Below, one piece after another: positions 1 to 64,000 of a stretch of DNA of 64,000 nucleotides. Origin of the DNA: a virus; the IMG/VR virus record IMGVR_UViG_3300044675_001825, positions 1 through 64,000 of that record. One strand, given 5' to 3'. A model generated the notes under the pieces. That model searched no databases. It was not told the DNA's origin and worked only from the letters and a program-made list of their open reading frames with translations. Position 1 is the first letter of the stretch, and each line of letters begins with the position of its first letter. The position numbers were made by a program, and so were the translations under genes.

Positions 1-221
1 TTAGCTGTATAATTTTTATCTTTTTCTTTTATTTCAATAAGATTTTTTGATTTATACATTTTACAATCATTTTTAATTTTTTCTTTATTGGTTAAGTAAT
101 ACTCTTTGTTGTATGCATTAACGCATGTTTTACATTTAGTTTGATAGCCATCTTTACTTTTAACAGTTAAAGAAAAATTAGCAAGAGATTGTTTGCTATT
201 ACAATTTATACAAGTTTTCAT
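1..221 (-). CDS. Partial endonuclease-type protein with N-terminal CxxC...CKxC zinc finger (HNH/EndoVII-like homing endonuclease), runs off the left edge
   Basis: Manual translation from ATG at 221: MKTCINCNSKQSLANFSLTVKSKDGYQTKCKTCVNAYNKEYY...; this N-terminus is typical of free-standing phage homing endonucleases. Catalytic part lies outside the window. Confidence 0.6.
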   Translation of the reverse strand, partial: MKTCINCNSKQSLANFSLTVKSKDGYQTKCKTCVNAYNKEYYLTNKEKIKNDCKMYKSKNLIEIKEKDKNYTA

Positions 222-237
222 AATTTAAAAAAATAAA

Positions 238-326
238 CCCCCAAATAAAAAAAGCAGTACCAGTGCTTAGTCTATAAGAGGGCATTAATGTTTTATAGTA
301 ATCTGGTACATTACAAAGTAAATATA
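238..326 (-). promoter_or_regulatory. Structured 5' leader of the endonuclease gene (hairpin plus loop-leader pairing) with TATATTTA -7-like box
   Basis: Stem AAGCA/TGCTT (252-268) extended by CCCTC/GGGGG; loop CTGGTAC is complementary to upstream GTACCAG (303-309); -7-like box at 319-326. Confidence 0.5.
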
Positions 327-395
327 ATGTATTAATTTTAATTATCCTAATTTGTTTTCCATTTTTATTTATTTAATTAATTGTTACTTTTTAAA

Positions 396-426
396 ACTTT
401 GAGGTCACAATATGTAACCTCAAAGT
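396..426 (-). terminator. Hairpin after rIIA-like gene
   Basis: ACTTTGAGGT/ACCTCAAAGT inverted repeat immediately after the stop codon at 430. Confidence 0.5.
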
Positions 427-429
427 AAT

Positions 430-2760
430 TTAATTTACTAAATTCTCTATTATTTCTTCTGTTAACACTTCCTCATTAAGAGTGAGGTGATAATGTTTGA
501 GGTCCACTCTGTATCTGTAGTATTTGAAAAGGTCAGCTAATACATTTACAAGATCATTTTTCTCATCATAATAACCTACACCTTTCATGAATGGATTTAA
601 GAAAGGAAGCTTGTCAAATATCTCTTGTAGCTCCATCACTTCAGGATAGATGGTCATGTCAAACAGCTTATGCTCTTCAGCCACTACCAACATAGATTCT
701 AAGAATTCTTTAGCTGCATCACTACCACCTGAATAACCAGGTAAGTAATAATGATCAGCTGCATACTTAGACAATACATCTAATTTTTTACGTAAAGGGG
801 AACATGTATATCCCACTTGTACATTTCTCTCAAATGTAGATCTGTATTTATCCATCATCTTTCTAATTAGATAAGCTGTAGCCATACGTTTGAATGGTTT
901 GTTTTTCCCTTCCATAAATTGTTCTAATGATATTAAGTTATGTATTTCTGAATCCTTTATGATGTTTAGTTCTCTCTGAGAGAATGTAACCACTTTCATC
1001 TTTTGTTTTTGTATGCAACCAAACAAAGCATCAAGCTTCATATAGTCATCGTGATGTGCATACACCTTCAGATTCTTATCAGATTCTAGTTTCTCCAACT
1101 TGTATATTATAGGGACGAATTTACAACATCTACCATCACTCCACTTCTGAAGATCATCAGCTTCTTTACCATTGATTTCTCCTTTAAGCTTTTGTCTTCT
1201 GACACCAGGAATACCAGTTCCAATAGCAGATGGCTTAATCTTCTTCTTACTATCAATAAAAGCTTGTGGCACCTCAAAAGCATCTAGATCTATGAAGTTA
1301 GCACTGATAAGAGATATCACATGTTGATACTCTTCTATCACTTGTCTCCATTGATTCTTTGGATAAGACTTAAGACCTAATGCATGGTAATAGGTAGTGT
1401 TGTCAAACTTAGCAGGATGACCTAACGTCATAGGTTTAGCTGGTTTAACAAAGAAATTGTTGTCACTTTCTACACATGTAGCTCTTAAATAGTCTTTCTT
1501 GATTCCAGGAATTCTATCTTGATATACATACACTTTAGCACTTCCATTACATACATTCTCAATGTTGTATCCATATACATAATGTTTGTCCATGTCGTGC
1601 ATTCTCTTATATCTCAAAGAGAATTTACACTTGAATGAATTACTTAGAATAAACTGTTTGTGTGCTTTGTACACAGCAGTAAAATTCAAAAGCTTGATTC
1701 CTTCTAACTGAGGAATAGCTGGTTGAATAGTAGAGAACTTAACAAATGGATCAATTCTTTGTTTATCTCCATTCTCCATAGTCAAGAAATATCCACTCTT
1801 CTCAAGATAGTTTATAACAGATTTGATGTCATTACCTTCTTCAATGCTTTCATTGTACTTAGTGATAAAATAATCAGCTACGTTAGCAAGTCTTTCCTTG
1901 ATGATAATCTTGGCCTCCTGTGTGTAACGCAATGATTCTCTATTAGGAGTTGGATATAATCCATCACTCAATGAAAATCTAAGAGCTACAGGAAAGTCAA
2001 TTCTATCAATACCAAGCTTCTCAAAGTCTAAAGGATAATACACATTGTCCAAACAGATGTGTAGTTTACTATCTGTACTCATTTCAGAAAACTGAAAATG
2101 TGGATGTCTGCTAATGATGAATTCATTAGTGATAGATGAATCTTCTGGTACATCAAAGTATACACTCTCGAAATAACAAAGCTGTTCCTTAATCTTTTTA
2201 TGAAACTGCCATTTGTCACTGTACTTCACAGGAATAATAACCTTTACACCATTTCTTTCTGTGGTTTCTTTCTCATATAAAAGATCAATAGTGTTAGTGT
2301 CTTCTCCTTCATACATCATATACTTACGTTCCATACCATCTTTTCTACATACGAAGTAGAAACTAGATGAATAAGCTAACGGGCTCTTAAAACCAAGCCC
2401 CATAGCTCCGATCTCTATATTTGATTCTCTTTTAGTAGATTTACCATATTTACTAAGAATATTTGTAACATCTTCATGTGATAACCCAACCCCAAAATCT
2501 TCTACACAAAACTCGTAGTTGTTAGCTGCAGATGCTTTTAAGGATACAACAATTGGTTCATCAATACCAGCTCTTCTATGACTGTCTAGTGCATTAGATG
2601 CACATTCTCTAATAGCAGAACCTATATCATCTGAATACAGGTTCTTACTTAACATTTGCATAAGGATCTGTGCACTATCTAAGTCTAGTGACATTCCAAT
2701 TGATTCTTGTGATTGTCCATCAACTAGGACATTCGCTTCTTTCTGTTTTTCTAAAATCAT
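430..2760 (-). CDS. rIIA: rIIA-like protein (N-terminal GHKL/HSP90-like ATPase)
   Basis: GHKL motifs IRECASNALDSH, VEDFGVG, YGKSTK, GAMGLGFKS, NGVKV, plus PNRESLRYT; 776 aa, a typical rIIA size. Confidence 0.8.
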   Translation of the reverse strand: MILEKQKEANVLVDGQSQESIGMSLDLDSAQILMQMLSKNLYSDDIGSAIRECASNALDSHRRAGIDEPIVVSLKASAANNYEFCVEDFGVGLSHEDVTNILSKYGKSTKRESNIEIGAMGLGFKSPLAYSSSFYFVCRKDGMERKYMMYEGEDTNTIDLLYEKETTERNGVKVIIPVKYSDKWQFHKKIKEQLCYFESVYFDVPEDSSITNEFIISRHPHFQFSEMSTDSKLHICLDNVYYPLDFEKLGIDRIDFPVALRFSLSDGLYPTPNRESLRYTQEAKIIIKERLANVADYFITKYNESIEEGNDIKSVINYLEKSGYFLTMENGDKQRIDPFVKFSTIQPAIPQLEGIKLLNFTAVYKAHKQFILSNSFKCKFSLRYKRMHDMDKHYVYGYNIENVCNGSAKVYVYQDRIPGIKKDYLRATCVESDNNFFVKPAKPMTLGHPAKFDNTTYYHALGLKSYPKNQWRQVIEEYQHVISLISANFIDLDAFEVPQAFIDSKKKIKPSAIGTGIPGVRRQKLKGEINGKEADDLQKWSDGRCCKFVPIIYKLEKLESDKNLKVYAHHDDYMKLDALFGCIQKQKMKVVTFSQRELNIIKDSEIHNLISLEQFMEGKNKPFKRMATAYLIRKMMDKYRSTFERNVQVGYTCSPLRKKLDVLSKYAADHYYLPGYSGGSDAAKEFLESMLVVAEEHKLFDMTIYPEVMELQEIFDKLPFLNPFMKGVGYYDEKNDLVNVLADLFKYYRYRVDLKHYHLTLNEEVLTEEIIENLVN

Positions 2761-2770
2761 CTTTCTGTTT

Positions 2771-3103
2771 TTAAATTGTTTCTCTTTTAACTAACCAAAT
2801 TTGTCTACTATTTAGATCTACTGACACTCTAAGATTGTGATCTTCAGGTGTAGGTATCCATGTTTTTTGCATTCTATTGTGAACTTTACCTGCACTATCA
2901 GTATATGAATATGATAACACTTCTTCCTGTCTTGTAGTGCATCTAAAGTTTGCATGCATTGGTTTTTTAGTTCTCCAACTTGTTTTGGTTTTACTCATTG
3001 TTGGTGGTGTTAGCACTCTTAAATACTTGAAGTATGACTGACAAGATATCATTATCTCATCACCTACTTGTAAATCTTGAACTTCAATTAATCTATTTTC
3101 CAT
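2771..3103 (-). CDS. Hypothetical protein
   Basis: 110-aa ORF tightly packed in the minus-strand operon. Confidence 0.7.
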   Translation of the reverse strand: MENRLIEVQDLQVGDEIMISCQSYFKYLRVLTPPTMSKTKTSWRTKKPMHANFRCTTRQEEVLSYSYTDSAGKVHNRMQKTWIPTPEDHNLRVSVDLNSRQIWLVKRETI

Positions 3104-3117
3104 TTTTTTTCTAATTT

Positions 3118-3837
3118 TTAAAAAGGTGGATCAATGTCTACCCATAAGACAGTGTCACCATTCATTTCATCTAATAATCTATTTACTTTCTTAAACACAC
3201 CTTCTGTGTCCCAATCAATTCCTTTGTAACTTGCTGATGCTGGATGAGACACTTCAAACACATGTGTGAATATACCTGTGTATTTTTTGTATCTAGCAGC
3301 ATCTTTCCCAAGAAAGACAATTGGTACACCTAAGTGGTTTATAATTTCCTCAAAGAGGTATTTGATAAATGGTTCCCATATTTCCATATGACTACCAGCT
3401 TTATCTTTCTCTGTTGTTAAAGCAGCATTAAGCATAAGCACTCCCTGGTGAGCTAAAAAGCTTACATCTGGGTTCTCTATAATATCTAAGTTTAGTCCAT
3501 CATAGAATTCCTTTTCCATAGCTCTATAGAATTGGTCTAAAGAAGGCTGAACTTGTCCTGTTACAGAACATCCCATAAGTAATCCATCTGCTACTGGTGC
3601 ATCATTCTTAAATGTGTGGTAAGGGCACATGCCTACCAACACCACTTTAAGATCATCTAATGGTGTCTCTAAGAAACATCTCCATACGTGCATAGAGATG
3701 GGAGCAACTTTCTTGCCTCTCTTACTCTCTGCTTTTAGAAATGCATAAATCTTATCACACTCTTCACTCTCTATGAATGGCTGCATCCTTGCATGCCAAC
3801 TAGGGTGAAATTTGTCTTTAAACGATTCCCATTTCAT
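3118..3837 (-). CDS. ung: Uracil-DNA glycosylase (family 1-like)
   Basis: Motifs LKVVLVGMCPYH (GQDPYH variant), ADGL, QGVLMLNAALT, GSH..W, VFLGKDA, SHPAS. Confidence 0.88.
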   Translation of the reverse strand: MKWESFKDKFHPSWHARMQPFIESEECDKIYAFLKAESKRGKKVAPISMHVWRCFLETPLDDLKVVLVGMCPYHTFKNDAPVADGLLMGCSVTGQVQPSLDQFYRAMEKEFYDGLNLDIIENPDVSFLAHQGVLMLNAALTTEKDKAGSHMEIWEPFIKYLFEEIINHLGVPIVFLGKDAARYKKYTGIFTHVFEVSHPASASYKGIDWDTEGVFKKVNRLLDEMNGDTVLWVDIDPPF

Positions 3838-4010
3838 AATGATAATGATATTTTTCTATGAAAGAATCTTGTTAATATGGATTCTAAATTTTCAATGCTT
3901 ATGCATTCCACTGTTCCCAATGTTTCACCATTTTCTGTAAGGGATAACCATTCAATGTTTTCTTTAATCTCTTCTTCGAGTATTTCTAACTCGTCATCTG
4001 TTGCTCTCAT
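3834..4010 (-). CDS. Small acidic hypothetical protein (58 aa, absent from ORF track)
   Basis: MRATDDELEILEEEIKENIEWL...ISLSL*; 4-nt ATGA overlaps with both neighbours. Confidence 0.6.
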   Translation of the reverse strand: MRATDDELEILEEEIKENIEWLSLTENGETLGTVECISIENLESILTRFFHRKISLSL

Positions 4011-4198
4011 AAGTCTTTTTCGTCTTTATAAATTTCTAATAATTGTTTTACATCATCAAAATCATAACCTCTGCCTTTCATTTTGCACACTCTAATCCAA
4101 TCTGCAAATCCAATAGCAAATTCTTCTGCTATTTGTTCACATTCGGTAGTATCAAACCAGGTTGATGTTGCTTTTTTAAACTTTTCTTTTAGTGTCAT
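4007..4198 (-). CDS. Hypothetical protein
   Basis: 63 aa MTLKEKFK...CEQIAEEFAIGFADW; coupled to neighbours. Confidence 0.65.
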   Translation of the reverse strand: MTLKEKFKKATSTWFDTTECEQIAEEFAIGFADWIRVCKMKGRGYDFDDVKQLLEIYKDEKDL

Positions 4199-4199
4199 A

Positions 4200-4595
4200 T
4201 TAATAATTTAAAATTCCTGAATCTCTAATCTTCTCATACAGTTCTGTCTTCTGTGCAGGAAACAATGCTGTCTCATCTATAAAAGCTTTTAAAAACTTCT
4301 TTCTATTAGATATATCTAAAATGTTTTCCATACCTAAAGCTTTCTCCACTCTGTTTGATAGTTCTGTTATCACTGTAGCTCCCTTCTTAAAATGTTCTAA
4401 TTCATCTTCATGTTTAGGTTTAATCATTTTACCTACGTATTGTTCTACATGTGGAATGCATGTTCTTATAGATTGTTTTGCTTTTTGAACAAACAGTCCA
4501 TTTTCATCCATTGTCTCAAATCTTTCTAATAGCATTGTTGCTAATACAAGACTCTCTATTACAACATCACTAAGTTCTTCTGATGTTAGTTTCAT
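4200..4595 (-). CDS. Hypothetical protein
   Basis: 131-aa ORF in operon. Confidence 0.7.
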   Translation of the reverse strand: MKLTSEELSDVVIESLVLATMLLERFETMDENGLFVQKAKQSIRTCIPHVEQYVGKMIKPKHEDELEHFKKGATVITELSNRVEKALGMENILDISNRKKFLKAFIDETALFPAQKTELYEKIRDSGILNY

Positions 4596-4768
4596 ATTAT
4601 TTCTTTTAATGTTAACTCGTATTTCTTCCCATCTGAAGTTTCTATAACACCCTCGTGGTTTATATACTTTACTGTTTTATACACTTCAGTAAAATGAATA
4701 TTGAGTGATTTAGATATAGCTAATCTAAACCAATGACCAGCTGTGCTATTTAGTTTCCAACTATTCAT
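4592..4768 (-). CDS. Small hypothetical protein (58 aa, absent from ORF track)
   Basis: MNSWKLNSTAGHWFRLAISK...ELTLKEII*; ATGA overlaps at both ends. Confidence 0.55.
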   Translation of the reverse strand: MNSWKLNSTAGHWFRLAISKSLNIHFTEVYKTVKYINHEGVIETSDGKKYELTLKEII

Positions 4769-5766
4769 ATTAGTTCTTTTTGTGTTAAATATTGTTCAAT
4801 AACTTTTAGTCCATGTGTCTTAGCTAAATCAGCCCAGTCTTTAATTCCTTCATCTAGATAAAGTCTTGGTACATTACAATACTCAAACCCAAACTTGTCA
4901 GTTATAAGTTGAGAATTCTTTACACCAGTCTCATCACTATCGAATGATAGAATTTGTCTTTCTGAGTTTTCTTTTAAGTATTCAACGTTCTCTTCAGAGA
5001 AACATCCCATACCTTCATTTTGAACTGCACAACAACATGGAAACACTTTTTTCATCACCATGTAATCCTTCTTACTCTTATTGATGAACGCAACATCACA
5101 ATCTCTTATGTCATCTAGTCCATCCATCATAGTAATAGGTACATTATTTGGCATCCACTTATTCTTCTTGTCAGCAAATGGTCTGTAGATCTTCCAATGT
5201 CCTTCATATAGATAACCAAACCTCAACTCTGTATCCTTTAAAGGAAACTTCTTCTTGTTAAGAAATAGTGTGTCTATTGAATATACATTATTAGCTCTCA
5301 GATCATCTATGTCCTGATAATACCCATTCCAATAGGCCAGTTCTTCGTGTGTAAACTTTCTAGGTTTAACCTGAATGAAATACTCACGTTTAGATGTAGC
5401 TGTTGGTTGTGTATAATTAGAAACAATCCTCTCGTAGTTTCTTGTAGAGGACCCTGTGACAATCCCTAGATCAAAATCTCTATCAATCATCAACATTGCT
5501 TCACGCAATGATATATTGAATAGCATCATAACGAAATCAAAGCATCCACCTTTCTTGCTGGAGTCTCCAAAATCACAAAATCTCAATGCTCCTCCTCTAT
5601 ATCCTATAATGAATGATGGATTCTTTTCGTTTCTAAAGGGAGAATAAGTAACAACATTAATTTTCCAATTCTGATGTGGCATATAGAACTTGTAAATATC
5701 ATAGTCAGATATCTTCTCTAGTATGCTATCAGGTGTCAAGTTTACTTTTTTTCTACCTTGTATCAT
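4765..5766 (-). CDS. DNA primase (crAss-type DnaG/TOPRIM)
   Basis: SPFRNEKNPSF and DFG..GGCFDFV zinc-binding-like N-terminus; KSKKD; TOPRIM SFDSDETG; KDWAD. Confidence 0.85.
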   Translation of the reverse strand: MIQGRKKVNLTPDSILEKISDYDIYKFYMPHQNWKINVVTYSPFRNEKNPSFIIGYRGGALRFCDFGDSSKKGGCFDFVMMLFNISLREAMLMIDRDFDLGIVTGSSTRNYERIVSNYTQPTATSKREYFIQVKPRKFTHEELAYWNGYYQDIDDLRANNVYSIDTLFLNKKKFPLKDTELRFGYLYEGHWKIYRPFADKKNKWMPNNVPITMMDGLDDIRDCDVAFINKSKKDYMVMKKVFPCCCAVQNEGMGCFSEENVEYLKENSERQILSFDSDETGVKNSQLITDKFGFEYCNVPRLYLDEGIKDWADLAKTHGLKVIEQYLTQKELI

Positions 5767-5774
5767 ATAGCTTT

Positions 5775-5807
5775 AAATAAAAAACCCTCACCATTTCTGA
5801 TGAGGGC
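5775..5807 (-). terminator. Rho-independent terminator
   Basis: CCCTCA/TGAGGG stem followed by a U-tract on the minus strand. Confidence 0.6.
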
Positions 5808-5829
5808 TCTTATCAACAATTAATTTGAA

Positions 5830-6702
5830 TTAATAATCATCACCATCATCTGAAATATACGCATCTGAGGCAACTAAGTTATCATCAGGATTATAATCCT
5901 GAATTTCTTTAAAAGTGTAATAGTCTTTACAACCATATTCACCTATTATATTCATAACAAACTTCTCATGACCTTTTAGATCACGAGGTTTCTTATTCTT
6001 AAGAGTCTCTTGTGTCTTTTTGTTTCCATAATCAACAAGTCTGAATTGCTTCAATGCATACCCACCAATAAACGCTTTATTGTAGATACCTTGATACTCT
6101 TTAGACTCTCCATCTCTCTCTTTAACTATTACAGTGGCAAGAGCTACAACAGATTTAGCCCACTCACCATCAATTTGATCTCTAAGGTCTTTTACATTAC
6201 CTCTCATCAACTTCTTCCATTCTAATTGTAGAACAGTGTCCACATCACGATAATCAAGATCAGCTAACCATGTACGCATAAAGTTGTAAAGATCTTCTTC
6301 ACCTGTATATGCTATTCTGAAATCTCTTCCTTTGGTAAACCATTCAGCAAGATCATTCTCATCAGCTGCCCAAGAACATTGACCAACAGAATTGATATAT
6401 TGATGCTTGGTACCATCTTTGTTCTCACGTTCTTTGTCTTCTAAGAAGAAGCTCACTTTGAATTTTTCATCATGGTTAACTCTTTGTAACCACACATCAA
6501 CACGTAGATAGTTATTTCCATCCTTAGTCTCACCCAAATACTCAGCAGCTTTGCTGTCTTCTTTAAGATCCATTCCAAGAACATCTTTAAACTCTTCCAA
6601 TGTTGGATTGATTGCAATCACATTTGCCTCAAATAGGCCTACTTTCTTAGAAAAATCTCCACTTCCTGTGTTTTCTCTTTTCTTTCCTCCGATACTACTC
6701 AT
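5830..6702 (-). CDS. Putative single-stranded DNA-binding protein
   Basis: VIAINPTLEE N-terminal motif, acidic C-tail (ASDAYISDDGDDY), located between AAA ATPase and primase. Confidence 0.5.
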   Translation of the reverse strand: MSSIGGKKRENTGSGDFSKKVGLFEANVIAINPTLEEFKDVLGMDLKEDSKAAEYLGETKDGNNYLRVDVWLQRVNHDEKFKVSFFLEDKERENKDGTKHQYINSVGQCSWAADENDLAEWFTKGRDFRIAYTGEEDLYNFMRTWLADLDYRDVDTVLQLEWKKLMRGNVKDLRDQIDGEWAKSVVALATVIVKERDGESKEYQGIYNKAFIGGYALKQFRLVDYGNKKTQETLKNKKPRDLKGHEKFVMNIIGEYGCKDYYTFKEIQDYNPDDNLVASDAYISDDGDDY

Positions 6703-6718
6703 TTTAATTTAATTTAAT

Positions 6719-7390
6719 TTAGTTATAATAATCATTTACTGTGTCTACCACCAACTGTAAGTTGTTTGGTATTTTTGTTTCTGCAAACATCCCATCAGGA
6801 CTTTTAGCTGGCATCTTTCTATAACGATTTGTTACGAAGTTGTATGTAGCTGTACCATCTTTATTCTCTTCTACGAGTGTGTAAAGACATACAGTTAATA
6901 ATCCTTCTAATAACACTTGGTTATCGATAAGCTTACCTGCAGTTTTGATCTTATATCCTATAATCTCTCCACCATCTTCAATAGTTTCTGGGTGAGTTAG
7001 ATAGAATACAGTGATGTCATCTCTCAATTGTCTAGCTGTTCTAAATAGATCAACCATGTCTTTAGCCATAAGACTAAACTTGGTAAATCCTACTTCTGTA
7101 GCTTTAGCCACCATATTGAATCCCATAATGTAATTAGAGTCTTCGATGATGATGTTCTTAATGTGAGGAGCTTTCTCTGAGATAGTTCTCAACAAACGAG
7201 AGATCTCGTTAGCATCTTCTATCTCTTTGTAATTTTTGTTCTCTACGTTGTAAAGCTTTTCAGATCCCTTGAATGGGAGCTCTTTCTTTGCAACGTTAAT
7301 AATGTACGTTTCTTCTGGATTCAGATGCTTGATTGCTGTACTCTTTCCAGTACCAGTTGCACCAACAATCCCTACTAATTTACTTGCCAT
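6719..7390 (-). CDS. AAA_24/Sak4-like P-loop ATPase
   Basis: Walker A GATGTGKST, Walker B IIIED, KTAGKLID, AKSPDGMF. Confidence 0.8.
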   Translation of the reverse strand: MASKLVGIVGATGTGKSTAIKHLNPEETYIINVAKKELPFKGSEKLYNVENKNYKEIEDANEISRLLRTISEKAPHIKNIIIEDSNYIMGFNMVAKATEVGFTKFSLMAKDMVDLFRTARQLRDDITVFYLTHPETIEDGGEIIGYKIKTAGKLIDNQVLLEGLLTVCLYTLVEENKDGTATYNFVTNRYRKMPAKSPDGMFAETKIPNNLQLVVDTVNDYYN

Positions 7391-7432
7391 TGTTTACTTG
7401 CTTTAATTATTAATATTAGTTTTTTCATTGTA

Positions 7433-7463
7433 TAAATATACGAATAATTTTTTTAATTATCAA
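7433..7463 (-). promoter_or_regulatory. Bacteroidota sigma70-type promoter candidate
   Basis: TTG (7461-7463), 20-nt spacer, then TATATTTA (7433-7440), upstream of the ATPase gene. Confidence 0.45.
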
Positions 7464-8536
7464 ACGTATTTTATCTTATTTTCATCAAAGAATTCAAGTG
7501 CTTTCTTCAACCATTTCTGCTCTACAAGCTCGTCAGAACTGATGATATAGATATGAGCTTTCTTATCAGGAGTGTTATACTCCATAGCCATACATCTATT
7601 AATCTTCTGTGCTAAGTTCTCTGCATTACTATCAAAATAGTTGATAATCACCTTGTCCAATGGCTTATATGTCACTCCTGTGTTACCAATCTTTACAACA
7701 GCAAGATGATTACCCTTTCCTTCAGCAAAATCTTCAAAAACTTGTTTCTCTTTAGACTTATTATGATAGGAAGGAATACCAAGATTGTCTGCCACTGCAG
7801 TGGTACCACAGAACACTAACACTCTCTCATCATTATGTGCAGCCAAAAGTCTCTTTGTAGCATTACTTTTGGCTAGGGATGATTGAATGATACGCATTCT
7901 GGCCAGACGTAAGAACATAGCATTGCTACCTTCTCTGTCCATCTTATTGATCACCCAGGTAAGATCATCAAACTGTTTCTTTTCAGTTTTGTTCTTTGTC
8001 TTATACTCCTGTAATGTTCTTGTGTCTAAAGGCACTCTAATCACACGAATTTCATAATCAACTATAACTCCCTCTTCAATTGCTTTTTCAATTGGATAGG
8101 TAGCTATTACATGAAGATCTAATTCTTCTTCAAGAGTTCTTTCTGTCCAACTGGATAATGTACCAGTTAGACCAAGGATCTGTCCATTAACATCGAACAG
8201 GTCCTTACACACTTCTATTTGAGCCTCGCTCAATAGATGTATCTCATCTATAATAACAACATCAAAGCTTTGCTCAGCATACTTCTTTAATGATAGATGC
8301 GTAGTGTATGTGACAATGCTGTCATCAAACCCTAGCTCTTCAAAATCAGCTTGCCAAGATTCTTTAATCTTGTTGTCTGGATAAGCAATGAGAATACTCT
8401 CAGGCTTAACCTTTTCTAATGCATGTATACTAGTTCTAATCTTTCCAAACCTTGGAGCAAGTAATAGTATGCCATACATTCCATGCTTTAGCCATACATC
8501 TGCGAATTCTTTTTGTCTTTTGTCTCTTAGTGTCAT
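7460..8536 (-). CDS. Superfamily 2 helicase (DExH, ResIII/UvsW-like)
   Basis: Q motif RQKE, APRFGKIR (Walker A variant), IIDEIH, GLTGT, QKINR. Confidence 0.8.
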   Translation of the reverse strand: MTLRDKRQKEFADVWLKHGMYGILLLAPRFGKIRTSIHALEKVKPESILIAYPDNKIKESWQADFEELGFDDSIVTYTTHLSLKKYAEQSFDVVIIDEIHLLSEAQIEVCKDLFDVNGQILGLTGTLSSWTERTLEEELDLHVIATYPIEKAIEEGVIVDYEIRVIRVPLDTRTLQEYKTKNKTEKKQFDDLTWVINKMDREGSNAMFLRLARMRIIQSSLAKSNATKRLLAAHNDERVLVFCGTTAVADNLGIPSYHNKSKEKQVFEDFAEGKGNHLAVVKIGNTGVTYKPLDKVIINYFDSNAENLAQKINRCMAMEYNTPDKKAHIYIISSDELVEQKWLKKALEFFDENKIKYV

Positions 8537-8625
8537 TCTGATCCTTTATTAATTAGATAATACCACAACCAAATCATCTTAGGTCTTATGAATTCATAAG
8601 CTGCCCATAATAATATATATTTCAT
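8533..8625 (-). CDS. Small aromatic/hydrophobic peptide (30 aa)
   Basis: MKYILLWAAYEFIRPKMIWLWYYLINKGSE*; fills the gap and overlaps the helicase start (ATGA). Confidence 0.5.
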   Translation of the reverse strand: MKYILLWAAYEFIRPKMIWLWYYLINKGSE

Positions 8626-8626
8626 T

Positions 8627-9691
8627 TTATCTTAAAAAATAAGATTTATTAATAATAGCTTCATAGTCATCATCTGTGATGTCTTTCTTTCTTGGGAGTT
8701 CTTTGAACATACCAACTTGGCCTAGGAAACCCATACCAATTCTAATGTCATCTTCTCCATAAGAATTCTTTATCACTCTAATGCTTCTAAAATATTTAGC
8801 TCCATAGGAGTCTACTAGTTTGTCTAAGTTATATCCAGATGGATCTGCCACCTTGTATCTAATAGGATCAAACAGGCCCATAACAACATCAGCGTCATTC
8901 TGTGTTGATGAACTATCTGCAAAATCTTCTAGTTGAGGTTCTACATCTCCATTCTTTATCCTGGTAGGATTGGATATACTTCTATTGAACTGACTGACAA
9001 CAACAGGACTATGGCCATAAAAGTCTCTAGCAAATCTGAGCTCATCACTCATCTTGTCTATAGCATCTTTTTTGGTTGGTTGGTCCTTAGTTGTTTTTAA
9101 CAATCCAATATGGTCAATTACATCAAGAGTGATTTCATTTGGATCATCTGGAATGTATATTTTATTATACTCATCCATTCGTTCTATCTTTCCTCTCTCA
9201 AGAGCATAAGCTTTTAGTTCTTTGGCTATACCTACAGGGTTCTCTGGTCCATCGATTAACGTAACCACTTCACACAACTCATTCATATAGTCTTTGTAAT
9301 GTAGATACAGGTCATGCTCATCTTTGGTCATCACTTCCTTCCAACCAAGTAGTTTAGCTACAGGAATAAGAATTCCTTGGTCTATAAAGATCTTACGTGA
9401 CATCCATTTAGCCATTTTATAGGCTCTACTTCTCTCCATAGATCTATACCAAACCTTCACCTTGATTCCTGAGGCCTGTCCTTCTTTAGAAAGGGCCCAA
9501 TCAACAGGATTAAGAACAAATGCATCATCAATAAAGCTAGTCTTACCTGAACCAGTATTACCACCTATCAAATAATACATACCCTTACGAATACCTACGT
9601 AGTTTGTAAGTCTATCAAAACCCATAGGGATTCCTTTATTCTTACCAGCTAAGCCTTTGTTCACTTCTGCATCTAATATGTCAAAACTCAT
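8627..9691 (-). CDS. Replicative DNA helicase (DnaB-like, SF4)
   Basis: GGNTGSGKTS, SMER, VIDHIGL, VSQFNR, QNDADVV, KNSYG. Confidence 0.88.
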   Translation of the reverse strand: MSFDILDAEVNKGLAGKNKGIPMGFDRLTNYVGIRKGMYYLIGGNTGSGKTSFIDDAFVLNPVDWALSKEGQASGIKVKVWYRSMERSRAYKMAKWMSRKIFIDQGILIPVAKLLGWKEVMTKDEHDLYLHYKDYMNELCEVVTLIDGPENPVGIAKELKAYALERGKIERMDEYNKIYIPDDPNEITLDVIDHIGLLKTTKDQPTKKDAIDKMSDELRFARDFYGHSPVVVSQFNRSISNPTRIKNGDVEPQLEDFADSSSTQNDADVVMGLFDPIRYKVADPSGYNLDKLVDSYGAKYFRSIRVIKNSYGEDDIRIGMGFLGQVGMFKELPRKKDITDDDYEAIINKSYFLR

Positions 9692-9912
9692 AATAGCTCT
9701 ATTTCTTTTTTAACTTCTTGCCACCATCTTTGTCTGATGTTAGGAACTTCAAATTGTGTTTCATAAATTAATTCATCAACTGCTATTAATGCACATTGTT
9801 TGGCATTCTTTTTTTCAATATTAGGACTAAATCTATCTGTTTCAGAATCTATTCCATCAGCAAAGTCTCTAAATTTATTTACTAATTCAATTGCTTTTTC
9901 TTTTGGTGTCAT
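9688..9912 (-). CDS. Hypothetical protein
   Basis: 74 aa MTPKEKAIELV...AKQCALIAVDE...WQEVKKEI. Confidence 0.7.
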   Translation of the reverse strand: MTPKEKAIELVNKFRDFADGIDSETDRFSPNIEKKNAKQCALIAVDELIYETQFEVPNIRQRWWQEVKKEIELL

Positions 9913-10538
9913 ATGTCTGTACCCCCTTTTGGTTTTTGTTGAGATTCTTTGATCTGTTCTCCTGAGTTAATTAATTCTATATAAGGCTCGAAAGCTCTTT
10001 GGTTTAGATAGGTGACACTGTTTTGCATAAAGGTCATTCTATTACTGTGTGTATATATAGATGATTCTTTCTTCTGTAAGATTTCGAAATTCAAAGCAGC
10101 TATAAGCTGTGCAGCTGTATATTCTCCTTCGAGTATTATCTTATCAAACTTCAGTCTGCATTCATCTTTACCTTTTCTGATAGCTCTAGTGCCTGTAAAC
10201 TTCTTACCCTTATACTCAAATGAATCAGTGCCTGGATATATCTTCCACCATTCTTCAAAATCTGTTGTAGCAGGTTTTCTCTTTATAATCTTTGCTCCTG
10301 CTTTCAAATTTAAGAAGTCTAGTAGATCTCTACCTAATGTTGTAAGTTTCTCATCAGTTTCTGTTATTAACCCTTTTCTTATCAAAGCTTGATAGACAGC
10401 AGCAATCCTCATGCTTCCTTCACATAGTGGGGAAACATCATATTGTTCATCTATCAGCTTTAATAAGTAAAGAATGTCTAAGTTATAACTTCGCTTGATG
10501 AGCTCTTCGAATTGTTCTGGTGTTATATTCAGTCTCAT
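9909..10538 (-). CDS. Putative replication initiator/helicase loader
   Basis: wHTH-like N-terminus, FEEWWKIYP and FMQNSVTYLNQ motifs typical of phage replisome-organiser C-domains; lies just upstream of DnaB. Confidence 0.55.
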   Translation of the reverse strand: MRLNITPEQFEELIKRSYNLDILYLLKLIDEQYDVSPLCEGSMRIAAVYQALIRKGLITETDEKLTTLGRDLLDFLNLKAGAKIIKRKPATTDFEEWWKIYPGTDSFEYKGKKFTGTRAIRKGKDECRLKFDKIILEGEYTAAQLIAALNFEILQKKESSIYTHSNRMTFMQNSVTYLNQRAFEPYIELINSGEQIKESQQKPKGGTDI

Positions 10539-10692
10539 TTATAACAGGTGTTACTACTTTAATAATTGCAGGCAAACGTTTTTTGTTAGTTTGCTCTTCT
10601 TCCCATTGTTGCCATGAAGATTCAATATCTTTTTGTCTCTCCATAGCATAAATGTGGTCATTTGGATACTCCCAATCTTCAAACCAACTCAT
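10483..10692 (-). CDS. Hypothetical protein
   Basis: 69-aa ORF coupled to upstream gene. Confidence 0.55.
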   Translation of the reverse strand: MSWFEDWEYPNDHIYAMERQKDIESSWQQWEEEQTNKKRLPAIIKVVTPVINETEYNTRTIRRAHQAKL

Positions 10693-10967
10693 TACTCAGT
10701 AGTTTTTCTTGGTCTTCCAACTGGTTTTTTGTCAATTGATACATTGATAGAAGGTTTTTTCTTTCTTTTCTTGTAATACTTCTTTTTAGGAGCTGGTACA
10801 GGATCTATACCAAGTTGTCCTTTAGAAAGATCAGTCACCTTTCTTGGTTCAAACTTAATAACAGGTGGTAGTTCCTCTTCAATCTCTTGTGCATTTCTAG
10901 TTAGCACGTACAAAATTACCACTGATGCAATAACTATTGCTGGTAAAATAATAAATAAATAGTTCAT
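10692..10967 (-). CDS. Membrane-anchored basic protein with AT-hook-like tail
   Basis: N-terminal TM helix (LFIILPAIVIASVVILYVL), KKKYYKKRKKK and KKPVGRPRK. Confidence 0.65.
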   Translation of the reverse strand: MNYLFIILPAIVIASVVILYVLTRNAQEIEEELPPVIKFEPRKVTDLSKGQLGIDPVPAPKKKYYKKRKKKPSINVSIDKKPVGRPRKTTE

Positions 10968-10972
10968 AATTT

Positions 10973-11230
10973 TTAATTTTTAATACGAAGACCAAACTGT
11001 AAATTGAACCAGTCAAATGTTTGTTCAGCTCTTCCTTTGTTACATTTAAAGATTTTTTTGATTAGAGGAATAGCATAACGCTTGAATTCCTCATGTTGTT
11101 CTTGAGTCATGGTCCAATTGAAGTACCACATGTCATCATCTAGTGTATCCACTAGTCTTTTACCAACCATATCGAGTTGATACTCGATTAAATGCCTGGT
11201 AATGTTTGCTCTGTTAACTTTAGCTTTCAT
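10973..11230 (-). CDS. Hypothetical protein
   Basis: 85-aa ORF overlapping the polymerase stop. Confidence 0.7.
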   Translation of the reverse strand: MKAKVNRANITRHLIEYQLDMVGKRLVDTLDDDMWYFNWTMTQEQHEEFKRYAIPLIKKIFKCNKGRAEQTFDWFNLQFGLRIKN

Positions 11231-13191
11231 TGAAATAAATCTAATTGATTAGGAATATACACTGTCTTGATACGTTTACCTTCAGTTTGAATCTTACTGA
11301 TTATTCTGTTGGCTTTCTCAATGTAGTAATCATAATTTACATTATCAGTTTTACTGTTTTTTGGTAAGAAATTACAAACTTTACATAGCCATTCACCTGC
11401 TTCTATCTGACTGATAGCTGCAGCACGTGTTTGACACTCTGGATTCTTCACCTTAAAGATCTTTTCTCCATTGTTTGATACGTAATATCGTATCAACTTG
11501 TTGTAAATAGTCTTTTGTCCTGTCACCCTATTAGTTCCTTCATAATGGAAACTTCTAGTAGCTTTCTGTCTCAAGCAAAAATCATATAAATTAGTATGAT
11601 TTCTAATAGTCTCATCGACAGGAACACCATGAACAAAATAACGCTCAAGAGCAATAGGAACAATCCTTGCACTCTTGTTTTTATGAAGTTCAAAATCTGT
11701 AAGGAAATCGCCTTTCTTTTTAATTTCTCCATTAGTCATAATTGCTAAGTAATCATTCACTGTACTAAAGATGATTTTGGAATAGTCAGTTCTTTCTAAC
11801 TCATATTGAGTTATGCTACACCACCATTCATTAAGCTTATACATTAAAGGAATTAGGTCTTTCTTAATCCTGATAGTTACACCATCTGTATTTGCAGAGA
11901 TCACATGTATACCATTGGTTTCATATTTCTCGATAAGCATCATTAGACTAAGCTCACCAGTTATAGTGGTGAACATAGTTAACTGCCTATCATATATCCA
12001 TGATAGCATATCAGATGACTTACCATACACAGAGTTAACTGCAAGTTTAAGTGCTCCAACAATTCCTTTAATCTTCTTATCGCTTTTTGCAAGGGGTTTT
12101 AGCTCCAATCTCTTATCAAACATCTGTTTGTACCCACGAAGGAACTCTTTTCCTAAGTGAGTAGGGAATTTCCCATTGTTGATGATGATTGCAGGATAGT
12201 AAGAACTAACATCCCAATCGATTATCTCGTACTCTTCATCAGCCTCAAACACCTTAGGTGTATTCTCTGTATGAAGACCACCTTTCATAAAAGAATACAC
12301 ATTCCCATAGAAATCTATATGCTCTTTGAAATCATCTTGCAGGCCAAGCTGCATCTTATTAATCTTCTTTAAAAACTCTTTTAGTTGAGGAGTCTCAAAT
12401 GTTACATACTTTGCAATGCAATTCTTTACATCAATACTCTTTCTAAAATATCCTTTCTTTGGAAGTTCTTTATAATCTATTCCTTTTTCAGAACAATAAT
12501 ACTTCTTAATCATCTCATCACCTATCTTACTGTCTGAATAGTTCAAACAAGGAATACCAAACTCTTCAAAGATATCTTGTCTTAGTTCTATTTGGTTGTT
12601 TCCTTTGTATAAGGGATGATCTGTATCACCAGTTGTTATCTTAAAGAATTCATACGTAGCATCAACATCATTATAACAATAGTCAATGGTGAGTTCAACC
12701 TCTTCCTTGGTCATGTTAGTCTTGGTGTGATGAATAGGCATTTCTTCTATGTTCTCTAGGTCCATCTCAAACTCTAATCTCTTCAATGAAACCATCCGAT
12801 TTTTATTGTCGAAATGTGAAATTTTAAACAGATCAATTTGCTTGAGACTTAGTTCATGTTCTCTGTATTCAGGAAATACATCATAGTTAGCATCATGAAT
12901 AACATCTGCAGCTTTCTGTGCTATTTTTGCACATATTTCTAAGTTAGTTAGTTCATGCCAATTGTCATGATTTCTCAAGATCCATTCAACAACCTGACTG
13001 TCAAAGCGTAGATTATTATAACCTACCCAATAAGCATCAGCATTGTCTTCTGTGTATCTAACAAAAGCATCTAACTGATTCTTCCATTTAGATACTTGAA
13101 AGCTCTTACCAGCTTTACCAGGCACCATACATACAACTAAGAATAGTTCTTGCATGGTTTCAATATCGTAACATATAACTCGTTCTTTCAT
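11227..13191 (-). CDS. DNA polymerase, family B-like, with 3'-5' exonuclease
   Basis: ExoI YDIET, ExoII GYNNLRFD, ExoIII YCYNDV; polymerase motifs DWDVSSYYP, KLAVNSVYGK, ANTDG. Start placed at MKERVIC (13191), overlapping the upstream stop. Confidence 0.9.
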   Translation of the reverse strand: MKERVICYDIETMQELFLVVCMVPGKAGKSFQVSKWKNQLDAFVRYTEDNADAYWVGYNNLRFDSQVVEWILRNHDNWHELTNLEICAKIAQKAADVIHDANYDVFPEYREHELSLKQIDLFKISHFDNKNRMVSLKRLEFEMDLENIEEMPIHHTKTNMTKEEVELTIDYCYNDVDATYEFFKITTGDTDHPLYKGNNQIELRQDIFEEFGIPCLNYSDSKIGDEMIKKYYCSEKGIDYKELPKKGYFRKSIDVKNCIAKYVTFETPQLKEFLKKINKMQLGLQDDFKEHIDFYGNVYSFMKGGLHTENTPKVFEADEEYEIIDWDVSSYYPAIIINNGKFPTHLGKEFLRGYKQMFDKRLELKPLAKSDKKIKGIVGALKLAVNSVYGKSSDMLSWIYDRQLTMFTTITGELSLMMLIEKYETNGIHVISANTDGVTIRIKKDLIPLMYKLNEWWCSITQYELERTDYSKIIFSTVNDYLAIMTNGEIKKKGDFLTDFELHKNKSARIVPIALERYFVHGVPVDETIRNHTNLYDFCLRQKATRSFHYEGTNRVTGQKTIYNKLIRYYVSNNGEKIFKVKNPECQTRAAAISQIEAGEWLCKVCNFLPKNSKTDNVNYDYYIEKANRIISKIQTEGKRIKTVYIPNQLDLFQ

Positions 13192-13385
13192 GTTCTTGTT
13201 GTTTTTTTGTGATCTTTCCAATCTAGCCAAAAGCCTATTGCCACTATGATGTTCATACCTAAAGAAGCAAGGATTTCATACAAATCCTTATAGATATTAA
13301 TAGTTAAGTGGATATGTCCTACTACCCAAAAAGGCATTGCAAGATTATTCGATATCCACCTAACTAAATAATTTATAAACTTCAT
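13188..13385 (-). CDS. Small two-TM membrane protein
   Basis: 65 aa with two hydrophobic segments. Confidence 0.6.
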   Translation of the reverse strand: MKFINYLVRWISNNLAMPFWVVGHIHLTINIYKDLYEILASLGMNIIVAIGFWLDWKDHKKTTRT

Positions 13386-13391
13386 AGTCTA

Positions 13392-13399
13392 CAAAGATA
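13392..13399 (-). promoter_or_regulatory. Bacteroidota -7 promoter element (TATCTTTG)
   Basis: Exact TAnnTTTG match 6 nt upstream of the ATG at 13385, suggesting a near-leaderless transcript into the polymerase operon. Confidence 0.55.
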
Positions 13400-13428
13400 A
13401 TTAAAAATATTATATTATTCTAACAGGT

Positions 13429-13926
13429 TTAGTTATTAAAATAGTATCTGATGTGGTCTGAATATATCACCACTTTCTTTGGTGTATCAGTGAATGAAAC
13501 AACACTTGCAGGCACTTCAATACCTATTTCTGCAGGTTGTCTTTCAATGTCAGGATGAATAATTTCTTCACAGATCTCTTGTACAACAGGTACTTGTTTT
13601 GCATCAATGTCTGCAGCAATCTCTTCCATTCTCTTATCAAAGTTATCCCATAGAGAGCCTGGCATAGGTTCAAACTCCATTGTAACAGGTTCTTGTATAA
13701 TAGCTGGTCTTGGTGCTTTCTTTCTTACATAAGGTCTTTTAGCTGGACCTGAGTAAGTGTTAACAATCTTTCTTGTCATCTTGGACAATCTTAGCACTTT
13801 GTGATAAACTCCATTAACTGGTCTTTTCCATTCTTTTGCTAATTCATCAGCGATGATAGCTACAGGCTTTCCTGTTCTAATTTCTTGTTTGATTTGATTA
13901 ATCTGCTTTGGTGTGTAATGTTTCAT
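13429..13926 (-). CDS. HTH-like protein, paralog A
   Basis: YTPKQINQIK...LAKEWKRPVNGVYHKV; C-terminal QPAEIGIEVP...TPKKVVIYSDHIRYYF shared with next gene. Confidence 0.65.
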   Translation of the reverse strand: MKHYTPKQINQIKQEIRTGKPVAIIADELAKEWKRPVNGVYHKVLRLSKMTRKIVNTYSGPAKRPYVRKKAPRPAIIQEPVTMEFEPMPGSLWDNFDKRMEEIAADIDAKQVPVVQEICEEIIHPDIERQPAEIGIEVPASVVSFTDTPKKVVIYSDHIRYYFNN

Positions 13927-13947
13927 GATTTAAAATTTATTTAGTTA

Positions 13948-14268
13948 TTAAAAGTATATTCTAAAGTGGTCAGAGTGTAACATAATCTTTTTAGGTGTTC
14001 CTTCGAATGTCATACCATGTGGTACTTCTACACCTATGTCTGCAGGTTGAATTCTAGTAGTCACCTTTTTTATTTCTCTAACTGTATCAGGATTCATTTT
14101 TCTATTTAAAGTGTACAATTTATACTTAATACCATTTACACTTCTACCATATTTGGCAGCTAATTGAATGCCTATGTTATTTATATTTACATTCTCATCT
14201 TTTAAGAGAGATTTCATCTCTTGTATTTGTTCTCTTGTGTAAAAATCTACTTTTGATTGTTTTTGCAT
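13948..14268 (-). CDS. HTH-like protein, paralog B
   Basis: YTREQIQEMK...LAAKYGRSVNGIKYKL; QPADIGVEVP...TPKKIMLHSDHFRIYF. Confidence 0.65.
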   Translation of the reverse strand: MQKQSKVDFYTREQIQEMKSLLKDENVNINNIGIQLAAKYGRSVNGIKYKLYTLNRKMNPDTVREIKKVTTRIQPADIGVEVPHGMTFEGTPKKIMLHSDHFRIYF

Positions 14269-14273
14269 GTTTT

Positions 14274-14819
14274 CTAAATTTTAGCAAAGCAACACATAGC
14301 TGATGTGTCCCAATACTTGATGAATAAATAATTTCCTTGTTTTGTTTTGTAAATTGTGTGAGGCATAGGTGATGAATAATCAACACTGGCTATCACTTTC
14401 TCTTTTCTAGCTTTGAAGAATGTATCAATTGTTTCTTGTAGTCCTATTCTATAACTAAATGTCATAATGAAGTTCTTTTTGAACTTAGCAATGTGATCTG
14501 TTAAGAATCTAACAGAAGCACAAAAGTCAAGATCAAACAATACATTCTCTTTATCTGGGTTTGCTTTAATAATATCACTGCATATCAATGCCACCTTAGA
14601 TTTTGATCTTATCTTGGATAGTTGTTGCAATGCTACCTGTGAGTTATTCTCATAGATTTCAAATTGTGTACATCCTTTGGATTCTAGATATGCTAGATAT
14701 TCATTGATGTCTGGACCTGCTAATCCAACTACTGATTCAAATTGGAATCTTTGGATTAAGAACTCTCTAACAGCATGTTTGTTACTTGAGTTTATATAAG
14801 TTTTCTTTCTTTCTGCCAT
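14274..14819 (-). CDS. Putative SAM-dependent methyltransferase-fold protein
   Basis: VVGLAGPD, EIYENN, SDII, FDLDFC pattern matches a Rossmann MTase strand order. Confidence 0.4.
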   Translation of the reverse strand: MAERKKTYINSSNKHAVREFLIQRFQFESVVGLAGPDINEYLAYLESKGCTQFEIYENNSQVALQQLSKIRSKSKVALICSDIIKANPDKENVLFDLDFCASVRFLTDHIAKFKKNFIMTFSYRIGLQETIDTFFKARKEKVIASVDYSSPMPHTIYKTKQGNYLFIKYWDTSAMCCFAKI

Positions 14820-14821
14820 GA

Positions 14822-15271
14822 TTATTCTTCTTCTAATCCATCGTTTAGTGTTACATCCCAGTCATCAAGCTCTTCGTCTGGTACTAGAGATAACACCACT
14901 TTATCTTCCATAAAGACTATTCCTTCATCTTCATCATATTCAATATCAATATAACCATCAAACTCTCGTAATAGGTAATTGATATCATCTAATGTGATGT
15001 CTCTGAGTTCATCTGTATGTTCTCCTTCATCCCACCAACCTATTTCATCATGTGAAGCAAGTAAGTTACCACTCTCATCAATAATGACTAGTTCTACAGG
15101 AACACCATGTCTACTCATAAATGCATCTGGGTCTTCAGGAATCTCTTCAAGCTCAAAGAGCTCAATGAATGGTTCTATTACACCAACAGAAATTCTGTTA
15201 GTGAAAAGCATACCTACCTCCAATTCTGGAGGCAGATAGCTCTTTACTGCAATTTCAGCTGGATACCACAT
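14822..15271 (-). CDS. Acidic hypothetical protein
   Basis: 149 aa, very D/E-rich. Confidence 0.7.
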   Translation of the reverse strand: MWYPAEIAVKSYLPPELEVGMLFTNRISVGVIEPFIELFELEEIPEDPDAFMSRHGVPVELVIIDESGNLLASHDEIGWWDEGEHTDELRDITLDDINYLLREFDGYIDIEYDEDEGIVFMEDKVVLSLVPDEELDDWDVTLNDGLEEE

Positions 15272-15627
15272 TAGAAATCTTTTTTAGGTGTTGGTTCAGC
15301 TATCTGATAGACACAATGTACACTTGCTAGTCTTAACAATATATGAAGCTGCTCAGCTTCTAAATAGTCAATCTCTTTCTTAGTGCACAGACCAATGATT
15401 TGTATTCCATCACCTGTGTCTACTAATTGCATAGCCACTGATTTTCTAACAACATCATCCCATTCATCATCATCACTGAAGTATAATGTATGTACTGTTG
15501 CATTTCTTGCAGCTTCTAGTTTGTGATAATCATATTCATGTTTACCATTAATGTAGATCTCTTCTCTGTATAACACATCACTTGTGTTATCAATAATGTC
15601 TTGAATTTGTTTACTCAGTGTTGCCAT
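15271..15627 (-). CDS. Hypothetical protein
   Basis: 118-aa ORF in operon. Confidence 0.7.
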   Translation of the reverse strand: MATLSKQIQDIIDNTSDVLYREEIYINGKHEYDYHKLEAARNATVHTLYFSDDDEWDDVVRKSVAMQLVDTGDGIQIIGLCTKKEIDYLEAEQLHILLRLASVHCVYQIAEPTPKKDF

Positions 15628-15946
15628 AATTTCCTTTTTTTATAAAATTAATTGCTTTTTGATGTCCTTCAATAGCTTGTTCATAAGATGCATATCTCTC
15701 TTGATACGCTTGATCATTTTCTCCTCCAAATATCATAGTTTCCCATAATATTGGTTTTCCACCACCATAAGAATGATCTAATCCAAGAAACACTGTTGAT
15801 ACACGAACCTCATCACCATTGAGGTCTGTTAGTTCGTCATATCCAACTTTCTTTCTATTTGGATTATCTTCCATCCACTTTGCTGATTCTAAAACTGGTT
15901 TATGAACAGGCTTGTGATTGTTGTCTAGTATATACCATTTACTCAT
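15611..15946 (-). CDS. Conserved phage hypothetical protein
   Basis: VSTVFLGLDH...PILWETMIFGG...RYAS...A..GH motif widespread in phages. Confidence 0.75.
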   Translation of the reverse strand: MSKWYILDNNHKPVHKPVLESAKWMEDNPNRKKVGYDELTDLNGDEVRVSTVFLGLDHSYGGGKPILWETMIFGGENDQAYQERYASYEQAIEGHQKAINFIKKGNYGNTE

Positions 15947-16239
15947 AGTTTTGATATTAAATGTTTCATTTGATTAATAATGTCTTCGATACTCATTGCT
16001 TCTTCCTTTTCTTTCTCCTCAAGTTGATCTTTTATCATTTGTAATGGATAATAGTTTTCAATTTTAGTTGTAGAACTTATATTAATTCTACAAAATGCAT
16101 AAGGAAGATTGTGATGTAAATGAAGCACCTGAGCTTTTTTTCCAAATGATTCTTCATATTGAGAACTATATTTAAGATGTGTATCATCAAACTTGAATGC
16201 AATGAATGTTTTTCCTATTACATCTTTGTCTTCCATCAA
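15943..16239 (-). CDS. Hypothetical protein
   Basis: 98-aa ORF. Confidence 0.65.
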   Translation of the reverse strand: MMEDKDVIGKTFIAFKFDDTHLKYSSQYEESFGKKAQVLHLHHNLPYAFCRINISSTTKIENYYPLQMIKDQLEEKEKEEAMSIEDIINQMKHLISKL

Positions 16240-16469
16240 TAACCTGCTAGTTTAGATATCATACCTTCTTGCTCTAATAAATAAGCAAGGTCACTTTCTT
16301 CTTTTAGTGTAAGTCTTCTTATAGAAGACATAAGATTGATTCTGTCGTAGGTAATCTTCTCACCATACACTGCTTTCACTTTCTGACCTATTTCTAGGAG
16401 CTGTGAGACATTAAAATTATCTACAGGATCTTGGTTAACATCCTGCCATTTACCATTGATTATACGCAT
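16236..16469 (-). CDS. Hypothetical protein
   Basis: 77-aa ORF. Confidence 0.65.
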   Translation of the reverse strand: MRIINGKWQDVNQDPVDNFNVSQLLEIGQKVKAVYGEKITYDRINLMSSIRRLTLKEESDLAYLLEQEGMISKLAGY

Positions 16470-16490
16470 GTTTTTTTTTTTATTTTTATG

Positions 16491-16691
16491 TTAATATTTA
16501 TTTGATTTATAATTTGGTTCTTCTTCTAATATAGATTCCATTATAGGAGATTTAGTATTCTCCACATGTTGTGTTAACACCTTCCATTTCTTAAAAAGCT
16601 TGTTTGCTATATTAACATCAAGTTTAGTGATTTTGTCTTTATAGAAAATGTTTCTAATTGTGTATTCTATGGTGCGTATTTCATCTTCCAT
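16491..16691 (-). CDS. Hypothetical protein
   Basis: 66-aa ORF. Confidence 0.6.
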   Translation of the reverse strand: MEDEIRTIEYTIRNIFYKDKITKLDVNIANKLFKKWKVLTQHVENTKSPIMESILEEEPNYKSNKY

Positions 16692-16801
16692 GTCTTATTT
16701 CTTTTTAAATTGTTTAAAATAACTTTTTTACATAATACCTATATTCTAAAAAATAATAGTGTTTATGCCAACCATCGTCCACTGTATAAAACATTCTCAT
16801 A

Positions 16802-17503
16802 TTATTTTTTAAATTGTTCAAACCATTCTTTAAATAAATCTTTACCCCAATATTTAGTAGCTTTTCCTTGATGTGTATAGTAAAACATTGCAAAATCAAT
16901 CATATCTTCCTCACTATACATTCTTTCAGCTTGCCATTTAGCACCTTCATATAATCCTACTTTAACATTATTCAAATCATTTTCATAATTTGTAGGAAAT
17001 GGTTTTTTTGGATAACCAAAAGTGTATAGATGTTCCCATTTACTTTTAAGTTTATCCATTGCTATTTTTTCTATTTCAGCAGCTTCTTCTAATAGTTCTT
17101 GTTTAGGTTCTAACTCATAAGAATGTTTTTCTAAACCTTGTTGTTCATATTCTTGAACTGTTTGTTTAGGTTCTTCTTTTGGAATGATTATTTTGTAAAT
17201 TGGCTCAACTTCATTTTCTCCTTTAAATTTTTTAAATGGTCTAATATTTACAAACTCACAACTTGGATTCTTAACAAACCATTCTAAAAATTCATCATCA
17301 ATAGCTTGTACGCCATCTTTGATAAGGTCTGTATCTGTTGTTAGGATGATTGAAAAATAGTCAGTATACACAGGAGTTCTCATTTTCATAAAATCTCTAT
17401 ATTTGTATATTTTACCTTCCCAAAAAACATAACCTCCTTCTTTAATTTCTTCATCATTAGTGATAAACAATTCTTTTCCTATGTTATAGATATTTTTTGC
17501 CAT
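16802..17503 (-). CDS. Hypothetical mosaic protein (ITNDEEIKEG / IILTTDTDLIKDGVQAIDDEFLEWFVKNPSCE family)
   Basis: Likely start MAKNIY at 17503; C-terminal GAKWQAERMYSEED...WFEQFKK module. Confidence 0.7.
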   Translation of the reverse strand: MAKNIYNIGKELFITNDEEIKEGGYVFWEGKIYKYRDFMKMRTPVYTDYFSIILTTDTDLIKDGVQAIDDEFLEWFVKNPSCEFVNIRPFKKFKGENEVEPIYKIIIPKEEPKQTVQEYEQQGLEKHSYELEPKQELLEEAAEIEKIAMDKLKSKWEHLYTFGYPKKPFPTNYENDLNNVKVGLYEGAKWQAERMYSEEDMIDFAMFYYTHQGKATKYWGKDLFKEWFEQFKK

Positions 17504-18078
17504 GATGTGTTGTTTAAAATATGTGTTATACAAGATTCACTTACATTATACTCTTTTGATAGCTTTTTAGCTGAATACTTATAAGGAATATACTTTTGTT
17601 TTATTTCTAAAACTTGTTCTTTTGTTAATAATGACCTACCATTTTCTTCTCCTGAATATGCAACTCTATGTAAATGAAGTTTGTTTAATCCATTTTTAGT
17701 AGCGTGTATGTGATTTTGTGAGTTAGTACACCATTCAAGATTGTTTGTTTTATTATTGGTTTTATTACAATCTATATGGTTTACTTGTGGATAATCATTA
17801 ATGTTGTCAACAAATACCTCTGCAACTAATCTATGAACATACTTATTTACTTTTACATTATTAACAGTAAAACCAACAGTCATATATCCAAGATTACTTT
17901 TAGATTGTTTGCACATCTTACCTTTTCTCCAATAAGGAACTCTATTGTTTGGAGCAACTTCTCTATCTAAAGATTTTACATTACCAAGATTAGATACTTG
18001 ATATAAACCTTCGTATCCAATTACATTTTTCCAAACTTCTGACGTTGGTAATAAATGTATGTTTTTATTTGCTTCCAT
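17479..18078 (-). CDS. NUMOD4-HNH homing endonuclease
   Basis: EVWKNVIGYEGLYQVSNLGNVKS (NUMOD4), VHRLVAEVF, VNHIDCNKTNN...NLEWCTNSQNHIHA (HNH), C-terminal HTH. Confidence 0.92.
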   Translation of the reverse strand: MEANKNIHLLPTSEVWKNVIGYEGLYQVSNLGNVKSLDREVAPNNRVPYWRKGKMCKQSKSNLGYMTVGFTVNNVKVNKYVHRLVAEVFVDNINDYPQVNHIDCNKTNNKTNNLEWCTNSQNHIHATKNGLNKLHLHRVAYSGEENGRSLLTKEQVLEIKQKYIPYKYSAKKLSKEYNVSESCITHILNNTSWQKISIT

Positions 18079-18259
18079 AATCAAAATCTGGTATATAATT
18101 AGGGTTAACTATAAGACTAATGCTGTCTATTGATTTAAACACATTGTCTGCTGTAAATTTTTTAAGTGCCTCCATAATGTTATCTGCTTCTACAATTTCT
18201 TCTAGATCTGTAGCTTCATCATTACGCTCTGTCCAATAACATATTAAATATCTTCTCAT
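18065..18259 (-). CDS. Hypothetical protein
   Basis: 64-aa ORF. Confidence 0.6.
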   Translation of the reverse strand: MRRYLICYWTERNDEATDLEEIVEADNIMEALKKFTADNVFKSIDSISLIVNPNYIPDFDYGSK

Positions 18260-18262
18260 AGC

Positions 18263-18643
18263 TTAGTCTTTATGAAATTCAATAAACCATCCCTTGTCTA
18301 TAATCACTCTAAGACACGTGTCATCATCAAACAATTGAATAGCCACTCTGTCTCCTGATTCATCTAAACATTCTACAATTTGATATTCATCACCATTGGT
18401 TGTAGTGTCTTTTGTCATATCAGTTATTTGATGAAATGTTCTTATAGATCCATTTGGATAATAGAACACAATGTCTGTAACTCCCTTGGGATTGAATACA
18501 ACAGTCATATCTGTTGATTGCCATTCACCTTTTACGTTATTACTCACAGCAATCATTGATGTGTATTTCTTAACGAATGTTTCTTGTGCCATGCACACAA
18601 AACTGCTCAATAGTAGTAGAGCTCCTAATAGTAGTTTTTTCAT
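18263..18643 (-). CDS. Secreted/periplasmic protein
   Basis: Sec signal MKKLLLGALLLLSSFVCMA-QE, with Gln at +1 as is common in Bacteroidota. Confidence 0.7.
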   Translation of the reverse strand: MKKLLLGALLLLSSFVCMAQETFVKKYTSMIAVSNNVKGEWQSTDMTVVFNPKGVTDIVFYYPNGSIRTFHQITDMTKDTTTNGDEYQIVECLDESGDRVAIQLFDDDTCLRVIIDKGWFIEFHKD

Positions 18644-19089
18644 TATTTCTTTAATTTTACAATTTCAATTAGTTTTTCAATACAAGCTGTATTAGCTTTA
18701 TAAGAATCAAATTCTGAATAATCTGCAGGTAAATCTATTTTCCATGTACCATTAATAGAATGAATATAATAATCCATACTCATCACTTCATTTACAGAAC
18801 ACATAGTTTGTCTGTCAACAAACAACCCATAAGTGTTCTCAAACCATTTGAAAGCTTGTTGAAATAGTGGTACTGCATAACTGTAATCATACAATTCTTC
18901 TTCAAATTTAATTTGATCTTCGTTTAGTTCATCAGTAATTTTATGAAGTTTACTATTTGTTATACCATCTTCATGAAATTCTGTGAACAGTTCATTATTT
19001 TCAATTTGATAGTCTATTAAACAAGGTTCATCAAAACCCAATTCTTCTAAGGCCAATGCTATCTCATAGCTAACAAACTCATTTTTCAT
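18643..19089 (-). CDS. Hypothetical protein, paralog of 23670-24020
   Basis: EFVSYEIALALEELGFDEPC...PLFQQAFKWF...CIEKLIEIVK. Confidence 0.7.
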   Translation of the reverse strand: MKNEFVSYEIALALEELGFDEPCLIDYQIENNELFTEFHEDGITNSKLHKITDELNEDQIKFEEELYDYSYAVPLFQQAFKWFENTYGLFVDRQTMCSVNEVMSMDYYIHSINGTWKIDLPADYSEFDSYKANTACIEKLIEIVKLKK

Positions 19090-19204
19090 TGTTTACAGGT
19101 TTAGGGTTACACGTATGACCATCGCTCCATTTGATTCCTGGAGGTGGTGTTGTTTCTGGTGAGCGATATATTGTACCACACTCACTACATTCAAATTTGT
19201 TCAT
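19079..19204 (-). CDS. Small zinc-ribbon peptide (41 aa)
   Basis: MNKFECSECGTIYRSPETTPPPGIKWSDGHTCNPKPVNNEK*; CxxC...HxC. Confidence 0.55.
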   Translation of the reverse strand: MNKFECSECGTIYRSPETTPPPGIKWSDGHTCNPKPVNNEK

Positions 19205-19217
19205 ATCTTAGTTATTT

Positions 19218-19559
19218 TTAAATTCTTTCCATATAGTCTAATGTAATTGGTAATCCAGTTAGTAAACTTTCATTTATAAAAACTGATTTATTATTTTTAG
19301 TTTTATCATGCCAAACTTCAATTACATTTTTATTTACAAAAACACAAGTAAAATCTTTTACCATTACTCTTTTTCCTAAAACATAATTCATTGTATAACC
19401 ACGTTTTTTTAACCAGTCTTCAATGGATTTTTCATCAATTTCCTTTACACTTTCTTTTGAAATTTTGCTTTTTGCTTGAATGTAAAGCATTTCAATGTGT
19501 TCATTAAAATTATGCATAACAGTTTGATATAAACATTCTATATATGTTTCTAGTGTCAT
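19218..19559 (-). CDS. Hypothetical protein
   Basis: 113 aa, very AT-rich. Confidence 0.6.
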   Translation of the reverse strand: MTLETYIECLYQTVMHNFNEHIEMLYIQAKSKISKESVKEIDEKSIEDWLKKRGYTMNYVLGKRVMVKDFTCVFVNKNVIEVWHDKTKNNKSVFINESLLTGLPITLDYMERI

Positions 19560-19589
19560 AATCTTATTTGTTTTAAGTTAATAAGAAAT

Positions 19590-19612
19590 AAGGGCTCCAC
19601 TACAGAGCCCTT
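19590..19612 (-). terminator. Hairpin/terminator
   Basis: AAGGGCTC/GAGCCCTT stem, followed by U-rich sequence on the minus strand. Confidence 0.55.
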
Positions 19613-19624
19613 GAATTTCCCTCC

Positions 19625-19771
19625 TTAATAACCCAACTGTTCAAGTTGGTCTATACTGGCTTCTACAATATACACACCCTGTGCCATTGTACATACAAAT
19701 GCAATAGACATTGCAAATGCTAATTTTCTAAATTCATAAAACTCAGTTGGAATTAATTTAATTGTTTTCAT
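19625..19771 (-). CDS. Small hypothetical protein (48 aa)
   Basis: MKTIKLIPTEFYEFRKLAFAMSIAFVCTMAQGVYIVEASIDQLEQLGY*. Confidence 0.5.
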   Translation of the reverse strand: MKTIKLIPTEFYEFRKLAFAMSIAFVCTMAQGVYIVEASIDQLEQLGY

Positions 19772-19801
19772 TTCTATTGTTATTAAGGATTAATACAAAT
19801 T

Positions 19802-19836
19802 AAAAAATCCCTACACACTTGAGACATGTGTAGGGA
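19802..19836 (-). terminator. Rho-independent terminator downstream of tmRNA
   Basis: TCCCTACAC/GTGTAGGGA stem plus six U on the minus strand. Confidence 0.75.
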
Positions 19837-19875
19837 AATGGTAAAAGTTATGTACAATGCAAAAGACATAACTAG

Positions 19876-20242
19876 TGGAGATGCTGAGACTCGAACTCAG
19901 GTCTTTAATACTCAAATAGTTACAATTTTATACAGCTTATATTCCTACACTTATTTAAAGAGTCTGCAGGAGATACTCTGGGGCCAACAGTTATGTTAGC
20001 GAAACCACCATCTTGTTTAATCTAACAAGAAAATCTTTGAATGTTTAGGCTGCTACAACAAGATCAATATCCTCAGTTAATAATGAGAACACTTTGTTCA
20101 TGTTAGCTTCGATTTGTGCGTTGTCTCCTTGAGATACTACACGAGAATTGTTTTTGCCATTTATTATATTCACCTTAGTTTACAGTTATCTCTCTGGCTG
20201 AATTGTAACCCATGCTTATTAAATCAATTCCATGTCATCCCC
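19876..20242 (-). ncRNA. ssrA: tmRNA (transfer-messenger RNA), about 367 nt
   Basis: 5' GGGGATGACATGGAATTGA; 3' GAC-CTGAG-TTCGAGT-CTCAG-CATCTCC-A (T-arm plus acceptor stem with G3:U Ala determinant and discriminator A). Helix 2 GTTACAATT/AATTGTAAC (20201-20209 with 19919-19927); pseudoknot AGAGT/ACTCT plus CCTGCA/TGTAGG; internal tag frame ends VVAA*. Confidence 0.93.
20045..20158 (-). other. tmRNA tag reading frame (A)GKNNSRVVSQGDNAQIEANMNKVFSLLTEDIDLVVAA*
   Basis: Resume codon GGC after ATAAAT; 37 codons to TAA; C-terminal hydrophobic-AA degron. Confidence 0.75.
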
Positions 20243-20397
20243 AAATGTCCCTCGTGTGAGGGCACAGTTCAATTAGTTGTGTTGACCAATGATCAACTTT
20301 TAAAAATGTATAATATAGGTAAGTTCAGTGATACGCAGCACATACATTGACTATTTAAACTACTTTGTGGCGATTATAGTCCCCAGTGATTATACAA

Positions 20398-20426
20398 AAT
20401 CCCTGCAAATATACTTCACAGGGATT
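20398..20426 (-). terminator. Hairpin/terminator after vWA gene
   Basis: AATCCCTG/CAGGGATT stem. Confidence 0.55.
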
Positions 20427-20441
20427 AATAAAACAAAAAAA

Positions 20442-21809
20442 TCAATACTTAAGTTCTTGCTTTCCTGCTTCAACAGAATATGTAAACACTTTGTCATCTT
20501 CTGTAACTTCAATCTGTTTACCACCTGTGTTAAGACACAAGTCTTTCAATTGACTACTGAATGACATCAATGATACAGCATTCACCTTGTATGGGAATTT
20601 ATCTGTACCAATATCATCTTGACCATCATTGATAACTAAGATCTCTGGCTTCTCTTCTGATAGATTTACATCAAGATTACATAATGTACCTCTTGTTATC
20701 TCATCAGAGATGTGTGCAACCATATCACCCACCTCTGTCATACCACCATTTGGATTATTAGAGAATGTTTGCCAAAACTTAATGACATCTTCTCTATCCT
20801 TGATATGTTGGAACTCAAGATCAGCTGTACTGTCAACAAAATAACTGAAGAACACTTCAGCTTCTCCTTTCATGACATACTTGAATCTGTCGATTAATAT
20901 AGCATTAACCCATATCTGTTTCTGACGATAATCCATACTACCTGAATAGTCAAGAATGATAATAATCTTCTGAATCTGTTCTTTTCTATCAACTGGGACA
21001 CTAACTGTCAAGTCTTTAGTTAAGAACTTACTTCTGAAGTTTGGATACACCTTCTGCATTAGATTCATCATATGGATTTGAGAATAGTCTCTCATAATCA
21101 TAGTAGAATACTCATCAGAATTAGCTACAATCTTCTCACTGATTTCTTTCTCCACTTTAAACTCACTACCAAATTGACCAACAAGAGATAGATGGTTCAT
21201 AATCTCCATCTTTCTATCTCTACTAAGATCATTAAGATCTAGTTGCTCATTAATAGTTGGGTCACTGTAAAGCTTTCTATCAAAGTCTAAGCCTTTCTTC
21301 ATGTCCAATTCATCATCATCTTCTTCACTACGTTCAGCATGTTCTTTACCACTCTTCATTTTCAAGAAAATAGATATGGCTTGTTCCAATGGTGTGAATC
21401 CAGGAATGTATTGCTCAAATATACTATCGTATAGAGCTTTTCTTGCTTGATGTTCACTGTCTTCAGAATCTATAAACTGCTCAGCTACAAAATCACGCTC
21501 ATCAATCATCTTGAAATAACACACACGTGCTAGTTCTTTGATTGTATCAACAGATGTTTGCTTTGGAGCATGCACTTTCTTTCTGATCTCTGATGTAGTT
21601 GGTGTTAGATATGTAACAGGATCTTTAACAAATAGATCATCGTTATTATCTGTGTCACCCCATGAGAAAGAGAATGAACCCCATCCACTCTTGGACCAAC
21701 CACCACTATATTTACTCTTCCAACCACCTGTACTCTTTGTAGGAGTATAGGTTGGGGCATAACGACTACCATAGTAATCGTCATACCCATCATCCCATAA
21801 GTTTCTCAT
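20442..21809 (-). CDS. von Willebrand factor A (MIDAS) domain protein
   Basis: IIILDYSGSM (DxSxS), NGGMTEVG, VINDGQD; adjacent to a MoxR ATPase. Confidence 0.85.
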   Translation of the reverse strand: MRNLWDDGYDDYYGSRYAPTYTPTKSTGGWKSKYSGGWSKSGWGSFSFSWGDTDNNDDLFVKDPVTYLTPTTSEIRKKVHAPKQTSVDTIKELARVCYFKMIDERDFVAEQFIDSEDSEHQARKALYDSIFEQYIPGFTPLEQAISIFLKMKSGKEHAERSEEDDDELDMKKGLDFDRKLYSDPTINEQLDLNDLSRDRKMEIMNHLSLVGQFGSEFKVEKEISEKIVANSDEYSTMIMRDYSQIHMMNLMQKVYPNFRSKFLTKDLTVSVPVDRKEQIQKIIIILDYSGSMDYRQKQIWVNAILIDRFKYVMKGEAEVFFSYFVDSTADLEFQHIKDREDVIKFWQTFSNNPNGGMTEVGDMVAHISDEITRGTLCNLDVNLSEEKPEILVINDGQDDIGTDKFPYKVNAVSLMSFSSQLKDLCLNTGGKQIEVTEDDKVFTYSVEAGKQELKY

Positions 21810-23125
21810 TAGATAAATGAAGCAATAGTTAAGTTCTTAGTAAACTTGTCTACAGAAGATGTAGCTGCTTTTACAAGCTGTGCATGTACATTAGCAACAT
21901 CATCACCCACTGTCAAGCCTTTGATGTCTTTCAATTGCATGCTAAGACTGTTAAGAGCTTCTTTGTAAGTCTTCTCATCTTCTCTTGATCCTAATGGAAG
22001 AGTGTTCAATGTCTCAATCATATGTGTAATACCTGAAGACAACTCTCTAAACTTCATTGTAGCCTCAAACTTCTTAATTGCTTCAGCAATAAGAGATGGT
22101 TTCTTAGCAAACTCAGCAATAAATGCTAATGATTCTGGACCACACTGATCATACACTTGATATGCTGTAACAGCAACACGAGGACTAATGGTAATACTAT
22201 TCTTAGCATACTCTTGTAACAAATAAGGAATAACAGGATCAACTTCTCCTTCACCAAATTTACTCTCCAATAACTTGTTATAGCTGATCTCTGTGTAGTT
22301 ATCCCAGATAACATTCAATTCAAGAGGAAAACGCTCCATCAATGCCTTCAATGACATGTTCTTAGAGAATTCATCACGAGTTCTGTTAGTACAACAGATG
22401 ATGAACTTGGTGTTGATAGGAAATATCTGTGTACCATTTCTAAATACACCACTAGATAGAATATCCTTCAATTGCTCTAGGATAAAATCAGGAGCATCGA
22501 ATAACTCTTCGAAGATAACATACTCGTGGTTCATAAATGAATTCTCAACAAGATATTCAATCTTACCTGTTGTTTCGAATGTAGGAATGTCAAGACCACC
22601 AAACAATCTGTCTGTAGTCATACCTGTACCCATGGTTTGTATGAATGGATCAATACCTTTTGATTTAAGAAAATCTAATGTAATCTCTGACTTGCCATGT
22701 CCCCCAGGTCCGAAAAGTACTACATTTTTACCTGTAGAATATCCTACGTTTAGAATGTTAACTGTCTTATCCATGAATACAAACTTGTCTCCCACTGGAT
22801 TTTTCTTTACTGATTTAGTTTTTGTCTTCATCTTTTCTTTTGTTATTAAGGAATTATTGTTTTTTACTTGGTTTAAAATTTCTTTTGTTTCTTCTTCTGA
22901 TAGCTCTATTGAGTTTAAAATGCATTGATTAGCTCTGAATGTCCAATCATCATGATTGAAATCATGTCCTGCTTCAATTTGTTTAATGAATTTGTCAGGA
23001 ATGTCTTGTCCCATAAAATGATTCATGTCACCCTCTTCATTCCAGAAGTAAGGACAGTCATAATCTTCATTCCAAAGATCAACATCTTCAAACTCTTCTT
23101 GTGTCTTAAATCTATATTTTGTCAT
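21809..23125 (-). CDS. MoxR-family AAA+ ATPase with extra N-terminal domain
   Basis: NVVLFGPGGHGKSE, VIFEELFD, ICCTN, ALMERF. Confidence 0.85.
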   Translation of the reverse strand: MTKYRFKTQEEFEDVDLWNEDYDCPYFWNEEGDMNHFMGQDIPDKFIKQIEAGHDFNHDDWTFRANQCILNSIELSEEETKEILNQVKNNNSLITKEKMKTKTKSVKKNPVGDKFVFMDKTVNILNVGYSTGKNVVLFGPGGHGKSEITLDFLKSKGIDPFIQTMGTGMTTDRLFGGLDIPTFETTGKIEYLVENSFMNHEYVIFEELFDAPDFILEQLKDILSSGVFRNGTQIFPINTKFIICCTNRTRDEFSKNMSLKALMERFPLELNVIWDNYTEISYNKLLESKFGEGEVDPVIPYLLQEYAKNSITISPRVAVTAYQVYDQCGPESLAFIAEFAKKPSLIAEAIKKFEATMKFRELSSGITHMIETLNTLPLGSREDEKTYKEALNSLSMQLKDIKGLTVGDDVANVHAQLVKAATSSVDKFTKNLTIASFI

Positions 23126-23139
23126 AGCTTTGATATAAA

Positions 23140-23162
23140 GAGAGAGCCATTACAGCTCTCTC
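23140..23162 (-). terminator. Hairpin/terminator
   Basis: GAGAGAGC/GCTCTCTC stem. Confidence 0.55.
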
Positions 23163-23172
23163 AATTAAACAT

Positions 23173-23664
23173 TTAATCATCATCTCCATCACCATTAGGA
23201 TCTATACCAAACTTACCCTTGATAAGACCATCAAGAAACTTCTTAATTTCAGGTGGAAGAGAATTAGCATCAATAGCATCATCCATACTGTTTCCTGATT
23301 CCATGTTAGTGAGAAACTCTCTAACATTTGGTGGAAGATCATCAGCAGCATCTAATGCTATCTTTCTAATACCATCTTTAAGACCATCTATTTTCTTCTC
23401 TAACTTCTTAGCAAATCCATCTAACTTATCTTGTAGAAAGAACGATGCTATAATTACTAATTGAGAATAGCTAAACTCATTAAGAGCTGCTTCTACTAAC
23501 ATACTTGGTGATAGATCATCTTTAAGATCTTTGTTTTCATCAAAGAGATGATTCTTTAATAGGTTAGCAATTTGTTGTTGAAGATCATCCATATAGGATT
23601 CTTCGATACCAATAGCTTTGTTAAGCTTTCTTTGACCATGGTCAAATGTAAAAATACTGTTCAT
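23173..23664 (-). CDS. Hypothetical protein
   Basis: Probable start MNSIFTFDH at 23664; internal repeat DDLPPNVREFL / NSLPPEIKKFL. Confidence 0.7.
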   Translation of the reverse strand: MNSIFTFDHGQRKLNKAIGIEESYMDDLQQQIANLLKNHLFDENKDLKDDLSPSMLVEAALNEFSYSQLVIIASFFLQDKLDGFAKKLEKKIDGLKDGIRKIALDAADDLPPNVREFLTNMESGNSMDDAIDANSLPPEIKKFLDGLIKGKFGIDPNGDGDDD

Positions 23665-23669
23665 TGTTA

Positions 23670-24020
23670 TTAAGGATTTAAATTGTTTTTTACTATTTCT
23701 ATTAATTTCTTTAAACATTCAAGTTCTGCTTCTTCATATGAACCTGATCCAACGGTAATCCATGCTGCACCTGTCCAATAAAATCCAAAATACAAACCTT
23801 CAGATTCTTTTTGAACTTTAACATCATAACCTTTCTCCCTAAACCATCTAAATGCTTGTTGGTATAGTGGTGCTAAAACTTGTTCTTTTGCTCTCAATAA
23901 TCCATAATGATGTAAAAAAACTGTTTTACTAGGAGGAGCATATAAACCAAAACACATCTCATCAAATCCTAATTCTTTTAAAGCTAATGCTTGTTCGTAG
24001 GGTATAAATTCTTTTTCCAT
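23670..24020 (-). CDS. Hypothetical protein, paralog of 18643-19089
   Basis: EFIPYEQALALKELGFDEMC...PLYQQAFRWF...CLKKLIEIVK. Confidence 0.75.
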   Translation of the reverse strand: MEKEFIPYEQALALKELGFDEMCFGLYAPPSKTVFLHHYGLLRAKEQVLAPLYQQAFRWFREKGYDVKVQKESEGLYFGFYWTGAAWITVGSGSYEEAELECLKKLIEIVKNNLNP

Positions 24021-24039
24021 ATTATTTAACTTAAATTGT

Positions 24040-24195
24040 TTATTGTTCTATTGATGATCTAACATCAATTGTTGTCTCTTTTACAATCCCATGTCTGAAA
24101 TTGTATAACACCTCAACCACTAACCTCTTAGAAACTATTTTTCTAAGAGGATTAGTTGAGCCCACTAATGTGCCTTTATATATCCTACGTCTCAT
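24040..24195 (-). CDS. Small basic hypothetical protein
   Basis: Probable start MRRRIYKG at 24195 (ATGA overlap). Confidence 0.5.
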   Translation of the reverse strand: MRRRIYKGTLVGSTNPLRKIVSKRLVVEVLYNFRHGIVKETTIDVRSSIEQ

Positions 24196-24434
24196 AATAT
24201 ATATGATAATAATGATCCTATTGATATTGCACCAAGACATACAAATAACCAAAACATTAATCTATGTAATCTACTAACCTCTTTTTTATAAAGAGCTGTT
24301 TCTTGTTCACATAACTCAATTAATCTATTCTTCATAGATATGATTTCATTAGCACATTCTAATGCTTCTTGATAACTACGAGAAAGCTCTATAAGCTTCT
24401 CAATTGTCTCTTCGATGTGTGGATGTTTACTCAT
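24192..24434 (-). CDS. Coiled-coil protein with C-terminal TM anchor
   Basis: Probable start MSKHPH at 24434; ends LMFWLFVCLGAISIGSLLSYIL. Confidence 0.6.
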   Translation of the reverse strand: MSKHPHIEETIEKLIELSRSYQEALECANEIISMKNRLIELCEQETALYKKEVSRLHRLMFWLFVCLGAISIGSLLSYIL

Positions 24435-24603
24435 TGTCTTTAGTTTTTTCAGATATAGACATACCAATAAATATTGGACAAAAGAATGGACTAAGTGCAT
24501 AAATAAACCAAGCACTTGCTGGAATACTATCTTCTTTACCATATGCTTCAAGCATCATTCCTAACATTACCATGTAGGAGATGAAAATGTATAACAAAAT
24601 CAT
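24427..24603 (-). CDS. Small two-TM membrane protein (58 aa, absent from ORF track)
   Basis: MILLYIFISYMVMLGMMLEAYGKEDSIPASAWFIYALSPFFCPIFIGMSISEKTKDNE*. Confidence 0.55.
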   Translation of the reverse strand: MILLYIFISYMVMLGMMLEAYGKEDSIPASAWFIYALSPFFCPIFIGMSISEKTKDNE

Positions 24604-24791
24604 AGTCCTATAAGATTATCAAAAGAGCTCTCTAACAATTCCATTAGAGAGTTTCTTTCTGTTATTAATGAATCGATTTGATCTTCTATACAATGTGTAT
24701 TCACATCATCATAAGAATCTTTAAGACTGTCCAAAGAATGTATTTCATTCTTTAAGTCTTGAATACGTTGTTCTATTTGTTCTATTCTCAT
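24600..24791 (-). CDS. Small coiled-coil protein
   Basis: 63 aa with heptad pattern. Confidence 0.6.
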   Translation of the reverse strand: MRIEQIEQRIQDLKNEIHSLDSLKDSYDDVNTHCIEDQIDSLITERNSLMELLESSFDNLIGL

Positions 24792-24794
24792 GAT

Positions 24795-24917
24795 TTATAC
24801 ACATCTATGATTAGACCAATATCTTTTTGTTCGTGTACATTTAGATGCACAACTCTCAGTCAATAAGACCAAGACCAATAATGCTACAATAGCATAGGAA
24901 GTTTTAAAATGTTTCAT
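24795..24917 (-). CDS. Mini-lipoprotein candidate (40 aa)
   Basis: MKHFKTSYAIVALLVLVLLTES-CASKCTRTKRYWSNHRCV*; signal peptide with lipobox-like S-C. Confidence 0.55.
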   Translation of the reverse strand: MKHFKTSYAIVALLVLVLLTESCASKCTRTKRYWSNHRCV

Positions 24918-24967
24918 ATTGTTTGTTATTAAGGGTTTATTTAAAAGGGCCCAAGAAGAGCCCATTA

Positions 24968-25147
24968 TTATTCTGCTAATGAATACATCTCTCTTTCTAT
25001 AAACTCACATTTCTTAATGAGAGAAGAAGCTAATAGTTTAATAGAATCTATATTAGATATAATATCTTCTACTCCTTGTGTATCTAATTCTAATAGTCTA
25101 ACTATATAATGTATTTCTTTTGCTTGTACTTTAGTGTTTGCATTCAT
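24968..25147 (-). CDS. Small hypothetical protein (59 aa)
   Basis: MNANTKVQAKEIHYIVRLLELDT...EMYSLAE*. Confidence 0.5.
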   Translation of the reverse strand: MNANTKVQAKEIHYIVRLLELDTQGVEDIISNIDSIKLLASSLIKKCEFIEREMYSLAE

Positions 25148-25480
25148 AATGCTATATATATTTCGTTATTATACGTTGTTTGTTGTTTGTCAAGTTGACC
25201 TATTTATTACGTGATGGTCCTCACGTTCATATCTTTACACTCACAAAAAGTTTTTTTCTCCCTCGTAAAAAGTTTTATATACACCAACCTGATATTTTTG
25301 CACTCCACATGGTATGGACTAACTACTTATTGCTAAGCACTGCATATTTCCTGGTTATATAAACTTTTCCACTAGGAAGAATTAAACTTTTATACCTATA
25401 TATATATAAAGTTTGGAGATGTTTAGGATTTTTTCACCCACCCAGACATCTCCACCCTTGATATATAAGAAAAAACAGGG

Positions 25481-25834
25481 CTATTCTAGCCCTGCAAATT
25501 CTGTTGGATTACTGATCACTTCAGGTTGGAAGTTCTCAATAGTCATTGCTTCCAATGTCAATTGATTTCTTCTAACACCAATCAGTTTCTTAAATGTTAA
25601 GTAACCTACCATAGCAAGTTTACCTTCATCATTAGGTTCAATCTTAACACTTTCAACGCCACCTGCTTCTAATGTTTCATAAAAGGTGTCATCGTTGCTG
25701 ATAAATACTTTACCTTCGAAAATAAATCTACGATAAAATTGTCCTGCCATTTTTGTGTCTGCTTTGTAAGGAAATAATTTCCCATCACATTGAATCTCTG
25801 CTACTTCGTTAGCGTTTAATTTTTGAATTGCCAT
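25481..25834 (-). CDS. Hypothetical protein, first gene of the leftward arm
   Basis: 117-aa ORF with A-rich start region. Confidence 0.7.
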   Translation of the reverse strand: MAIQKLNANEVAEIQCDGKLFPYKADTKMAGQFYRRFIFEGKVFISNDDTFYETLEAGGVESVKIEPNDEGKLAMVGYLTFKKLIGVRRNQLTLEAMTIENFQPEVISNPTEFAGLE

Positions 25835-25849
25835 TTTGTTCTGTTTTAA

Positions 25850-26030
25850 TGGATTAATGGGGGAGCACCCTGCTCACCCAAACGTAGGTGGGGTAGCGAG
25901 TTGGAAGTACTCTCAAACCCTACATACATGGGGGGTCTTACTATTTGGAAAAAAATTTTGGGAAAAAAATTTGGAGCACACCAGTTTTTGTTTATACATT
26001 TGGTGGGTGGGTGGGTTTGTCTGTATAAGA
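25850..26030. other. Strand-switch region with G-runs and tandem A-tract repeats (candidate terminus/pac/early promoter region)
   Basis: ATGGGGG twice, TTTGG(G)AAAAAAATTT twice in tandem (25944-25972), (GTGG)n tract at 26003-26015. Confidence 0.45.
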
Positions 26031-26103
26031 ACAGATGTTGTCTTTATAGGTCTAAAAAAAGTTCATAATATAGCATAGGAATAAAATATTTGTCTCTTAT
26101 GTG

Positions 26104-26133
26104 TTGATTATGTTTTTTTATTATATATCTTTG
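26104..26133 (+). promoter_or_regulatory. Bacteroidota sigma70 promoter (-33 TTG / -7 TATCTTTG) for packaging operon
   Basis: TTG 26104-26106, 19-nt spacer, TATCTTTG 26126-26133, ATG at 26153. Confidence 0.7.
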
Positions 26134-26152
26134 TCAGTATTAAAACTAAATT

Positions 26153-26542
26153 ATGATCGTACAGAGTCTTAAGAAGGTTGTCGATACAGACATGCAATTA
26201 GCTGAGAAGTACTATAGTATATTGTTCACGATAAACAATCTTCATCTCACAGAGAGAGAAATACAGCTCATAGCTTTTACAGCTATTAAGGGTAACATTA
26301 CATATGCTAATGTAAGGGAGGAGTTCTGCAAAACCTACAACAGTACATCACCCACAATCAACAACATTGTTTCTAAGCTTAAGAGGTTAGGTATATTTAT
26401 TAAGGAGAATGGTAAGGTGAAGGTAAATCCTAAGATTATCATAGACTTCAAGAAAGACTTAATGTTGAATATAAAACTTATACATGAAGAAGCCCCAATC
26501 AATGTCAGTGAAAGAGTGGATCATCAAGAAGATGGCAATTAG
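26153..26542 (+). CDS. Winged-helix DNA-binding protein
   Basis: LTEREIQLI...TSPTINNIVSKLKRLGIFIKENGKVKVNP wHTH pattern. Confidence 0.65.
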   Translation: MIVQSLKKVVDTDMQLAEKYYSILFTINNLHLTEREIQLIAFTAIKGNITYANVREEFCKTYNSTSPTINNIVSKLKRLGIFIKENGKVKVNPKIIIDFKKDLMLNIKLIHEEAPINVSERVDHQEDGN

Positions 26543-26846
26543 TATGGTGGTGCCAGAAAAAACTATCGATGCTGTTGTGACACATCAGTTTGATTCTGCT
26601 AATGATGCTCTCAATATAAACAAGAGTGTAGAAATATCTGGGTTTGGGAAGTTTCATTTCAACCAGAAGAAAGCTCAAGGACAATATGACAAACTCAATA
26701 AGATAAAACAGGCATATGAAAGGATGCTGTTAGACGAGAACATTACAGAGACAAAGAAAAACGCTGTAGAGCTTAAACTACAAATCATCGAATCCAGTAT
26801 TAAAACATTAAAACCAAAAATAAATGAGTCTGGGACAAATATTTGA
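26484..26846 (+). CDS. HU/IHF-like DNA-binding protein
   Basis: KSVEISGFGKF motif preceded by two helices. Confidence 0.65.
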   Translation: MKKPQSMSVKEWIIKKMAISMVVPEKTIDAVVTHQFDSANDALNINKSVEISGFGKFHFNQKKAQGQYDKLNKIKQAYERMLLDENITETKKNAVELKLQIIESSIKTLKPKINESGTNI

Positions 26847-27093
26847 GGGATGGAAGAATCACCTTCTTCCTCAAGAGAGAGAAAAAGCTTTTATTCAACA
26901 TGTAAGCAATGAAAGACTTGCTATATGTGAAGCATGTGACAAGCATTCTAAAAATCACACATCAGTAAGACCAGATGCACATTGCACAGAGTGTGGATGT
27001 ACATTATCTGCTAAGACTAAATGTTTAACATGTGAATGTCCATTAAAGAAATGGGTAGCACAACCAATGCCAGAAGATAATGAATCTACGTAA
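26824..27093 (+). CDS. Cys-rich zinc-binding protein
   Basis: RLAICEACD...CTECGC...KT...CPLKKW. Confidence 0.7.
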   Translation: MSLGQIFEGWKNHLLPQEREKAFIQHVSNERLAICEACDKHSKNHTSVRPDAHCTECGCTLSAKTKCLTCECPLKKWVAQPMPEDNEST

Positions 27094-27355
27094 AATACCA
27101 TTAGGACCATTCATAGAAATCCTTACAGACCTGTTTGAAAATGGGGCTGATTTCATTGATTTATCAGGTAATGAGGACAATGGAACAGAAGCACCAAGAG
27201 ACACTCTTAAGATTACTGTGAAGCCTGAGTATTTATCTCCTGATATTGAGGAGGAAGAGGAAGTAATAGATCATGGAATGGATTTTCTAATAGACAATAC
27301 AAGTGATTTACCACCTTCTCCTCTTTCTAAAGATGACATTGAAGATTTAATATAA
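27080..27355 (+). CDS. Acidic hypothetical protein
   Basis: 91-aa ORF. Confidence 0.65.
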   Translation: MNLRKIPLGPFIEILTDLFENGADFIDLSGNEDNGTEAPRDTLKITVKPEYLSPDIEEEEEVIDHGMDFLIDNTSDLPPSPLSKDDIEDLI

Positions 27356-27361
27356 TACAGC

Positions 27362-27640
27362 ATGAGCAGACAGCCAAATTATTATCGACAAATCCTACAT
27401 GTGTTAGAGAGTCTACGCAAGGCCCATCCAACATATAATATAGGAAGACATATTTCTACAGCATTGGATGGATATGACGATATATGGGGTGTCACAGATA
27501 AGGAGTTTCTTTTTGCTTTAGAGAAATATGAACTAGAATTAAACATGGATGTAGATCATATTGATCAGGAGGAGATAGAAGAGATAATAAAAGATGGCAT
27601 GAATTTGGAGAGAACATTGTTCGAAGAAGAGGAGGAATAA
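27362..27640 (+). CDS. Hypothetical protein
   Basis: 92-aa ORF. Confidence 0.65.
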   Translation: MSRQPNYYRQILHVLESLRKAHPTYNIGRHISTALDGYDDIWGVTDKEFLFALEKYELELNMDVDHIDQEEIEEIIKDGMNLERTLFEEEEE

Positions 27641-27655
27641 ATTAATAACTACATA

Positions 27656-27988
27656 ATGGCAGTAAAAAAGAACACATACATCAATACAGAACTTGATTGG
27701 GCAGAACAGCAACTATCAAGTTGGAAAGAATATGTTGATGCTAATCCTTTACATACATTAGAGGATAGAATCAAGTGGAAAGAAACCAAAGCTGGTGGTG
27801 CTATGCCTATGGTGATTGCAAGCATTGAAGCTCAGGGTAAGTTTGTCCAAGAGACAATGAAAAACTACCTAGCTTTATTAGAGCAAGTGGATAAGTTACG
27901 TGAGAAAGAAGAAGCTAAGAAGGTGGAAACACGTGGTGGTCAAGAACTTGGTTCTATGGCAGAAGAATTCTTAAAAGGTAGAGGATAG
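27656..27988 (+). CDS. Possible terminase small subunit
   Basis: Helical protein ending ...VETRGG, overlapping the terL start; positional inference. Confidence 0.4.
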   Translation: MAVKKNTYINTELDWAEQQLSSWKEYVDANPLHTLEDRIKWKETKAGGAMPMVIASIEAQGKFVQETMKNYLALLEQVDKLREKEEAKKVETRGGQELGSMAEEFLKGRG

Positions 27989-30009
27989 TGAACTTACATA
28001 ATATAGAGTATAAGGATTGGTTTATCAATCAAAGACGTATTCCAGATGAAACATCTAGTGAATACAAAGCATTCTTCAATTTCCATAAGGAACTTTGTAT
28101 GAATGGCTGTATGATGGATGGACAATACATCAATCCATTTCTATATTGGCATTTAAACATATGGCATACAGAGGTGGACACCATAGATGAATATGGACGT
28201 ATCAACCAGAAGTATGCTAACCCACTGCTCAGAGATAATGAGTGGTTAGTAACAAATGAAATAGACAGAGCTCATAAAGAGAAGAAAGGCCTAGTTATAC
28301 TAGGTATTCGTCGTTTTGCTAAGTCTGTTATTGAAGCATCTTACATAGGACAAGGAGCTACGTTTGATGAGAACAGTCAGAACATTATTGCAGGACTGAA
28401 TGCTCCTGATATTAAGCTGATTACAGATAAGATTGACAAAGGACTTAACTTCCTACCTAAAGCTTGGAGATGGCAGAGGGTAGAGGATAACTGGAAGAAC
28501 CAAGTTACCCTAGGGATTAAGACCAAGGCAGGAGAGAGAATACCCTTCTCTCAGATTCTTATAAGAAACTTAGATGGTGGTAACAATGAAGAGGCTATTG
28601 CAGGTACTAAACCTCGTAGACTAATCATTGATGAGATTGGAAAAGGGTCTTTTCTACGTGGTCTTCAAGCTGCTATACCAGGTTTTACAACACCATTTGG
28701 TTGGGGATGTTCGCCCATACTTACAGGTACAGGTGGAGACATGAAGATGTTCATGGACGCAAAGAGCTTAATGTTCGATGTAGAAAACTTCAACTTTCTA
28801 GAATACAACAATGCAAAGGATGATAAGAGAGTGCATGGCTTATTCATCTCACATAAATATAGAATGGAAGCCAAAGAGGAAAGTTCTCTTGGTGCTTTCT
28901 TAGAAAAACCAGAAGGATCTTCTCTATATCAAGTGAAGATGATGGTCAGTAATGAAGAGAAAGCTACAGAGATAACCAATGGTAATCTAGAAAAGCTTAA
29001 GAAAGCTGGTGATAGAATGGCCTATCTGAAAGAGAAGATGTACTACCCACAAGAAGTGGATGACATATTCTTAAATGAAGATACTAATATATTTGATATT
29101 GAATCAGCTAAACGTCAGAAAGCCAGACTGTTAATGCAAGAAAGAACAGGAACGCCTGTTATTCTATATGATGATGGCGATGGAGTGAAACATCAATTCA
29201 CTGATAAGCTTCCTATATCAAACTTCCCTCTGAAGAATAGTGATCAAAAAGATGCTCCTGTAGTGATATACGAGTTTCCAATTGAATCTCCTCCATATGG
29301 ACTTTATGTTGCAGGAATTGACCCTTATAGACAAGGAAAGTCTGCCTACTCAAGCTCATTAGGATCTGTGTACATATATAAACGTATGCATGCTATTGCA
29401 GGAGAGAAATACCAAGATATGTTTGTGGCCAGCTATTGTGCTAGACCAGACAAGAAAGAAACATGGGAAGAGCAAGCTCGCTACCTCATCAAGTATTATA
29501 ATGCTAGAGCTCTATGTGAGAACGATGAAATCTCTTTCATAGACTACATGATAGCCAAGGGCGATCAGCATTATTTAGAGAAACAACCTGAGTGGTTAAA
29601 GGAAATTGTTCCAAACACCACAGTGAGAAGGGATTATGGAATACATAGGTCTTCTGATAAAATACGAGACTTTCTTCATGGATGTCTTAAGAAGTATACA
29701 GAGGAAGCTATACACGTAGAGAAAGATGCTGATGGTAACATCACATCAGAGATAAAGGGTATGTCAAAGATATTTGACCCTGTTTTATTAGAGGAGATGA
29801 TCCAGTATAATGAACAAGGTAACTTTGATAGAATCATTGCTGCAGAATTAGCTGTGGCATTAGCTATGAAGCTAGATCCCATTATGGGAAAAATAGGTGG
29901 AGAGGAAGATGTAAGAATCAAATCAATGTTCACAAAGAGCAAAAAGAATATGCTTTTCACAGAGAGCAGAACAATGTTTAACACACCAAAAAGTAAATTG
30001 TTTAGATAA
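27988..30009 (+). CDS. terL: Terminase large subunit
   Basis: GIRRFAKS Walker A variant, LIIDEIG Walker B, TGTGG, nuclease VAGIDPY, GNFDRI. Confidence 0.92.
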   Translation: MNLHNIEYKDWFINQRRIPDETSSEYKAFFNFHKELCMNGCMMDGQYINPFLYWHLNIWHTEVDTIDEYGRINQKYANPLLRDNEWLVTNEIDRAHKEKKGLVILGIRRFAKSVIEASYIGQGATFDENSQNIIAGLNAPDIKLITDKIDKGLNFLPKAWRWQRVEDNWKNQVTLGIKTKAGERIPFSQILIRNLDGGNNEEAIAGTKPRRLIIDEIGKGSFLRGLQAAIPGFTTPFGWGCSPILTGTGGDMKMFMDAKSLMFDVENFNFLEYNNAKDDKRVHGLFISHKYRMEAKEESSLGAFLEKPEGSSLYQVKMMVSNEEKATEITNGNLEKLKKAGDRMAYLKEKMYYPQEVDDIFLNEDTNIFDIESAKRQKARLLMQERTGTPVILYDDGDGVKHQFTDKLPISNFPLKNSDQKDAPVVIYEFPIESPPYGLYVAGIDPYRQGKSAYSSSLGSVYIYKRMHAIAGEKYQDMFVASYCARPDKKETWEEQARYLIKYYNARALCENDEISFIDYMIAKGDQHYLEKQPEWLKEIVPNTTVRRDYGIHRSSDKIRDFLHGCLKKYTEEAIHVEKDADGNITSEIKGMSKIFDPVLLEEMIQYNEQGNFDRIIAAELAVALAMKLDPIMGKIGGEEDVRIKSMFTKSKKNMLFTESRTMFNTPKSKLFR

Positions 30010-30010
30010 C

Positions 30011-32596
30011 ATGGCAATAATTAGATATACAAAAGATGCTACCATCAGGTATGCATACTTAAACATCTTCCCTGATCAGTTCAAAACTGAAAAGGAAAAG
30101 CAAGATGAGAGTTGGATAAAGAATACAATGGACTATTTCTCCAACAAAGCATATGCTGAGTATGTAAAGAATAGAGACACATTTGTTAAGAATTATGATC
30201 TTATGAAAGGTATTCTTCGTATGGAGGATTTCTATCAAGAACCAGAGGTGAGAAGCTTTACAGATGTTCTTACAGGAGATCTAGAACTTCCTGCTTATGT
30301 AAAAATGTATTCTATTGTCACCACTCCTGTTAATGAGTTGGTAGGAGAGATCTCTAAACGTCCAGATACATTTAGAGTGAAAGCTTTTGATGATGACAGT
30401 CAGGCAGAAGAACTACAGTTTAAAACAGATACGTTACAAGAATATGTAATAGGTCAAGTTAAACAACAGTTTGCACAGAAAGCTGCTATGCGAGGGGAAG
30501 AGATTGATGAGGAGCAATTACAGCAAATGACAATGGAACAGGTTAAGGATCAGTTAGATAGCTACACATCTGTTGCTGAGAAATGGGCTAACCACATCCT
30601 TACATGTCAAAAAGCTGAGTTTAATTTAAAAGAAAAATCAGAGGATGCGTTTAGAGATATGCTAATCTCTGCTAGACAATTTTACCATATATATGAAGAC
30701 AACTCGAAACTTGGTTTCAACATCGAAGTGGCGAACCCAAAAAACACTTGGTTTCTTACTACTCCTGATAGAAAGTGGATATCAGATCCCACTGGTAGAG
30801 CTCAAGGAGCCTATGCTGCTGGCACAGTACAAGTTATGGAGCTATCAGAGATCATTGAAAGCATACCAGATCTTACGAAAGAGGAGATTGACCACTTACG
30901 CTCATCGCTCCAAGACTATGGACTGATCAATGTACGTGAATCAAACTTAGGTAATCCAGATGCTATTCCTGGACAAGACTCTGTAATGTATGATACGTTT
31001 GACCCATTAGTGTTACAGACACGTATGATCATTGAATCAGAAATGAAAGAGAACAACGATGGACTTAAAGACTTCTTAGGACTAACTAATAACGTTAGCT
31101 CATTTGGTTATAAGTATGTTGTTGTTAGATCATATTGGATTTCTAAGAGAAAGATAGGTAAGCTTATATACATAGATGATATGGGTAATGAGCAATCTTT
31201 ACTTGTTGATGAAAGTTACAAATCAGGAAGTATACCTACTCAACAATCATTAGAATGGGGATGGGTAAATGAGTGGTATCAAGGAACTAAGATTGGGCCA
31301 GACATATACCACATCAAACCATTCAAGCTTTTAAATTACTGTCCTATTATAGGTACAACATATGAGGTGAAGAATACAGAGGCTAAATCTCTAGTAGATC
31401 TTATGAAACCTTTTCAAGTCCTTTACAATGTATGTATGAACCAATTGTACAAACTTCTTGAAAAAGAGATGGGTAAGGTTCAGCTTATGTCATTGAGACA
31501 TGTTCCTATTCCTAAAGATGGAGATGCACAAGATGCTCTTGATATATGGGAAATGGAAGCACGTAACAGAGGTGTAGTATTTGTGGATGACAGCCCAGAG
31601 AACTTAAAAGCTCCTAGCTCATTCAACCAATACACAGCTCTTGATCTTACACGTACACAGGAGATACAATCTAGATATACACTAGCTCAACAAGTTAAGA
31701 ATGAATGTTGGGAACTTGTAGGTATGTCAAGACAACGTATGGGATCAGTGGCAGCATCAGAAACTGCAACAGGGACTAATACAGCTATGCAACAGAGTTA
31801 TTCTCAGACAGAACCATTGTTTATTGCACATGAATATGTGATGGGACAACTATATCAAGCTATCATTGATGCTGCATTATATGTAGAGAGTTCTAAACCT
31901 CAATCTACGCTTTCATATATCACTTCTGAGGGACAATCTGCGTTCGTACAAGTGAATGGATCAGATCTTAAATTTCGTGACTTAAAAGTGTTCTTAACCA
32001 ATAGACCTGAAGATCAACAAATGTTTAATGAGCTTAGACAACTTTCTCAAGCTATTATTCAGAATGGTGGCACACTTTATGATGTAGTGGAACTATATAG
32101 TTCTAAGTCTCAAAGAGAACTTAAGAAAGCATTCAAAGATCTTAGAGATAGACAAGTTACTCTACAAGAACAACAACAAAAACTTGCTGAACAACAACAA
32201 CAAGCTCAACAAGAACAAGCTCAAGCTCAGTTACAACAAGCTGCTCAGATGGCACAAGAGCAACAAGCTAACGATAATTACCAAAAAGAACTTGATAGAT
32301 TATCTAAAGAGAAGATTGCTATCATACAAGCAACAGGCTTTGGTAAAGTGGAAAGTGAAGATGTTAATGCTAATGCTGTTCCTGATGTATTGGAAGTGAG
32401 TAAGTTAAATATGGAGCAACAGAAAGTTACTAAAGACTATGGAGTGGAAATGGCTGATATTCAAGCTAAGAATAAACAAGCAGCTGATAAAATGTCCATA
32501 GAAAAAGAGAAATTACAAGTGGCTAGAGAGAATATGGCAAACGATCTTGCAGTGGCAAAAGAGAACGCTAAGGGAAGAAATAACAAAAAAAGTTAA
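30011..32596 (+). CDS. Portal protein (crAss-like)
   Basis: 861 aa after terL; NEWYQGTKIG, KSLVDLMKPFQ..YN, GMSRQRMG, Q-rich C-terminal barrel helix. Confidence 0.88.
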   Translation: MAIIRYTKDATIRYAYLNIFPDQFKTEKEKQDESWIKNTMDYFSNKAYAEYVKNRDTFVKNYDLMKGILRMEDFYQEPEVRSFTDVLTGDLELPAYVKMYSIVTTPVNELVGEISKRPDTFRVKAFDDDSQAEELQFKTDTLQEYVIGQVKQQFAQKAAMRGEEIDEEQLQQMTMEQVKDQLDSYTSVAEKWANHILTCQKAEFNLKEKSEDAFRDMLISARQFYHIYEDNSKLGFNIEVANPKNTWFLTTPDRKWISDPTGRAQGAYAAGTVQVMELSEIIESIPDLTKEEIDHLRSSLQDYGLINVRESNLGNPDAIPGQDSVMYDTFDPLVLQTRMIIESEMKENNDGLKDFLGLTNNVSSFGYKYVVVRSYWISKRKIGKLIYIDDMGNEQSLLVDESYKSGSIPTQQSLEWGWVNEWYQGTKIGPDIYHIKPFKLLNYCPIIGTTYEVKNTEAKSLVDLMKPFQVLYNVCMNQLYKLLEKEMGKVQLMSLRHVPIPKDGDAQDALDIWEMEARNRGVVFVDDSPENLKAPSSFNQYTALDLTRTQEIQSRYTLAQQVKNECWELVGMSRQRMGSVAASETATGTNTAMQQSYSQTEPLFIAHEYVMGQLYQAIIDAALYVESSKPQSTLSYITSEGQSAFVQVNGSDLKFRDLKVFLTNRPEDQQMFNELRQLSQAIIQNGGTLYDVVELYSSKSQRELKKAFKDLRDRQVTLQEQQQKLAEQQQQAQQEQAQAQLQQAAQMAQEQQANDNYQKELDRLSKEKIAIIQATGFGKVESEDVNANAVPDVLEVSKLNMEQQKVTKDYGVEMADIQAKNKQAADKMSIEKEKLQVARENMANDLAVAKENAKGRNNKKS

Positions 32597-32677
32597 AAAA
32601 AGTTCTTCCACAGACAAGGGTAAAACATATTAATGCTATATTATCTAGAAAATTGGATCACATTGATCTATAACCCT

Positions 32678-32707
32678 TTGATATTCCAAACCCTTATTAT
32701 ACTTTTA
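32678..32707 (+). promoter_or_regulatory. Promoter candidate for scaffold/capsid genes
   Basis: TTG, 19-nt spacer, TACTTTTA, upstream of 32741. Confidence 0.45.
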
Positions 32708-32740
32708 CATAAATAAAACCAAACATAAATACAACTACAT

Positions 32741-34003
32741 ATGGCTGATAATTTAGATAACTTTAGTATCCAAGGTACTATGGAAATGGGAATGGGTAAC
32801 CAAGAACTATTAAATGACTTGTTTTCCCCTGAAACATCAACATCGAATCCAGAAGATGTTACACCTATTATTAAAGACGCAGATGCTCCTGAAGCTCCAG
32901 AAGTTCCAGCAGTAAAGAAAGGTAAGGATATTATTCCTCCTAAAAGCGTTGATGGTAAAACAGATGAAGAGAAAGCAGAAGGACAATCAATGATTGCTGA
33001 TTTCTTAAGTGATGATGAAGATGACACTGAAGATGATGACACTCCTGCACCAGCAAAACCTGCAGAAGCTGCAGAAGCTGCTGCTGACGTTGATGCTGAT
33101 GATGACACTCCACAAGGTACACAATTCACTGCTCTTGCAAACGATCTTTATAAACTAGGTGTATTCACCAATGATGATGATGAAGATCCAGAACCAGTAT
33201 CCACTGCAGAAGAGTTTTTAGAAAGATTTGAAAATGAAAAGAAAAAAGGTGCCTCTGAAATGGTACAAAACTTCATAGGACAATTTGGAGAAGATTATCA
33301 AGAAGCGTTTGAAGCCATATTTGTGAAAGGAGTTAATCCAAAAGATTACTTTGGTACTTATAATCAAGTAGTTAACTTTGCTGAGATGGATCTCAATGAT
33401 GAGAACAATCAAATAAGAATAATGAAACAAGCATTAGCAGATCAAGGATTTGAACCTGAAGATGTAGATACAGAAATCGAAAGACTTCAAAACTATGGTG
33501 ATCTTGAAAGCGTAGCTACAAAGCATCATAAAGTGTTGGTTAAAAAAGAAGCAGCCAAGTTACAACAACTAGAACAGAAATCTGAAGCTGAGTTAAGACA
33601 AAAAGCTCAAATCAGAAATCAATATATAGCCAACGTACAGAACATCTTACAAGAGAAGGTGAAATCAAAAGAGTTTGATGGTATTCCTATCAATCCAAAA
33701 TTAGCAGGTGAACTACAAGACTTCTTATTAGTTGATAAGTGGAAAACTCCATCAGGAGAAACACTAACAGACTTTGATCGTGCTATTCTGGATATGAAAA
33801 GACCAGAGAACCATGCAATGAAAGTTAAGTTAGGACTTCTTATGAAGATGTTAGAAAAAGATCCAACATTATCAACCATACAAAGAACAGGTGTGACTAA
33901 AAAATCTAACCAGTTATTTGGAGAAGTTGCAAGACAAGTAGAAAAAGCTAAAACAGCTGGATCTACTGGTTCAGGAGCTAAACCTAATTCATGGTTTCTA
34001 TAA
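32741..34003 (+). CDS. Putative capsid scaffolding protein
   Basis: Acidic disordered N-half, coiled-coil C-half; between portal and major capsid. Confidence 0.65.
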   Translation: MADNLDNFSIQGTMEMGMGNQELLNDLFSPETSTSNPEDVTPIIKDADAPEAPEVPAVKKGKDIIPPKSVDGKTDEEKAEGQSMIADFLSDDEDDTEDDDTPAPAKPAEAAEAAADVDADDDTPQGTQFTALANDLYKLGVFTNDDDEDPEPVSTAEEFLERFENEKKKGASEMVQNFIGQFGEDYQEAFEAIFVKGVNPKDYFGTYNQVVNFAEMDLNDENNQIRIMKQALADQGFEPEDVDTEIERLQNYGDLESVATKHHKVLVKKEAAKLQQLEQKSEAELRQKAQIRNQYIANVQNILQEKVKSKEFDGIPINPKLAGELQDFLLVDKWKTPSGETLTDFDRAILDMKRPENHAMKVKLGLLMKMLEKDPTLSTIQRTGVTKKSNQLFGEVARQVEKAKTAGSTGSGAKPNSWFL

Positions 34004-34041
34004 CAAAAAAATAATTAATAATTAACAAAAACGAATAACAA

Positions 34042-35604
34042 ATGGCAATTCAAACAATCCCTGGGTTAACAGGTTTTACTTATGCTCGTGTTGCGTCTAT
34101 GGACAAGCGTGCAGTAGGGAAACTTACAGACTCAAATCACTTAGAGAGTTTTCACTCAACAGAGCCAGCTGATTATGATAAAAAGATTATATCTTTATAT
34201 ACTCAGAGCTCATTGTACAGTAATGACTTCTTGGACATGATCAACAAAAGCACACCTTATTACATCGATAATAATAGTGATGCATGGAAATGGCAAGTAG
34301 CAGTTCCTTACAAATTCCCAAAAATTATTGACATTCCTGCTTCTACGCAAGAATTAATTGATGCTGGTAAAACAGGTATCGATGGTCAAGAATTTAGTTT
34401 AGTATTAGATACTAATGAGTTTTCTAAAAATGCAATTGTATCTGTAGGTACACGTCAGTATGGTCCACGTTTCTACGTGATCAAAGATCCACAACCATGG
34501 AACATGGGTTATCTTTATTCATTTACATTAGTAACTGACAATCCAACAGTTGACTTTGTAAACCCTACATTCTTACAATATGGTGTTGAATTAGAATTAG
34601 TTGATGCTGCTATTGGTGAGTTTGATCAAGACTTATTAGGTCTTCCAAGATTAGGTGAGCAAATCACTATGTTCGAATCATTAGGTTCTGCATATGGATA
34701 TGAGCACAAAATCACTGAGTGGGCTGATGACAAAATGATGAGAGATGCTTCTGGTAAACCATTAGACATTTTAGTTTATGCTCCACAAAGACGTAACCAA
34801 TTACCTTTAACTCGTAATGATGTTAAATGGGAACCATTCATTGAGTTCTGGATGCGTAAGTCAATGTTAGAATTGAAAGTTAAACGTATGATCTGGGCTA
34901 AACCAGGTACAGTTAAAACTAATGGTTCTAAACAAGAATTGAAACGTACATCTGCAGGTGTATACCACAGAATGCGTAACAATGGAAACTTGGTACAATA
35001 CAACAGAGGTGAATTCTCTGCTAACTTGATTCGTTCAGTATTTGGAGACTTGTTCTACAGAAGAGTGGATGTTAAAGACAGAAGTGTAAAAATGTATACT
35101 AATGAGGCTGGATTCGACGTATTCCAACAAGCTTTGAAAACAGATGCATTAAACTCTGGTCTTACGTTCATGGCAGATTCTGGAAACAGATACTTACAAG
35201 GAGAAGGACAACATATCACTTACAACTTTGCATTCGATGCAATGGTAACTCGTGAGACTGGTAGAGTTGAATTGATTCACTTGAAAGAATTAGATTTACC
35301 ACAAACTAACTTAGAGTTTGGACAAAACAAAAAATCTACGCCAGTATTTATGGTGTTTGATGTGTCTCCAATGTCTGATGGTTCAATGGTAAACAACATT
35401 AGAGAAGTACGTATGAAAGGTGCTCCTTCTATGACATGGGGTTATATTGATGGTACTCGTCACCACTTAGGTTTTGCTAAGTCTCAAGGTATGAGTTCAG
35501 CTAACAAATTCCCAGGATACGAAATCTGGATGAAAGACAGATGTGACGTATTTATCGAAGATCTTTCTAGAACTGTGTTGATCGAGGAAATCCCACAATT
35601 CTAA
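34042..35604 (+). CDS. Major capsid protein (crAss-like)
   Basis: 520 aa, highly biased codons, position after scaffold; TDSNHL, YTNEAG motifs. Confidence 0.85.
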   Translation: MAIQTIPGLTGFTYARVASMDKRAVGKLTDSNHLESFHSTEPADYDKKIISLYTQSSLYSNDFLDMINKSTPYYIDNNSDAWKWQVAVPYKFPKIIDIPASTQELIDAGKTGIDGQEFSLVLDTNEFSKNAIVSVGTRQYGPRFYVIKDPQPWNMGYLYSFTLVTDNPTVDFVNPTFLQYGVELELVDAAIGEFDQDLLGLPRLGEQITMFESLGSAYGYEHKITEWADDKMMRDASGKPLDILVYAPQRRNQLPLTRNDVKWEPFIEFWMRKSMLELKVKRMIWAKPGTVKTNGSKQELKRTSAGVYHRMRNNGNLVQYNRGEFSANLIRSVFGDLFYRRVDVKDRSVKMYTNEAGFDVFQQALKTDALNSGLTFMADSGNRYLQGEGQHITYNFAFDAMVTRETGRVELIHLKELDLPQTNLEFGQNKKSTPVFMVFDVSPMSDGSMVNNIREVRMKGAPSMTWGYIDGTRHHLGFAKSQGMSSANKFPGYEIWMKDRCDVFIEDLSRTVLIEEIPQF

Positions 35605-35617
35605 TAATAGTAATAGT

Positions 35618-35773
35618 AGTTACTACGCTACCCATCATAGAACAGCGTCCCAGAGTAACTCATTTATTCGAGATGAATCCCCTCACCTCCTCTCCCTCCT
35701 AGAGGGGATGATTCTCAAACAGAGTGATGGATCAGGATTTCCTGATAGCCAGACCCTTCGATGGGACCACTCT
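35618..35773 (+). ncRNA. Putative structured RNA downstream of major capsid gene
   Basis: Three stem domains and potential CCCATC/GATGGG loop pairing in a GC-rich intergenic spacer. Confidence 0.45.
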
Positions 35774-35807
35774 ACTAAATAAAACCAAATTATTAAATTA
35801 ACTACAT

Positions 35808-36776
35808 ATGGGTAAAACAGGCAAAATCTCTACGATAAAACGTGAGTATAATAGTTCGCAATTGCAAACTATGGATAGTGGGTTAGCACAAAAAGGTATG
35901 ACAAGAATTCCTGGAACAGGAGTATTCAAATATCCTTACAAGGAATTAGATGGTAAATACAGAACAGGACTTGATCCAGACGCTGCTTACATTAGACGTA
36001 TCAAAGATGATACTGAAAGAGAACTTGAAGTTGAAAGAGTGACAGCTCTTAGAAAAAGACTTGAAGCTGAGATTGGTGATATTGACTTAGGTCCACGTTC
36101 TAAATTCTGGAACTATGGATTATCATTATCTCCAGACGATCAGACTCACGTACAAGCAGTTAAATTGATGGATGGTGATAACTTTTTTGATTTATCAAAT
36201 GCTTTTCAAGAAATAGCCTTTTCATGGTTGAGAGTACATCCTACTATTGCATCTTCTTACCAAGCATGGGAAAGAGGAGAATATCCAGCAGATACACAGT
36301 TTTATGTGGTAGATGATGAGATAGAGAATGCAGTGATCTTCAAGAAAAAACAATTGATTAATAAAGCAATTGTTAAGTTTGATTCAATGACTCCTGAGAA
36401 GAAACGTAAAGTTGCAAGACTATTAGGACTTCCAGTATCAGAAGATTCAAAAGAAGAAGTAGTGTACAACTTAGTAGATAATGTATTGAAACAAACAGAA
36501 TTCAAGAATGGTAAGTATTCAGGATTGAATCCAGTTGAAGTGTTCAATAGATTTGCTGACATGAAAGAAGCTTTACTCCATATTAAAGATTTAGTAAAAC
36601 AAGCTATAACACATTCTATTTATAGAGTTAAACCAAATGGTAAGGTTTATGAAGGTGAATTTGAAGTAGCTAAAGATGAAGAAGATTTAGTAAAATTCTT
36701 AGCTGATGATGATAACCAAGATGAGTTATTAGTATTAGAAGGAAAATTAAAAACTAAAAAACTAGCTGCTGTATAA
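35808..36776 (+). CDS. Conserved crAss-like protein following major capsid
   Basis: 322 aa, YRTGLD motif, synteny. Confidence 0.65.
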   Translation: MGKTGKISTIKREYNSSQLQTMDSGLAQKGMTRIPGTGVFKYPYKELDGKYRTGLDPDAAYIRRIKDDTERELEVERVTALRKRLEAEIGDIDLGPRSKFWNYGLSLSPDDQTHVQAVKLMDGDNFFDLSNAFQEIAFSWLRVHPTIASSYQAWERGEYPADTQFYVVDDEIENAVIFKKKQLINKAIVKFDSMTPEKKRKVARLLGLPVSEDSKEEVVYNLVDNVLKQTEFKNGKYSGLNPVEVFNRFADMKEALLHIKDLVKQAITHSIYRVKPNGKVYEGEFEVAKDEEDLVKFLADDDNQDELLVLEGKLKTKKLAAV

Positions 36777-36789
36777 GTGGCTAGTTTTT
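36757..36789 (+). terminator. Rho-independent terminator
   Basis: AAAAACTAGCTGCT/AGTGGCTAGTTTTT. Confidence 0.6.
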
Positions 36790-36805
36790 AAAAATATAAA
36801 AGAAT

Positions 36806-37537
36806 ATGATTCCAGTAGATAGTTTATTATACAAGATCGATCAAAAACTAAATAAACTATCGACTAATTCACATCAACAGATTCAATTAGAAGATAAGAT
36901 TTTAGCTCTTAATGAAGCTCAAATCAAGTTGATAAAACAGAAAGTTGATGGTATTAGTACTACTAGTCAATTAGGTCTTGATTCATTTAAGAAACGTTAT
37001 GAAGACTTACAGAGTCTTATATTAGATTATAATCATCAACCATTGCCACTAGTATTAGAAGATGATAACTTAAATCAATGGTCTGCTAATGTTCATAATC
37101 TTGAGCCAAAATATATGTTCTATGTAGATTCATATGTTTTAGCTGATAAAGGAAGATGTAAAGACAGAAGAATTTGGATCAATCGAGATCTTGCAAAGCA
37201 TGGTGATCTACAGTTTATATTAAACAACGATCATTACAAACCAAGCTTTGAATACCAAGAAACATTTAATGTTCTTGCTTCTGATAAAATATCTATATAT
37301 ACTGATGGAACGTTCACTCCTAAGAATATACAGATAATGTACATGAGATATCCAGTTTATATAAACAAAGCAGGATATATAATGTTAGATGGGACTCCAT
37401 CATTTGATCAAGATTGTGAACTTGAATTATATTTAGAGGATGAATTGTTAGACTTAACAGTACAGAATCTAGCAATGTATACTGAGAATGCTGCAGCAGT
37501 ACAAAGTGCTCAGTTCAGAATACAAACAAACGAGTAA
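36806..37537 (+). CDS. Tail ring/adaptor protein
   Basis: LNEAQ, F.KR..DLQSL, Y.RYP, CEL...DELLDL motifs; crAss-like synteny. Confidence 0.6.
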   Translation: MIPVDSLLYKIDQKLNKLSTNSHQQIQLEDKILALNEAQIKLIKQKVDGISTTSQLGLDSFKKRYEDLQSLILDYNHQPLPLVLEDDNLNQWSANVHNLEPKYMFYVDSYVLADKGRCKDRRIWINRDLAKHGDLQFILNNDHYKPSFEYQETFNVLASDKISIYTDGTFTPKNIQIMYMRYPVYINKAGYIMLDGTPSFDQDCELELYLEDELLDLTVQNLAMYTENAAAVQSAQFRIQTNE

Positions 37538-37562
37538 ATTTTTAACTTAATAAATAAATAAA

Positions 37563-38735
37563 ATGGCTGATTTTTCATTAACCACAGTATTCGTGGTTCC
37601 AGTGGGGCAAACTGCACTCCCTAGCTCTGGCTCAACACAAAACTTGACTGCAGGACAAGTAGGTTTCTTTAGAAACGATTATTCAATAGCTACTTCTGCT
37701 AACATTGCTGCTGCACCTTATTTCTACGTAGCACAAGGTAGAACAAACACTTATTTACAAGGATCTAAAAGATCTGACAAGATCAAAGGATGTCCTTCTG
37801 GATCTGGTTGCAACTCAAACGTAACAGAATGGTACAAAGTATCAGGATGTCCTACAGCTGCTAACCAAATCACTGATGTAACTAATTTCACTGTACAATG
37901 TGGAGAAACTATCACGTTAACTTTACGTGCTCACTCTTCTTACATTGATACATTGTATTTTAATGGTTTCACTCGTTCAGTAACAATCCAAGCTCCATGC
38001 TGTGGTTGTGATGAAAATCCATGTGCTGATGTAAGTGACAACACTATCATCAACTTATTGATTGCTAAATTAACACAACAAGCTCCTGGTATCAACCCTG
38101 ATAACATTAGCTTTAATACATTCTTTACATTTGAAAATGTAGGTGGTACAATCTTACGTATTACAGGAAAACCATTAACTCAATATGGACAACCTTGTGA
38201 TATTGCAGCGTTCCCTTTTGAATATGACAGAATGTCTTTCAGAACATTTGTATATGCTGGTCCAGCTACAACTGCTGACTTCATTGTAGCAGATGCTTGT
38301 AACATTGTTGCTAACCCAATCATCACTCAACGTGCTTCTTACGCTACTGGTACATCTGCAGAAATTGCTCAATTAGAGAAAAACTTCTACAGCTACCAAG
38401 CAGGTTACTTGAAACATTTATATAGAATGAATGGGTATAACGAGAACTTTGAATCTTGGGTTTCTGCTGGTACAACTTATGATACATACTACATTAGATT
38501 TAATGAGTATAATAAATCTGAGTACCAATGGGGTGATTACATTATGGAAGATTCAACAGTAATTATTGCTGCTCCGAACTCTGTAACAAGTGGTATTTCT
38601 GCTGCAATCACTACTGTGTTAGAAGCTGCATTAGGTACTGTAGTAGATCAAGGTGTTCCTTGTATCACAACTACAACTACTTCTTCTACTGCTGCTCCAT
38701 CAACAACAACTACTACTTCTACAAACATTCCTTAA
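37563..38735 (+). CDS. Structural protein (probable auxiliary capsid protein) with C-terminal Thr-rich tail
   Basis: Highly expressed codon bias, synteny, ends CITTTTTSSTAAPSTTTTTSTNIP. Confidence 0.55.
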   Translation: MADFSLTTVFVVPVGQTALPSSGSTQNLTAGQVGFFRNDYSIATSANIAAAPYFYVAQGRTNTYLQGSKRSDKIKGCPSGSGCNSNVTEWYKVSGCPTAANQITDVTNFTVQCGETITLTLRAHSSYIDTLYFNGFTRSVTIQAPCCGCDENPCADVSDNTIINLLIAKLTQQAPGINPDNISFNTFFTFENVGGTILRITGKPLTQYGQPCDIAAFPFEYDRMSFRTFVYAGPATTADFIVADACNIVANPIITQRASYATGTSAEIAQLEKNFYSYQAGYLKHLYRMNGYNENFESWVSAGTTYDTYYIRFNEYNKSEYQWGDYIMEDSTVIIAAPNSVTSGISAAITTVLEAALGTVVDQGVPCITTTTTSSTAAPSTTTTTSTNIP

Positions 38736-38766
38736 GAATAAAAGAAGTAAAATTTAAACAATAACC

Positions 38767-38809
38767 TATGCCAGGGGAAAGAGGATAAATCTCATATTCC
38801 TCTGGCATA
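38767..38809 (+). terminator. Long hairpin after structural gene
   Basis: TATGCCAGGGGAA/TTCCTCTGGCATA. Confidence 0.55.
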
Positions 38810-38823
38810 ATTATTATAAAAAC

Positions 38824-39387
38824 ATGGCAAACTTACAATTAGATATATTAGTAATCCCTACTTATAGTGTACTTACACTTGGTGTTACAGATGCTTCTGT
38901 ATATCCTACCAATCCTCCAGTGGTGTCAGCACCTACTATTGAGATTGATATTCCAGGATTTGGAACAACGACATTACCATTCGTTCCTAATGAAATCAAT
39001 GTATTTACATCGTCTAATTTAGGAATCACAGAACCAGATTGTAATCAACCACTTCCAGATGGAATATACAGATTAAGATATTCTGTAGCTCCTGCATATG
39101 CAAATTATGTAGAGAGAACAATATTACGTGTTGATAGACTTCAAGAGAAGTTTGACAATGCGTTTCTTCAATTAAACATGATGGTGTGTGATAGAGCTCT
39201 TAAAACACAATCTAGTGTTATGTTAAACACTATAAACTTCTTTATACAAGGAGCAATTGCAGCAGCTAATAACTGTGCAGAATTTGAATCAAACACATTA
39301 TATGCTCAGGCAGATAATATGTTAAACAACTTTTTAAGAACCAACTGTGGTTGTTCTGGTAACAACTACTTAATAAACTTTTATTAA
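38824..39387 (+). CDS. Structural protein (tail hub-like)
   Basis: LPDGIYRLRYSVAP Ig-like strand, helical C-terminus, CGC end; synteny. Confidence 0.5.
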   Translation: MANLQLDILVIPTYSVLTLGVTDASVYPTNPPVVSAPTIEIDIPGFGTTTLPFVPNEINVFTSSNLGITEPDCNQPLPDGIYRLRYSVAPAYANYVERTILRVDRLQEKFDNAFLQLNMMVCDRALKTQSSVMLNTINFFIQGAIAAANNCAEFESNTLYAQADNMLNNFLRTNCGCSGNNYLINFY

Positions 39388-39389
39388 TT

Positions 39390-39485
39390 ATGGCACAATG
39401 TTCAGGATGTGGAGCTAATGTAGGCTGTGGATGTCAGCTGAAAAATGGAATGTGTGCAGCGTGTGCTGCAAAAGCAAATAAATAA
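39390..39485 (+). CDS. 31-aa six-Cys micropeptide (absent from ORF track)
   Basis: MAQCSGCGANVGCGCQLKNGMCAACAAKANK*; fills the gap exactly between two structural genes. Confidence 0.7.
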   Translation: MAQCSGCGANVGCGCQLKNGMCAACAAKANK

Positions 39486-39495
39486 AATTGTTATT

Positions 39496-39984
39496 ATGTT
39501 ATCACCAAGACTAACCAACTGTCCTGAATGCTCGGACATTCCATCTTTACTTAAAAAAATAGATTGCAAGTTAGCAGAACTTGGTAACAACTTGTACAAC
39601 AATATTTCATATATGTTGAACAAACCTGTGCCTGCTGATGACATAACTCAATTAATAGGATATAGAAGAATATTAATGTACAAGCTTATTAATCCAAACT
39701 ATGCACATAAATATTCTGTAGCTATGATATCTAGTAGAGTGATACGTCTTACAGTGGGATGTATAAGTAGATGTAACACACCAGAACCTTGTATAGAGGA
39801 ACGTTGTGATATAACTATTGTACCAAATCCAACTACCACTACTACTAGCAGTAGTTCTACTAGCTCAACAACAACAAGTACCACTGCAGTACCAACTACT
39901 ACCACTACTAGTTCTAGTAGTTCAACTAGCACAAGCACGTCTACTAGTAGTTCTTCTACAACAACCACTACAACAACAATTTAA
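39496..39984 (+). CDS. Structural protein (hub-like) with about 50-aa poly-Thr/Ser tail
   Basis: Probable start MLSPRLTNC at 39496; C-terminal T/S tract. Confidence 0.65.
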   Translation: MLSPRLTNCPECSDIPSLLKKIDCKLAELGNNLYNNISYMLNKPVPADDITQLIGYRRILMYKLINPNYAHKYSVAMISSRVIRLTVGCISRCNTPEPCIEERCDITIVPNPTTTTTSSSSTSSTTTSTTAVPTTTTTSSSSSTSTSTSTSSSSTTTTTTTI

Positions 39985-40005
39985 AACCTTTTTAAAATAA
40001 ATAAT

Positions 40006-41118
40006 ATGTCAACATGCTCAAATTGTTACAATGGATGTACAGAGATTGTCTCTGACAGATGTGTAAAATATACAGGAATAGATGTTCCTGTCCTAGGAAT
40101 ACAAACAGGTGATTCTTTATCATTTGTAGAACAAGCATTAATTACATTTCTTACATCTACATTAGATGGCACAGGAGTAAAAATTGATCTTGCACCTACA
40201 GTGGTATGTGAGCTTGTACAGCAATATCTTCCAACATGTAAAGATCTTTCTATTGTAGATATATCAAAAGCTCTTGTACAAGCTGCTTGTAATCTTCAAT
40301 TACAAGTGAATGCCATTAATGCTACACTTGCTACATTGAATGCTGATTATACAATTGGATGTTTAACAGGTGTTACAGCATCTTCAGATACACATGCTAT
40401 TCTGCAAGCTGTAATTAACAAGTTGTGTCAAGTACAAGTTGATTTAACAGCATTAACTTTAAACTTATCTACTAATTATTCTAGCAATGGTGCACAACTA
40501 GATGCTTATATAGCTAACTATCTAGCTACAAATACTCCTAGTTCTAATCTTATAAGTAATAGAATGGTTCCTTATGCTGTGGTTGAATACTATGGTCCTA
40601 TTGCTGGTAATTTTGATGGAACAGGTAAAGGACTTGGAATTTGGGATAATATATATTTATGTAATGGATTAAATGGTACACCAGATAAAAGAGGAGTCGT
40701 AGGAGTAGGTGCTACAAATGGTGCAATGTTAGGACTTACAATGCCTTCAGCTACTAATCCATCATTAGGAAATCCTACATATAGTGTAGGTGGATCAATA
40801 ATAGGTAGTAATAATATTGTGTTATCAACGCTCCAAATGCCTAGCCATACACACCTTACAACAGTAACAATTAATGATCCAGGACATGGTCATATTTTTA
40901 GTAATTCTAGTGGAACATCACTTGGAGGTGGTTATATAGCAACAGGAGTTCCAAATGAAGGACCAGGTGCTTTTGGATTAGTTAATAATCAAACAGGATT
41001 AAAAGGAACAGGATCAGGACAAAATGTTTTTGTTACTAATTCTAATGAAGGAGGAGGACTAGCACATCCAAATTTCCAACCTGGATTAGGTTGTTTATAT
41101 ATTCAATACAGACCTTAA
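40006..41118 (+). CDS. Tail fibre/collar-domain protein
   Basis: Cys-rich N-terminus, coiled coil, LCNG.NGTPDKRG, QMPSHTH, H.N.QP tail-collar motifs. Confidence 0.75.
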   Translation: MSTCSNCYNGCTEIVSDRCVKYTGIDVPVLGIQTGDSLSFVEQALITFLTSTLDGTGVKIDLAPTVVCELVQQYLPTCKDLSIVDISKALVQAACNLQLQVNAINATLATLNADYTIGCLTGVTASSDTHAILQAVINKLCQVQVDLTALTLNLSTNYSSNGAQLDAYIANYLATNTPSSNLISNRMVPYAVVEYYGPIAGNFDGTGKGLGIWDNIYLCNGLNGTPDKRGVVGVGATNGAMLGLTMPSATNPSLGNPTYSVGGSIIGSNNIVLSTLQMPSHTHLTTVTINDPGHGHIFSNSSGTSLGGGYIATGVPNEGPGAFGLVNNQTGLKGTGSGQNVFVTNSNEGGGLAHPNFQPGLGCLYIQYRP

Positions 41119-41130
41119 TAAATCAACACG

Positions 41131-41769
41131 ATGTCATATCCTTTTTTACCAGTTAATCCTTGCTGTACAGACGTAGTTTTAAATACTCCTTGTGGATGCA
41201 CTTCTACACTTCCTAATACTGGATGTGAACAAACCCAATGTGGTACTAATGTAATTCTATCTAGCAATGTACTTTATAATGGTCCTGTATTGGATTGCAT
41301 TATAGCTGAGCCATGTGATACACTTAATGTGATATTACAAAAGATCGATGAGATTATATGTAATCTACTTGTTCAGATTAACACATTGAATATTCAAGTA
41401 GCAAACATCACTGGTCAAATAATTAATATTAATAGTCAGATAATTAATATTAATAATACATTAGATGTATGTTGTAATGTTACAACTACTACCACAACCA
41501 CTGCAACACCAACTACCACAACAACTACCACTGTAGTAGAAGAATGTCGTTATTATATTTTAGAAGGAAACATAGCTCCTGGAGTATGGATTGCAACTTT
41601 ATGTGGTTCTAAAGTAGATGATCCAGTTTATGTTGGAGGAGAATTAACTCCAGGACAAACTGAAGAGACACCTTGTATTATACCTTCTACATTAGAACTG
41701 TATGGCGTAAGTATTAAAGTAGACAGAGGAGTATGTCCAACAACAACAACCACCACTACAACACTATAA
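41131..41769 (+). CDS. Cys-rich coiled-coil fibre protein with poly-Thr linkers
   Basis: Y.GP.L.C...DTLN.IL.KID..IC, IININSQ heptads, two T-tracts. Confidence 0.7.
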   Translation: MSYPFLPVNPCCTDVVLNTPCGCTSTLPNTGCEQTQCGTNVILSSNVLYNGPVLDCIIAEPCDTLNVILQKIDEIICNLLVQINTLNIQVANITGQIININSQIININNTLDVCCNVTTTTTTTATPTTTTTTTVVEECRYYILEGNIAPGVWIATLCGSKVDDPVYVGGELTPGQTEETPCIIPSTLELYGVSIKVDRGVCPTTTTTTTTL

Positions 41770-41778
41770 ATATAAAAC

Positions 41779-42453
41779 ATGGCTGATTGTCCTCAAATAA
41801 ATAACACAACAATACTAGGAACGAGTGCTGTCACATACGATAGCACTCCACTTCCTTGTACAGATATAAAAACATGTGATGATCTAAACACGATCCTTGC
41901 TAAGTTTGATAATGTTATATGTTCTGCTATAGATAGTGTAAACATTCTTATAGAAGAAGTAACAAATATCACTGAGGACTTAATGCTTATTACAGAGGAT
42001 GTAGAGACTATAAACAATCAAATCTTTATATGTTGTCCTATTTGTAGTTTTACAATAACTGCTACTGAATTACCTGTGTGTGAGTTTACTGGAACTGCTA
42101 ATCAACTTCCAGATCCTACAACAACTACAACCAGTAGTTCTTCAACCAGTACTTCTACATCAACAAGCACATCTACTAGCACTAGCACATCTACAACAAC
42201 TAGCACTAGTAGTTCAACCACTACAACTACAACTACAAGTATACCATTACTTTGTTTTCAAGCAGAGGTTTATCCTCCAATACTTAATCCAGGAACATAT
42301 CACGTAATACAATATTTAGATTGTAATGGAAACATTCAAGTTGAAAGTGTTCCAGATGGTGGAGAAATGGTAACTATTTGTTATACAGGAATTGTATCAG
42401 ATAACAATAATGGTGTAACCATTCCTTTATATACTTATTGTATAGCAACTTAA
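41779..42453 (+). CDS. Cys-rich fibre protein with T/S linker and YLDCNG domain
   Basis: Paralogous N-terminus to 41131 (DDLNTILAKFDNVIC). Confidence 0.7.
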   Translation: MADCPQINNTTILGTSAVTYDSTPLPCTDIKTCDDLNTILAKFDNVICSAIDSVNILIEEVTNITEDLMLITEDVETINNQIFICCPICSFTITATELPVCEFTGTANQLPDPTTTTTSSSSTSTSTSTSTSTSTSTSTTTSTSSSTTTTTTTSIPLLCFQAEVYPPILNPGTYHVIQYLDCNGNIQVESVPDGGEMVTICYTGIVSDNNNGVTIPLYTYCIAT

Positions 42454-42466
42454 TAAACCAAATAAT

Positions 42467-43015
42467 ATGACAGTATTAATAACATTAACAGTAGCAGGTT
42501 CAGATTCTGGACCATTTAATCTCTATTCAAATCTTGATGGATATACATCAGCATTTGAAGCAGGAGTACCTAAAGCATCATTGCTTGCAGGATATTCTTC
42601 TGCATTAGTTCCTGACTTTACAACAACTATTAGAATACAATCTGTAGGGGATTGTACTAACCACATTGACATACCACTGTATGCCACTACAACAACAAGT
42701 AGTAGTACAAGTAGCACAAGTAGTACAACAACAAGTACTACTACTATTGCTAATACTTGTTATGCATTCCAGAGTGATCCATACACTACAACATTTACAG
42801 CTCAATATATAGATTGTAATGGTGTTATTCAAACAGTTAATGATACATGTTTCTCTCCACCTTGTACATATACACTGTGTGGATTTTCTGTTTTATCTAG
42901 TAGTGAACTTATGAGTATTATAGGAGTTTGTACAACAACCACAACAACCACAGCTGCACCTACTACAACAAGTACTACTACAGCTGCACCAACCACAACT
43001 ACAACTACTACTTAA
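42467..43015 (+). CDS. Decoration protein: GPFNLYS domain + T/S linker + YIDCNG domain + T tail
   Basis: See modular family finding. Confidence 0.7.
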   Translation: MTVLITLTVAGSDSGPFNLYSNLDGYTSAFEAGVPKASLLAGYSSALVPDFTTTIRIQSVGDCTNHIDIPLYATTTTSSSTSSTSSTTTSTTTIANTCYAFQSDPYTTTFTAQYIDCNGVIQTVNDTCFSPPCTYTLCGFSVLSSSELMSIIGVCTTTTTTTAAPTTTSTTTAAPTTTTTTT

Positions 43016-43034
43016 TTATATAATAAATAAAAAC

Positions 43035-43631
43035 ATGACAATATTAATAACATTGGTTTTACCACCTGGTGGGGACGCAGGTCCTTTCAATCTTTATTCA
43101 GATACAGATGGATACGTTGTTGCATTTGCAACAAATATATCTGCTTCAGCTTTAATTGCTGGATATACAGCTACAAACGTACCTGATGGAACAACTATAA
43201 TTAAAGTACAGTCTGTAGGAGTGTGTACAAACTTTGTTAATGTACCAGTGAATGTGCTTCCTACTACAACTACAACAAGTTCTAGTAGCACATCTACCAC
43301 TACAAGTACTAGTACCACTGCTGGTCCAACTACCACTACAACTAGTAGTAGTTCAACAAGCACAAGTACTTCTACAAGCACAAGTACATCAACTAGCACT
43401 TCTACAAGCTCAACCACCAGTACATCTACAACATCAGTTCCTACCACTACTACCACAACTAGTCTTGGTGCATGTACAAAATATAACACTGATGGTCTAG
43501 ATACAATAAATTATATAGATTGTAATGGTGATCCTCAAACAATTGTAAACATTGAAATTGATTTTTGTGCACAAGCTGGTACAGTAACAGGTACTGGTGT
43601 AAGTATAATTACACCAAACGATTGCGTATAA
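43035..43631 (+). CDS. Decoration protein paralog: GPFNLYS domain + about 65-aa T/S linker + YIDCNG domain
   Basis: N-terminal 75 aa clearly paralogous to 42467. Confidence 0.7.
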   Translation: MTILITLVLPPGGDAGPFNLYSDTDGYVVAFATNISASALIAGYTATNVPDGTTIIKVQSVGVCTNFVNVPVNVLPTTTTTSSSSTSTTTSTSTTAGPTTTTTSSSSTSTSTSTSTSTSTSTSTSSTTSTSTTSVPTTTTTTSLGACTKYNTDGLDTINYIDCNGDPQTIVNIEIDFCAQAGTVTGTGVSIITPNDCV

Positions 43632-43678
43632 TAATTTTATAAAATAAAAAATCATAGTTTGTTGGTTTTCTGTGATTT

Positions 43679-43710
43679 CTCCTCAAGATCTTCTTGGGGA
43701 GTTTTTGTTT
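43679..43710 (+). terminator. Rho-independent terminator
   Basis: CTCCTCAAGA/TCTTGGGGAG plus T-tract. Confidence 0.75.
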
Positions 43711-43711
43711 C

Positions 43712-43787
43712 TAACTAATTTAGTTATAAATAATTAGAGCTCTAACTAGAATTATTTGGAATATATAAAAACTATTATTTATCTTTA
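43712..43787 (+). promoter_or_regulatory. Promoter with palindromic operator
   Basis: TAACTAA-T-TTAGTTA palindrome (43712-43726), TTG 43756, TATCTTTA 43780-43787. Confidence 0.6.
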
Positions 43788-43815
43788 CAATATTTTTTAA
43801 CTAATATGAATATAT

Positions 43816-45036
43816 ATGTCTGAAAATCAAAGCTTATTAGGTCAATTGGAGGAATTGCTGACAATGAAAAGAAGTAAAAAATTCTATGCTGAAAGACTTG
43901 GAATAAGCGAATTTGAAGTTAATGAGCTCTTAAAGGAGCTTAGAGAAAAGGACAATTATCAAAACGTAGAAGGAAAAAACTACACAGAAGAACGAAAAGT
44001 AAATGTTGAAAAGGGTACAATAGAAAGTACAATCATATCTGATTTTGATCCTAAAGATGATCTTGAACTAGCTAAGCTACACAAGATAAACCTAGACAAG
44101 TATGTCATCACAAACTACTGGTCTAAGATGCTACCAAGTGGGAAGTTCACTTCCTCAGTCTTTTCTAAGAGAAAAGAAGCAAAAGATTACTCCCCTGAAG
44201 ACTTTGCTAAATTTTTAGAGAATTATATTCCTAATAACATAAGAGTTATTAATAAACCAGTATTAGATGAAGAAAGTTTAGTGGATGTTGAATTATCTTT
44301 ATCTGATTATCATTTAGCTAAAAAAGTTGTAGATGGAGATAATTGTCCATTTAAAAGAGCTTCAAACTATTTAAAAATAGTGGAAGATTTAATTACCAAA
44401 ATAAGAAAAAATTATAGTATTGAACATATAGTTTTTCCTATAAGTAACGATTTTTTTCATACTGACAATTATCAAAACCAAACTACAAATGGAACTCCTC
44501 AAGATACCATCCTTGAATATCATTCTGAATATGAATTAGGATTTTCTTTATTAGTAGATACTATTAATACATTAAGAGATCATTGTAAAAGTGTTACAGT
44601 AGTTTTAGTACAAGGTAATCATGACAGGACTAAATCTTTTTATTTAGCACATGCATTAGAAGTTTTCTTTAAAAAAGATTATGATGTAAACTTTATAAGA
44701 GAACATAGTGTAGTAAAAGCAGTAGTATTAGGAAATACATTTATAGGATATCATCATGGTAACTGTAAAATAGATGATTTGCCTTTATTATTTGCAACTC
44801 ATCCTGAATATAGTTCTTATTTTGGAGAAGCTAAATATAGAGAAATCCATACAGGAGATAAGCATCATTACATGGCTAAAGAAATAAAAGGAGTAAGAAT
44901 ACAACAAATGCCAAGTCTTTCATTTACAGATAGATGGCATATGGATAATAACTTTGTACATTCAATTAGAGCAGCATTAGCACTTGTTTATGATAAAGAA
45001 ACAGGAAAAATTGCAGAATTTGAATCAAGAATATAA
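43816..45036 (+). CDS. Calcineurin-like metallophosphoesterase with N-terminal HTH
   Basis: LSDYH, NDFFH, QGNHD, YHHG, TGDKHH; AERLGISE HTH. Confidence 0.85.
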   Translation: MSENQSLLGQLEELLTMKRSKKFYAERLGISEFEVNELLKELREKDNYQNVEGKNYTEERKVNVEKGTIESTIISDFDPKDDLELAKLHKINLDKYVITNYWSKMLPSGKFTSSVFSKRKEAKDYSPEDFAKFLENYIPNNIRVINKPVLDEESLVDVELSLSDYHLAKKVVDGDNCPFKRASNYLKIVEDLITKIRKNYSIEHIVFPISNDFFHTDNYQNQTTNGTPQDTILEYHSEYELGFSLLVDTINTLRDHCKSVTVVLVQGNHDRTKSFYLAHALEVFFKKDYDVNFIREHSVVKAVVLGNTFIGYHHGNCKIDDLPLLFATHPEYSSYFGEAKYREIHTGDKHHYMAKEIKGVRIQQMPSLSFTDRWHMDNNFVHSIRAALALVYDKETGKIAEFESRI

Positions 45037-45041
45037 ATAAT

Positions 45042-45770
45042 ATGGCAACATTAAGAAAGTTAGTATCAGATGTTAGAAGTGTCCACAAGATACTTTCGAC
45101 TGACTCATTAATAACAGATCGTGCAATTGCATCTGAAATAAGAAATAACTCTTTGTTATTAATCAAACGTGAGACAAACCTTAGAAAACTTTGGGCAACT
45201 GATACATTGTTCACTACAATTCCTTGTTTAGAGATGGTAGAAGTACCCATCTCTGAATGTTGTAACTATGTAGATGAGTGTAGTATTGCAAGAACTAAGT
45301 TTAAACTTCCACGTATATCAGAAGGTAATTACCAATATGTAATACAAGGAGTTTATTCTATCAATGCATTAGGTGGCCAAGGAAAGAAGTTAAAAGAGAT
45401 CACTGTCAATAGATATATCAATCTACTAAAGCTTCCTATAATTAAGAAAGAAGAATACTTCTGGATATCTAATGGATATCTATACGTAAATAATCCATTG
45501 CTAAAATCAATCAGGTTTGTAGCATTGTTTGAAGAAGATGTAGAGAATGAAATCATGTATCCAGAATGTGGATGTGGTTCTCCTGATTATACAAATGAAC
45601 AACTATGTATGAACCCATTAGACAAAGAGTTTGCTCTTCCAGGATATCTAGAACAACAAGTGTTACAGCTTACATCACAAAAACTTCTTTCTACTTACTT
45701 CAATATTAAAACAGACATAAGTCAAGAAGGAATAGATGGCCAAGCACCAAACTCAAAACCAACTAATTAA
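45042..45770 (+). CDS. Tail ring protein (crAss-like)
   Basis: MATLRKLVSDV, IPCLEM..V, RT..KLP, NGYLY; synteny. Confidence 0.6.
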   Translation: MATLRKLVSDVRSVHKILSTDSLITDRAIASEIRNNSLLLIKRETNLRKLWATDTLFTTIPCLEMVEVPISECCNYVDECSIARTKFKLPRISEGNYQYVIQGVYSINALGGQGKKLKEITVNRYINLLKLPIIKKEEYFWISNGYLYVNNPLLKSIRFVALFEEDVENEIMYPECGCGSPDYTNEQLCMNPLDKEFALPGYLEQQVLQLTSQKLLSTYFNIKTDISQEGIDGQAPNSKPTN

Positions 45771-46249
45771 TGAGAACAAAGGTTGATTGGAGAAGTTCTA
45801 GCAAGGACAGTTATAATAGTTTCTGTAAAAAACATCCATCTGTAAAACTAACATATGATGAATGGAGAAACGTCTTATACACCTACAATGAATCTTTTAA
45901 AGAATACATATTAGAAACAGGAGAGAAGGTAAAGCTTCCTTTTGGATTTGGAGAGTTCTCAATCAACAAGAAGAAAAGAAGAAAACTAAAGAACAATGTA
46001 GATGGTAAAGAGTTTGTTAATCTTCCCATAGATTGGCAAAAGACCAAAGAGAAAGGAAAGGTGATATATAACTTCAACTACCATACAGAAGGTTATTTTT
46101 TTGGTTGGATGTGGTTTAAGAACACAGCACGCTTCAAGAACTCTGATCTATGGTATTTCAAACCTTCTAGACTAACATCAAGACTTCTGTCACATTACTT
46201 AAAGACCAACGACAAGTATCAATACATCTACAATGAATGGAAAAAATAA
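45770..46249 (+). CDS. IHF/HU-like basic protein
   Basis: VKLPFGFGEF, IDWQKT, N.HTEGY; position as in crAss-like phages. Confidence 0.6.
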   Translation: MRTKVDWRSSSKDSYNSFCKKHPSVKLTYDEWRNVLYTYNESFKEYILETGEKVKLPFGFGEFSINKKKRRKLKNNVDGKEFVNLPIDWQKTKEKGKVIYNFNYHTEGYFFGWMWFKNTARFKNSDLWYFKPSRLTSRLLSHYLKTNDKYQYIYNEWKK

Positions 46250-46255
46250 TGAACT

Positions 46256-47230
46256 ATGTCATACTACTATAAATACAATTTCGTATCCCCAGAGCCTGTC
46301 TATTCAACAGTTAAAGAAGAATTAAAGTCTTACTTTGACACTGGTGCAGTGGATGATCTTTTATTCCCTACCTACTTAGACAAATGTCTCAAGAAGTTAG
46401 GAAGAACTACATTTGTAATAAGTGAAGAGATCTTATATATAGAAGACTTTGAAGCTAGACTTCCTGATAACTTTTATGCTGTTAGAGAAGCTTGGATGTG
46501 TACAGCAGTGAATGGTTTTCCATATCAAGATGCTAACTCATTCTATTCACAAGCAGCCAATGCAACAACTATTCAGGTGTCTCCATTAACTATTGGAGGT
46601 ACTCCTTGTACTAATCCTGGTTGTCAGAATTCAGCTTGTGATGGTACATGTATGCCAACATTAGTACAAGCTGTATACAAAACAAATAATAGTACACCTA
46701 GACAGTTTGTTCATGAGTATTTACTTAGACCTGGTAATATATCTGCAAGACAAAACTGTGGTGTAGATTATACAAGTGCTTGGGAATTCTATGCTGAAGC
46801 TCCTCCTATTCATGAATTTACTCCTGGTGCTGCCAGTTATGACTCATTTGATATTAGAGACAATAAGTTTGTAACCAACTTCAGAAATGGTGTTGTTCAC
46901 TTGTTGTTCTATGCTACAGAGTATGATGAGATAGGGAACCAAATGATTCCTGATAACTATCGTATAAGAGAATATGTAGAAGCATTCATTAAGTTCAAAG
47001 TGTTTGAGATGCTTACTAACCAAACTAATGATGAAACATTCAATCAGTTACAACAAAAGATGTTATATCACAAGCAAGCATATGAAGAAGCATACATCAT
47101 GGCTGAGATTGAAATGAAGAAACAATCTCCTTGGGAAAAACAAAGAAGAATCAAAAATGATCTTAACAGATTTAATATGTATGAGCTTCCTAATCGTACT
47201 AACAGGTATGGTAGAAGACGTAATAATTAA
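46256..47230 (+). CDS. Tail ring/tubular protein
   Basis: ARLPDNF, TNFRNG.V.L.Y...DE.G..MIPD; precedes the muzzle gene. Confidence 0.6.
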   Translation: MSYYYKYNFVSPEPVYSTVKEELKSYFDTGAVDDLLFPTYLDKCLKKLGRTTFVISEEILYIEDFEARLPDNFYAVREAWMCTAVNGFPYQDANSFYSQAANATTIQVSPLTIGGTPCTNPGCQNSACDGTCMPTLVQAVYKTNNSTPRQFVHEYLLRPGNISARQNCGVDYTSAWEFYAEAPPIHEFTPGAASYDSFDIRDNKFVTNFRNGVVHLLFYATEYDEIGNQMIPDNYRIREYVEAFIKFKVFEMLTNQTNDETFNQLQQKMLYHKQAYEEAYIMAEIEMKKQSPWEKQRRIKNDLNRFNMYELPNRTNRYGRRRNN

Positions 47231-47238
47231 TACACATC

Positions 47239-50200
47239 ATGGCTGAAGAACAATCAAAAAATAACATAACTCAACATCTTGGCACTGCAATTACTGGTTT
47301 AAACTTAGATAGCTCTGTAAATCAAGTTAAACAGGGTTCATTAACCTATGCGTTAAATGCTGCAATTGAAAATTTTGATGGTAACATAGTTAACTATCAA
47401 AATGAAATGGGTAATGATTTATGTGTCACTTTTCCAAAATCTTATTTACTAATTGGTACTCATTTCATTAATGAGAAGAATAAACATATATTCTTTCTTG
47501 TAAATCCTTTGACATCAATGAGTCAAATTGGATACATGGAAAACAATGATTGTATCTATCACGTATTAGTAGAAGCTGCATGTCTTAATTTTAATGTTAA
47601 TAATCCTATACATAAAGTAGTACATAAGATTACAAACTGTACTATAGAGATATATTGGACAGATGGTTTAAACCCAAGAAGATGGTTAGATATAAATAAC
47701 ATTCCTTATTTATTGAAACCTGGAGCAGACCTTTGTGATCCTGAATATACAGACCAATTAGATTGTAACCAACTTAAGATACAACCTAATTTTAGTATTC
47801 CTCAACTTAAAGTTGTAGATGTTAGATCTGGAGGAGAACTTGTATCAGGAACTTATCAGTTTGCTATACAATATTGTGACCCTGTTGGTAATCCATATAC
47901 TTCTTACTACTCAGTAACAAACCCTACTCCTATAGCAGATTTAACAATAGCCACTGTAAATTTCAACACTCCTGTAAGTAAATCTATTGTAGTGGATATA
48001 ACAGATCTTGATGTTACAGGACAGTTTCAATATTATAATGTAGCTGTAATCAAAACAATCAATAATGTTTCATCTGTTGAGTTAGTAGGTACCTATTTTA
48101 TTGAACAAAACTACGATCAAATTATATATACTGGAGAGGATCAAACTGCAATACAATTAACTATTGCTGATATATTTGAGAAGTTTCCTTATTATGAAAT
48201 AGCACAAGATCTTACATCTGTACAAGATATTCTTGTATGGGACAACCTTACATCTATTAATAGAATCAACTATCAATCAATAGCTAGTCAAATAGATGTT
48301 CAGTGGGAAACATATAGAATACCTGCTAATGAAAGTTATGAAGATGAATTGAACGCAACCAATCTACGTGGGTACCTACGTGATGAGGTGTATGCACTTG
48401 AGATTGTATTCCTATTAAAGAATGGAAAACAAACAGATGGTTTCCACATTCCTGGAAGAGAACAAAACTTTAATGAGTTCTCTCAACCAGATATACCTGA
48501 TACAAGTGCTGACTTTATTGGTGAGCCTGATTACTATTCAGGTGGTGTAGGATATAGTCCTTATTGGAAAATATATAACACTGCTTCTGTTACTGGATTT
48601 TCTCCAGGATATTCTCCTAGCCCTACTTACAAAGGAGCATATCAGTATGGTCAAATGGCTTATTGGGAATCTACAGAAGAGTATCCTTGTAATGTAGATC
48701 TTTGGGGTGATCTTGCTGGTAAAAATATCAGACATCACAAGTTTCCAGATGTATTAGTTTCTCCTATAAATGAATCACAGATATTTTCAGGACCTACATC
48801 AATGGTGATGGGTAATGATGCTGTATTTCCTATTGGTATTAAAATAGACATTGGTCAGATATCAAATCTTATATACAACTCTAATTTAACTGATGATGAA
48901 AAGAGTGAGATAGCAGGGTTTAAAATCATTAGAGGTAACAGAGGAGTACATAAATCTATCATAGCTAAAGGGATACTTCGTAATGTTAACTCTTATATAA
49001 GAGAAGACCAGTACTACTACTATCCAAATTACCCATATAATGAAACAGGTCCTGACGTTGATCCATTCTTAAATGAGGTGAATAACGCATGGACAGAAAT
49101 ATGTGAACCATGGGAGATTAATGTAATGGAATTTAATTTACCTGAAGGTCCTGGTCCATATACATATGCAGAGGTTGAATTTACCAATTGTAATAATGAT
49201 AAACCTGATAAACAAAAGTTTACTACATTAGGTAAACATACATTGTGTTCTATTAGTAGACCTATACCACAAGGTGTTGGTCCATTCAATAGAATGAAGC
49301 TTAGAAGAGGAGATACTGAAGAACCTACTCCTGGAACAAAAGTGAATGTGTCTCCAATGAATTATGATGTTTATAAACTTGAAGTTAAGAAAAATAGACT
49401 TGGACTTCCTAGAGCTGGATGGAGAGCTCAATGGGAAGACACAGTGACAGGAGTAACTGATTTTTGGGTATGCTGTGGAAGAAGTTATTTTGTTAATTGT
49501 ATAAAAGGAACTCGACCAGTTAGCGTACAGAATGATACTGATATAATTACTTTAGATAAAGAAGTTAGAGTGCCTGATTGTAAAACTCCAGTTCCTCAAA
49601 AACCTATATCTGATAAACCAGAACTAGCATACAGACAAGTATTTAATTCTCCTGAAACATCATTTGGACAACCTTTCTTAGGTGATATATTAAAGATTGA
49701 GAATGTGATGTTTGGTAAAGGACTTGGTCACTTTGTTGAAGTGAGAGGTAATGCTAAATATAAACTTCTTACAGAAGAAGCACAAAGAGATGCTCTTCAG
49801 GCTTCACAAAATATTGGTAGTATTTCTAGTGGATTCAATGCAACAGCAATGTTCACTGTATACCAATCATATCTAACTATTTATATCAATGGTATTACAA
49901 GAAGAAACTATGCTTATTCATATAACTCAATAGCTGATTATAATTATAATGTAGGAGTGGGTAATGATATTACAGTGAATGGTGTTAGAGGTATTAAGCA
50001 AAGACCACTTGACATTAAGAGATATCTTATCCCTGGAGTACAATCTGTTGGTGATACAATTAATGTTACTGTTGGTGGAACAACTGTAGTTAAAAACGCT
50101 CCTATCAACAATTATAGAAGAGAGTCAACAGTTTATTTAAGAACAGATCTTGATAAACCAGCATTACCATTACCAAGTAATAGTCCTAGTATGATTGTAG

Positions 50201-52611
50201 GAGGTTCTTCTATTGTTACAGAAAAATCTAGAATAACCATTGGATCAAGTGGAGCATGTGCTAAACCAGCTTTAGAACAAGACATTAGTGTTGTATCTTA
50301 TTATGCATCACTAAAGAATGTAGTGGTGAATCAATGGGGACAAATATATTCATATAGAACAGTAGACACAGGGTTCCAATCACCTATCAATCCTATTTCA
50401 ACAGGATCTACAACAGTGTTTGGTGGAGATACATTTATAGGTAGGTTTACATTTAAAACTAAACTTCCTTTCTTTATTGATAATAGAGTGAATGCTCCTG
50501 ATGATTCAGACATATTTTATGATGAGATTGGTAATGTGGCCTACCCAACATTCTGGCATTCTGCTCGATCTATATTAAAAGACTACACTGTAACACCAGG
50601 AGCCATAGGAACATTGTCTAATATTATTTCATACAAAGCTCATAACTTTGATTGTCCTAATAATCAAGAGCCTGGACCAACATCAACCCCTTCTTTTCCA
50701 GGACAAGATAATCCTAATAGAACATACTATAATGGATACTTCTATTTGTTTGCTTATGGTATTCCTAACTTCTATTGTGAGAGTTCTTATAACACAGATT
50801 TAAGACAAGCATTTAATAATAGAGAAGGTGATTTCTGGCCACACGTATCAACAGGTATTCCTGATGATTGGGTACAGGAGAACTACGTATCAATTGCATT
50901 TGATAATACGTACAACTATAATGTAACATTCTCTAAACAAAACAAAGAGAATAAATTTACTAGTCTACCTGCAGACTGGAAAAAAGACTTCTGTTTCACG
51001 TACTATCCATTCAGAACTATCTATTCAGATTCTCAGAATATAGATTCTGACAATAGAGTGAATAGCTGGTTGACATATAGATCAGTTTCATATTTTGATT
51101 TTCCTCAAAACTTTGGTAACTTAATATCATTAGATGGTATTCAGAACAAAGCTATCCTTGCTAGGTTTGAGAATAAGTCATTGTTATACAATACGTTATT
51201 AACAATTGATACAAGTAATCCACAGGCTGCTTATTTAGGTAACCCTTCTTTATTTAGAAGTTCTCCTCCAGTAGACTTTGCTGAAACAGATCTTGGATAT
51301 GTAGGAAGTCAGAATAAGTTCTTATTGAAGATTCCTCAAGGCCAAATTACCGTAGATGCTAAACGTGGACAAGTATTTTTACTTGGTAGTAATGGAGCAA
51401 AAGATCTTACATCGTTCTCTTCAGGGATGAATAACTTCTTTACAAACCATTTAGCGTTTGAGATTCTTAGATATTTCCCAAGTAAGGACGTAATGGTAAA
51501 TGGTAAACTAGTTACTATTCCAGGAGTTGATGTAGATAATAACTTCACTGGTATTGGACTACATGGTGTATATGATAACAGATACGAAAGAATCATCATA
51601 ACTAAACTTGATTATATTCCTGTAGATCCTGCTGTTAAGTATGACTATATAACAAAAGAATTCTATGTAGAAGAACCTATTGTTGGAAGTGCTCCACTTA
51701 GAGTGGTTGTAAGTTTACAAGATCCTGATTACTTCTGTAACAAGTCTTGGTCAGTTTCTTATAACTTCAACACACAAAGCTGGATATCATTCCATAGCTA
51801 CATTCCTAATTTCTATATAGGAGAAAACAATTTCTTCTATTCAGGAATCAATGGATGTTGTGATGATTTTGATTTTGTGGCAGGACCAATTGTTCCTAAT
51901 GCTCCAACAACAACTACAACATCTACTAGTCCTGGACCAACAACCACTACTACATCAACTACTACTGGGTTTAATTGTAACTTAGCTGGAAGTGTTGTAA
52001 TAACTAATTGTTTTTTATCTGGTAATGGTATAATTACAGTGCCACCAGCACCTCCACCTTGTACAAGACCTACAAACTTATCAGAAGATGATTTTGTTAT
52101 TGGATATACAATAACATCTATACCAATAACTGTAGTTTCTACAGGTAGTCAATCAGATGCTTGTAATGCAATTACTTATTTAAATAGTATTCCACCAAAC
52201 ACTACAATTAATGAAATAACAGGAAGTTATTCAAGTCTTAGTATTGGATCAACAATTTATGCAGGCTCAAGCTTTAATACAGATTGTACAGTGATTCCTG
52301 ATGGATGGTATTTTACAAATGAAAGTTCATATTATGGAATAGTTTATCAAGTGGTGAGTGGAGCAATTGCACAAATACAATCATGTTTCCCAACCACTAC
52401 AACAACTAGTACAGCACATCCTTGTATATCATACACAGCTATTAAAACAACAGTGGGTGTAGTTATAATAGATTATACAGACTGTACAGGAGCACCAGCA
52501 ACTGTAACTGTTGGACTTCCAGCAGGAGGACCTTCATCAGTTACTTTCTGTGCAAGATGTTGTGTATCCACTCAACCAAATGTAACATTAACTAGTAATG
52601 GAAACTGTTAA
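47239..52611 (+). CDS. Muzzle/tail stabilization protein (N-terminal part) with appended Thr-rich and Cys domains
   Basis: GLN.D, YALNA, IYWTDG.NP.R, G.YQFA..Y, GYLRDEVY, FGGDTFI, GYVGSQ, WISFHSY.P; C-terminal T-tracts and YTDCTG domain. Confidence 0.75.
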   Translation: MAEEQSKNNITQHLGTAITGLNLDSSVNQVKQGSLTYALNAAIENFDGNIVNYQNEMGNDLCVTFPKSYLLIGTHFINEKNKHIFFLVNPLTSMSQIGYMENNDCIYHVLVEAACLNFNVNNPIHKVVHKITNCTIEIYWTDGLNPRRWLDINNIPYLLKPGADLCDPEYTDQLDCNQLKIQPNFSIPQLKVVDVRSGGELVSGTYQFAIQYCDPVGNPYTSYYSVTNPTPIADLTIATVNFNTPVSKSIVVDITDLDVTGQFQYYNVAVIKTINNVSSVELVGTYFIEQNYDQIIYTGEDQTAIQLTIADIFEKFPYYEIAQDLTSVQDILVWDNLTSINRINYQSIASQIDVQWETYRIPANESYEDELNATNLRGYLRDEVYALEIVFLLKNGKQTDGFHIPGREQNFNEFSQPDIPDTSADFIGEPDYYSGGVGYSPYWKIYNTASVTGFSPGYSPSPTYKGAYQYGQMAYWESTEEYPCNVDLWGDLAGKNIRHHKFPDVLVSPINESQIFSGPTSMVMGNDAVFPIGIKIDIGQISNLIYNSNLTDDEKSEIAGFKIIRGNRGVHKSIIAKGILRNVNSYIREDQYYYYPNYPYNETGPDVDPFLNEVNNAWTEICEPWEINVMEFNLPEGPGPYTYAEVEFTNCNNDKPDKQKFTTLGKHTLCSISRPIPQGVGPFNRMKLRRGDTEEPTPGTKVNVSPMNYDVYKLEVKKNRLGLPRAGWRAQWEDTVTGVTDFWVCCGRSYFVNCIKGTRPVSVQNDTDIITLDKEVRVPDCKTPVPQKPISDKPELAYRQVFNSPETSFGQPFLGDILKIENVMFGKGLGHFVEVRGNAKYKLLTEEAQRDALQASQNIGSISSGFNATAMFTVYQSYLTIYINGITRRNYAYSYNSIADYNYNVGVGNDITVNGVRGIKQRPLDIKRYLIPGVQSVGDTINVTVGGTTVVKNAPINNYRRESTVYLRTDLDKPALPLPSNSPSMIVGGSSIVTEKSRITIGSSGACAKPALEQDISVVSYYASLKNVVVNQWGQIYSYRTVDTGFQSPINPISTGSTTVFGGDTFIGRFTFKTKLPFFIDNRVNAPDDSDIFYDEIGNVAYPTFWHSARSILKDYTVTPGAIGTLSNIISYKAHNFDCPNNQEPGPTSTPSFPGQDNPNRTYYNGYFYLFAYGIPNFYCESSYNTDLRQAFNNREGDFWPHVSTGIPDDWVQENYVSIAFDNTYNYNVTFSKQNKENKFTSLPADWKKDFCFTYYPFRTIYSDSQNIDSDNRVNSWLTYRSVSYFDFPQNFGNLISLDGIQNKAILARFENKSLLYNTLLTIDTSNPQAAYLGNPSLFRSSPPVDFAETDLGYVGSQNKFLLKIPQGQITVDAKRGQVFLLGSNGAKDLTSFSSGMNNFFTNHLAFEILRYFPSKDVMVNGKLVTIPGVDVDNNFTGIGLHGVYDNRYERIIITKLDYIPVDPAVKYDYITKEFYVEEPIVGSAPLRVVVSLQDPDYFCNKSWSVSYNFNTQSWISFHSYIPNFYIGENNFFYSGINGCCDDFDFVAGPIVPNAPTTTTTSTSPGPTTTTTSTTTGFNCNLAGSVVITNCFLSGNGIITVPPAPPPCTRPTNLSEDDFVIGYTITSIPITVVSTGSQSDACNAITYLNSIPPNTTINEITGSYSSLSIGSTIYAGSSFNTDCTVIPDGWYFTNESSYYGIVYQVVSGAIAQIQSCFPTTTTTSTAHPCISYTAIKTTVGVVIIDYTDCTGAPATVTVGLPAGGPSSVTFCARCCVSTQPNVTLTSNGNC

Positions 52612-52614
52612 GCT

Positions 52615-53481
52615 ATGTCAAAAACTATCTCTATAAAGCTAACACAAGCAGGACCTACTGCAGGACCCTTCAATATCTATGACCAATTTGGAAATGTGAT
52701 AGCTGAAGGTGTATCTAGAAAAACTCTTGTGAGAGGCATAAGCTATATTGTAAATAATGATGTAACAATCATCACTATTAAATCTACTGGTAAATGTAGA
52801 TCAGAGAAGAGCGTTCCTGTTGAAGATATAACAGTATCGAATTACACAAGTATAAAGTTAGTTCAAACTGTAACAGCATGTGTATGGACACATTTACTTA
52901 ATATAAGAAACTATAACACCTTCTATGGAAACATAGAACCATACATCATTGAATATCCTTTTGCTTATAAGTTCCAAGATGAGATATTGCAGAACGTAGT
53001 TGACTACACTAAGGCATATGATTATTTTCCTATTCCTGATGGTGTGTTTAATGCTAACACAAGAATAGAAACAAATGATAAATACTTCAATAAAGCTGTT
53101 CTATATAATGGACAACAGAGTTCTGGTCTTCTTGAGCTTGTAGCAAAACCATTAAATAATTTGCAAGCATATAATCAATATCCTATCTTTAACGCTGATA
53201 GTAAAACCATTACATATACTAAGAGTGATAACTTCTATCAGTACAATACATTCTGGGCTTTAGAGAAAAGCTCTCAGATTCCATTATTCAATAGAACATG
53301 TGAAAGCTTATCAATTGATAAAGTGATAAATCAAGACAACATGGACTATGGAACAAGAAGCTTCAAGAAATCTCCTCTAAGAGCAAAAGAATTAAAAATT
53401 CGTCACATCTTAGATTCATCAAGTACTACTCATCTTGTTTCACAATTTATCCTGGGAGTAGCACAAATCTCATACAAATAA
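52615..53481 (+). CDS. GPFNIY domain fused to probable C-terminal part of muzzle protein
   Basis: N-terminus homologous to 42467/43035; then VWTH...NTFYG..PYIIEY, FNKAVLYN.QQSSG.L.L. Confidence 0.6.
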   Translation: MSKTISIKLTQAGPTAGPFNIYDQFGNVIAEGVSRKTLVRGISYIVNNDVTIITIKSTGKCRSEKSVPVEDITVSNYTSIKLVQTVTACVWTHLLNIRNYNTFYGNIEPYIIEYPFAYKFQDEILQNVVDYTKAYDYFPIPDGVFNANTRIETNDKYFNKAVLYNGQQSSGLLELVAKPLNNLQAYNQYPIFNADSKTITYTKSDNFYQYNTFWALEKSSQIPLFNRTCESLSIDKVINQDNMDYGTRSFKKSPLRAKELKIRHILDSSSTTHLVSQFILGVAQISYK

Positions 53482-55982
53482 TGAAAGGAAAAGTAAAATG
53501 CACATGTGGTTGGTCATGGAACAAATCTGATTCTAGTAAAAAAGATATGTATATATGTCATGAGTGTGGCAGAGATAATTCTAACAACATGCAAAATGGT
53601 GGTTGGTTAGATAGCTATGCTGATGGTGGAACAATGCAAGAACACCAAGAGAACTATAATGATTATAAAGTTTCTGCTCCTGAAGGAATGGTAGGAGATG
53701 GATTCTCTAATGTAGGAAGAAACTATTCTCCTGCATGGGGAGGACAGTTTCAAACTGGTGGATATTTAAAGAAAGTTAAGAAGACAGAAAAAGATCTTCT
53801 TAAAAAATATGTAAATCCAGCACAAGCAAGAGCCCTTACAAGAGCTAAACAACAAGGAATTAATACAGGTATACATAATGGACCATTAGATGCTATAAGA
53901 CATTCTTCAAGTGCAGCTGCTATGTCTTCTGCATTACCTACTTGGACAAACTTTATTCCTGGAGTTGCACCATTAAAAATAGCAGCTACTAATATTGCAG
54001 GAGCAGCACATGAACTAAATGCTCCAAATGATTGGAAAGAACATGCATCTGATTTGTATAATAATTTTATAGGAAGTGTAGTTGGAGTGTTACCTGTATC
54101 AGAAAAAAACAAACATGATCTTTTGATACAAGCTCAAAAACATGGTGTGTTATCAGACATGGGTGATAAAACACCTTTACGTAAAAGACCAGCAGCTCCT
54201 CAATTACCACAGCTTAAGTTACCACCACTTCAAATGGGTGGATCTGTTTATCCAGTTAACTATGTTCCTGAAGCACAGAATGGTAAATTAACTTTCTTAC
54301 AACCTACTAGTGAGAAGTTACCAGAAGGATATAGAATTCCATATGCTGATCCTAGTTCTGAACTAGCTATGTCTATAGGTGGAGAGAATGGAGAACCAGC
54401 TTATTTGATTCCTAGTTTTAAATATGGTAAACCATTATATAACCCTATAGAAGAATTTAAAAAGACAGGGGAACATTTAGGAGGTCCTTTTAAAACATGG
54501 CAAGAAGCTGATAAATGGGAACAAGAAGTTAGACATCCTTATGTTGAAAAAGGACAAGATATTCCTATGCCAATTAAAACTTGGGGAGAAATGGCAATGG
54601 GTGGTTCTATTCCAGGAGCTGTAGGATTTACATACGCACGTACAAAAGGTATTCCTAGTAATGGCCCTTATGCTAAGAAGACAAAAGCTTCTGCACAAAA
54701 TGGTCAAGAAATGCAATACTATAGAGAAGGACTTGATTGGAAACCTAAAACTATTAGTCAAAATGGTGGATGGTTAGATGCATATGGTGATAATGTTTAT
54801 AAAGCTCAAACTGGTAAAAATATAAGAGTAAAAAATGCAGATGGAACTATTTCTGTTATGAATACAGATTCACCTGAGTATAGAGAAATGTATCAATCAG
54901 GTATGGTTCAACATCCATCTGCAGGACAAGGTGACAATCCTTATTTTGGAGGGATATTAGATGAAGTTAGTATCACAAGAGCACCAAGAGAAAAAGGTTT
55001 TTGGGAACAATACGCAGATAAGATTGCAGAAGAAAATAGAGATGCTGGATTGCTAGGTGCAATTATTGGTACACCTATTTCTGCTGTAACAAGTCTTCCA
55101 CAACTTGCAGCTACATATGCTTTAACAGATAAAATGCAAAGACCATCAGAAGCTCTTGATGTACAAAACCCTTATGGAGCTTTTGCTGTAGATCTTTTTA
55201 CTGATCCTATAAATTATGTAGGTGCTGGACTTGCTGATGATGCTTTAAAACTTACAAGTAAAGGAAAAAATTTACTTAAGAAAGGATTTGGCAAACCAGT
55301 AAAAGTTGCTGAACAAAACATTGTTCCAATTAAAGATATGTTTATTCAACCAACTCCTCTTAAAGCATCTGAAACTTTACCAAAAGAATTAGAACCATAT
55401 CTATCTAGCTATGTTAAACCTATAAGTGACGAAGAAGAAGTTTTCAGAATGTCAATGGGTCCTGAATATAAAGCTAAGAAATTAGCAGAAGACACTGTGT
55501 ATTTAGATCCTGAAGGTAATATTATTTCTTCTCCTAAAAAAACATATACACCTTTTATTGAAGATGAAGATATAAAATATATTAATGCTAAAAAAAATAA
55601 AAATATAAATGTTGTACCAGAAGAACGTTCTATAATAAGACGTTCATCTATTATAGATATAAATGATATGAAACAAGGGGGAGTTATAAAAGATGACATG
55701 GGACAATGGAATCATCCAGGAGAGATAACAGAAATCAATTCTCCATATATAACAATGAAAGGAGTTCCATATGATGTTCTTGGTATATCAGATACAGGAG
55801 ATACAAAACTAATGAAGCCAGGAAAGAACTATAAGTTTAAGGGAAAGAAAGTTACAGAATTTCCTATGGCTAAGAATGGATTAAGACAAGAACAAAAAGG
55901 TTTGGTTAATCTAGACAATCTAACTAATTTTACAAACTATAACAAACCACAACCAGGTGGATGGTTGAGCAAATACGAATAA
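53481..55982 (+). CDS. Virion cargo-like polyprotein with repeated x-x-G-G motifs
   Basis: N-terminal zinc ribbon, three GGWL(D/S)xY repeats, QNGG/QTGG/QMGG/AMGG/KQGG motifs. Confidence 0.65.
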   Translation: MKGKVKCTCGWSWNKSDSSKKDMYICHECGRDNSNNMQNGGWLDSYADGGTMQEHQENYNDYKVSAPEGMVGDGFSNVGRNYSPAWGGQFQTGGYLKKVKKTEKDLLKKYVNPAQARALTRAKQQGINTGIHNGPLDAIRHSSSAAAMSSALPTWTNFIPGVAPLKIAATNIAGAAHELNAPNDWKEHASDLYNNFIGSVVGVLPVSEKNKHDLLIQAQKHGVLSDMGDKTPLRKRPAAPQLPQLKLPPLQMGGSVYPVNYVPEAQNGKLTFLQPTSEKLPEGYRIPYADPSSELAMSIGGENGEPAYLIPSFKYGKPLYNPIEEFKKTGEHLGGPFKTWQEADKWEQEVRHPYVEKGQDIPMPIKTWGEMAMGGSIPGAVGFTYARTKGIPSNGPYAKKTKASAQNGQEMQYYREGLDWKPKTISQNGGWLDAYGDNVYKAQTGKNIRVKNADGTISVMNTDSPEYREMYQSGMVQHPSAGQGDNPYFGGILDEVSITRAPREKGFWEQYADKIAEENRDAGLLGAIIGTPISAVTSLPQLAATYALTDKMQRPSEALDVQNPYGAFAVDLFTDPINYVGAGLADDALKLTSKGKNLLKKGFGKPVKVAEQNIVPIKDMFIQPTPLKASETLPKELEPYLSSYVKPISDEEEVFRMSMGPEYKAKKLAEDTVYLDPEGNIISSPKKTYTPFIEDEDIKYINAKKNKNINVVPEERSIIRRSSIIDINDMKQGGVIKDDMGQWNHPGEITEINSPYITMKGVPYDVLGISDTGDTKLMKPGKNYKFKGKKVTEFPMAKNGLRQEQKGLVNLDNLTNFTNYNKPQPGGWLSKYE

Positions 55983-55984
55983 TT

Positions 55985-58900
55985 ATGAAAGCAGAATTTT
56001 TAAAAATCGCTAAGTGTAAAACTGTTAAACAGTTCTACGATAAATATCCAACAGAAGAAGCTTTCTTCAAAGCTCATCCTGAAGCAAAAGCATCTATTAA
56101 GAAAGCTCAGTTTGGAACTCTTATTGGTGGAGCCACTCCTAAACAAAGTGTTCCTAAACCTATATCATATATGGACTATCAAGAGTATCGTGATGAAGCT
56201 GATAAAATAGTCACTGGAAAAACTCAAGAAGAAAGAGATCAAGAAGCATACCAACAAGCTATGCTTGCTGCTGCTGCCAAAGGTGGTGGAGGTGGCGAAG
56301 GTGGTGGTGGAATGGGTAGTTTAAGTAGCATCATGAGTATGGCAGGTATGGCAGCTGGTGGTAGTGGTGGAGAAACTCTTGGTGGTGGAACTGATTCTGC
56401 TATGCCTGATCTAGCTATGTCTCTAGGAGGTGGTAGAAATGGAAGAAGAATTCCTGTAGCACAAACTGGATTTGTTGAAGGTATGGGTATGGATAGTGAG
56501 AATGGTTATAACGTAGATAATGATGGAAACGTTATGGATGGTAGTTCTACAACTGGTTATGATGCTACGTCTAATGGTGGTGGATTCATGAATACATTAA
56601 GTAAGCTAGGAAAATATGCAGGACCTATTGGCCAGATAGGTGAAGGACTTAGTATGCTTAAAGCTGGGAAACAAGCAAGACTTAATGCTGAACAAGAAGC
56701 TGCAGTTAGTGATATTGCTGCTAGAGCATCACTAACTAGAGAAGAAGAATCTAAAAGAAGATATGTTCGTCCTGAAGATATACAGAACACAGGAGAAGAG
56801 TTCTTCCCTATATATGGTGTAGGTACAAACGTACTTACTAGAAATGGTGGAGCAATTAGAAGAGCACAAGATGGTAGTTATATAACTGGTAATCCAACAG
56901 AGATACAAAATACATATTCTCCTGAATATACTCTTTATAATGATCTTGGATATGAGCCATTGGATGATTCAAATCAAGTTAAACAATATTACTATGGTGG
57001 AAGATTACATCAAATGAAAGCTGGTGGAGGAGTTCCATGGGAACAAATAGGAGGCATAGCTAATAACCTTGGACAATCTATAATGGGTGGAGAAGATGGT
57101 GGTGGTAAAATTGGTAGTACAATAGGAAGCACTGCAGGTACTCTTATTGGTGGACCTCTTGGGGGAGCTATTGGTGGATTTGTTGGTGGTGTGGCTGGTA
57201 ATCTTTTAGATACAAATGATAGAGATGCTAGAAAAGCACAAGCTAAAACAAAAAATAATGTCCAAAGAATGGCTCTTAATTCAGCATTCCAAGGATTAAA
57301 TGCACAGAACAATAGATACGTAAGAAATGGTGGTGACATAGATAGCTATGAAGATGGTGGATACATGAACCCTGAATACAATCCACAATTAATAACAATG
57401 TTTGGTGACCACACTGCAGAAGACTTTGCTGACTATGCTAATAAATATAGAGCTGGTGGACATCTGAAATCGTACACTGAACCAAGTGAAAGAGCTATGG
57501 AGACATATGCTATGGGTGGACAGCTTAAAACTTATTGGGGTGGAAAAGCTGAGACTATGTCTCATAATCCTTATATGCCAGGATCTGGTGAAACAGTAGT
57601 ATTTAGAGGACAATCACACAATGAGTCTGATAGAAAAGGTAACACAGGTATTGGTATAACATATGGAGAAAGTCCTGTAGAAGTAGAAAGAGGAGAACCT
57701 ATGTTTGAAATGGAAGCTGGTGGTGAAGTGAATCCTGAAACAGGAAAACCAGAAAACACTGGTGTAGTATTTGGTAATATGCCTATAGATAAAAAAGTAG
57801 CAGGACAGTTTAATGACCCAGACCTTATGGAAATAGCAAACAAATATCATGGTAAGAAATTCAAGAACGTTGGAATAGAACTTGCTAAACAAGAAGCTAA
57901 ACAAAACAAGATTATTGATAAGAACACAAAAATCTTAGATTCGTTTAAAGTGGAGACATCTCTTGATAAAGCAAAATTTGCTGCAATGCAAGCTAATATG
58001 GAAGGAGCTGACGCTACGCTTAGAAACATAGCTAATACTAAAATAACATTAGCTAACTACCAAAATGCAATCAATGATGCTAAAGAAGAACTATCTGATG
58101 TGATAGGAGAAAATCTTAGTGCAGAAGATCTTGCTAGAGGATACGCTAAGCTTGATAAAGACCCTGTAACAAAGGATGCTAAATGGGGTGGTAACATTGC
58201 TAAAAAAGCTAAGGATGGTATAACTACAACAAGTGAAACAACGCTTCCTCCAGAAACATTTAAGACTAAGAGAGAAGCTGAAGCTAAAGGATACATACAA
58301 AATCCTGTTACAAAAGTATGGGAAAGAACCATTAAGAAATACTCTACTAAGACTGATGGTAGTAAAGCTGCAACTGCTATGGATAATATTCCTAAACAAT
58401 CAGTAGATAAAGGAACAGGGTTTGCAGGAGGAGTAACAAAAGAAAAATTTGAAGAATTTAAAAAGAGATTCCCTGATTATCCTGGTATAGACAAGTTAGA
58501 TCCAAAAGATCCAAAAAGTTTAAGTGACTTTAAAGCTTGGGCTAACACTAAAGCTAAAGAAATGGGATCGACAGCTCGTATAATGGATGATCCTAAAACC
58601 GAAAAGAATCCACAAGGACTTCCTATTTTTGGTGATCAATTTTTTAGTTTTAATTTAGATGAATCTAAAAAAGCTACTCCTGCTGAAACTGAAGAAGTAT
58701 TAACAGCAACAGTTGAAGAACCAGGTGAAACTCCTATGCCAGAAGAAAAAGCTAAATTCCCTTGGCAAGCAATAGGTAATGCGATTCTTCCTTACTTTAG
58801 ACCTACAGATCAAGAAGGATTGGATATGGCTCAACTATATCCAGAAATGTTTGCTATGGCTACTAATCAAGTAGAACCTGTTCCTGCACAGAGCTATCAA

Positions 58901-59542
58901 CCAGAACTAATAGTTCCTTATGATATTTCTTTACAAGCACAACGTAATGCTGTAATAGCTGGTCAAAGAGCTCTTGAAAGACAAGCTGGTTATAATCCAG
59001 CTGCACAAGCTAACATTGCTCCAGCTGCTTATAATGCAATAAACGAAATAAACGAAAAAGAGTTTATAGCTAATCAAGGATTAAAGAACCAAGTTTACAC
59101 TGGTAACGTTAATACTATGAATGAAGCTAAGAAAATAAACTTAGCAATATTTGCTGATCAATGGGCTAAGCAATCTCAAGCTCTATCTAACACTAAAGCT
59201 ACAACACAAGCTGCTCTTAACTCTATTGCTGACAAGTATGCTAAAAACAAACTTGAGAATAGAAAACTTAGCATCTATGAGAACATGTATAACTACAGAT
59301 TTGGTAAGAGTGGTAGAGCTCAAAACTATAACCCTTTTCAAATATTTGATACCACTGTAGGGGGAAGTGGTTCATCAGATAAATCAGGAGGATTGGCTGA
59401 AGGAAAAGAGTTCACAATTGATAAAGATAGTGTATCAGATGCTGATCTTGAAGCAGTAGGAGGAATCAAAAATAAGAATGGAGGATACACTAAAATAAAA
59501 ACTAAAAATGGTTCAATACTTAGAGACTTCAAAAATTTATAA
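55985..59542 (+). CDS. Virion cargo/ejection protein with glycine-zipper and x-x-G-G motifs
   Basis: Probable start MKAEFLK at 55985; GKIGSTIGSTAGTLIGGPLGGAIGGFVGG, GQSHNE...VEVERGE, many GG motifs. Confidence 0.65.
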   Translation: MKAEFLKIAKCKTVKQFYDKYPTEEAFFKAHPEAKASIKKAQFGTLIGGATPKQSVPKPISYMDYQEYRDEADKIVTGKTQEERDQEAYQQAMLAAAAKGGGGGEGGGGMGSLSSIMSMAGMAAGGSGGETLGGGTDSAMPDLAMSLGGGRNGRRIPVAQTGFVEGMGMDSENGYNVDNDGNVMDGSSTTGYDATSNGGGFMNTLSKLGKYAGPIGQIGEGLSMLKAGKQARLNAEQEAAVSDIAARASLTREEESKRRYVRPEDIQNTGEEFFPIYGVGTNVLTRNGGAIRRAQDGSYITGNPTEIQNTYSPEYTLYNDLGYEPLDDSNQVKQYYYGGRLHQMKAGGGVPWEQIGGIANNLGQSIMGGEDGGGKIGSTIGSTAGTLIGGPLGGAIGGFVGGVAGNLLDTNDRDARKAQAKTKNNVQRMALNSAFQGLNAQNNRYVRNGGDIDSYEDGGYMNPEYNPQLITMFGDHTAEDFADYANKYRAGGHLKSYTEPSERAMETYAMGGQLKTYWGGKAETMSHNPYMPGSGETVVFRGQSHNESDRKGNTGIGITYGESPVEVERGEPMFEMEAGGEVNPETGKPENTGVVFGNMPIDKKVAGQFNDPDLMEIANKYHGKKFKNVGIELAKQEAKQNKIIDKNTKILDSFKVETSLDKAKFAAMQANMEGADATLRNIANTKITLANYQNAINDAKEELSDVIGENLSAEDLARGYAKLDKDPVTKDAKWGGNIAKKAKDGITTTSETTLPPETFKTKREAEAKGYIQNPVTKVWERTIKKYSTKTDGSKAATAMDNIPKQSVDKGTGFAGGVTKEKFEEFKKRFPDYPGIDKLDPKDPKSLSDFKAWANTKAKEMGSTARIMDDPKTEKNPQGLPIFGDQFFSFNLDESKKATPAETEEVLTATVEEPGETPMPEEKAKFPWQAIGNAILPYFRPTDQEGLDMAQLYPEMFAMATNQVEPVPAQSYQPELIVPYDISLQAQRNAVIAGQRALERQAGYNPAAQANIAPAAYNAINEINEKEFIANQGLKNQVYTGNVNTMNEAKKINLAIFADQWAKQSQALSNTKATTQAALNSIADKYAKNKLENRKLSIYENMYNYRFGKSGRAQNYNPFQIFDTTVGGSGSSDKSGGLAEGKEFTIDKDSVSDADLEAVGGIKNKNGGYTKIKTKNGSILRDFKNL

Positions 59543-59615
59543 CTAATTTAATTATAAAGAATTAACACAGATCGTTATACGCTATTGTATAATCTAATAA
59601 TTCATATTATATTTG
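59540..59615 (+). promoter_or_regulatory. Promoter with palindromic operator (second copy)
   Basis: TAACTAA-T-TTAATTA (59540-59554), TTG 59585, TATATTTG 59608-59615. Confidence 0.65.
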
Positions 59616-59630
59616 CTTAATTAACTTGCT

Positions 59631-62360
59631 ATGGCTTCATATACAGATAAAATCCCAACCTTTAATCCTTACGTAGAGCAACAACCTGTTGATGCTATGC
59701 TTAAGGTTGGTATGTACAAACAACAAAAGTACGAAGAGGGGGTAAAGAAAATACAAACCAATATTGACAATATTGCAGGATTAGATATTGCTAATGAGGT
59801 TCAACAGAAATATCTACAGTCTAAACTCAATGCTCTTGGTAATAACTTGACATTCTTTGCTGCTAGTGATTTCTCAGACTTCTCTTTGGTAAATTCTGTT
59901 AATGGAATGACTAAGCAGATAACTAAAGATGAGGATATTATAAATTCTGTTAGTTCTACAGCTAAGCTTAGAGCAGGTTATAAGAAGAAAGCTGAGTTAG
60001 CAAAGAAAGGATTAACAGATAAAAACAATGATGACTACTATGATATGTTTGCTTCAGAGTATGTCGATAGTAAAGACTTGAAAGCTTCTTTCAACGCTGA
60101 TTATGTTCCTTATACAAACATTGTTAAAAAACTACAAGATGCTCTTAAGGATGCAGGTCAAAGTGAAACTATAGCAGAACAGATATTTGTTACTGGTCCT
60201 GATGGGAAACCACTTATTACTAATGGACAATTTACATATGCTGATTCAAAAGCTATTGATAAACTTGTTACAAACAAACCAGCAGTGATAGCTGCTATAG
60301 GTAATGTATTAAATGAAGGAAATGTTAAACGACAATTAGCAATTGATGGGTGGGCTACATATAGAAACACAGAAGCTACAGAGTTACTAGAGCCTTTAAA
60401 GAATCAATATGATGATGAGAGAGATAGACTAGAACAACAGTCAGTAGAAATTACTGCTATGTTGAATAGTACAAACATATCTCCTGAAGAAAAAGAATTA
60501 TATACTAAAGCTGCTGCTGAAATAGAAGCTTCTTTATTAAAGAATGATAATACATTTATGACACTTTCTAAAGAAGCTGAGGAAAATCCAGAATCATTTA
60601 AACAAAACTATTACACTCAAGAGTTCAAACAACGATTGATGAATCAGTTTGTTAAAGAAAATGTATCTAGAACATATGGAAAGAACGATGCTCTAGAAGT
60701 ACAAATGACAAGAGATAAAAATAGATTTGATCAGGCAATGAAGAGAAGAGAGCTATCTATTAGTGAATCTAAACTTAATCTGGACTACATGACATTTTAT
60801 AGAGATTCTGAACAAGATCCTGTTACAGGAAATTGGAATAAAAAACCTGATCCAGATAAAAAACCAACAACAACATTTGATGCAAACAAACCTTTATTTA
60901 CTGGATCCACTTCAGGAGATAAAGTGGATGCTGTATATCTAATGAAAGAAGATATAAATGTATTAAGCACAGATAAAAACAAAATGGCATTATCATTATA
61001 TGCTGATTTTATTAGAACAGCTAAAGATAATCCTTCACTTTCAGATCAAGCTATATTAGCACAAGCTGATAAATATGCGCAGAAGTTAGGAGTTACAACA
61101 GAAGCATTTTTAGATAGATGGGCAACTAACATCAAAAACAAATATGATGAGAATGGATTAATCCCTCCACCTAATTTAAATGAGAGCTTAATAGAGTATA
61201 ATAACACTGCATTTTCATTAAACAATAAAGTTAACTCAGATAGAACAGCTTATGAATCTGCCTCTAGAGAATCTGGATTAGCTGAATTAGAAAAGAAAGC
61301 ATTAAAAGGAGCAACAGGTCTTAAGTTTAAGTATAAAAATGAAACAGTTCAACTTTCTGCTAAAGAACTTATGGATGTTTCATTAGCATTAACTCCTACC
61401 AAAATTAAAGATAATGCAGGTCATGAAAAAACTGTAAACTTATTAGATATTGGTAAATTAAATGATAGACAATTAAAATATGCAGAAGGTACTTATGGAA
61501 GAGGATTATTTGGAAAAATGATAAATGGTAAAATGACATCACTTGGTTATAAAGGTTATCCAACTTTAGATGTGGGAGTAAGAATGGATATTGATAAAAT
61601 AGTAAGACCTACGTATATAGCTGCAAACCAAATACGTGAAGCTCGTAAAAAAACAGATGTAATATATAATCAAAAGCTAGCTAAGATAGTTGGTGTCTCA
61701 GATAATGTTACAGGAACTTTACCAACAACAGAAGCTTCTCAAAGAGAAGTGAGTGTAGCTAAAGTGGCTACATATATAACTGAAGGTGTAAGAAATTATG
61801 CAAAAGGGTCAGATAAAGAAAAAGTATCAAAAGCTTTAAAAGATCCAACTTCTATAACTTGGTCAGCTAAAAAACCTACTAACTCAAGAGAAAGCTGGAC
61901 AGCTACTATAACAGTTAAAGATAAAGATGGAAAAGATTACACCATAACTAATATAAATCAAACAGACTTAGCAACTTTTACAGATGCTAAGTTTACTCAA
62001 TATGAAGAGAAACCTATTCAGGATGCTTTAAATATAAACACTAATACAAAATCTACAAATGCTGTCTATATGCCTAACTCTCCTAACGCATGGCGTACAG
62101 CTTATTTTAAAGGAGGTCAAATAAATCCTGAAATTCAAAAACAAGGATGGTCATACAGAGCAGATGTTGTACAGACAGGTGTAGGATATAGACTTGTTCA
62201 CTATGTTAGAAAGCCAGGATCTAAAAAATTTACTACTATATATGGGGATGCAATAGCACTTGATGAACGTATTATAGATAATACAGTAAGAATGACTACT
62301 CCAGCACAATTAAATGCTATGTACTTAAATTATGAACATAGTACTAAATCTAAAAAATAA
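59631..62360 (+). CDS. Large virion-associated (ejection/RNAP-region) protein
   Basis: 909 aa; FNPYVEQ.P...VG..KQQKY..G...IQ and DFS N-terminus typical of crAss-like cargo genes. Confidence 0.6.
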   Translation: MASYTDKIPTFNPYVEQQPVDAMLKVGMYKQQKYEEGVKKIQTNIDNIAGLDIANEVQQKYLQSKLNALGNNLTFFAASDFSDFSLVNSVNGMTKQITKDEDIINSVSSTAKLRAGYKKKAELAKKGLTDKNNDDYYDMFASEYVDSKDLKASFNADYVPYTNIVKKLQDALKDAGQSETIAEQIFVTGPDGKPLITNGQFTYADSKAIDKLVTNKPAVIAAIGNVLNEGNVKRQLAIDGWATYRNTEATELLEPLKNQYDDERDRLEQQSVEITAMLNSTNISPEEKELYTKAAAEIEASLLKNDNTFMTLSKEAEENPESFKQNYYTQEFKQRLMNQFVKENVSRTYGKNDALEVQMTRDKNRFDQAMKRRELSISESKLNLDYMTFYRDSEQDPVTGNWNKKPDPDKKPTTTFDANKPLFTGSTSGDKVDAVYLMKEDINVLSTDKNKMALSLYADFIRTAKDNPSLSDQAILAQADKYAQKLGVTTEAFLDRWATNIKNKYDENGLIPPPNLNESLIEYNNTAFSLNNKVNSDRTAYESASRESGLAELEKKALKGATGLKFKYKNETVQLSAKELMDVSLALTPTKIKDNAGHEKTVNLLDIGKLNDRQLKYAEGTYGRGLFGKMINGKMTSLGYKGYPTLDVGVRMDIDKIVRPTYIAANQIREARKKTDVIYNQKLAKIVGVSDNVTGTLPTTEASQREVSVAKVATYITEGVRNYAKGSDKEKVSKALKDPTSITWSAKKPTNSRESWTATITVKDKDGKDYTITNINQTDLATFTDAKFTQYEEKPIQDALNINTNTKSTNAVYMPNSPNAWRTAYFKGGQINPEIQKQGWSYRADVVQTGVGYRLVHYVRKPGSKKFTTIYGDAIALDERIIDNTVRMTTPAQLNAMYLNYEHSTKSKK

Positions 62361-62375
62361 TAATAATAATATATT

Positions 62376-64000
62376 ATGCCAGATCCTACTAATGTTAATT
62401 TTGCAGGAAGACCTTACGTAAGAGGACCTCTTGATCCAAATCTTCCACCATCTCGTTTAAATACAGGATTCCCAGGACAAAGCTCAGGAAAAGCTTTGAC
62501 TCCAGATGATATGATTAATATGCAGAATCGTCAGCTAGATCCTAATGAGATTAGACCAGGTAAAACTTATTTAGCTGATGTTGCAGGAGACTTAACTGGA
62601 AGATACGATACAGTTGTATATGGAGCTAACAACGAAGATGCTTGGGGAGCACAACAATCTACAATATCAAAAGGTGTAAATGGTATATTAAAAGGTACTA
62701 GCCTTGCTGCTACAACTGTAGTTGGTGGGTTTGCTGCACTTGGTGGAGCTGTTGCATCTTTGTTTACAGGAAGAATGTCAGACATTTGGGATAATCCTGT
62801 AATGCAAAACATTGATAAATGGAACGAGAAGCTGGATCAAGAATACCTACCTAACTATTATACAGATCAAGAAAAGAATGCTGAATGGTATTCTAGTGAT
62901 AACTGGATGACAGCAAACTTCTTATTCGATAAAGTGATTAAGAACTCAGGATTTGCTGTTGGTGCTGTTATATCTGGTAACATGGCTTCTGGTTTTCTAG
63001 GTGCTGCAGGTACTGGTATTGGTAGAGGAGCAGCTGCATTAGAAGCTAACCAAGCATTTAAAGCATTCTCTCCATTATTAAAAGGTACAGCTAGAGCTTT
63101 CTCTGCAGGCAAGAATGCTGAGGCTGCTGCTATATTAGAATCACGAATCTCTTCTATTGCAGACATTACAGAAAGAACTTCTAAGCTAGCTCAAATTGCA
63201 CAACAAACAAATCAGTTTGGAAATATCAATAATATTGGTAGAAGAATTGGTATTGCTGTATACTCTCAAGGTGGTGAAGCTGCATTTGAAGGATTGCAAA
63301 CATCTAATGAGTTTAGAAGACAATTAATAGAAAAACAAACAAGAGAGAACTTTGGTGTAGCACCAAATGAAGAACAGTTAAGAAAAATTGATCAACAAGT
63401 AGAGAAGGTAGGGAAAGCATCCTTTCTTACTAACATGGCATTATTAGCTGCTACAGAATATGTACAGCTTCCTAAGTTATTAGGAAGTTCATATGCTGCT
63501 GAAAGACAAGCTGCAAATAGCTTAGCTGGAATGGCTGGTGATGTTGTATTGAAAGATGGTAAGTATGTTGCTAGAGAGGCTGCTAAAACTGGATTTGGTA
63601 AACTATACAATAGAGTTAAAGGTGTAGGTAAATTTGTATTTGATCCTAAAGAGATGGGTCAAGAGATTGGTCAGTATGCTTTACAAATAGGAGCACAAAA
63701 CTATTACAATAAAGCGTTTCAAGGAAAAGATGCTAATGTATTAGTTGATGGTGTACTATATGGTATGTTTGGTACAGATGAATCTGGTAAAGATGTTGGA
63801 GCATTAGTATCTAAAGAAGGTATTGAGGGTGGTATTATTGGAGGTCTTACTGGAGGAGTTATGCAAGCTAAGGCTAATTATAAAATGGATAAAGCCATTA
63901 AGACAAACACTGCAGCATTTTTAGAAGAACTTAACACTACACCTACATATAAAGAAGCAGTTCAATATAAAATGGATGCTGTAAATAGAGGTGTGGCACT
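62376..64000 (+). CDS. Giant virion protein (crAss-like ejection/virion RNA polymerase region), partial
   Basis: Manual translation MPDPTNVNFAGRPYV...AQQSTISKGVNG...EYLPNYYTDQE...NFLFDKVIKNSGFAVGA; no stop seen in the parts translated, and it appears to run to the window end. Confidence 0.65.
   Translation, partial: MPDPTNVNFAGRPYVRGPLDPNLPPSRLNTGFPGQSSGKALTPDDMINMQNRQLDPNEIRPGKTYLADVAGDLTGRYDTVVYGANNEDAWGAQQSTISKGVNGILKGTSLAATTVVGGFAALGGAVASLFTGRMSDIWDNPVMQNIDKWNEKLDQEYLPNYYTDQEKNAEWYSSDNWMTANFLFDKVIKNSGFAVGAVISGNMASGFLGAAGTGIGRGAAALEANQAFKAFSPLLKGTARAFSAGKNAEAAAILESRISSIADITERTSKLAQIAQQTNQFGNINNIGRRIGIAVYSQGGEAAFEGLQTSNEFRRQLIEKQTRENFGVAPNEEQLRKIDQQVEKVGKASFLTNMALLAATEYVQLPKLLGSSYAAERQAANSLAGMAGDVVLKDGKYVAREAAKTGFGKLYNRVKGVGKFVFDPKEMGQEIGQYALQIGAQNYYNKAFQGKDANVLVDGVLYGMFGTDESGKDVGALVSKEGIEGGIIGGLTGGVMQAKANYKMDKAIKTNTAAFLEELNTTPTYKEAVQYKMDAVNRGVA

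Follow-up and report, generated by a model that had tools for sequence, protein, structure and literature searches.

Can a phage tmRNA add a tag of 37 residues to unfinished proteins, and what would so long a tag be kept for? In textbooks, the tmRNA tag is the standard example of a short C-terminal degron. The locus lies in a 64,000-nucleotide stretch of DNA (termed the window), which belongs to an IMG/VR virus record of 77,456 bp with an estimated completeness of ~67%. The sole RNA gene that ARAGORN detects in the window is a tmRNA at 19875-20242 on the minus strand, with EDIDLVVAA reported as its tag. The Rfam model RF00023 matches 19873-20242 of the same strand with a score of 63.2 bits (cut-off of 47 bits) and an E-value of 2.6e-22, covering the full model positions 1-374. 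Both programs find a complete, one-piece tmRNA gene at 19876-20242, in agreement with the original prediction, the span of which coincides exactly with the RNA from G1 to the discriminator A; the strand, which had been left unstated, is the minus strand.

19876 to 20242, minus strand: mature-length tmRNA of 367 nt, from G1 to the discriminator A (Rfam, ARAGORN and reading of the sequence)

The record carries genes for terminase, portal, major head protein, DNA polymerase and a RIIA-like protein, which bears out the earlier description of the RNA as phage-encoded. The terminase shares 27-40% identity with those of crAss-like, Cellulophaga and Flavobacterium phages, a distant relationship, and the DNA runs that hold this stretch are lake and freshwater metagenomes. 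The virus that hosts the tmRNA is an uncultured, lytic-type and distantly crAss-like phage of lake water. The gene smpB was not found in the window, as first noticed, nor anywhere in the ~67% complete record, and five complete phage genomes that bear members of the same RNA family (FpV4, phi14:2 and three uncultured phages) have none either. Because the record and these five relatives lack smpB, the host SmpB would be needed, and the dependence that had been proposed on this ground is upheld. A search of the same incomplete record for a CCA-adding enzyme likewise found none.

Relatives were collected through a block of 28 nt that occupies the position of pseudoknot 1. In total, 92 members could be read end to end, and this parsed set corresponds to 66 unique sequences with 62 distinct tags.

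20168 to 20195, minus strand: almost invariant block of 28 nt, CAGAGAGATAACTGTAAACTAAGGTGAA, situated where pseudoknot 1 would lie (a scan of IMG/VR gave exact matches in at least 118 viral contigs)

The tRNA-like domain and the adjoining helix 2 are assembled from the following segments.

20236 to 20242, minus strand: 5' strand of the acceptor stem, GGGGATG, with G3 of the G3:U70 alanine identity pair (family comparison)
19877 to 19900, minus strand: T-arm (19884-19900) and 3' strand of the acceptor stem (19877-19883) (family pairing)
20196 to 20223, minus strand: 5' strand of helix 2 (covariation with the 3' strand)
19901 to 19937, minus strand: 3' strand of helix 2, beginning with AGCTGTA (covariation)
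19873 to 19875, minus strand: 3' trailer CTA, encoding the first C of CCA alone (reading of the sequence)

The acceptor stem of the window RNA has seven base pairs (GGGGATG/CATCTCC) including G3:U70, followed by the discriminator A, and the T-arm reads CTGAG-TTCGAGT-CTCAG. Both G3:U70 and the discriminator A are present in 66/66 unique family sequences. Across the same sequences, the acceptor pairs G1-C, G2-C, G3:U and G7-C are constant, and positions 4-6 covary with 100% canonical pairing (GC/CG at position 4, GC/TA/CG/AT/TG at position 5 and TA/CG at position 6). The five pairs of the T-arm are also 100% canonical, with three to four pair types each around a loop of TTCGAnT. In helix 2, relatives carry double changes such as ACAATT/AATTGT, AGAAAT/ATTTCT, ATAATT/AATTAT and AATGTT/AACATT. 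The alanine acceptor stem with its G3:U pair, the T-arm and helix 2, all seen at first reading, are therefore present, and all three covary in the family. Together with the RF00023 score, the identity pair and discriminator, and a T-arm and helix 2 in place without an anticodon arm, these features place the RNA among the tmRNAs. At the 3' end, the reported CTA was found, and the lack of an encoded CCA is ordinary: the full CCA is encoded in one of the four Flavobacteriales-family tmRNA genes whose 3' ends were read, and the trailers of the 92 parsed members comprise CAA (36), CTA (33), CAG (9) and others (14).

Whether the tag is long depends on where translation resumes. The relevant elements lie between the 28-nt block and the 3' domain.

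20156 to 20158, minus strand: resume codon GGC (Gly), with TAAAT just before it (Rfam consensus alignment and position in the family)
20048 to 20158, minus strand: tag reading frame of 37 codons (open in 92/92 parsed relatives; pN/pS)
20045 to 20047, minus strand: stop codon TAA after ...VVAA (reading of the sequence)

The frame reads GGC AAA AAC ... GTA GCA GCC TAA and gives the peptide GKNNSRVVSQGDNAQIEANMNKVFSLLTEDIDLVVAA followed by the stop, the same peptide and the same 37-codon length as first proposed. Rfam aligns the consensus resume codon to the GGC at 20158. The 28-nt block follows the pattern CAGAGAGATAACTGT(N0-4)AAACTAAGGTGAA, to which the window is an exact match, with a GGN or GAC resume codon 10-13 nt farther on. 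This distance is 10 nt in the window, and over the 92 parsed members, which resume on GGC (56), GGA (19) or GAC (17), it is 10-13 nt throughout; resumption is early in every homologue, and none of them places the resume codon so as to give a short tag. From there the frame stays open for 26-45 codons (median of 35) in 92/92 members, with no frame-disrupting indel in any of them, and the two alternative frames close at a median of 6 and 11 codons. It ends on TAA in 71 members and TAG in 21, and the tag terminates in AA in 83/92 and VA in 9/92. No in-frame ATG lies upstream in any of the 66 unique sequences (0/66). As in tmRNAs generally, this frame has no start codon, begins at a resume codon and closes with a hydrophobic ...AA end and a stop.

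The pattern of substitutions is codon-like, as shown by the alignment of homologues. The pooled pN/pS is 0.56 in the frame, compared to 1.03 and 1.19 in the two shifted frames, and the summed entropy of the third codon positions is 36.7 versus 26.1 and 24.3 for the first two. In alignments with relatives the frame is kept as a peptide through many synonymous differences, and the length classes at the N-terminus differ by whole codons without stops. On this evidence the whole frame is kept open and in register, and is selected as a peptide.

The output of ARAGORN would support a different reading, in which translation resumes late, the tag is EDIDLVVAA and the 28 codons upstream are untranslated RNA. 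ARAGORN misses 15/66 members of the family and reports the same frame in 49 of the 51 that it detects, in 40 of which it places the in-frame resume point later and so shortens the tag. These late points vary from member to member, in contrast to the resume codon that stands at a fixed distance in all. The Rfam consensus resume codon is the GGC at 20158, the whole-codon length classes contain no stops, and the ARAGORN start would leave out of the tag Q15, A18, N19 and M20, which are invariant as residues and show synonymous variation. A short tag is accordingly very improbable. Since ARAGORN starts late in 40/51 members while agreeing on the frame in 49/51, its 9-residue tag for the window is a calling artefact.

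Within the 37-residue tag, conservation is concentrated in a central segment.

20078 to 20116, minus strand: conserved tag core, codons 15-27, Q-I-E-A-N-M-N-K-V-F-S-L-L (62 distinct tags)

In window numbering, the residues that never vary among the 62 distinct tags are Q15, A18, N19 and M20; V23 is kept in at least 90% of them, and the core consensus is Q-[IV]-x-A-N-M-x-x-V-[FHY]-[SN]-[LI]-[LI]. The window tag has QIEANMNKVFSLL at this place and ends with VVAA; with this core, a length in the range of 26-45 codons and an AA or VA C-terminus, it belongs to the long-tag clade. The codons for the A, N, V and L residues of the core vary at the third position. In the class to which the window tag belongs (31 unique sequences), codons 14-27 have a pN/pS of 0.30, compared to 0.74 for codons 1-13 and 0.96 for codons 28-33; the shifted-frame controls give 1.3-1.7 for codons 1-13 and 0.5-1.1 for codons 14-27. 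The core is thus under strong selection at the peptide level, while selection is weak on the N-terminal extension and slight or absent on the spacer of codons 28-33.

The tags of the family are mostly acidic. AlphaFold2, run with the alignment of the 62 tags, predicted a helix over residues 10-36, with a pLDDT of ~88 at residues 11-30. The segment that had been called amphipathic-looking did not live up to that description, as 29.5% of 2000 shuffles of the same peptide reach the observed helical moment. The hydrophobic-Ala-Ala end of the tag corresponds to the ClpX recognition element.

The extra residues might instead be a neutral spacer, or be shaped by constraints on the RNA, in an otherwise working tmRNA, with no recognition role of their own. 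Such a reading fits the weak or absent constraint on codons 1-13 and 28-33, the invariance of codons 7 and 13-15 even at the third position in the window class, which could reflect RNA constraints, and the lack of any partner gene in the 122 loci compared. It does not account for the pN/pS of 0.30 in the core, nor for the A, N, V and L residues that are kept through synonymous changes across three tag classes and different phage lineages. We therefore consider it unlikely, and favor a core that is recognized as a peptide.

The tag motif was also sought outside the tmRNA genes. The tag profile finds no natural protein with the motif among the PDB sequences. Against 1.84 billion protein representatives it returns 80 entries, 79 of which are open reading frames of 28-94 amino acids, most of them stopping at the end of the match; the four that were read end in the tag. 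These 79 short entries are taken to be probable gene-caller artefacts at tmRNA loci. The remaining entry, a repeat protein of 721 residues, is clearly spurious and unrelated. As a separate observation, the 45-residue tag at L052:440-574 (plus strand) begins like the window class (GKNTNSVVSQGDNAQ...) and has a core and tail that belong to a different one (...ANMTVVHNILNGG...ELAA), a composite which suggests recombination within the tag frame.

Similarity searches with blastn identified the tmRNA in the FpV4 group of Flavobacterium psychrophilum phages, with no feature annotated beneath the match; in phi14:2, a crAss-like phage of Cellulophaga baltica, they matched the conserved upstream block. 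FpV4 has an Rfam score of 58 bits and no ARAGORN call, whereas the phi14:2 gene is called by ARAGORN and has an Rfam score below the threshold. The tmRNA is unannotated in the deposited records of FpV4 (KT876724.1, L002:2965-3379) and FPSV-S29, and 13 further annotated FpV/FPSV records list no feature under the match. When 185,579 species, represented by one genome each, were scanned with the block, one match was obtained, on a 4,939-bp contig of a Flavobacteriales metagenome-assembled genome (MAG); the same contig is entered as viral in IMG/VR. No further match to the tag profile turned up in 401 genomes sampled from the class of this MAG. Among the genomes searched, the long-tag clade thus appears on viral DNA only.

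Ten tmRNAs from the bacterial family of this MAG (Flavobacteriales), which probably includes relatives of the host, provide the closest cellular comparison. They are ~393 nt long, score 110-145 bits with RF00023 and have tags of 8-9 codons at positions 94-126. Like the phage RNA, they are one-piece molecules with G3:U70 and the discriminator A, often without a full encoded CCA; they share the TAAAT-GGC context with a glycine resume codon at ~85-95, and their tags end in hydrophobic-Ala-Ala. They differ in the tag itself, which has 8-9 residues (GENNYALAA, GESNYALAA and ESNYALAA) compared to 37 in the window phage, in the Rfam score, which is 63 bits for the window and 58-84 bits for the family, and in the pseudoknots described below.

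These differences bear on the proposal that the RNA is a passive and functionless host remnant, either a copy of ssrA or an attachment-site fragment carried off by imprecise prophage excision. The proposal has precedents, as tmRNA genes are common sites of prophage integration and ssrA fragments occur in prophages (PMC9004378, PMC11590407). Here, it is already contradicted on several counts. The gene is full length and sits inside an early block with terminators before and after it, and complete phage genomes, circular or terminally repeated, carry members of this clade. The family departs from the Flavobacteriales tmRNAs both in score (58-84 versus 110-145 bits) and in tag length (26-45 versus 8-9 codons), and it is absent from the bacterial genomes searched, save the MAG contig with its double listing. 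We regard the probability of a host remnant as negligible, and a gene maintained by the phages as the preferred reading.

The two regions that flank the tag frame also depart from the Flavobacteriales tmRNAs. On the 5' side, the 28-nt block was exact in 62/78 loci that were retrieved independently via the tag peptide, and the 15 readable variants differ from it at one to three positions. It is conserved above every other part of the RNA, the acceptor stem included. In the Flavobacteriales tmRNAs, pseudoknot 1 has two clear stems (e.g., CGAGC/GCTCG and GGATAA/TTATCC), whereas the phage block has one short stem, of which CAG/CTG alone is evident, extended to CCAG/CTGG in two variants. Hand inspection revealed no second stem of pseudoknot 1, Rfam marks non-canonical pairs at the block, and the block could not be folded into the two-stem pseudoknot of the Flavobacteriales tmRNAs examined. 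An invariant block in place of a covarying pseudoknot suggests that the sequence of this RNA segment, rather than its shape, may be recognized. A pairing of AAGGUGA within the block as an anti-Shine-Dalgarno element was considered and dropped, as the common variant AAGAUGA weakens it.

On the 3' side, the domain that leads from the stop codon to helix 2 is reduced.

19938 to 20044, minus strand: reduced 3' domain of 107 nt, with covarying hairpins and a candidate H-type pseudoknot (comparison with relatives)

The candidate H-type pseudoknot consists of AGAGT/ACTCT with a loop TCCT that pairs to AGGA. In a comparison with the relatives L067, L029 and L025, one stem of this domain varies between CTTGTT/AACAAG, CCTATT/AATAGG and CTTAGT/ACTAAG, and another between AGAGT/ACTCT and TGAGT/ACTCA. 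The distance from the stop codon to helix 2 is 107 nt in the window and has a median of 105 nt in the family (range of 65-219 nt), compared to ~200 nt, by arithmetic estimate, for the region of pseudoknots 2-4 in the Flavobacteriales tmRNAs. This shortening fits a long frame that replaces pseudoknot space, and the suggestion that the frame takes up such space was a fair one.

A degenerate-looking pseudoknot 1 and a phage without its own SmpB are also what one might expect of a decoy, an RNA that titrates the host SmpB or alanyl-tRNA synthetase and shuts down host trans-translation, with its reading frame irrelevant. Inhibitory phage tmRNA fragments are on record: in mycobacteriophage DS6A, a tmRNA fragment with the tRNA-like domain only and without a reading frame inhibits the host tmRNA (PMC4131195). 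Both are phage RNAs derived from tmRNA, yet the window RNA keeps a long frame under selection, and a decoy has no need of peptide-level conservation over 26-45 codons with a degron-like AA end. We consider a decoy quite improbable, and a tmRNA that is translated remains the preferred interpretation.

Phage tmRNAs as such are known from the mycobacteriophage Bxz1 group, Bacillus phage G and, as a two-piece form, Methylophilales phage Melnitz (PMC4131195, PMC9004378). They occur in 2.3% of phage genomes (PMC9004378), and the flavobacterial phages Calle and Panino have been reported with a tmRNA (PMC8776804, PMC11590407). Similar to the window gene, they are ssrA genes carried by viruses that lack smpB, and their presumed role is to assist host trans-translation or to redirect it (PMC4131195, PMC9004378); as far as the available text of these reports goes, they record presence only and describe no long tag conserved across a clade. 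The commonest tag length in a catalogue of ~97,000 tmRNA sequences is 10 residues, and very short tags are discussed there (PMC11915505). A long tag has a cellular counterpart in Mycoplasma, where an unusually long tmRNA tag directs efficient degradation, with Lon as the main protease that recognizes it (PMC8403727). Both tags are well over the usual 10 residues; however, the Mycoplasma tmRNA is that of a genome-reduced bacterium, and its tag is unrelated in sequence to the Q..ANM..V core. The literature searched, in the text available, yielded no published description of a conserved clade of long-tag phage tmRNAs.

The tmRNA sits in a block of early and replication genes on the minus strand. 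Directly upstream is a gene for a protein of 455 residues (20442-21809, minus strand), which has no match in Pfam or PHROG and shares a stop/start overlap with a gene for a MoxR-type AAA+ ATPase of 438 residues (21809-23125, minus strand; Pfam bpMoxR and AAA_5). A terminator-like hairpin follows the 455-residue gene and precedes the tmRNA, and a second terminator lies beyond the 3' end.

20243 to 20266, minus strand: 5' leader with a CCCTC-ACAC-GAGGG hairpin right before G1 (a similar hairpin in L007 and L026)
19808 to 19836, minus strand: strong intrinsic terminator with an 11-bp stem and a T run, the stem starting 36 nt past the CTA trailer

With terminators both before and after it, the tmRNA looks like a transcription unit of its own. 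The 5' leader is probably removed by RNase P. The MoxR and 455-residue genes were rejected as conserved partners, as they occur in 14/66 loci with enough upstream DNA, and an all-versus-all clustering of 2,105 open reading frames from 122 loci found no constant neighbor gene, the largest cluster being present in 29 loci. No tRNA-like RNAs were found flanking the window tmRNA.

Expression was assessed on assembled contigs from four freshwater RNA libraries, in which transcript ends are invisible and DNA carry-over is possible. Contig depth is high only at 20149-20210, over the conserved block, where it reaches ~6,700 in one run; these contigs derive from relatives. One RNA contig over 19927-20058, with two differences and a depth of 4, is close to the 3' domain of the window phage. 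The contigs give a weak hint that RNAs of this family are abundant, and no proof of expression for the window gene.

Altogether, we consider it likely that the window gene is a functional tmRNA that adds a 37-residue tag, and that it gives the phage rescue capacity through host SmpB, with the helix as a second recognition element. We propose that the gene would be transcribed as its own unit between the upstream and downstream terminators, and that host enzymes would trim the RNA and complete its CCA end, after which the host alanyl-tRNA synthetase would charge it with alanine. Host SmpB would then bring it to ribosomes that have stalled on broken mRNAs in the infected cell, where translation would resume at the GGC at 20158, add 37 residues and stop at TAA. 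The resulting tag would have a modular structure, in which a variable N-terminal linker (codons 1-13) is followed by a constrained helical core, an acidic spacer and a hydrophobic-Ala-Ala end that resembles the ClpX degron of ordinary ssrA tags. The phage would most likely supply extra rescue capacity in this way, the released fragments still being marked for proteolysis, and an adaptor or protease may recognize the conserved helix as a second element.

Because the family is large and viral only and its core is invariant, the tag probably has a role beyond labeling unfinished proteins for destruction. More tentatively, and with a probability that we place below that of its opposite, the helical core (Q..ANM..V[FH][SN][LI][LI]) could be a motif on which a factor of the host or the phage docks, so that the products of rescue are re-routed. 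If so, these products might meet a different protease or adaptor, be sequestered or be put to a use other than simple disposal by ClpXP, and the virus would re-program the output of trans-translation beyond providing extra rescue capacity. The roles first proposed for the extra residues, namely redirection to another adaptor or protease, titration of host ClpXP and substitution for a host tmRNA that has been cleaved, are speculative. A large, viral-only clade that keeps a tag of three to four times the usual length with an invariant core raises a testable question, namely what a phage gains by changing the label on unfinished proteins. Cultured phages of the clade are available, namely FpV4, which infects the fish pathogen F. 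psychrophilum, and phi14:2, a crAss-like phage of C. baltica. For annotation, the consequence is that many long-tag phage tmRNAs are missed or given shortened tags by ARAGORN, and that the gene is unannotated in the FpV/FPSV records inspected.

Several further features were observed at the window locus and in its relatives. A block of ~95 nt (about 20290-20385, minus strand), lying between the upstream terminator and the tmRNA, is near-identical in L077 and L033, where its flanks differ, and is covered by contigs of all four RNA libraries. It has no match in Rfam, and could be a promoter with a leader or a separate small RNA. Downstream of the tmRNA, a 48-residue open reading frame (MKTIKLIPTEFYEF..., 19625-19771, minus strand) begins 7 nt after the motif TCCTTAATAAC (19779-19789, minus strand), and its last codons hold the complementary GTTATTAAGGAGGG, just before a terminator at 19590-19612 (minus strand). 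In the complete 100-kb genome L012, the tmRNA is followed by 19 Rfam tRNA matches. At L035:3998-4221 (minus strand), a group I intron (Rfam, 94.8 bits) is inserted in the 3' part of a long-tag tmRNA, so that some members of the family are split by an intron. The early block of the window itself contains an open reading frame at 17479-18084 (minus strand) with NUMOD4 and HNH_3 domains, of the homing-endonuclease type.

Follow-up and report, generated by a model that had tools for sequence, protein, structure and literature searches.

What do the long runs of threonine and serine on the virion proteins of an uncultured phage do, and what do they carry? The question is raised by a window of 64,000 nt (positions 1 to 64,000 of IMG/VR record IMGVR_UViG_3300044675_001825), for which an earlier note, made from the sequence alone, described Thr/Ser tracts in seven structural genes together with two small repeated domains, here called A and B, and pictured a virion covered with extended, possibly O-glycosylated stalks. 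The best explanation, to which we assign a probability of about 0.6, is a particle surface composed of anchors and Thr/Ser-linked B modules, the tracts of which would be O-glycosylated by phage enzymes.

The virion module and its tract-bearing genes

The source is an uncultured freshwater (lake-water) crAss-like podophage, and the region studied here is its structural module. The record comprises 77,456 bp and is 67% complete, the genomes of complete relatives being 110–116 kb. The crAss-like identity of the module is based on matches to the major capsid protein (PF23898, E 1e-28), the muzzle protein (PF25731) and ring proteins 1 and 2 (PF25702, E 1.5e-16 and PF24228, E 8e-11), on the fold of the auxiliary capsid protein (AUX), and on synteny with crAss001. 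Among 50,697 cultured phage records no match was found by megablast with the region or by tblastn with the A domain and AUX, and searches of Pfam, PHROG and NCBIfam with the A, B and AUX proteins returned nothing useful. For comparison with relatives, each gene was followed through 80 related loci of IMG/VR.

Tracts were found in every gene that the earlier note had named (starting at 37563, 39496, 41131, 41779, 42467, 43035 and 47239). All ORFs with Thr/Ser tracts (n=8) lie within 37563–52611 of the 77-kb contig, and no other real gene across the 77,456-bp record has one. The major capsid protein itself has no Thr/Ser tag, the tag being on AUX and six further virion proteins. All genes described below are on the + strand.

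AUX (37563–38735) ends in a T/S tail (aa 369–387, nt 38667–38723), and its identity is backed by fold: the AF2 model, of moderate confidence (pLDDT 62), has as its top Foldseek match 7qof_a (E 6e-9, probability 1.0, TM 0.45–0.50), a chain of 333 aa, a length fitting gp36, that represents phicrAss001 gp36 (PMC10172136). The tail is about 20 aa long, carries no display module, has pLDDT <50 in the model, and is kept in 40 of 42 orthologs at a length of 9–21 aa. Between AUX and R2 lie two genes for which the hub position comes from synteny alone. The first (38824–39387), which takes the place of tail-hub protein A in crAss001, encodes a virion structural protein (phrog_31752, E 8e-7) that has no T/S tract, and its 46 homologs have none either. 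The other (39496–39984), where crAss001 has tail-hub protein B, was called as ORF 39445, but relatives start at M18, which is 39496; in its product a Cys-containing N-domain (111 aa) precedes a T/S tail about 50 aa long (nt 39829–39978), and its relatives add 0–3 modules past the tract. Profiles of AUX, 38824 and 39496 had no match among PDB sequences.

The next gene (40006–41118) encodes a tail-fibre-like protein (PHROG 8763 and 8469, tail fibre, E 4e-12 and 3e-9) with no T/S tract, and none occurs in its 73 homologs. It is followed by a gene (41131–41769) encoding a fibre-type N-terminus with a Cys cluster and a heptad-like region, a T tract (41482–41532), a Cys module of 69 aa and a T8 tail (41740–41763); this type of N-domain comes first in all 110 relatives, which have 1–8 modules each. 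The product of 41779–42453 has a paralogous N-terminus (E 4e-17 to that of 41131), a pairing absent from the earlier note, followed by a 41-aa T/S tract (42118–42240) and a B domain (42241–42450). Two genes then begin with an A domain. In 42467–43015, which has 931 homologs, none carrying a name, the A domain (42467–42685) precedes a T/S tract (42686–42745), a B domain (42746–42931) and a T/AAP tail (42932–43012), and in 43035–43631 the A domain (43035–43262) precedes a 68-aa T/S tract (43263–43463) and a B domain (43464–43628).

The muzzle assignment of 47239–52611 was confirmed by Pfam (PF25731 crAss_MUZ, E 4e-34). The muzzles of Lbo-JY46, phi17:2 and FpV4, each encoded by a single CDS, are homologous to it as far as aa 1537, the end of the muzzle body, beyond which lies a cassette comprising a T/S tract (51907–51966), a 140-aa module, a second T/S tract (52393–52413), a B domain (52417–52608) and a stop. 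The gene that follows (52615–53481) encodes an A domain (aa 1 to about 88) and the C-terminal piece of the muzzle (aa 89–285); it matches positions 1589–1780 of 1783 in phrog_15100, and by tblastn its match lies directly after that of 47239 within one CDS (Lbo-JY46, FpV4 and MT837925). The muzzle gene is thus split in two by an inserted cassette. That core proteins carry tracts accordingly stands for AUX by fold and for the muzzle by Pfam, the hub label being one of synteny only.

Repeated domains and the order of modules

The B domain, proposed from its YxDCxG signature, is a real family, since an HMM iterated from any one of its four copies in the window recovers the other three (E 1e-9 to 1e-19); by pairwise BLAST the copies are only weakly similar (E about 1e-3). 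We counted 207 copies across the 80 loci. The domain is 55–60 aa in size, and its corrected consensus has four conserved cysteines, C-x17-YxDCxG-x17-C-x17-C, which may form disulfides. AF2 models it with confidence (pLDDT 87.3) as an all-beta fold of five strands, which recurs in uncultured phage proteins (TM 0.73–0.81), and the profile matched 578 cluster representatives, most of which hold the domain several times. The fold had no significant characterised match in Foldseek PDB (best E 0.35), VIA wide (best Z 4.5) or BFVD, the VIA wide matches to Ena1C, a jelly-roll and PA-IIL lectin (Z 4.0) being in the noise range. The A domain (70 aa, GPFNLY) also proved real, with pairwise E values of 5e-27, 6e-11 and 3e-8 among 42467, 43035 and 52615. 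MAFFT overlaid A and B, but hhalign gave a probability of 0.3%, and a single fold for the two was rejected.

These proteins follow one plan, in which a virion-anchored domain comes first and is followed by repeats of a T/S linker plus a display module. AUX, the hub-position protein, the N-terminus of trimeric fibres, the A domain or the body of the muzzle serves as anchor, and B is the display module met most often. In 404 proteins with 934 modules between them, anchor families were always first and B-type modules always in the middle or last; anchors occur in 54–77 of the 80 loci, each specific B module in only 5–17, and small Cys-rich modules behind tracts are swapped between close relatives. 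Because the B domain is highly variable and exchanged between close relatives, it most likely binds ligands on host or environmental surfaces; in the absence of a significant PDB match for its fold, this role is proposed by analogy. A uniform coat of display domains, as first proposed, is not supported: the modules are carried by the fibres, the A-domain proteins and the tail tip, and the AUX tail has none.

Candidate modifying enzymes

That no glycosyltransferase was visible is an effect of the incomplete contig. It is without about 31 kb matching 46.7–77.9 kb of the relative G001, and in this absent stretch relatives carry a glycosyltransferase/methyltransferase (GT/MT) island. The island co-occurs with the family phrog_4417 in 7 of 7 near-complete genomes; in all seven it adjoins PhoH, and phrog_4417 (85–93% identity) lies among further Thr-tract genes. 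Its content is variable (GT2, GT11, GT6, GT32-like and FkbM) and its enzymes are small and soluble with DxD. Bona fide genes of the first four types co-occur with sugar-type methyltransferases in every complete relative, the set varying, with GT11 present in some members of the lineage only (2 of the 7 near-complete genomes and one 78%-complete record). The island and phrog_4417, absent from the contig itself, are presumably encoded by this phage as well, judging from colinear relatives of 84–93% identity. Phage glycosyltransferases are also able to modify DNA or the host envelope. PF00303, a thymidylate-synthase-type hydroxymethylase that would point to DNA glycosylation, was found in none of 5 complete genomes, which leaves other routes of DNA glycosylation possible.

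The family phrog_4417 is widespread and unannotated, and PHROG lists it as 'unknown function'. Seven divergent members have 34 invariant residues, including YxDSD and HxAG, and the DxD motif (Y106-x-D108-S109-D110) is invariant among them at 28–33% identity to the G001 protein. YxDSD with a later His is the usual pattern of the metal/nucleotide-sugar site of GT-A enzymes. Searches with phrog_4417 had no match in Pfam (even at E 10), NCBIfam or the PDB (phmmer and profile search). An ESM-Atlas feature search linked it to clusters with PF23452 (HPAT), a 10%-share lead that was not confirmed, the PF23452 HMM search being empty and precomputed Pfam on 120 homologs likewise. With no family model matched, it is the motifs, the ESM-Atlas lead and gene linkage that suggest a putative glycosyltransferase.

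Three cultured relatives (Lbo-JY46, phi17:2 and FpV4) have no phrog_4417, at most one T-tract pattern match and no GT2, so that co-occurrence inside the crAss-like group is effectively a comparison of one lineage with three outgroups. Outside it, a phrog_4417 homolog adjoins poly-Thr or Thr-rich-repeat genes for capsid, tail-tube or other virion proteins in all six cultured phages inspected, from five host genera; in phiFL1A, 1706 and FA88 the pure Thr runs are C-terminal tails of capsid and tail-tube subunits. The homolog in Enterococcus phage phiFL1A is gp51. When 66 poly-Thr ORF loci were picked blindly from IMG/VR, six had a homolog inside the flank examined, directly downstream on the same strand, the background being 77 of 50,697 cultured phage records.

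No N-terminal signal-like segment was seen among the virion proteins when their sequences were judged by eye, so any modification would have to be cytoplasmic and phage-encoded. The general protein O-glycosylation of Bacteroidota acts on exported proteins at D-(S/T)-(A/I/L/V/M/T). Asp is absent from the tracts, which do not contain this sequon. The earlier argument that Bacteroidota O-glycosylation is periplasmic depends on an assumed host.

Readings of the tracts and known systems

Selection of the tracts at the protein level, as claimed from the start, is borne out by mixed codons (ACA 79, ACT 70, AGT 35, ACC 25, TCT 18, AGC 14, TCA 11) and by conservation in the same genes across the 80 loci, where neighbouring genes have none. 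Tracts are only 60–75% identical at the DNA level and are therefore not simple microsatellites. TRF does report imperfect short-period arrays within them, and lake-metagenome contigs break and join at tracts, which would suit a neutral origin by slippage during replication or an artefact of assembling repetitive DNA. This origin is scarcely credible given the codons and conservation just described, the restriction of tracts to the coding strand and frame (20 matches to (ACN)5(WSN)2 on the + strand, 0 on the − strand and 0 in a reversed control), and their presence in independent complete DTR genomes and 14 lake runs. Some contig joints have both ends inside tracts, for example one that links 41762 with 42215 in three runs; its net effect is an in-frame loss of 438 nt, and its flanking sides are only 21–24 nt. 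Tract DNA has no long exact repeats in common, and the use of tracts as recombination sites is a weak idea.

If the tracts are protein features, they could be unmodified flexible spacers like PT or collagen-like linkers, with the GT island and phrog_4417 acting on the host envelope, DNA or small molecules. Consistent with this, 63 of the 149 top B-profile matches have no T/S tracts and use PT-type linkers or none, GT content varies by strain as in host-surface-modifying morons, and PHROG files the GT11-like gene under 'moron/auxiliary'. We nevertheless regard it as unlikely, because phages unrelated to each other repeatedly have phrog_4417 immediately beside their poly-Thr virion genes and on the strand of these genes, because it is missing from tract-free relatives, and because the C-terminal Thr tails of phiFL1A, 1706 and FA88 connect nothing and so are not linkers. 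Another modification, such as phosphorylation, or an assembly or chaperone function of phrog_4417 for Thr-tailed proteins would fit its failure to match any glycosyltransferase HMM and a GT hint consisting of motifs and a 10%-share lead only, but is improbable in view of the invariant YxDSD and later His, and of the bona fide glycosyltransferases and sugar-type methyltransferases in every complete relative.

We therefore prefer stalks modified by the phage itself. The tracts would be extended spacers, most likely O-glycosylated in the cytoplasm by enzymes encoded in the absent 31 kb, with phrog_4417 starting the modification and the strain-variable island of soluble glycosyltransferases and methyltransferases extending it. 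Tract glycosylation is well supported genetically, and the particle is probably sugar-coated, since complete relatives encode candidate enzymes. The specific proposal that phrog_4417 is a cytoplasmic poly-threonine O-glycosyltransferase starting mucin-like stalks, which the island extends and which display the four-Cys modules, has in our estimate an even chance of being right.

If true, this would be a phage 'glycocalyx' outside actinophages in which glycan and module repertoires both diversify. If poly-Thr and phrog_4417 mark a general system, virion glycosylation would be predictable from genomes for phages of Firmicutes and Bacteroidota and for abundant aquatic crAss-like phages, and a large family would gain a testable activity, with phiFL1A and Lactococcus phage 1706 as cultured models. 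The variable island and shuffled modules would then form a new axis of phage surface variation, relevant to adsorption, to the stability of particles, to their recognition by grazers or immune systems, and to phage-surface engineering.

The phicrAss001 virion has the auxiliary capsid protein gp36, head fibres gp21/gp29, hub-docked trimeric fibres and a hexameric muzzle, gp44, with lineage-specific insertions (Bayfield et al. 2023, PMC10172136). Shared with it are the gene order (AUX, hub-position genes, R2, R1, muzzle), the AUX fold, and appendages with N-terminal anchors and distal small beta domains; its muzzle tolerates surface insertions and its virion contains disulfides (PMC10172136). 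In phicrAss001, however, Thr/Ser tracts and the A and B domains are lacking and the muzzle is in one piece, whereas a cassette divides it in the phage described here, with a B domain at the end of the first part and an A domain at the start of the second.

Low-complexity spacers between folded domains are familiar from surface and secreted proteins of bacteria. Cellulase linkers are Ser/Thr-rich and O-glycosylated. Streptococcal S/T-rich IDRs are O-glycosylated low-complexity regions (PMC12041528). Glycosylation in such linkers extends and protects, but it is added by host systems and outside the cytoplasm. The peptidyl O-glycosyltransferases HPAT (GT95) and SGT1 (GT96) of plants and algae, to which the ESM-Atlas link via PF23452 leads, would resemble phrog_4417 in acting on extended, repetitive acceptor peptides; they differ in their acceptors (Hyp or Ser-Hyp motifs rather than Thr) and have no HMM-level match to it. 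Chloroviruses and mimivirus decorate capsid or fibril proteins with glycans that vary by strain, using cytoplasmic virus-encoded glycosyltransferases and sugar methyltransferases, but are eukaryotic giant viruses with other acceptor motifs and enzymes. The Ig-like decoration domains of T4 Hoc ('BAM' model) are small exposed beta domains of weak adhesion, and in Streptococcus thermophilus phages collagen-like repeats flank variable receptor-binding domains. The present proteins would likewise combine small exposed beta domains with repetitive linkers flanking exchangeable specificity domains, although no solved fold, Ig included, matched the B domain significantly and the linkers are Thr/Ser rather than Gly-X-Y.

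In the literature we found no description of phage virion proteins with poly-Thr tails or linkers, and to our knowledge virion glycosylation has been shown only for mycobacteriophages. In Che8, Corndog and Myrna the virion is O-glycosylated (Freeman et al. 2023, as cited in PMC12619734 and PMC11256854). As summarised there, they share with our proposal phage-own glycosyltransferases, for which relatives supply the candidates here, and an added C-terminal tag on abundant virion subunits as acceptor, the proposed outcome being a shield or surface layer of glycans. The differences are in host, phage lineage and enzymes, the candidates here being phrog_4417 and a variable GT2/GT11/GT6/GT32-like island. 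By the same accounts, the mycobacteriophage tags are on the major capsid and tail tube proteins, whereas here they are on AUX, fibres and the tail tip, consist of long stretches of Thr and Ser only, and double as linkers for display modules.

Structural module and relatives

The window covers the opening 64 kb of a linear 77,456-bp IMG/VR record that is ~67% complete, complete relatives with terminal repeats being 110-116 kb long. Near-identical DNA is present in 14 lake or freshwater metagenome runs. No close cultured phage was found; the muzzle comes nearest to those of Leptolyngbya phage Lbo-JY46 (35%) and of the Cellulophaga phages phi17:2 and phi4:1 (28%). The crAss-like structural module lies on the + strand from 27988 on, with the large terminase, the portal, the major capsid protein at 34042-35604 (PF23898), ring protein 2 at 45042, an IHF-like gene, ring protein 1 at 46256 and the muzzle at 47239 (PF25731). 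Ring protein 1 has 478 IMG/VR relatives, from which 80 loci were fetched at 78-98% identity.

Gene order is that of crAss001 (auxiliary capsid protein, two hub-position genes, ring proteins 2 and 1, muzzle), and 38824 and 39496 are therefore hub candidates by position. Gene 37563 is, according to its model, the auxiliary capsid protein, matching phicrAss001 gp36 (7qof_a, E 6e-9), which has an outer-layer position (PMC10172136). The longest ORF at 39445-39984 begins at 39445, but every relative aligns from M18, so the actual start is probably 39496, as in the earlier note. The products of 41131 and 41779 begin alike (E 4e-17), with a Cys-rich, heptad-like N-terminus that resembles a trimeric fibre stem. 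A DNA-repair exonuclease gene (43816-45036; phrog_704, E 2e-51) is embedded in the structural module, where the decoration genes precede it and ring protein 2 follows. FpV4 has an exonuclease gene at the equivalent position.

Within 51846-53481 an inserted cassette divides the muzzle gene, which therefore occupies two ORFs. Residues 37-1537 of 47239 and 88-283 of 52615 abut on a single Lbo-JY46 CDS, and both halves likewise map contiguously onto single CDSs of FpV4 and MT837925. The insert comprises, in order, a Thr/Ser tract, a 140-aa module, a second tract, a Cys domain (B, below), a stop, a 3-nt gap and a GPFNLY domain (A, below). The crAss001 muzzle is a tail-tip hexamer whose crass domain tolerates surface insertions.

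Thr/Ser tracts and display modules

Each Thr/Ser tract listed in the earlier note was confirmed, as was its claim of varied codons, the tracts having mixed codons and being mutually only 60-75% alike in DNA. All tract-bearing ORFs of the whole record fall within 37563-52611, and the pattern (ACN)5(WSN)2 matches 20 times on the + strand and never on the - strand or in the reversed control. Across the 80 loci, tracts recur in the same genes: the auxiliary capsid protein (40/42), the 39445 gene (37/55), 41131 (58/64), 41779 (46/56), 42467 (64/91), 43035 (39/39) and the muzzle (64/74). Neighbouring genes never bear them, the count being 0 for each of the major capsid protein, 38824, 40006, the exonuclease, both ring proteins and 52615. 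Tract length ranges widely; members of the 41131 family, for instance, have 10-158 aa. These are protein-level features on surface-exposed virion proteins; the literature searched yielded no description of poly-Thr tracts on such proteins in phages.

Within 38720-43411, some contigs of other lake metagenomes pass from one Thr/Ser tract into a different one. One such joint (41762 to 42215), present in three runs, shortens the sequence in frame by a net 438 nt. Flanking sides are only 21-24 nt; the joints could be genuine deletions of modules or chimeras created by assembly.

Both domains proposed alongside the tracts are sustained. The ~70-aa A domain (42467, 43035 and 52615) has clear pairwise significance, its relatives being exclusively viral and unnamed. 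The YxDCxG, or B, domain (41779, 42467, 43035 and 47239) is weak pairwise, and an HMM iterated from any window copy retrieves the remaining three (E 1e-9 to 1e-19). A relationship between A and B was considered, and none is detectable. B occurs in 207 copies across the 80 loci (88 clusters at 70% identity), with the consensus C-x17-YxDCxG-x17-C-x17-C. AlphaFold2 confidently models it as a five-strand beta domain (pLDDT 87.3); no solved structure is significantly related (Foldseek best E 0.35; VIA best Z 4.5), and good structural matches occur among uncharacterised proteins from uncultured phages (TM 0.73-0.81). In a search of 1.84 billion representatives, 578 proteins matched the B profile, usually with 2-10 copies apiece; 86 of the best 149 also have Thr/Ser tracts, the remainder having PT-type linkers or no linker.

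When 404 tract-bearing proteins of the 80 loci were divided at each tract, 934 globular segments resulted; they group into 105 clusters, of which 55 have at least three members. Segments that without exception come first are the fibre N-terminus (110 cases), the A domain (108), the body of the muzzle (58), the N-domain of 39496 (44) and the auxiliary capsid protein (29). B-type and other modules, including a Fib_succ_major domain, are always middle or last, with up to eight modules per protein. Anchors are found in 54-77 of the 80 loci, any one B module in just 5-17. Given this segment order and recurrence, the plan, as read from sequence, is an anchor followed by a chain of exchangeable display modules spaced by Thr/Ser, and the pattern suggests that the display modules bind.

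Candidate modifying enzymes

The record aligns colinearly with G001, a complete genome, except that it lacks G001 46.7-77.9 kb; that stretch contains a glycosyltransferase/methyltransferase island and a second Thr-tract gene cluster. The earlier note's observation that no glycosyltransferase is visible holds for the window; it does not carry over to the relatives, since the co-occurrence that the note had proposed to test is found in 7/7 near-complete ones, with variable content. The island, beside PhoH and RecA in all seven, is a hypervariable set of two to three small soluble glycosyltransferases/methyltransferases (L094:6180-8156 and loci L101-L105; G001-G007). Genomes otherwise 80-90% identical carry methyltransferase + GT2 + GT11, GT6 + FkbM methyltransferase, GT2 + methyltransferase, GT2 + GT2 or GT32-like + GT2; the proteins have DxD and no membrane segment. 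A thymidylate-synthase-type hydroxymethylase was looked for and not found.

The second cluster (G001 58-62 kb) surrounds a 338-aa ORF (L094:224-1237, G001 60224-61240), absent from the contig under study and present in 7/7 relatives at 85-93% identity. It was not found in Lbo-JY46, phi17:2 or FpV4; these phages lack GT2 and match the T-tract pattern once at most. Its family, phrog_4417, is listed without assigned function, is represented by homologs over the full length in 77 cultured phage records and gave no match in Pfam, NCBIfam or PDB. Thirty-four residues are invariant in seven divergent members, including Y-x-D-S-D and H-x-A-G. An ESM-Atlas search gave a weak lead towards HPAT-type peptidyl glycosyltransferases, which HMM searches did not confirm. 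The surrounding Thr-tract appendage genes (L093:17271-L094:1735, G001 57.3-61.7 kb) share a 'MAIPSRxIGWST' N-terminus; one has a Fib_succ_major domain (PF09603, E 2e-39) and one a B domain. Two ~78-aa proteins, half of each being Thr tail, are also encoded there.

In 6/6 cultured phages inspected, the phrog_4417 homolog adjoins virion genes bearing poly-Thr or Thr-rich tracts. Thr tails end both major head and major tail proteins in Enterococcus phiFL1A; T9-10-HHD ends the capsid and major tail protein of Lactococcus phage 1706; and Clostridium phage FA88 has Thr tails on ORF11, which immediately precedes the major capsid gene, and on a tail-tube-position protein. Staphylococcus phage vB-SscS-F1 has tail-module proteins with Thr tracts, Lactobacillus phage SAC12B TTV(K/A)P repeats in an Ig-domain protein, and Chryseobacterium phage MA9V-3 T/S tracts in two adjacent proteins. 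In the reverse direction, among 80 IMG/VR loci picked by (ACN)10 alone, 66 had a real poly-Thr ORF; 6/66 had a phrog_4417 homolog within the fetched flank, directly downstream on the same strand in 6/6. In SAC12B (L113:10686-11979), an annotated holin and the Ig-domain protein beside the homolog both have TTV(A/K/E)P-type Thr-rich repeats at the C-terminus; such a holin tail is unexpected under a virion-coating role.

Probable tract glycosylation and known systems

With this enzyme linkage, the best explanation is that the tracts are modified, most probably by O-glycosylation, the sugars being predicted. The enzyme sets are known from relatives, and their presence in the genome under study is predicted from the colinear G001 stretch. 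A role for the tracts purely as linkers between modules is disfavoured, since in other phages capsid and tail-tube subunits carry pure Thr tails that have nothing to connect.

The closest published system to the predicted tract modification is mycobacteriophage virion glycosylation (cited through PMC12619734 and PMC11256854). The present system, known from genes, differs from it in enzymes, acceptor tracts and phage lineage, and has the display-module layer in addition.
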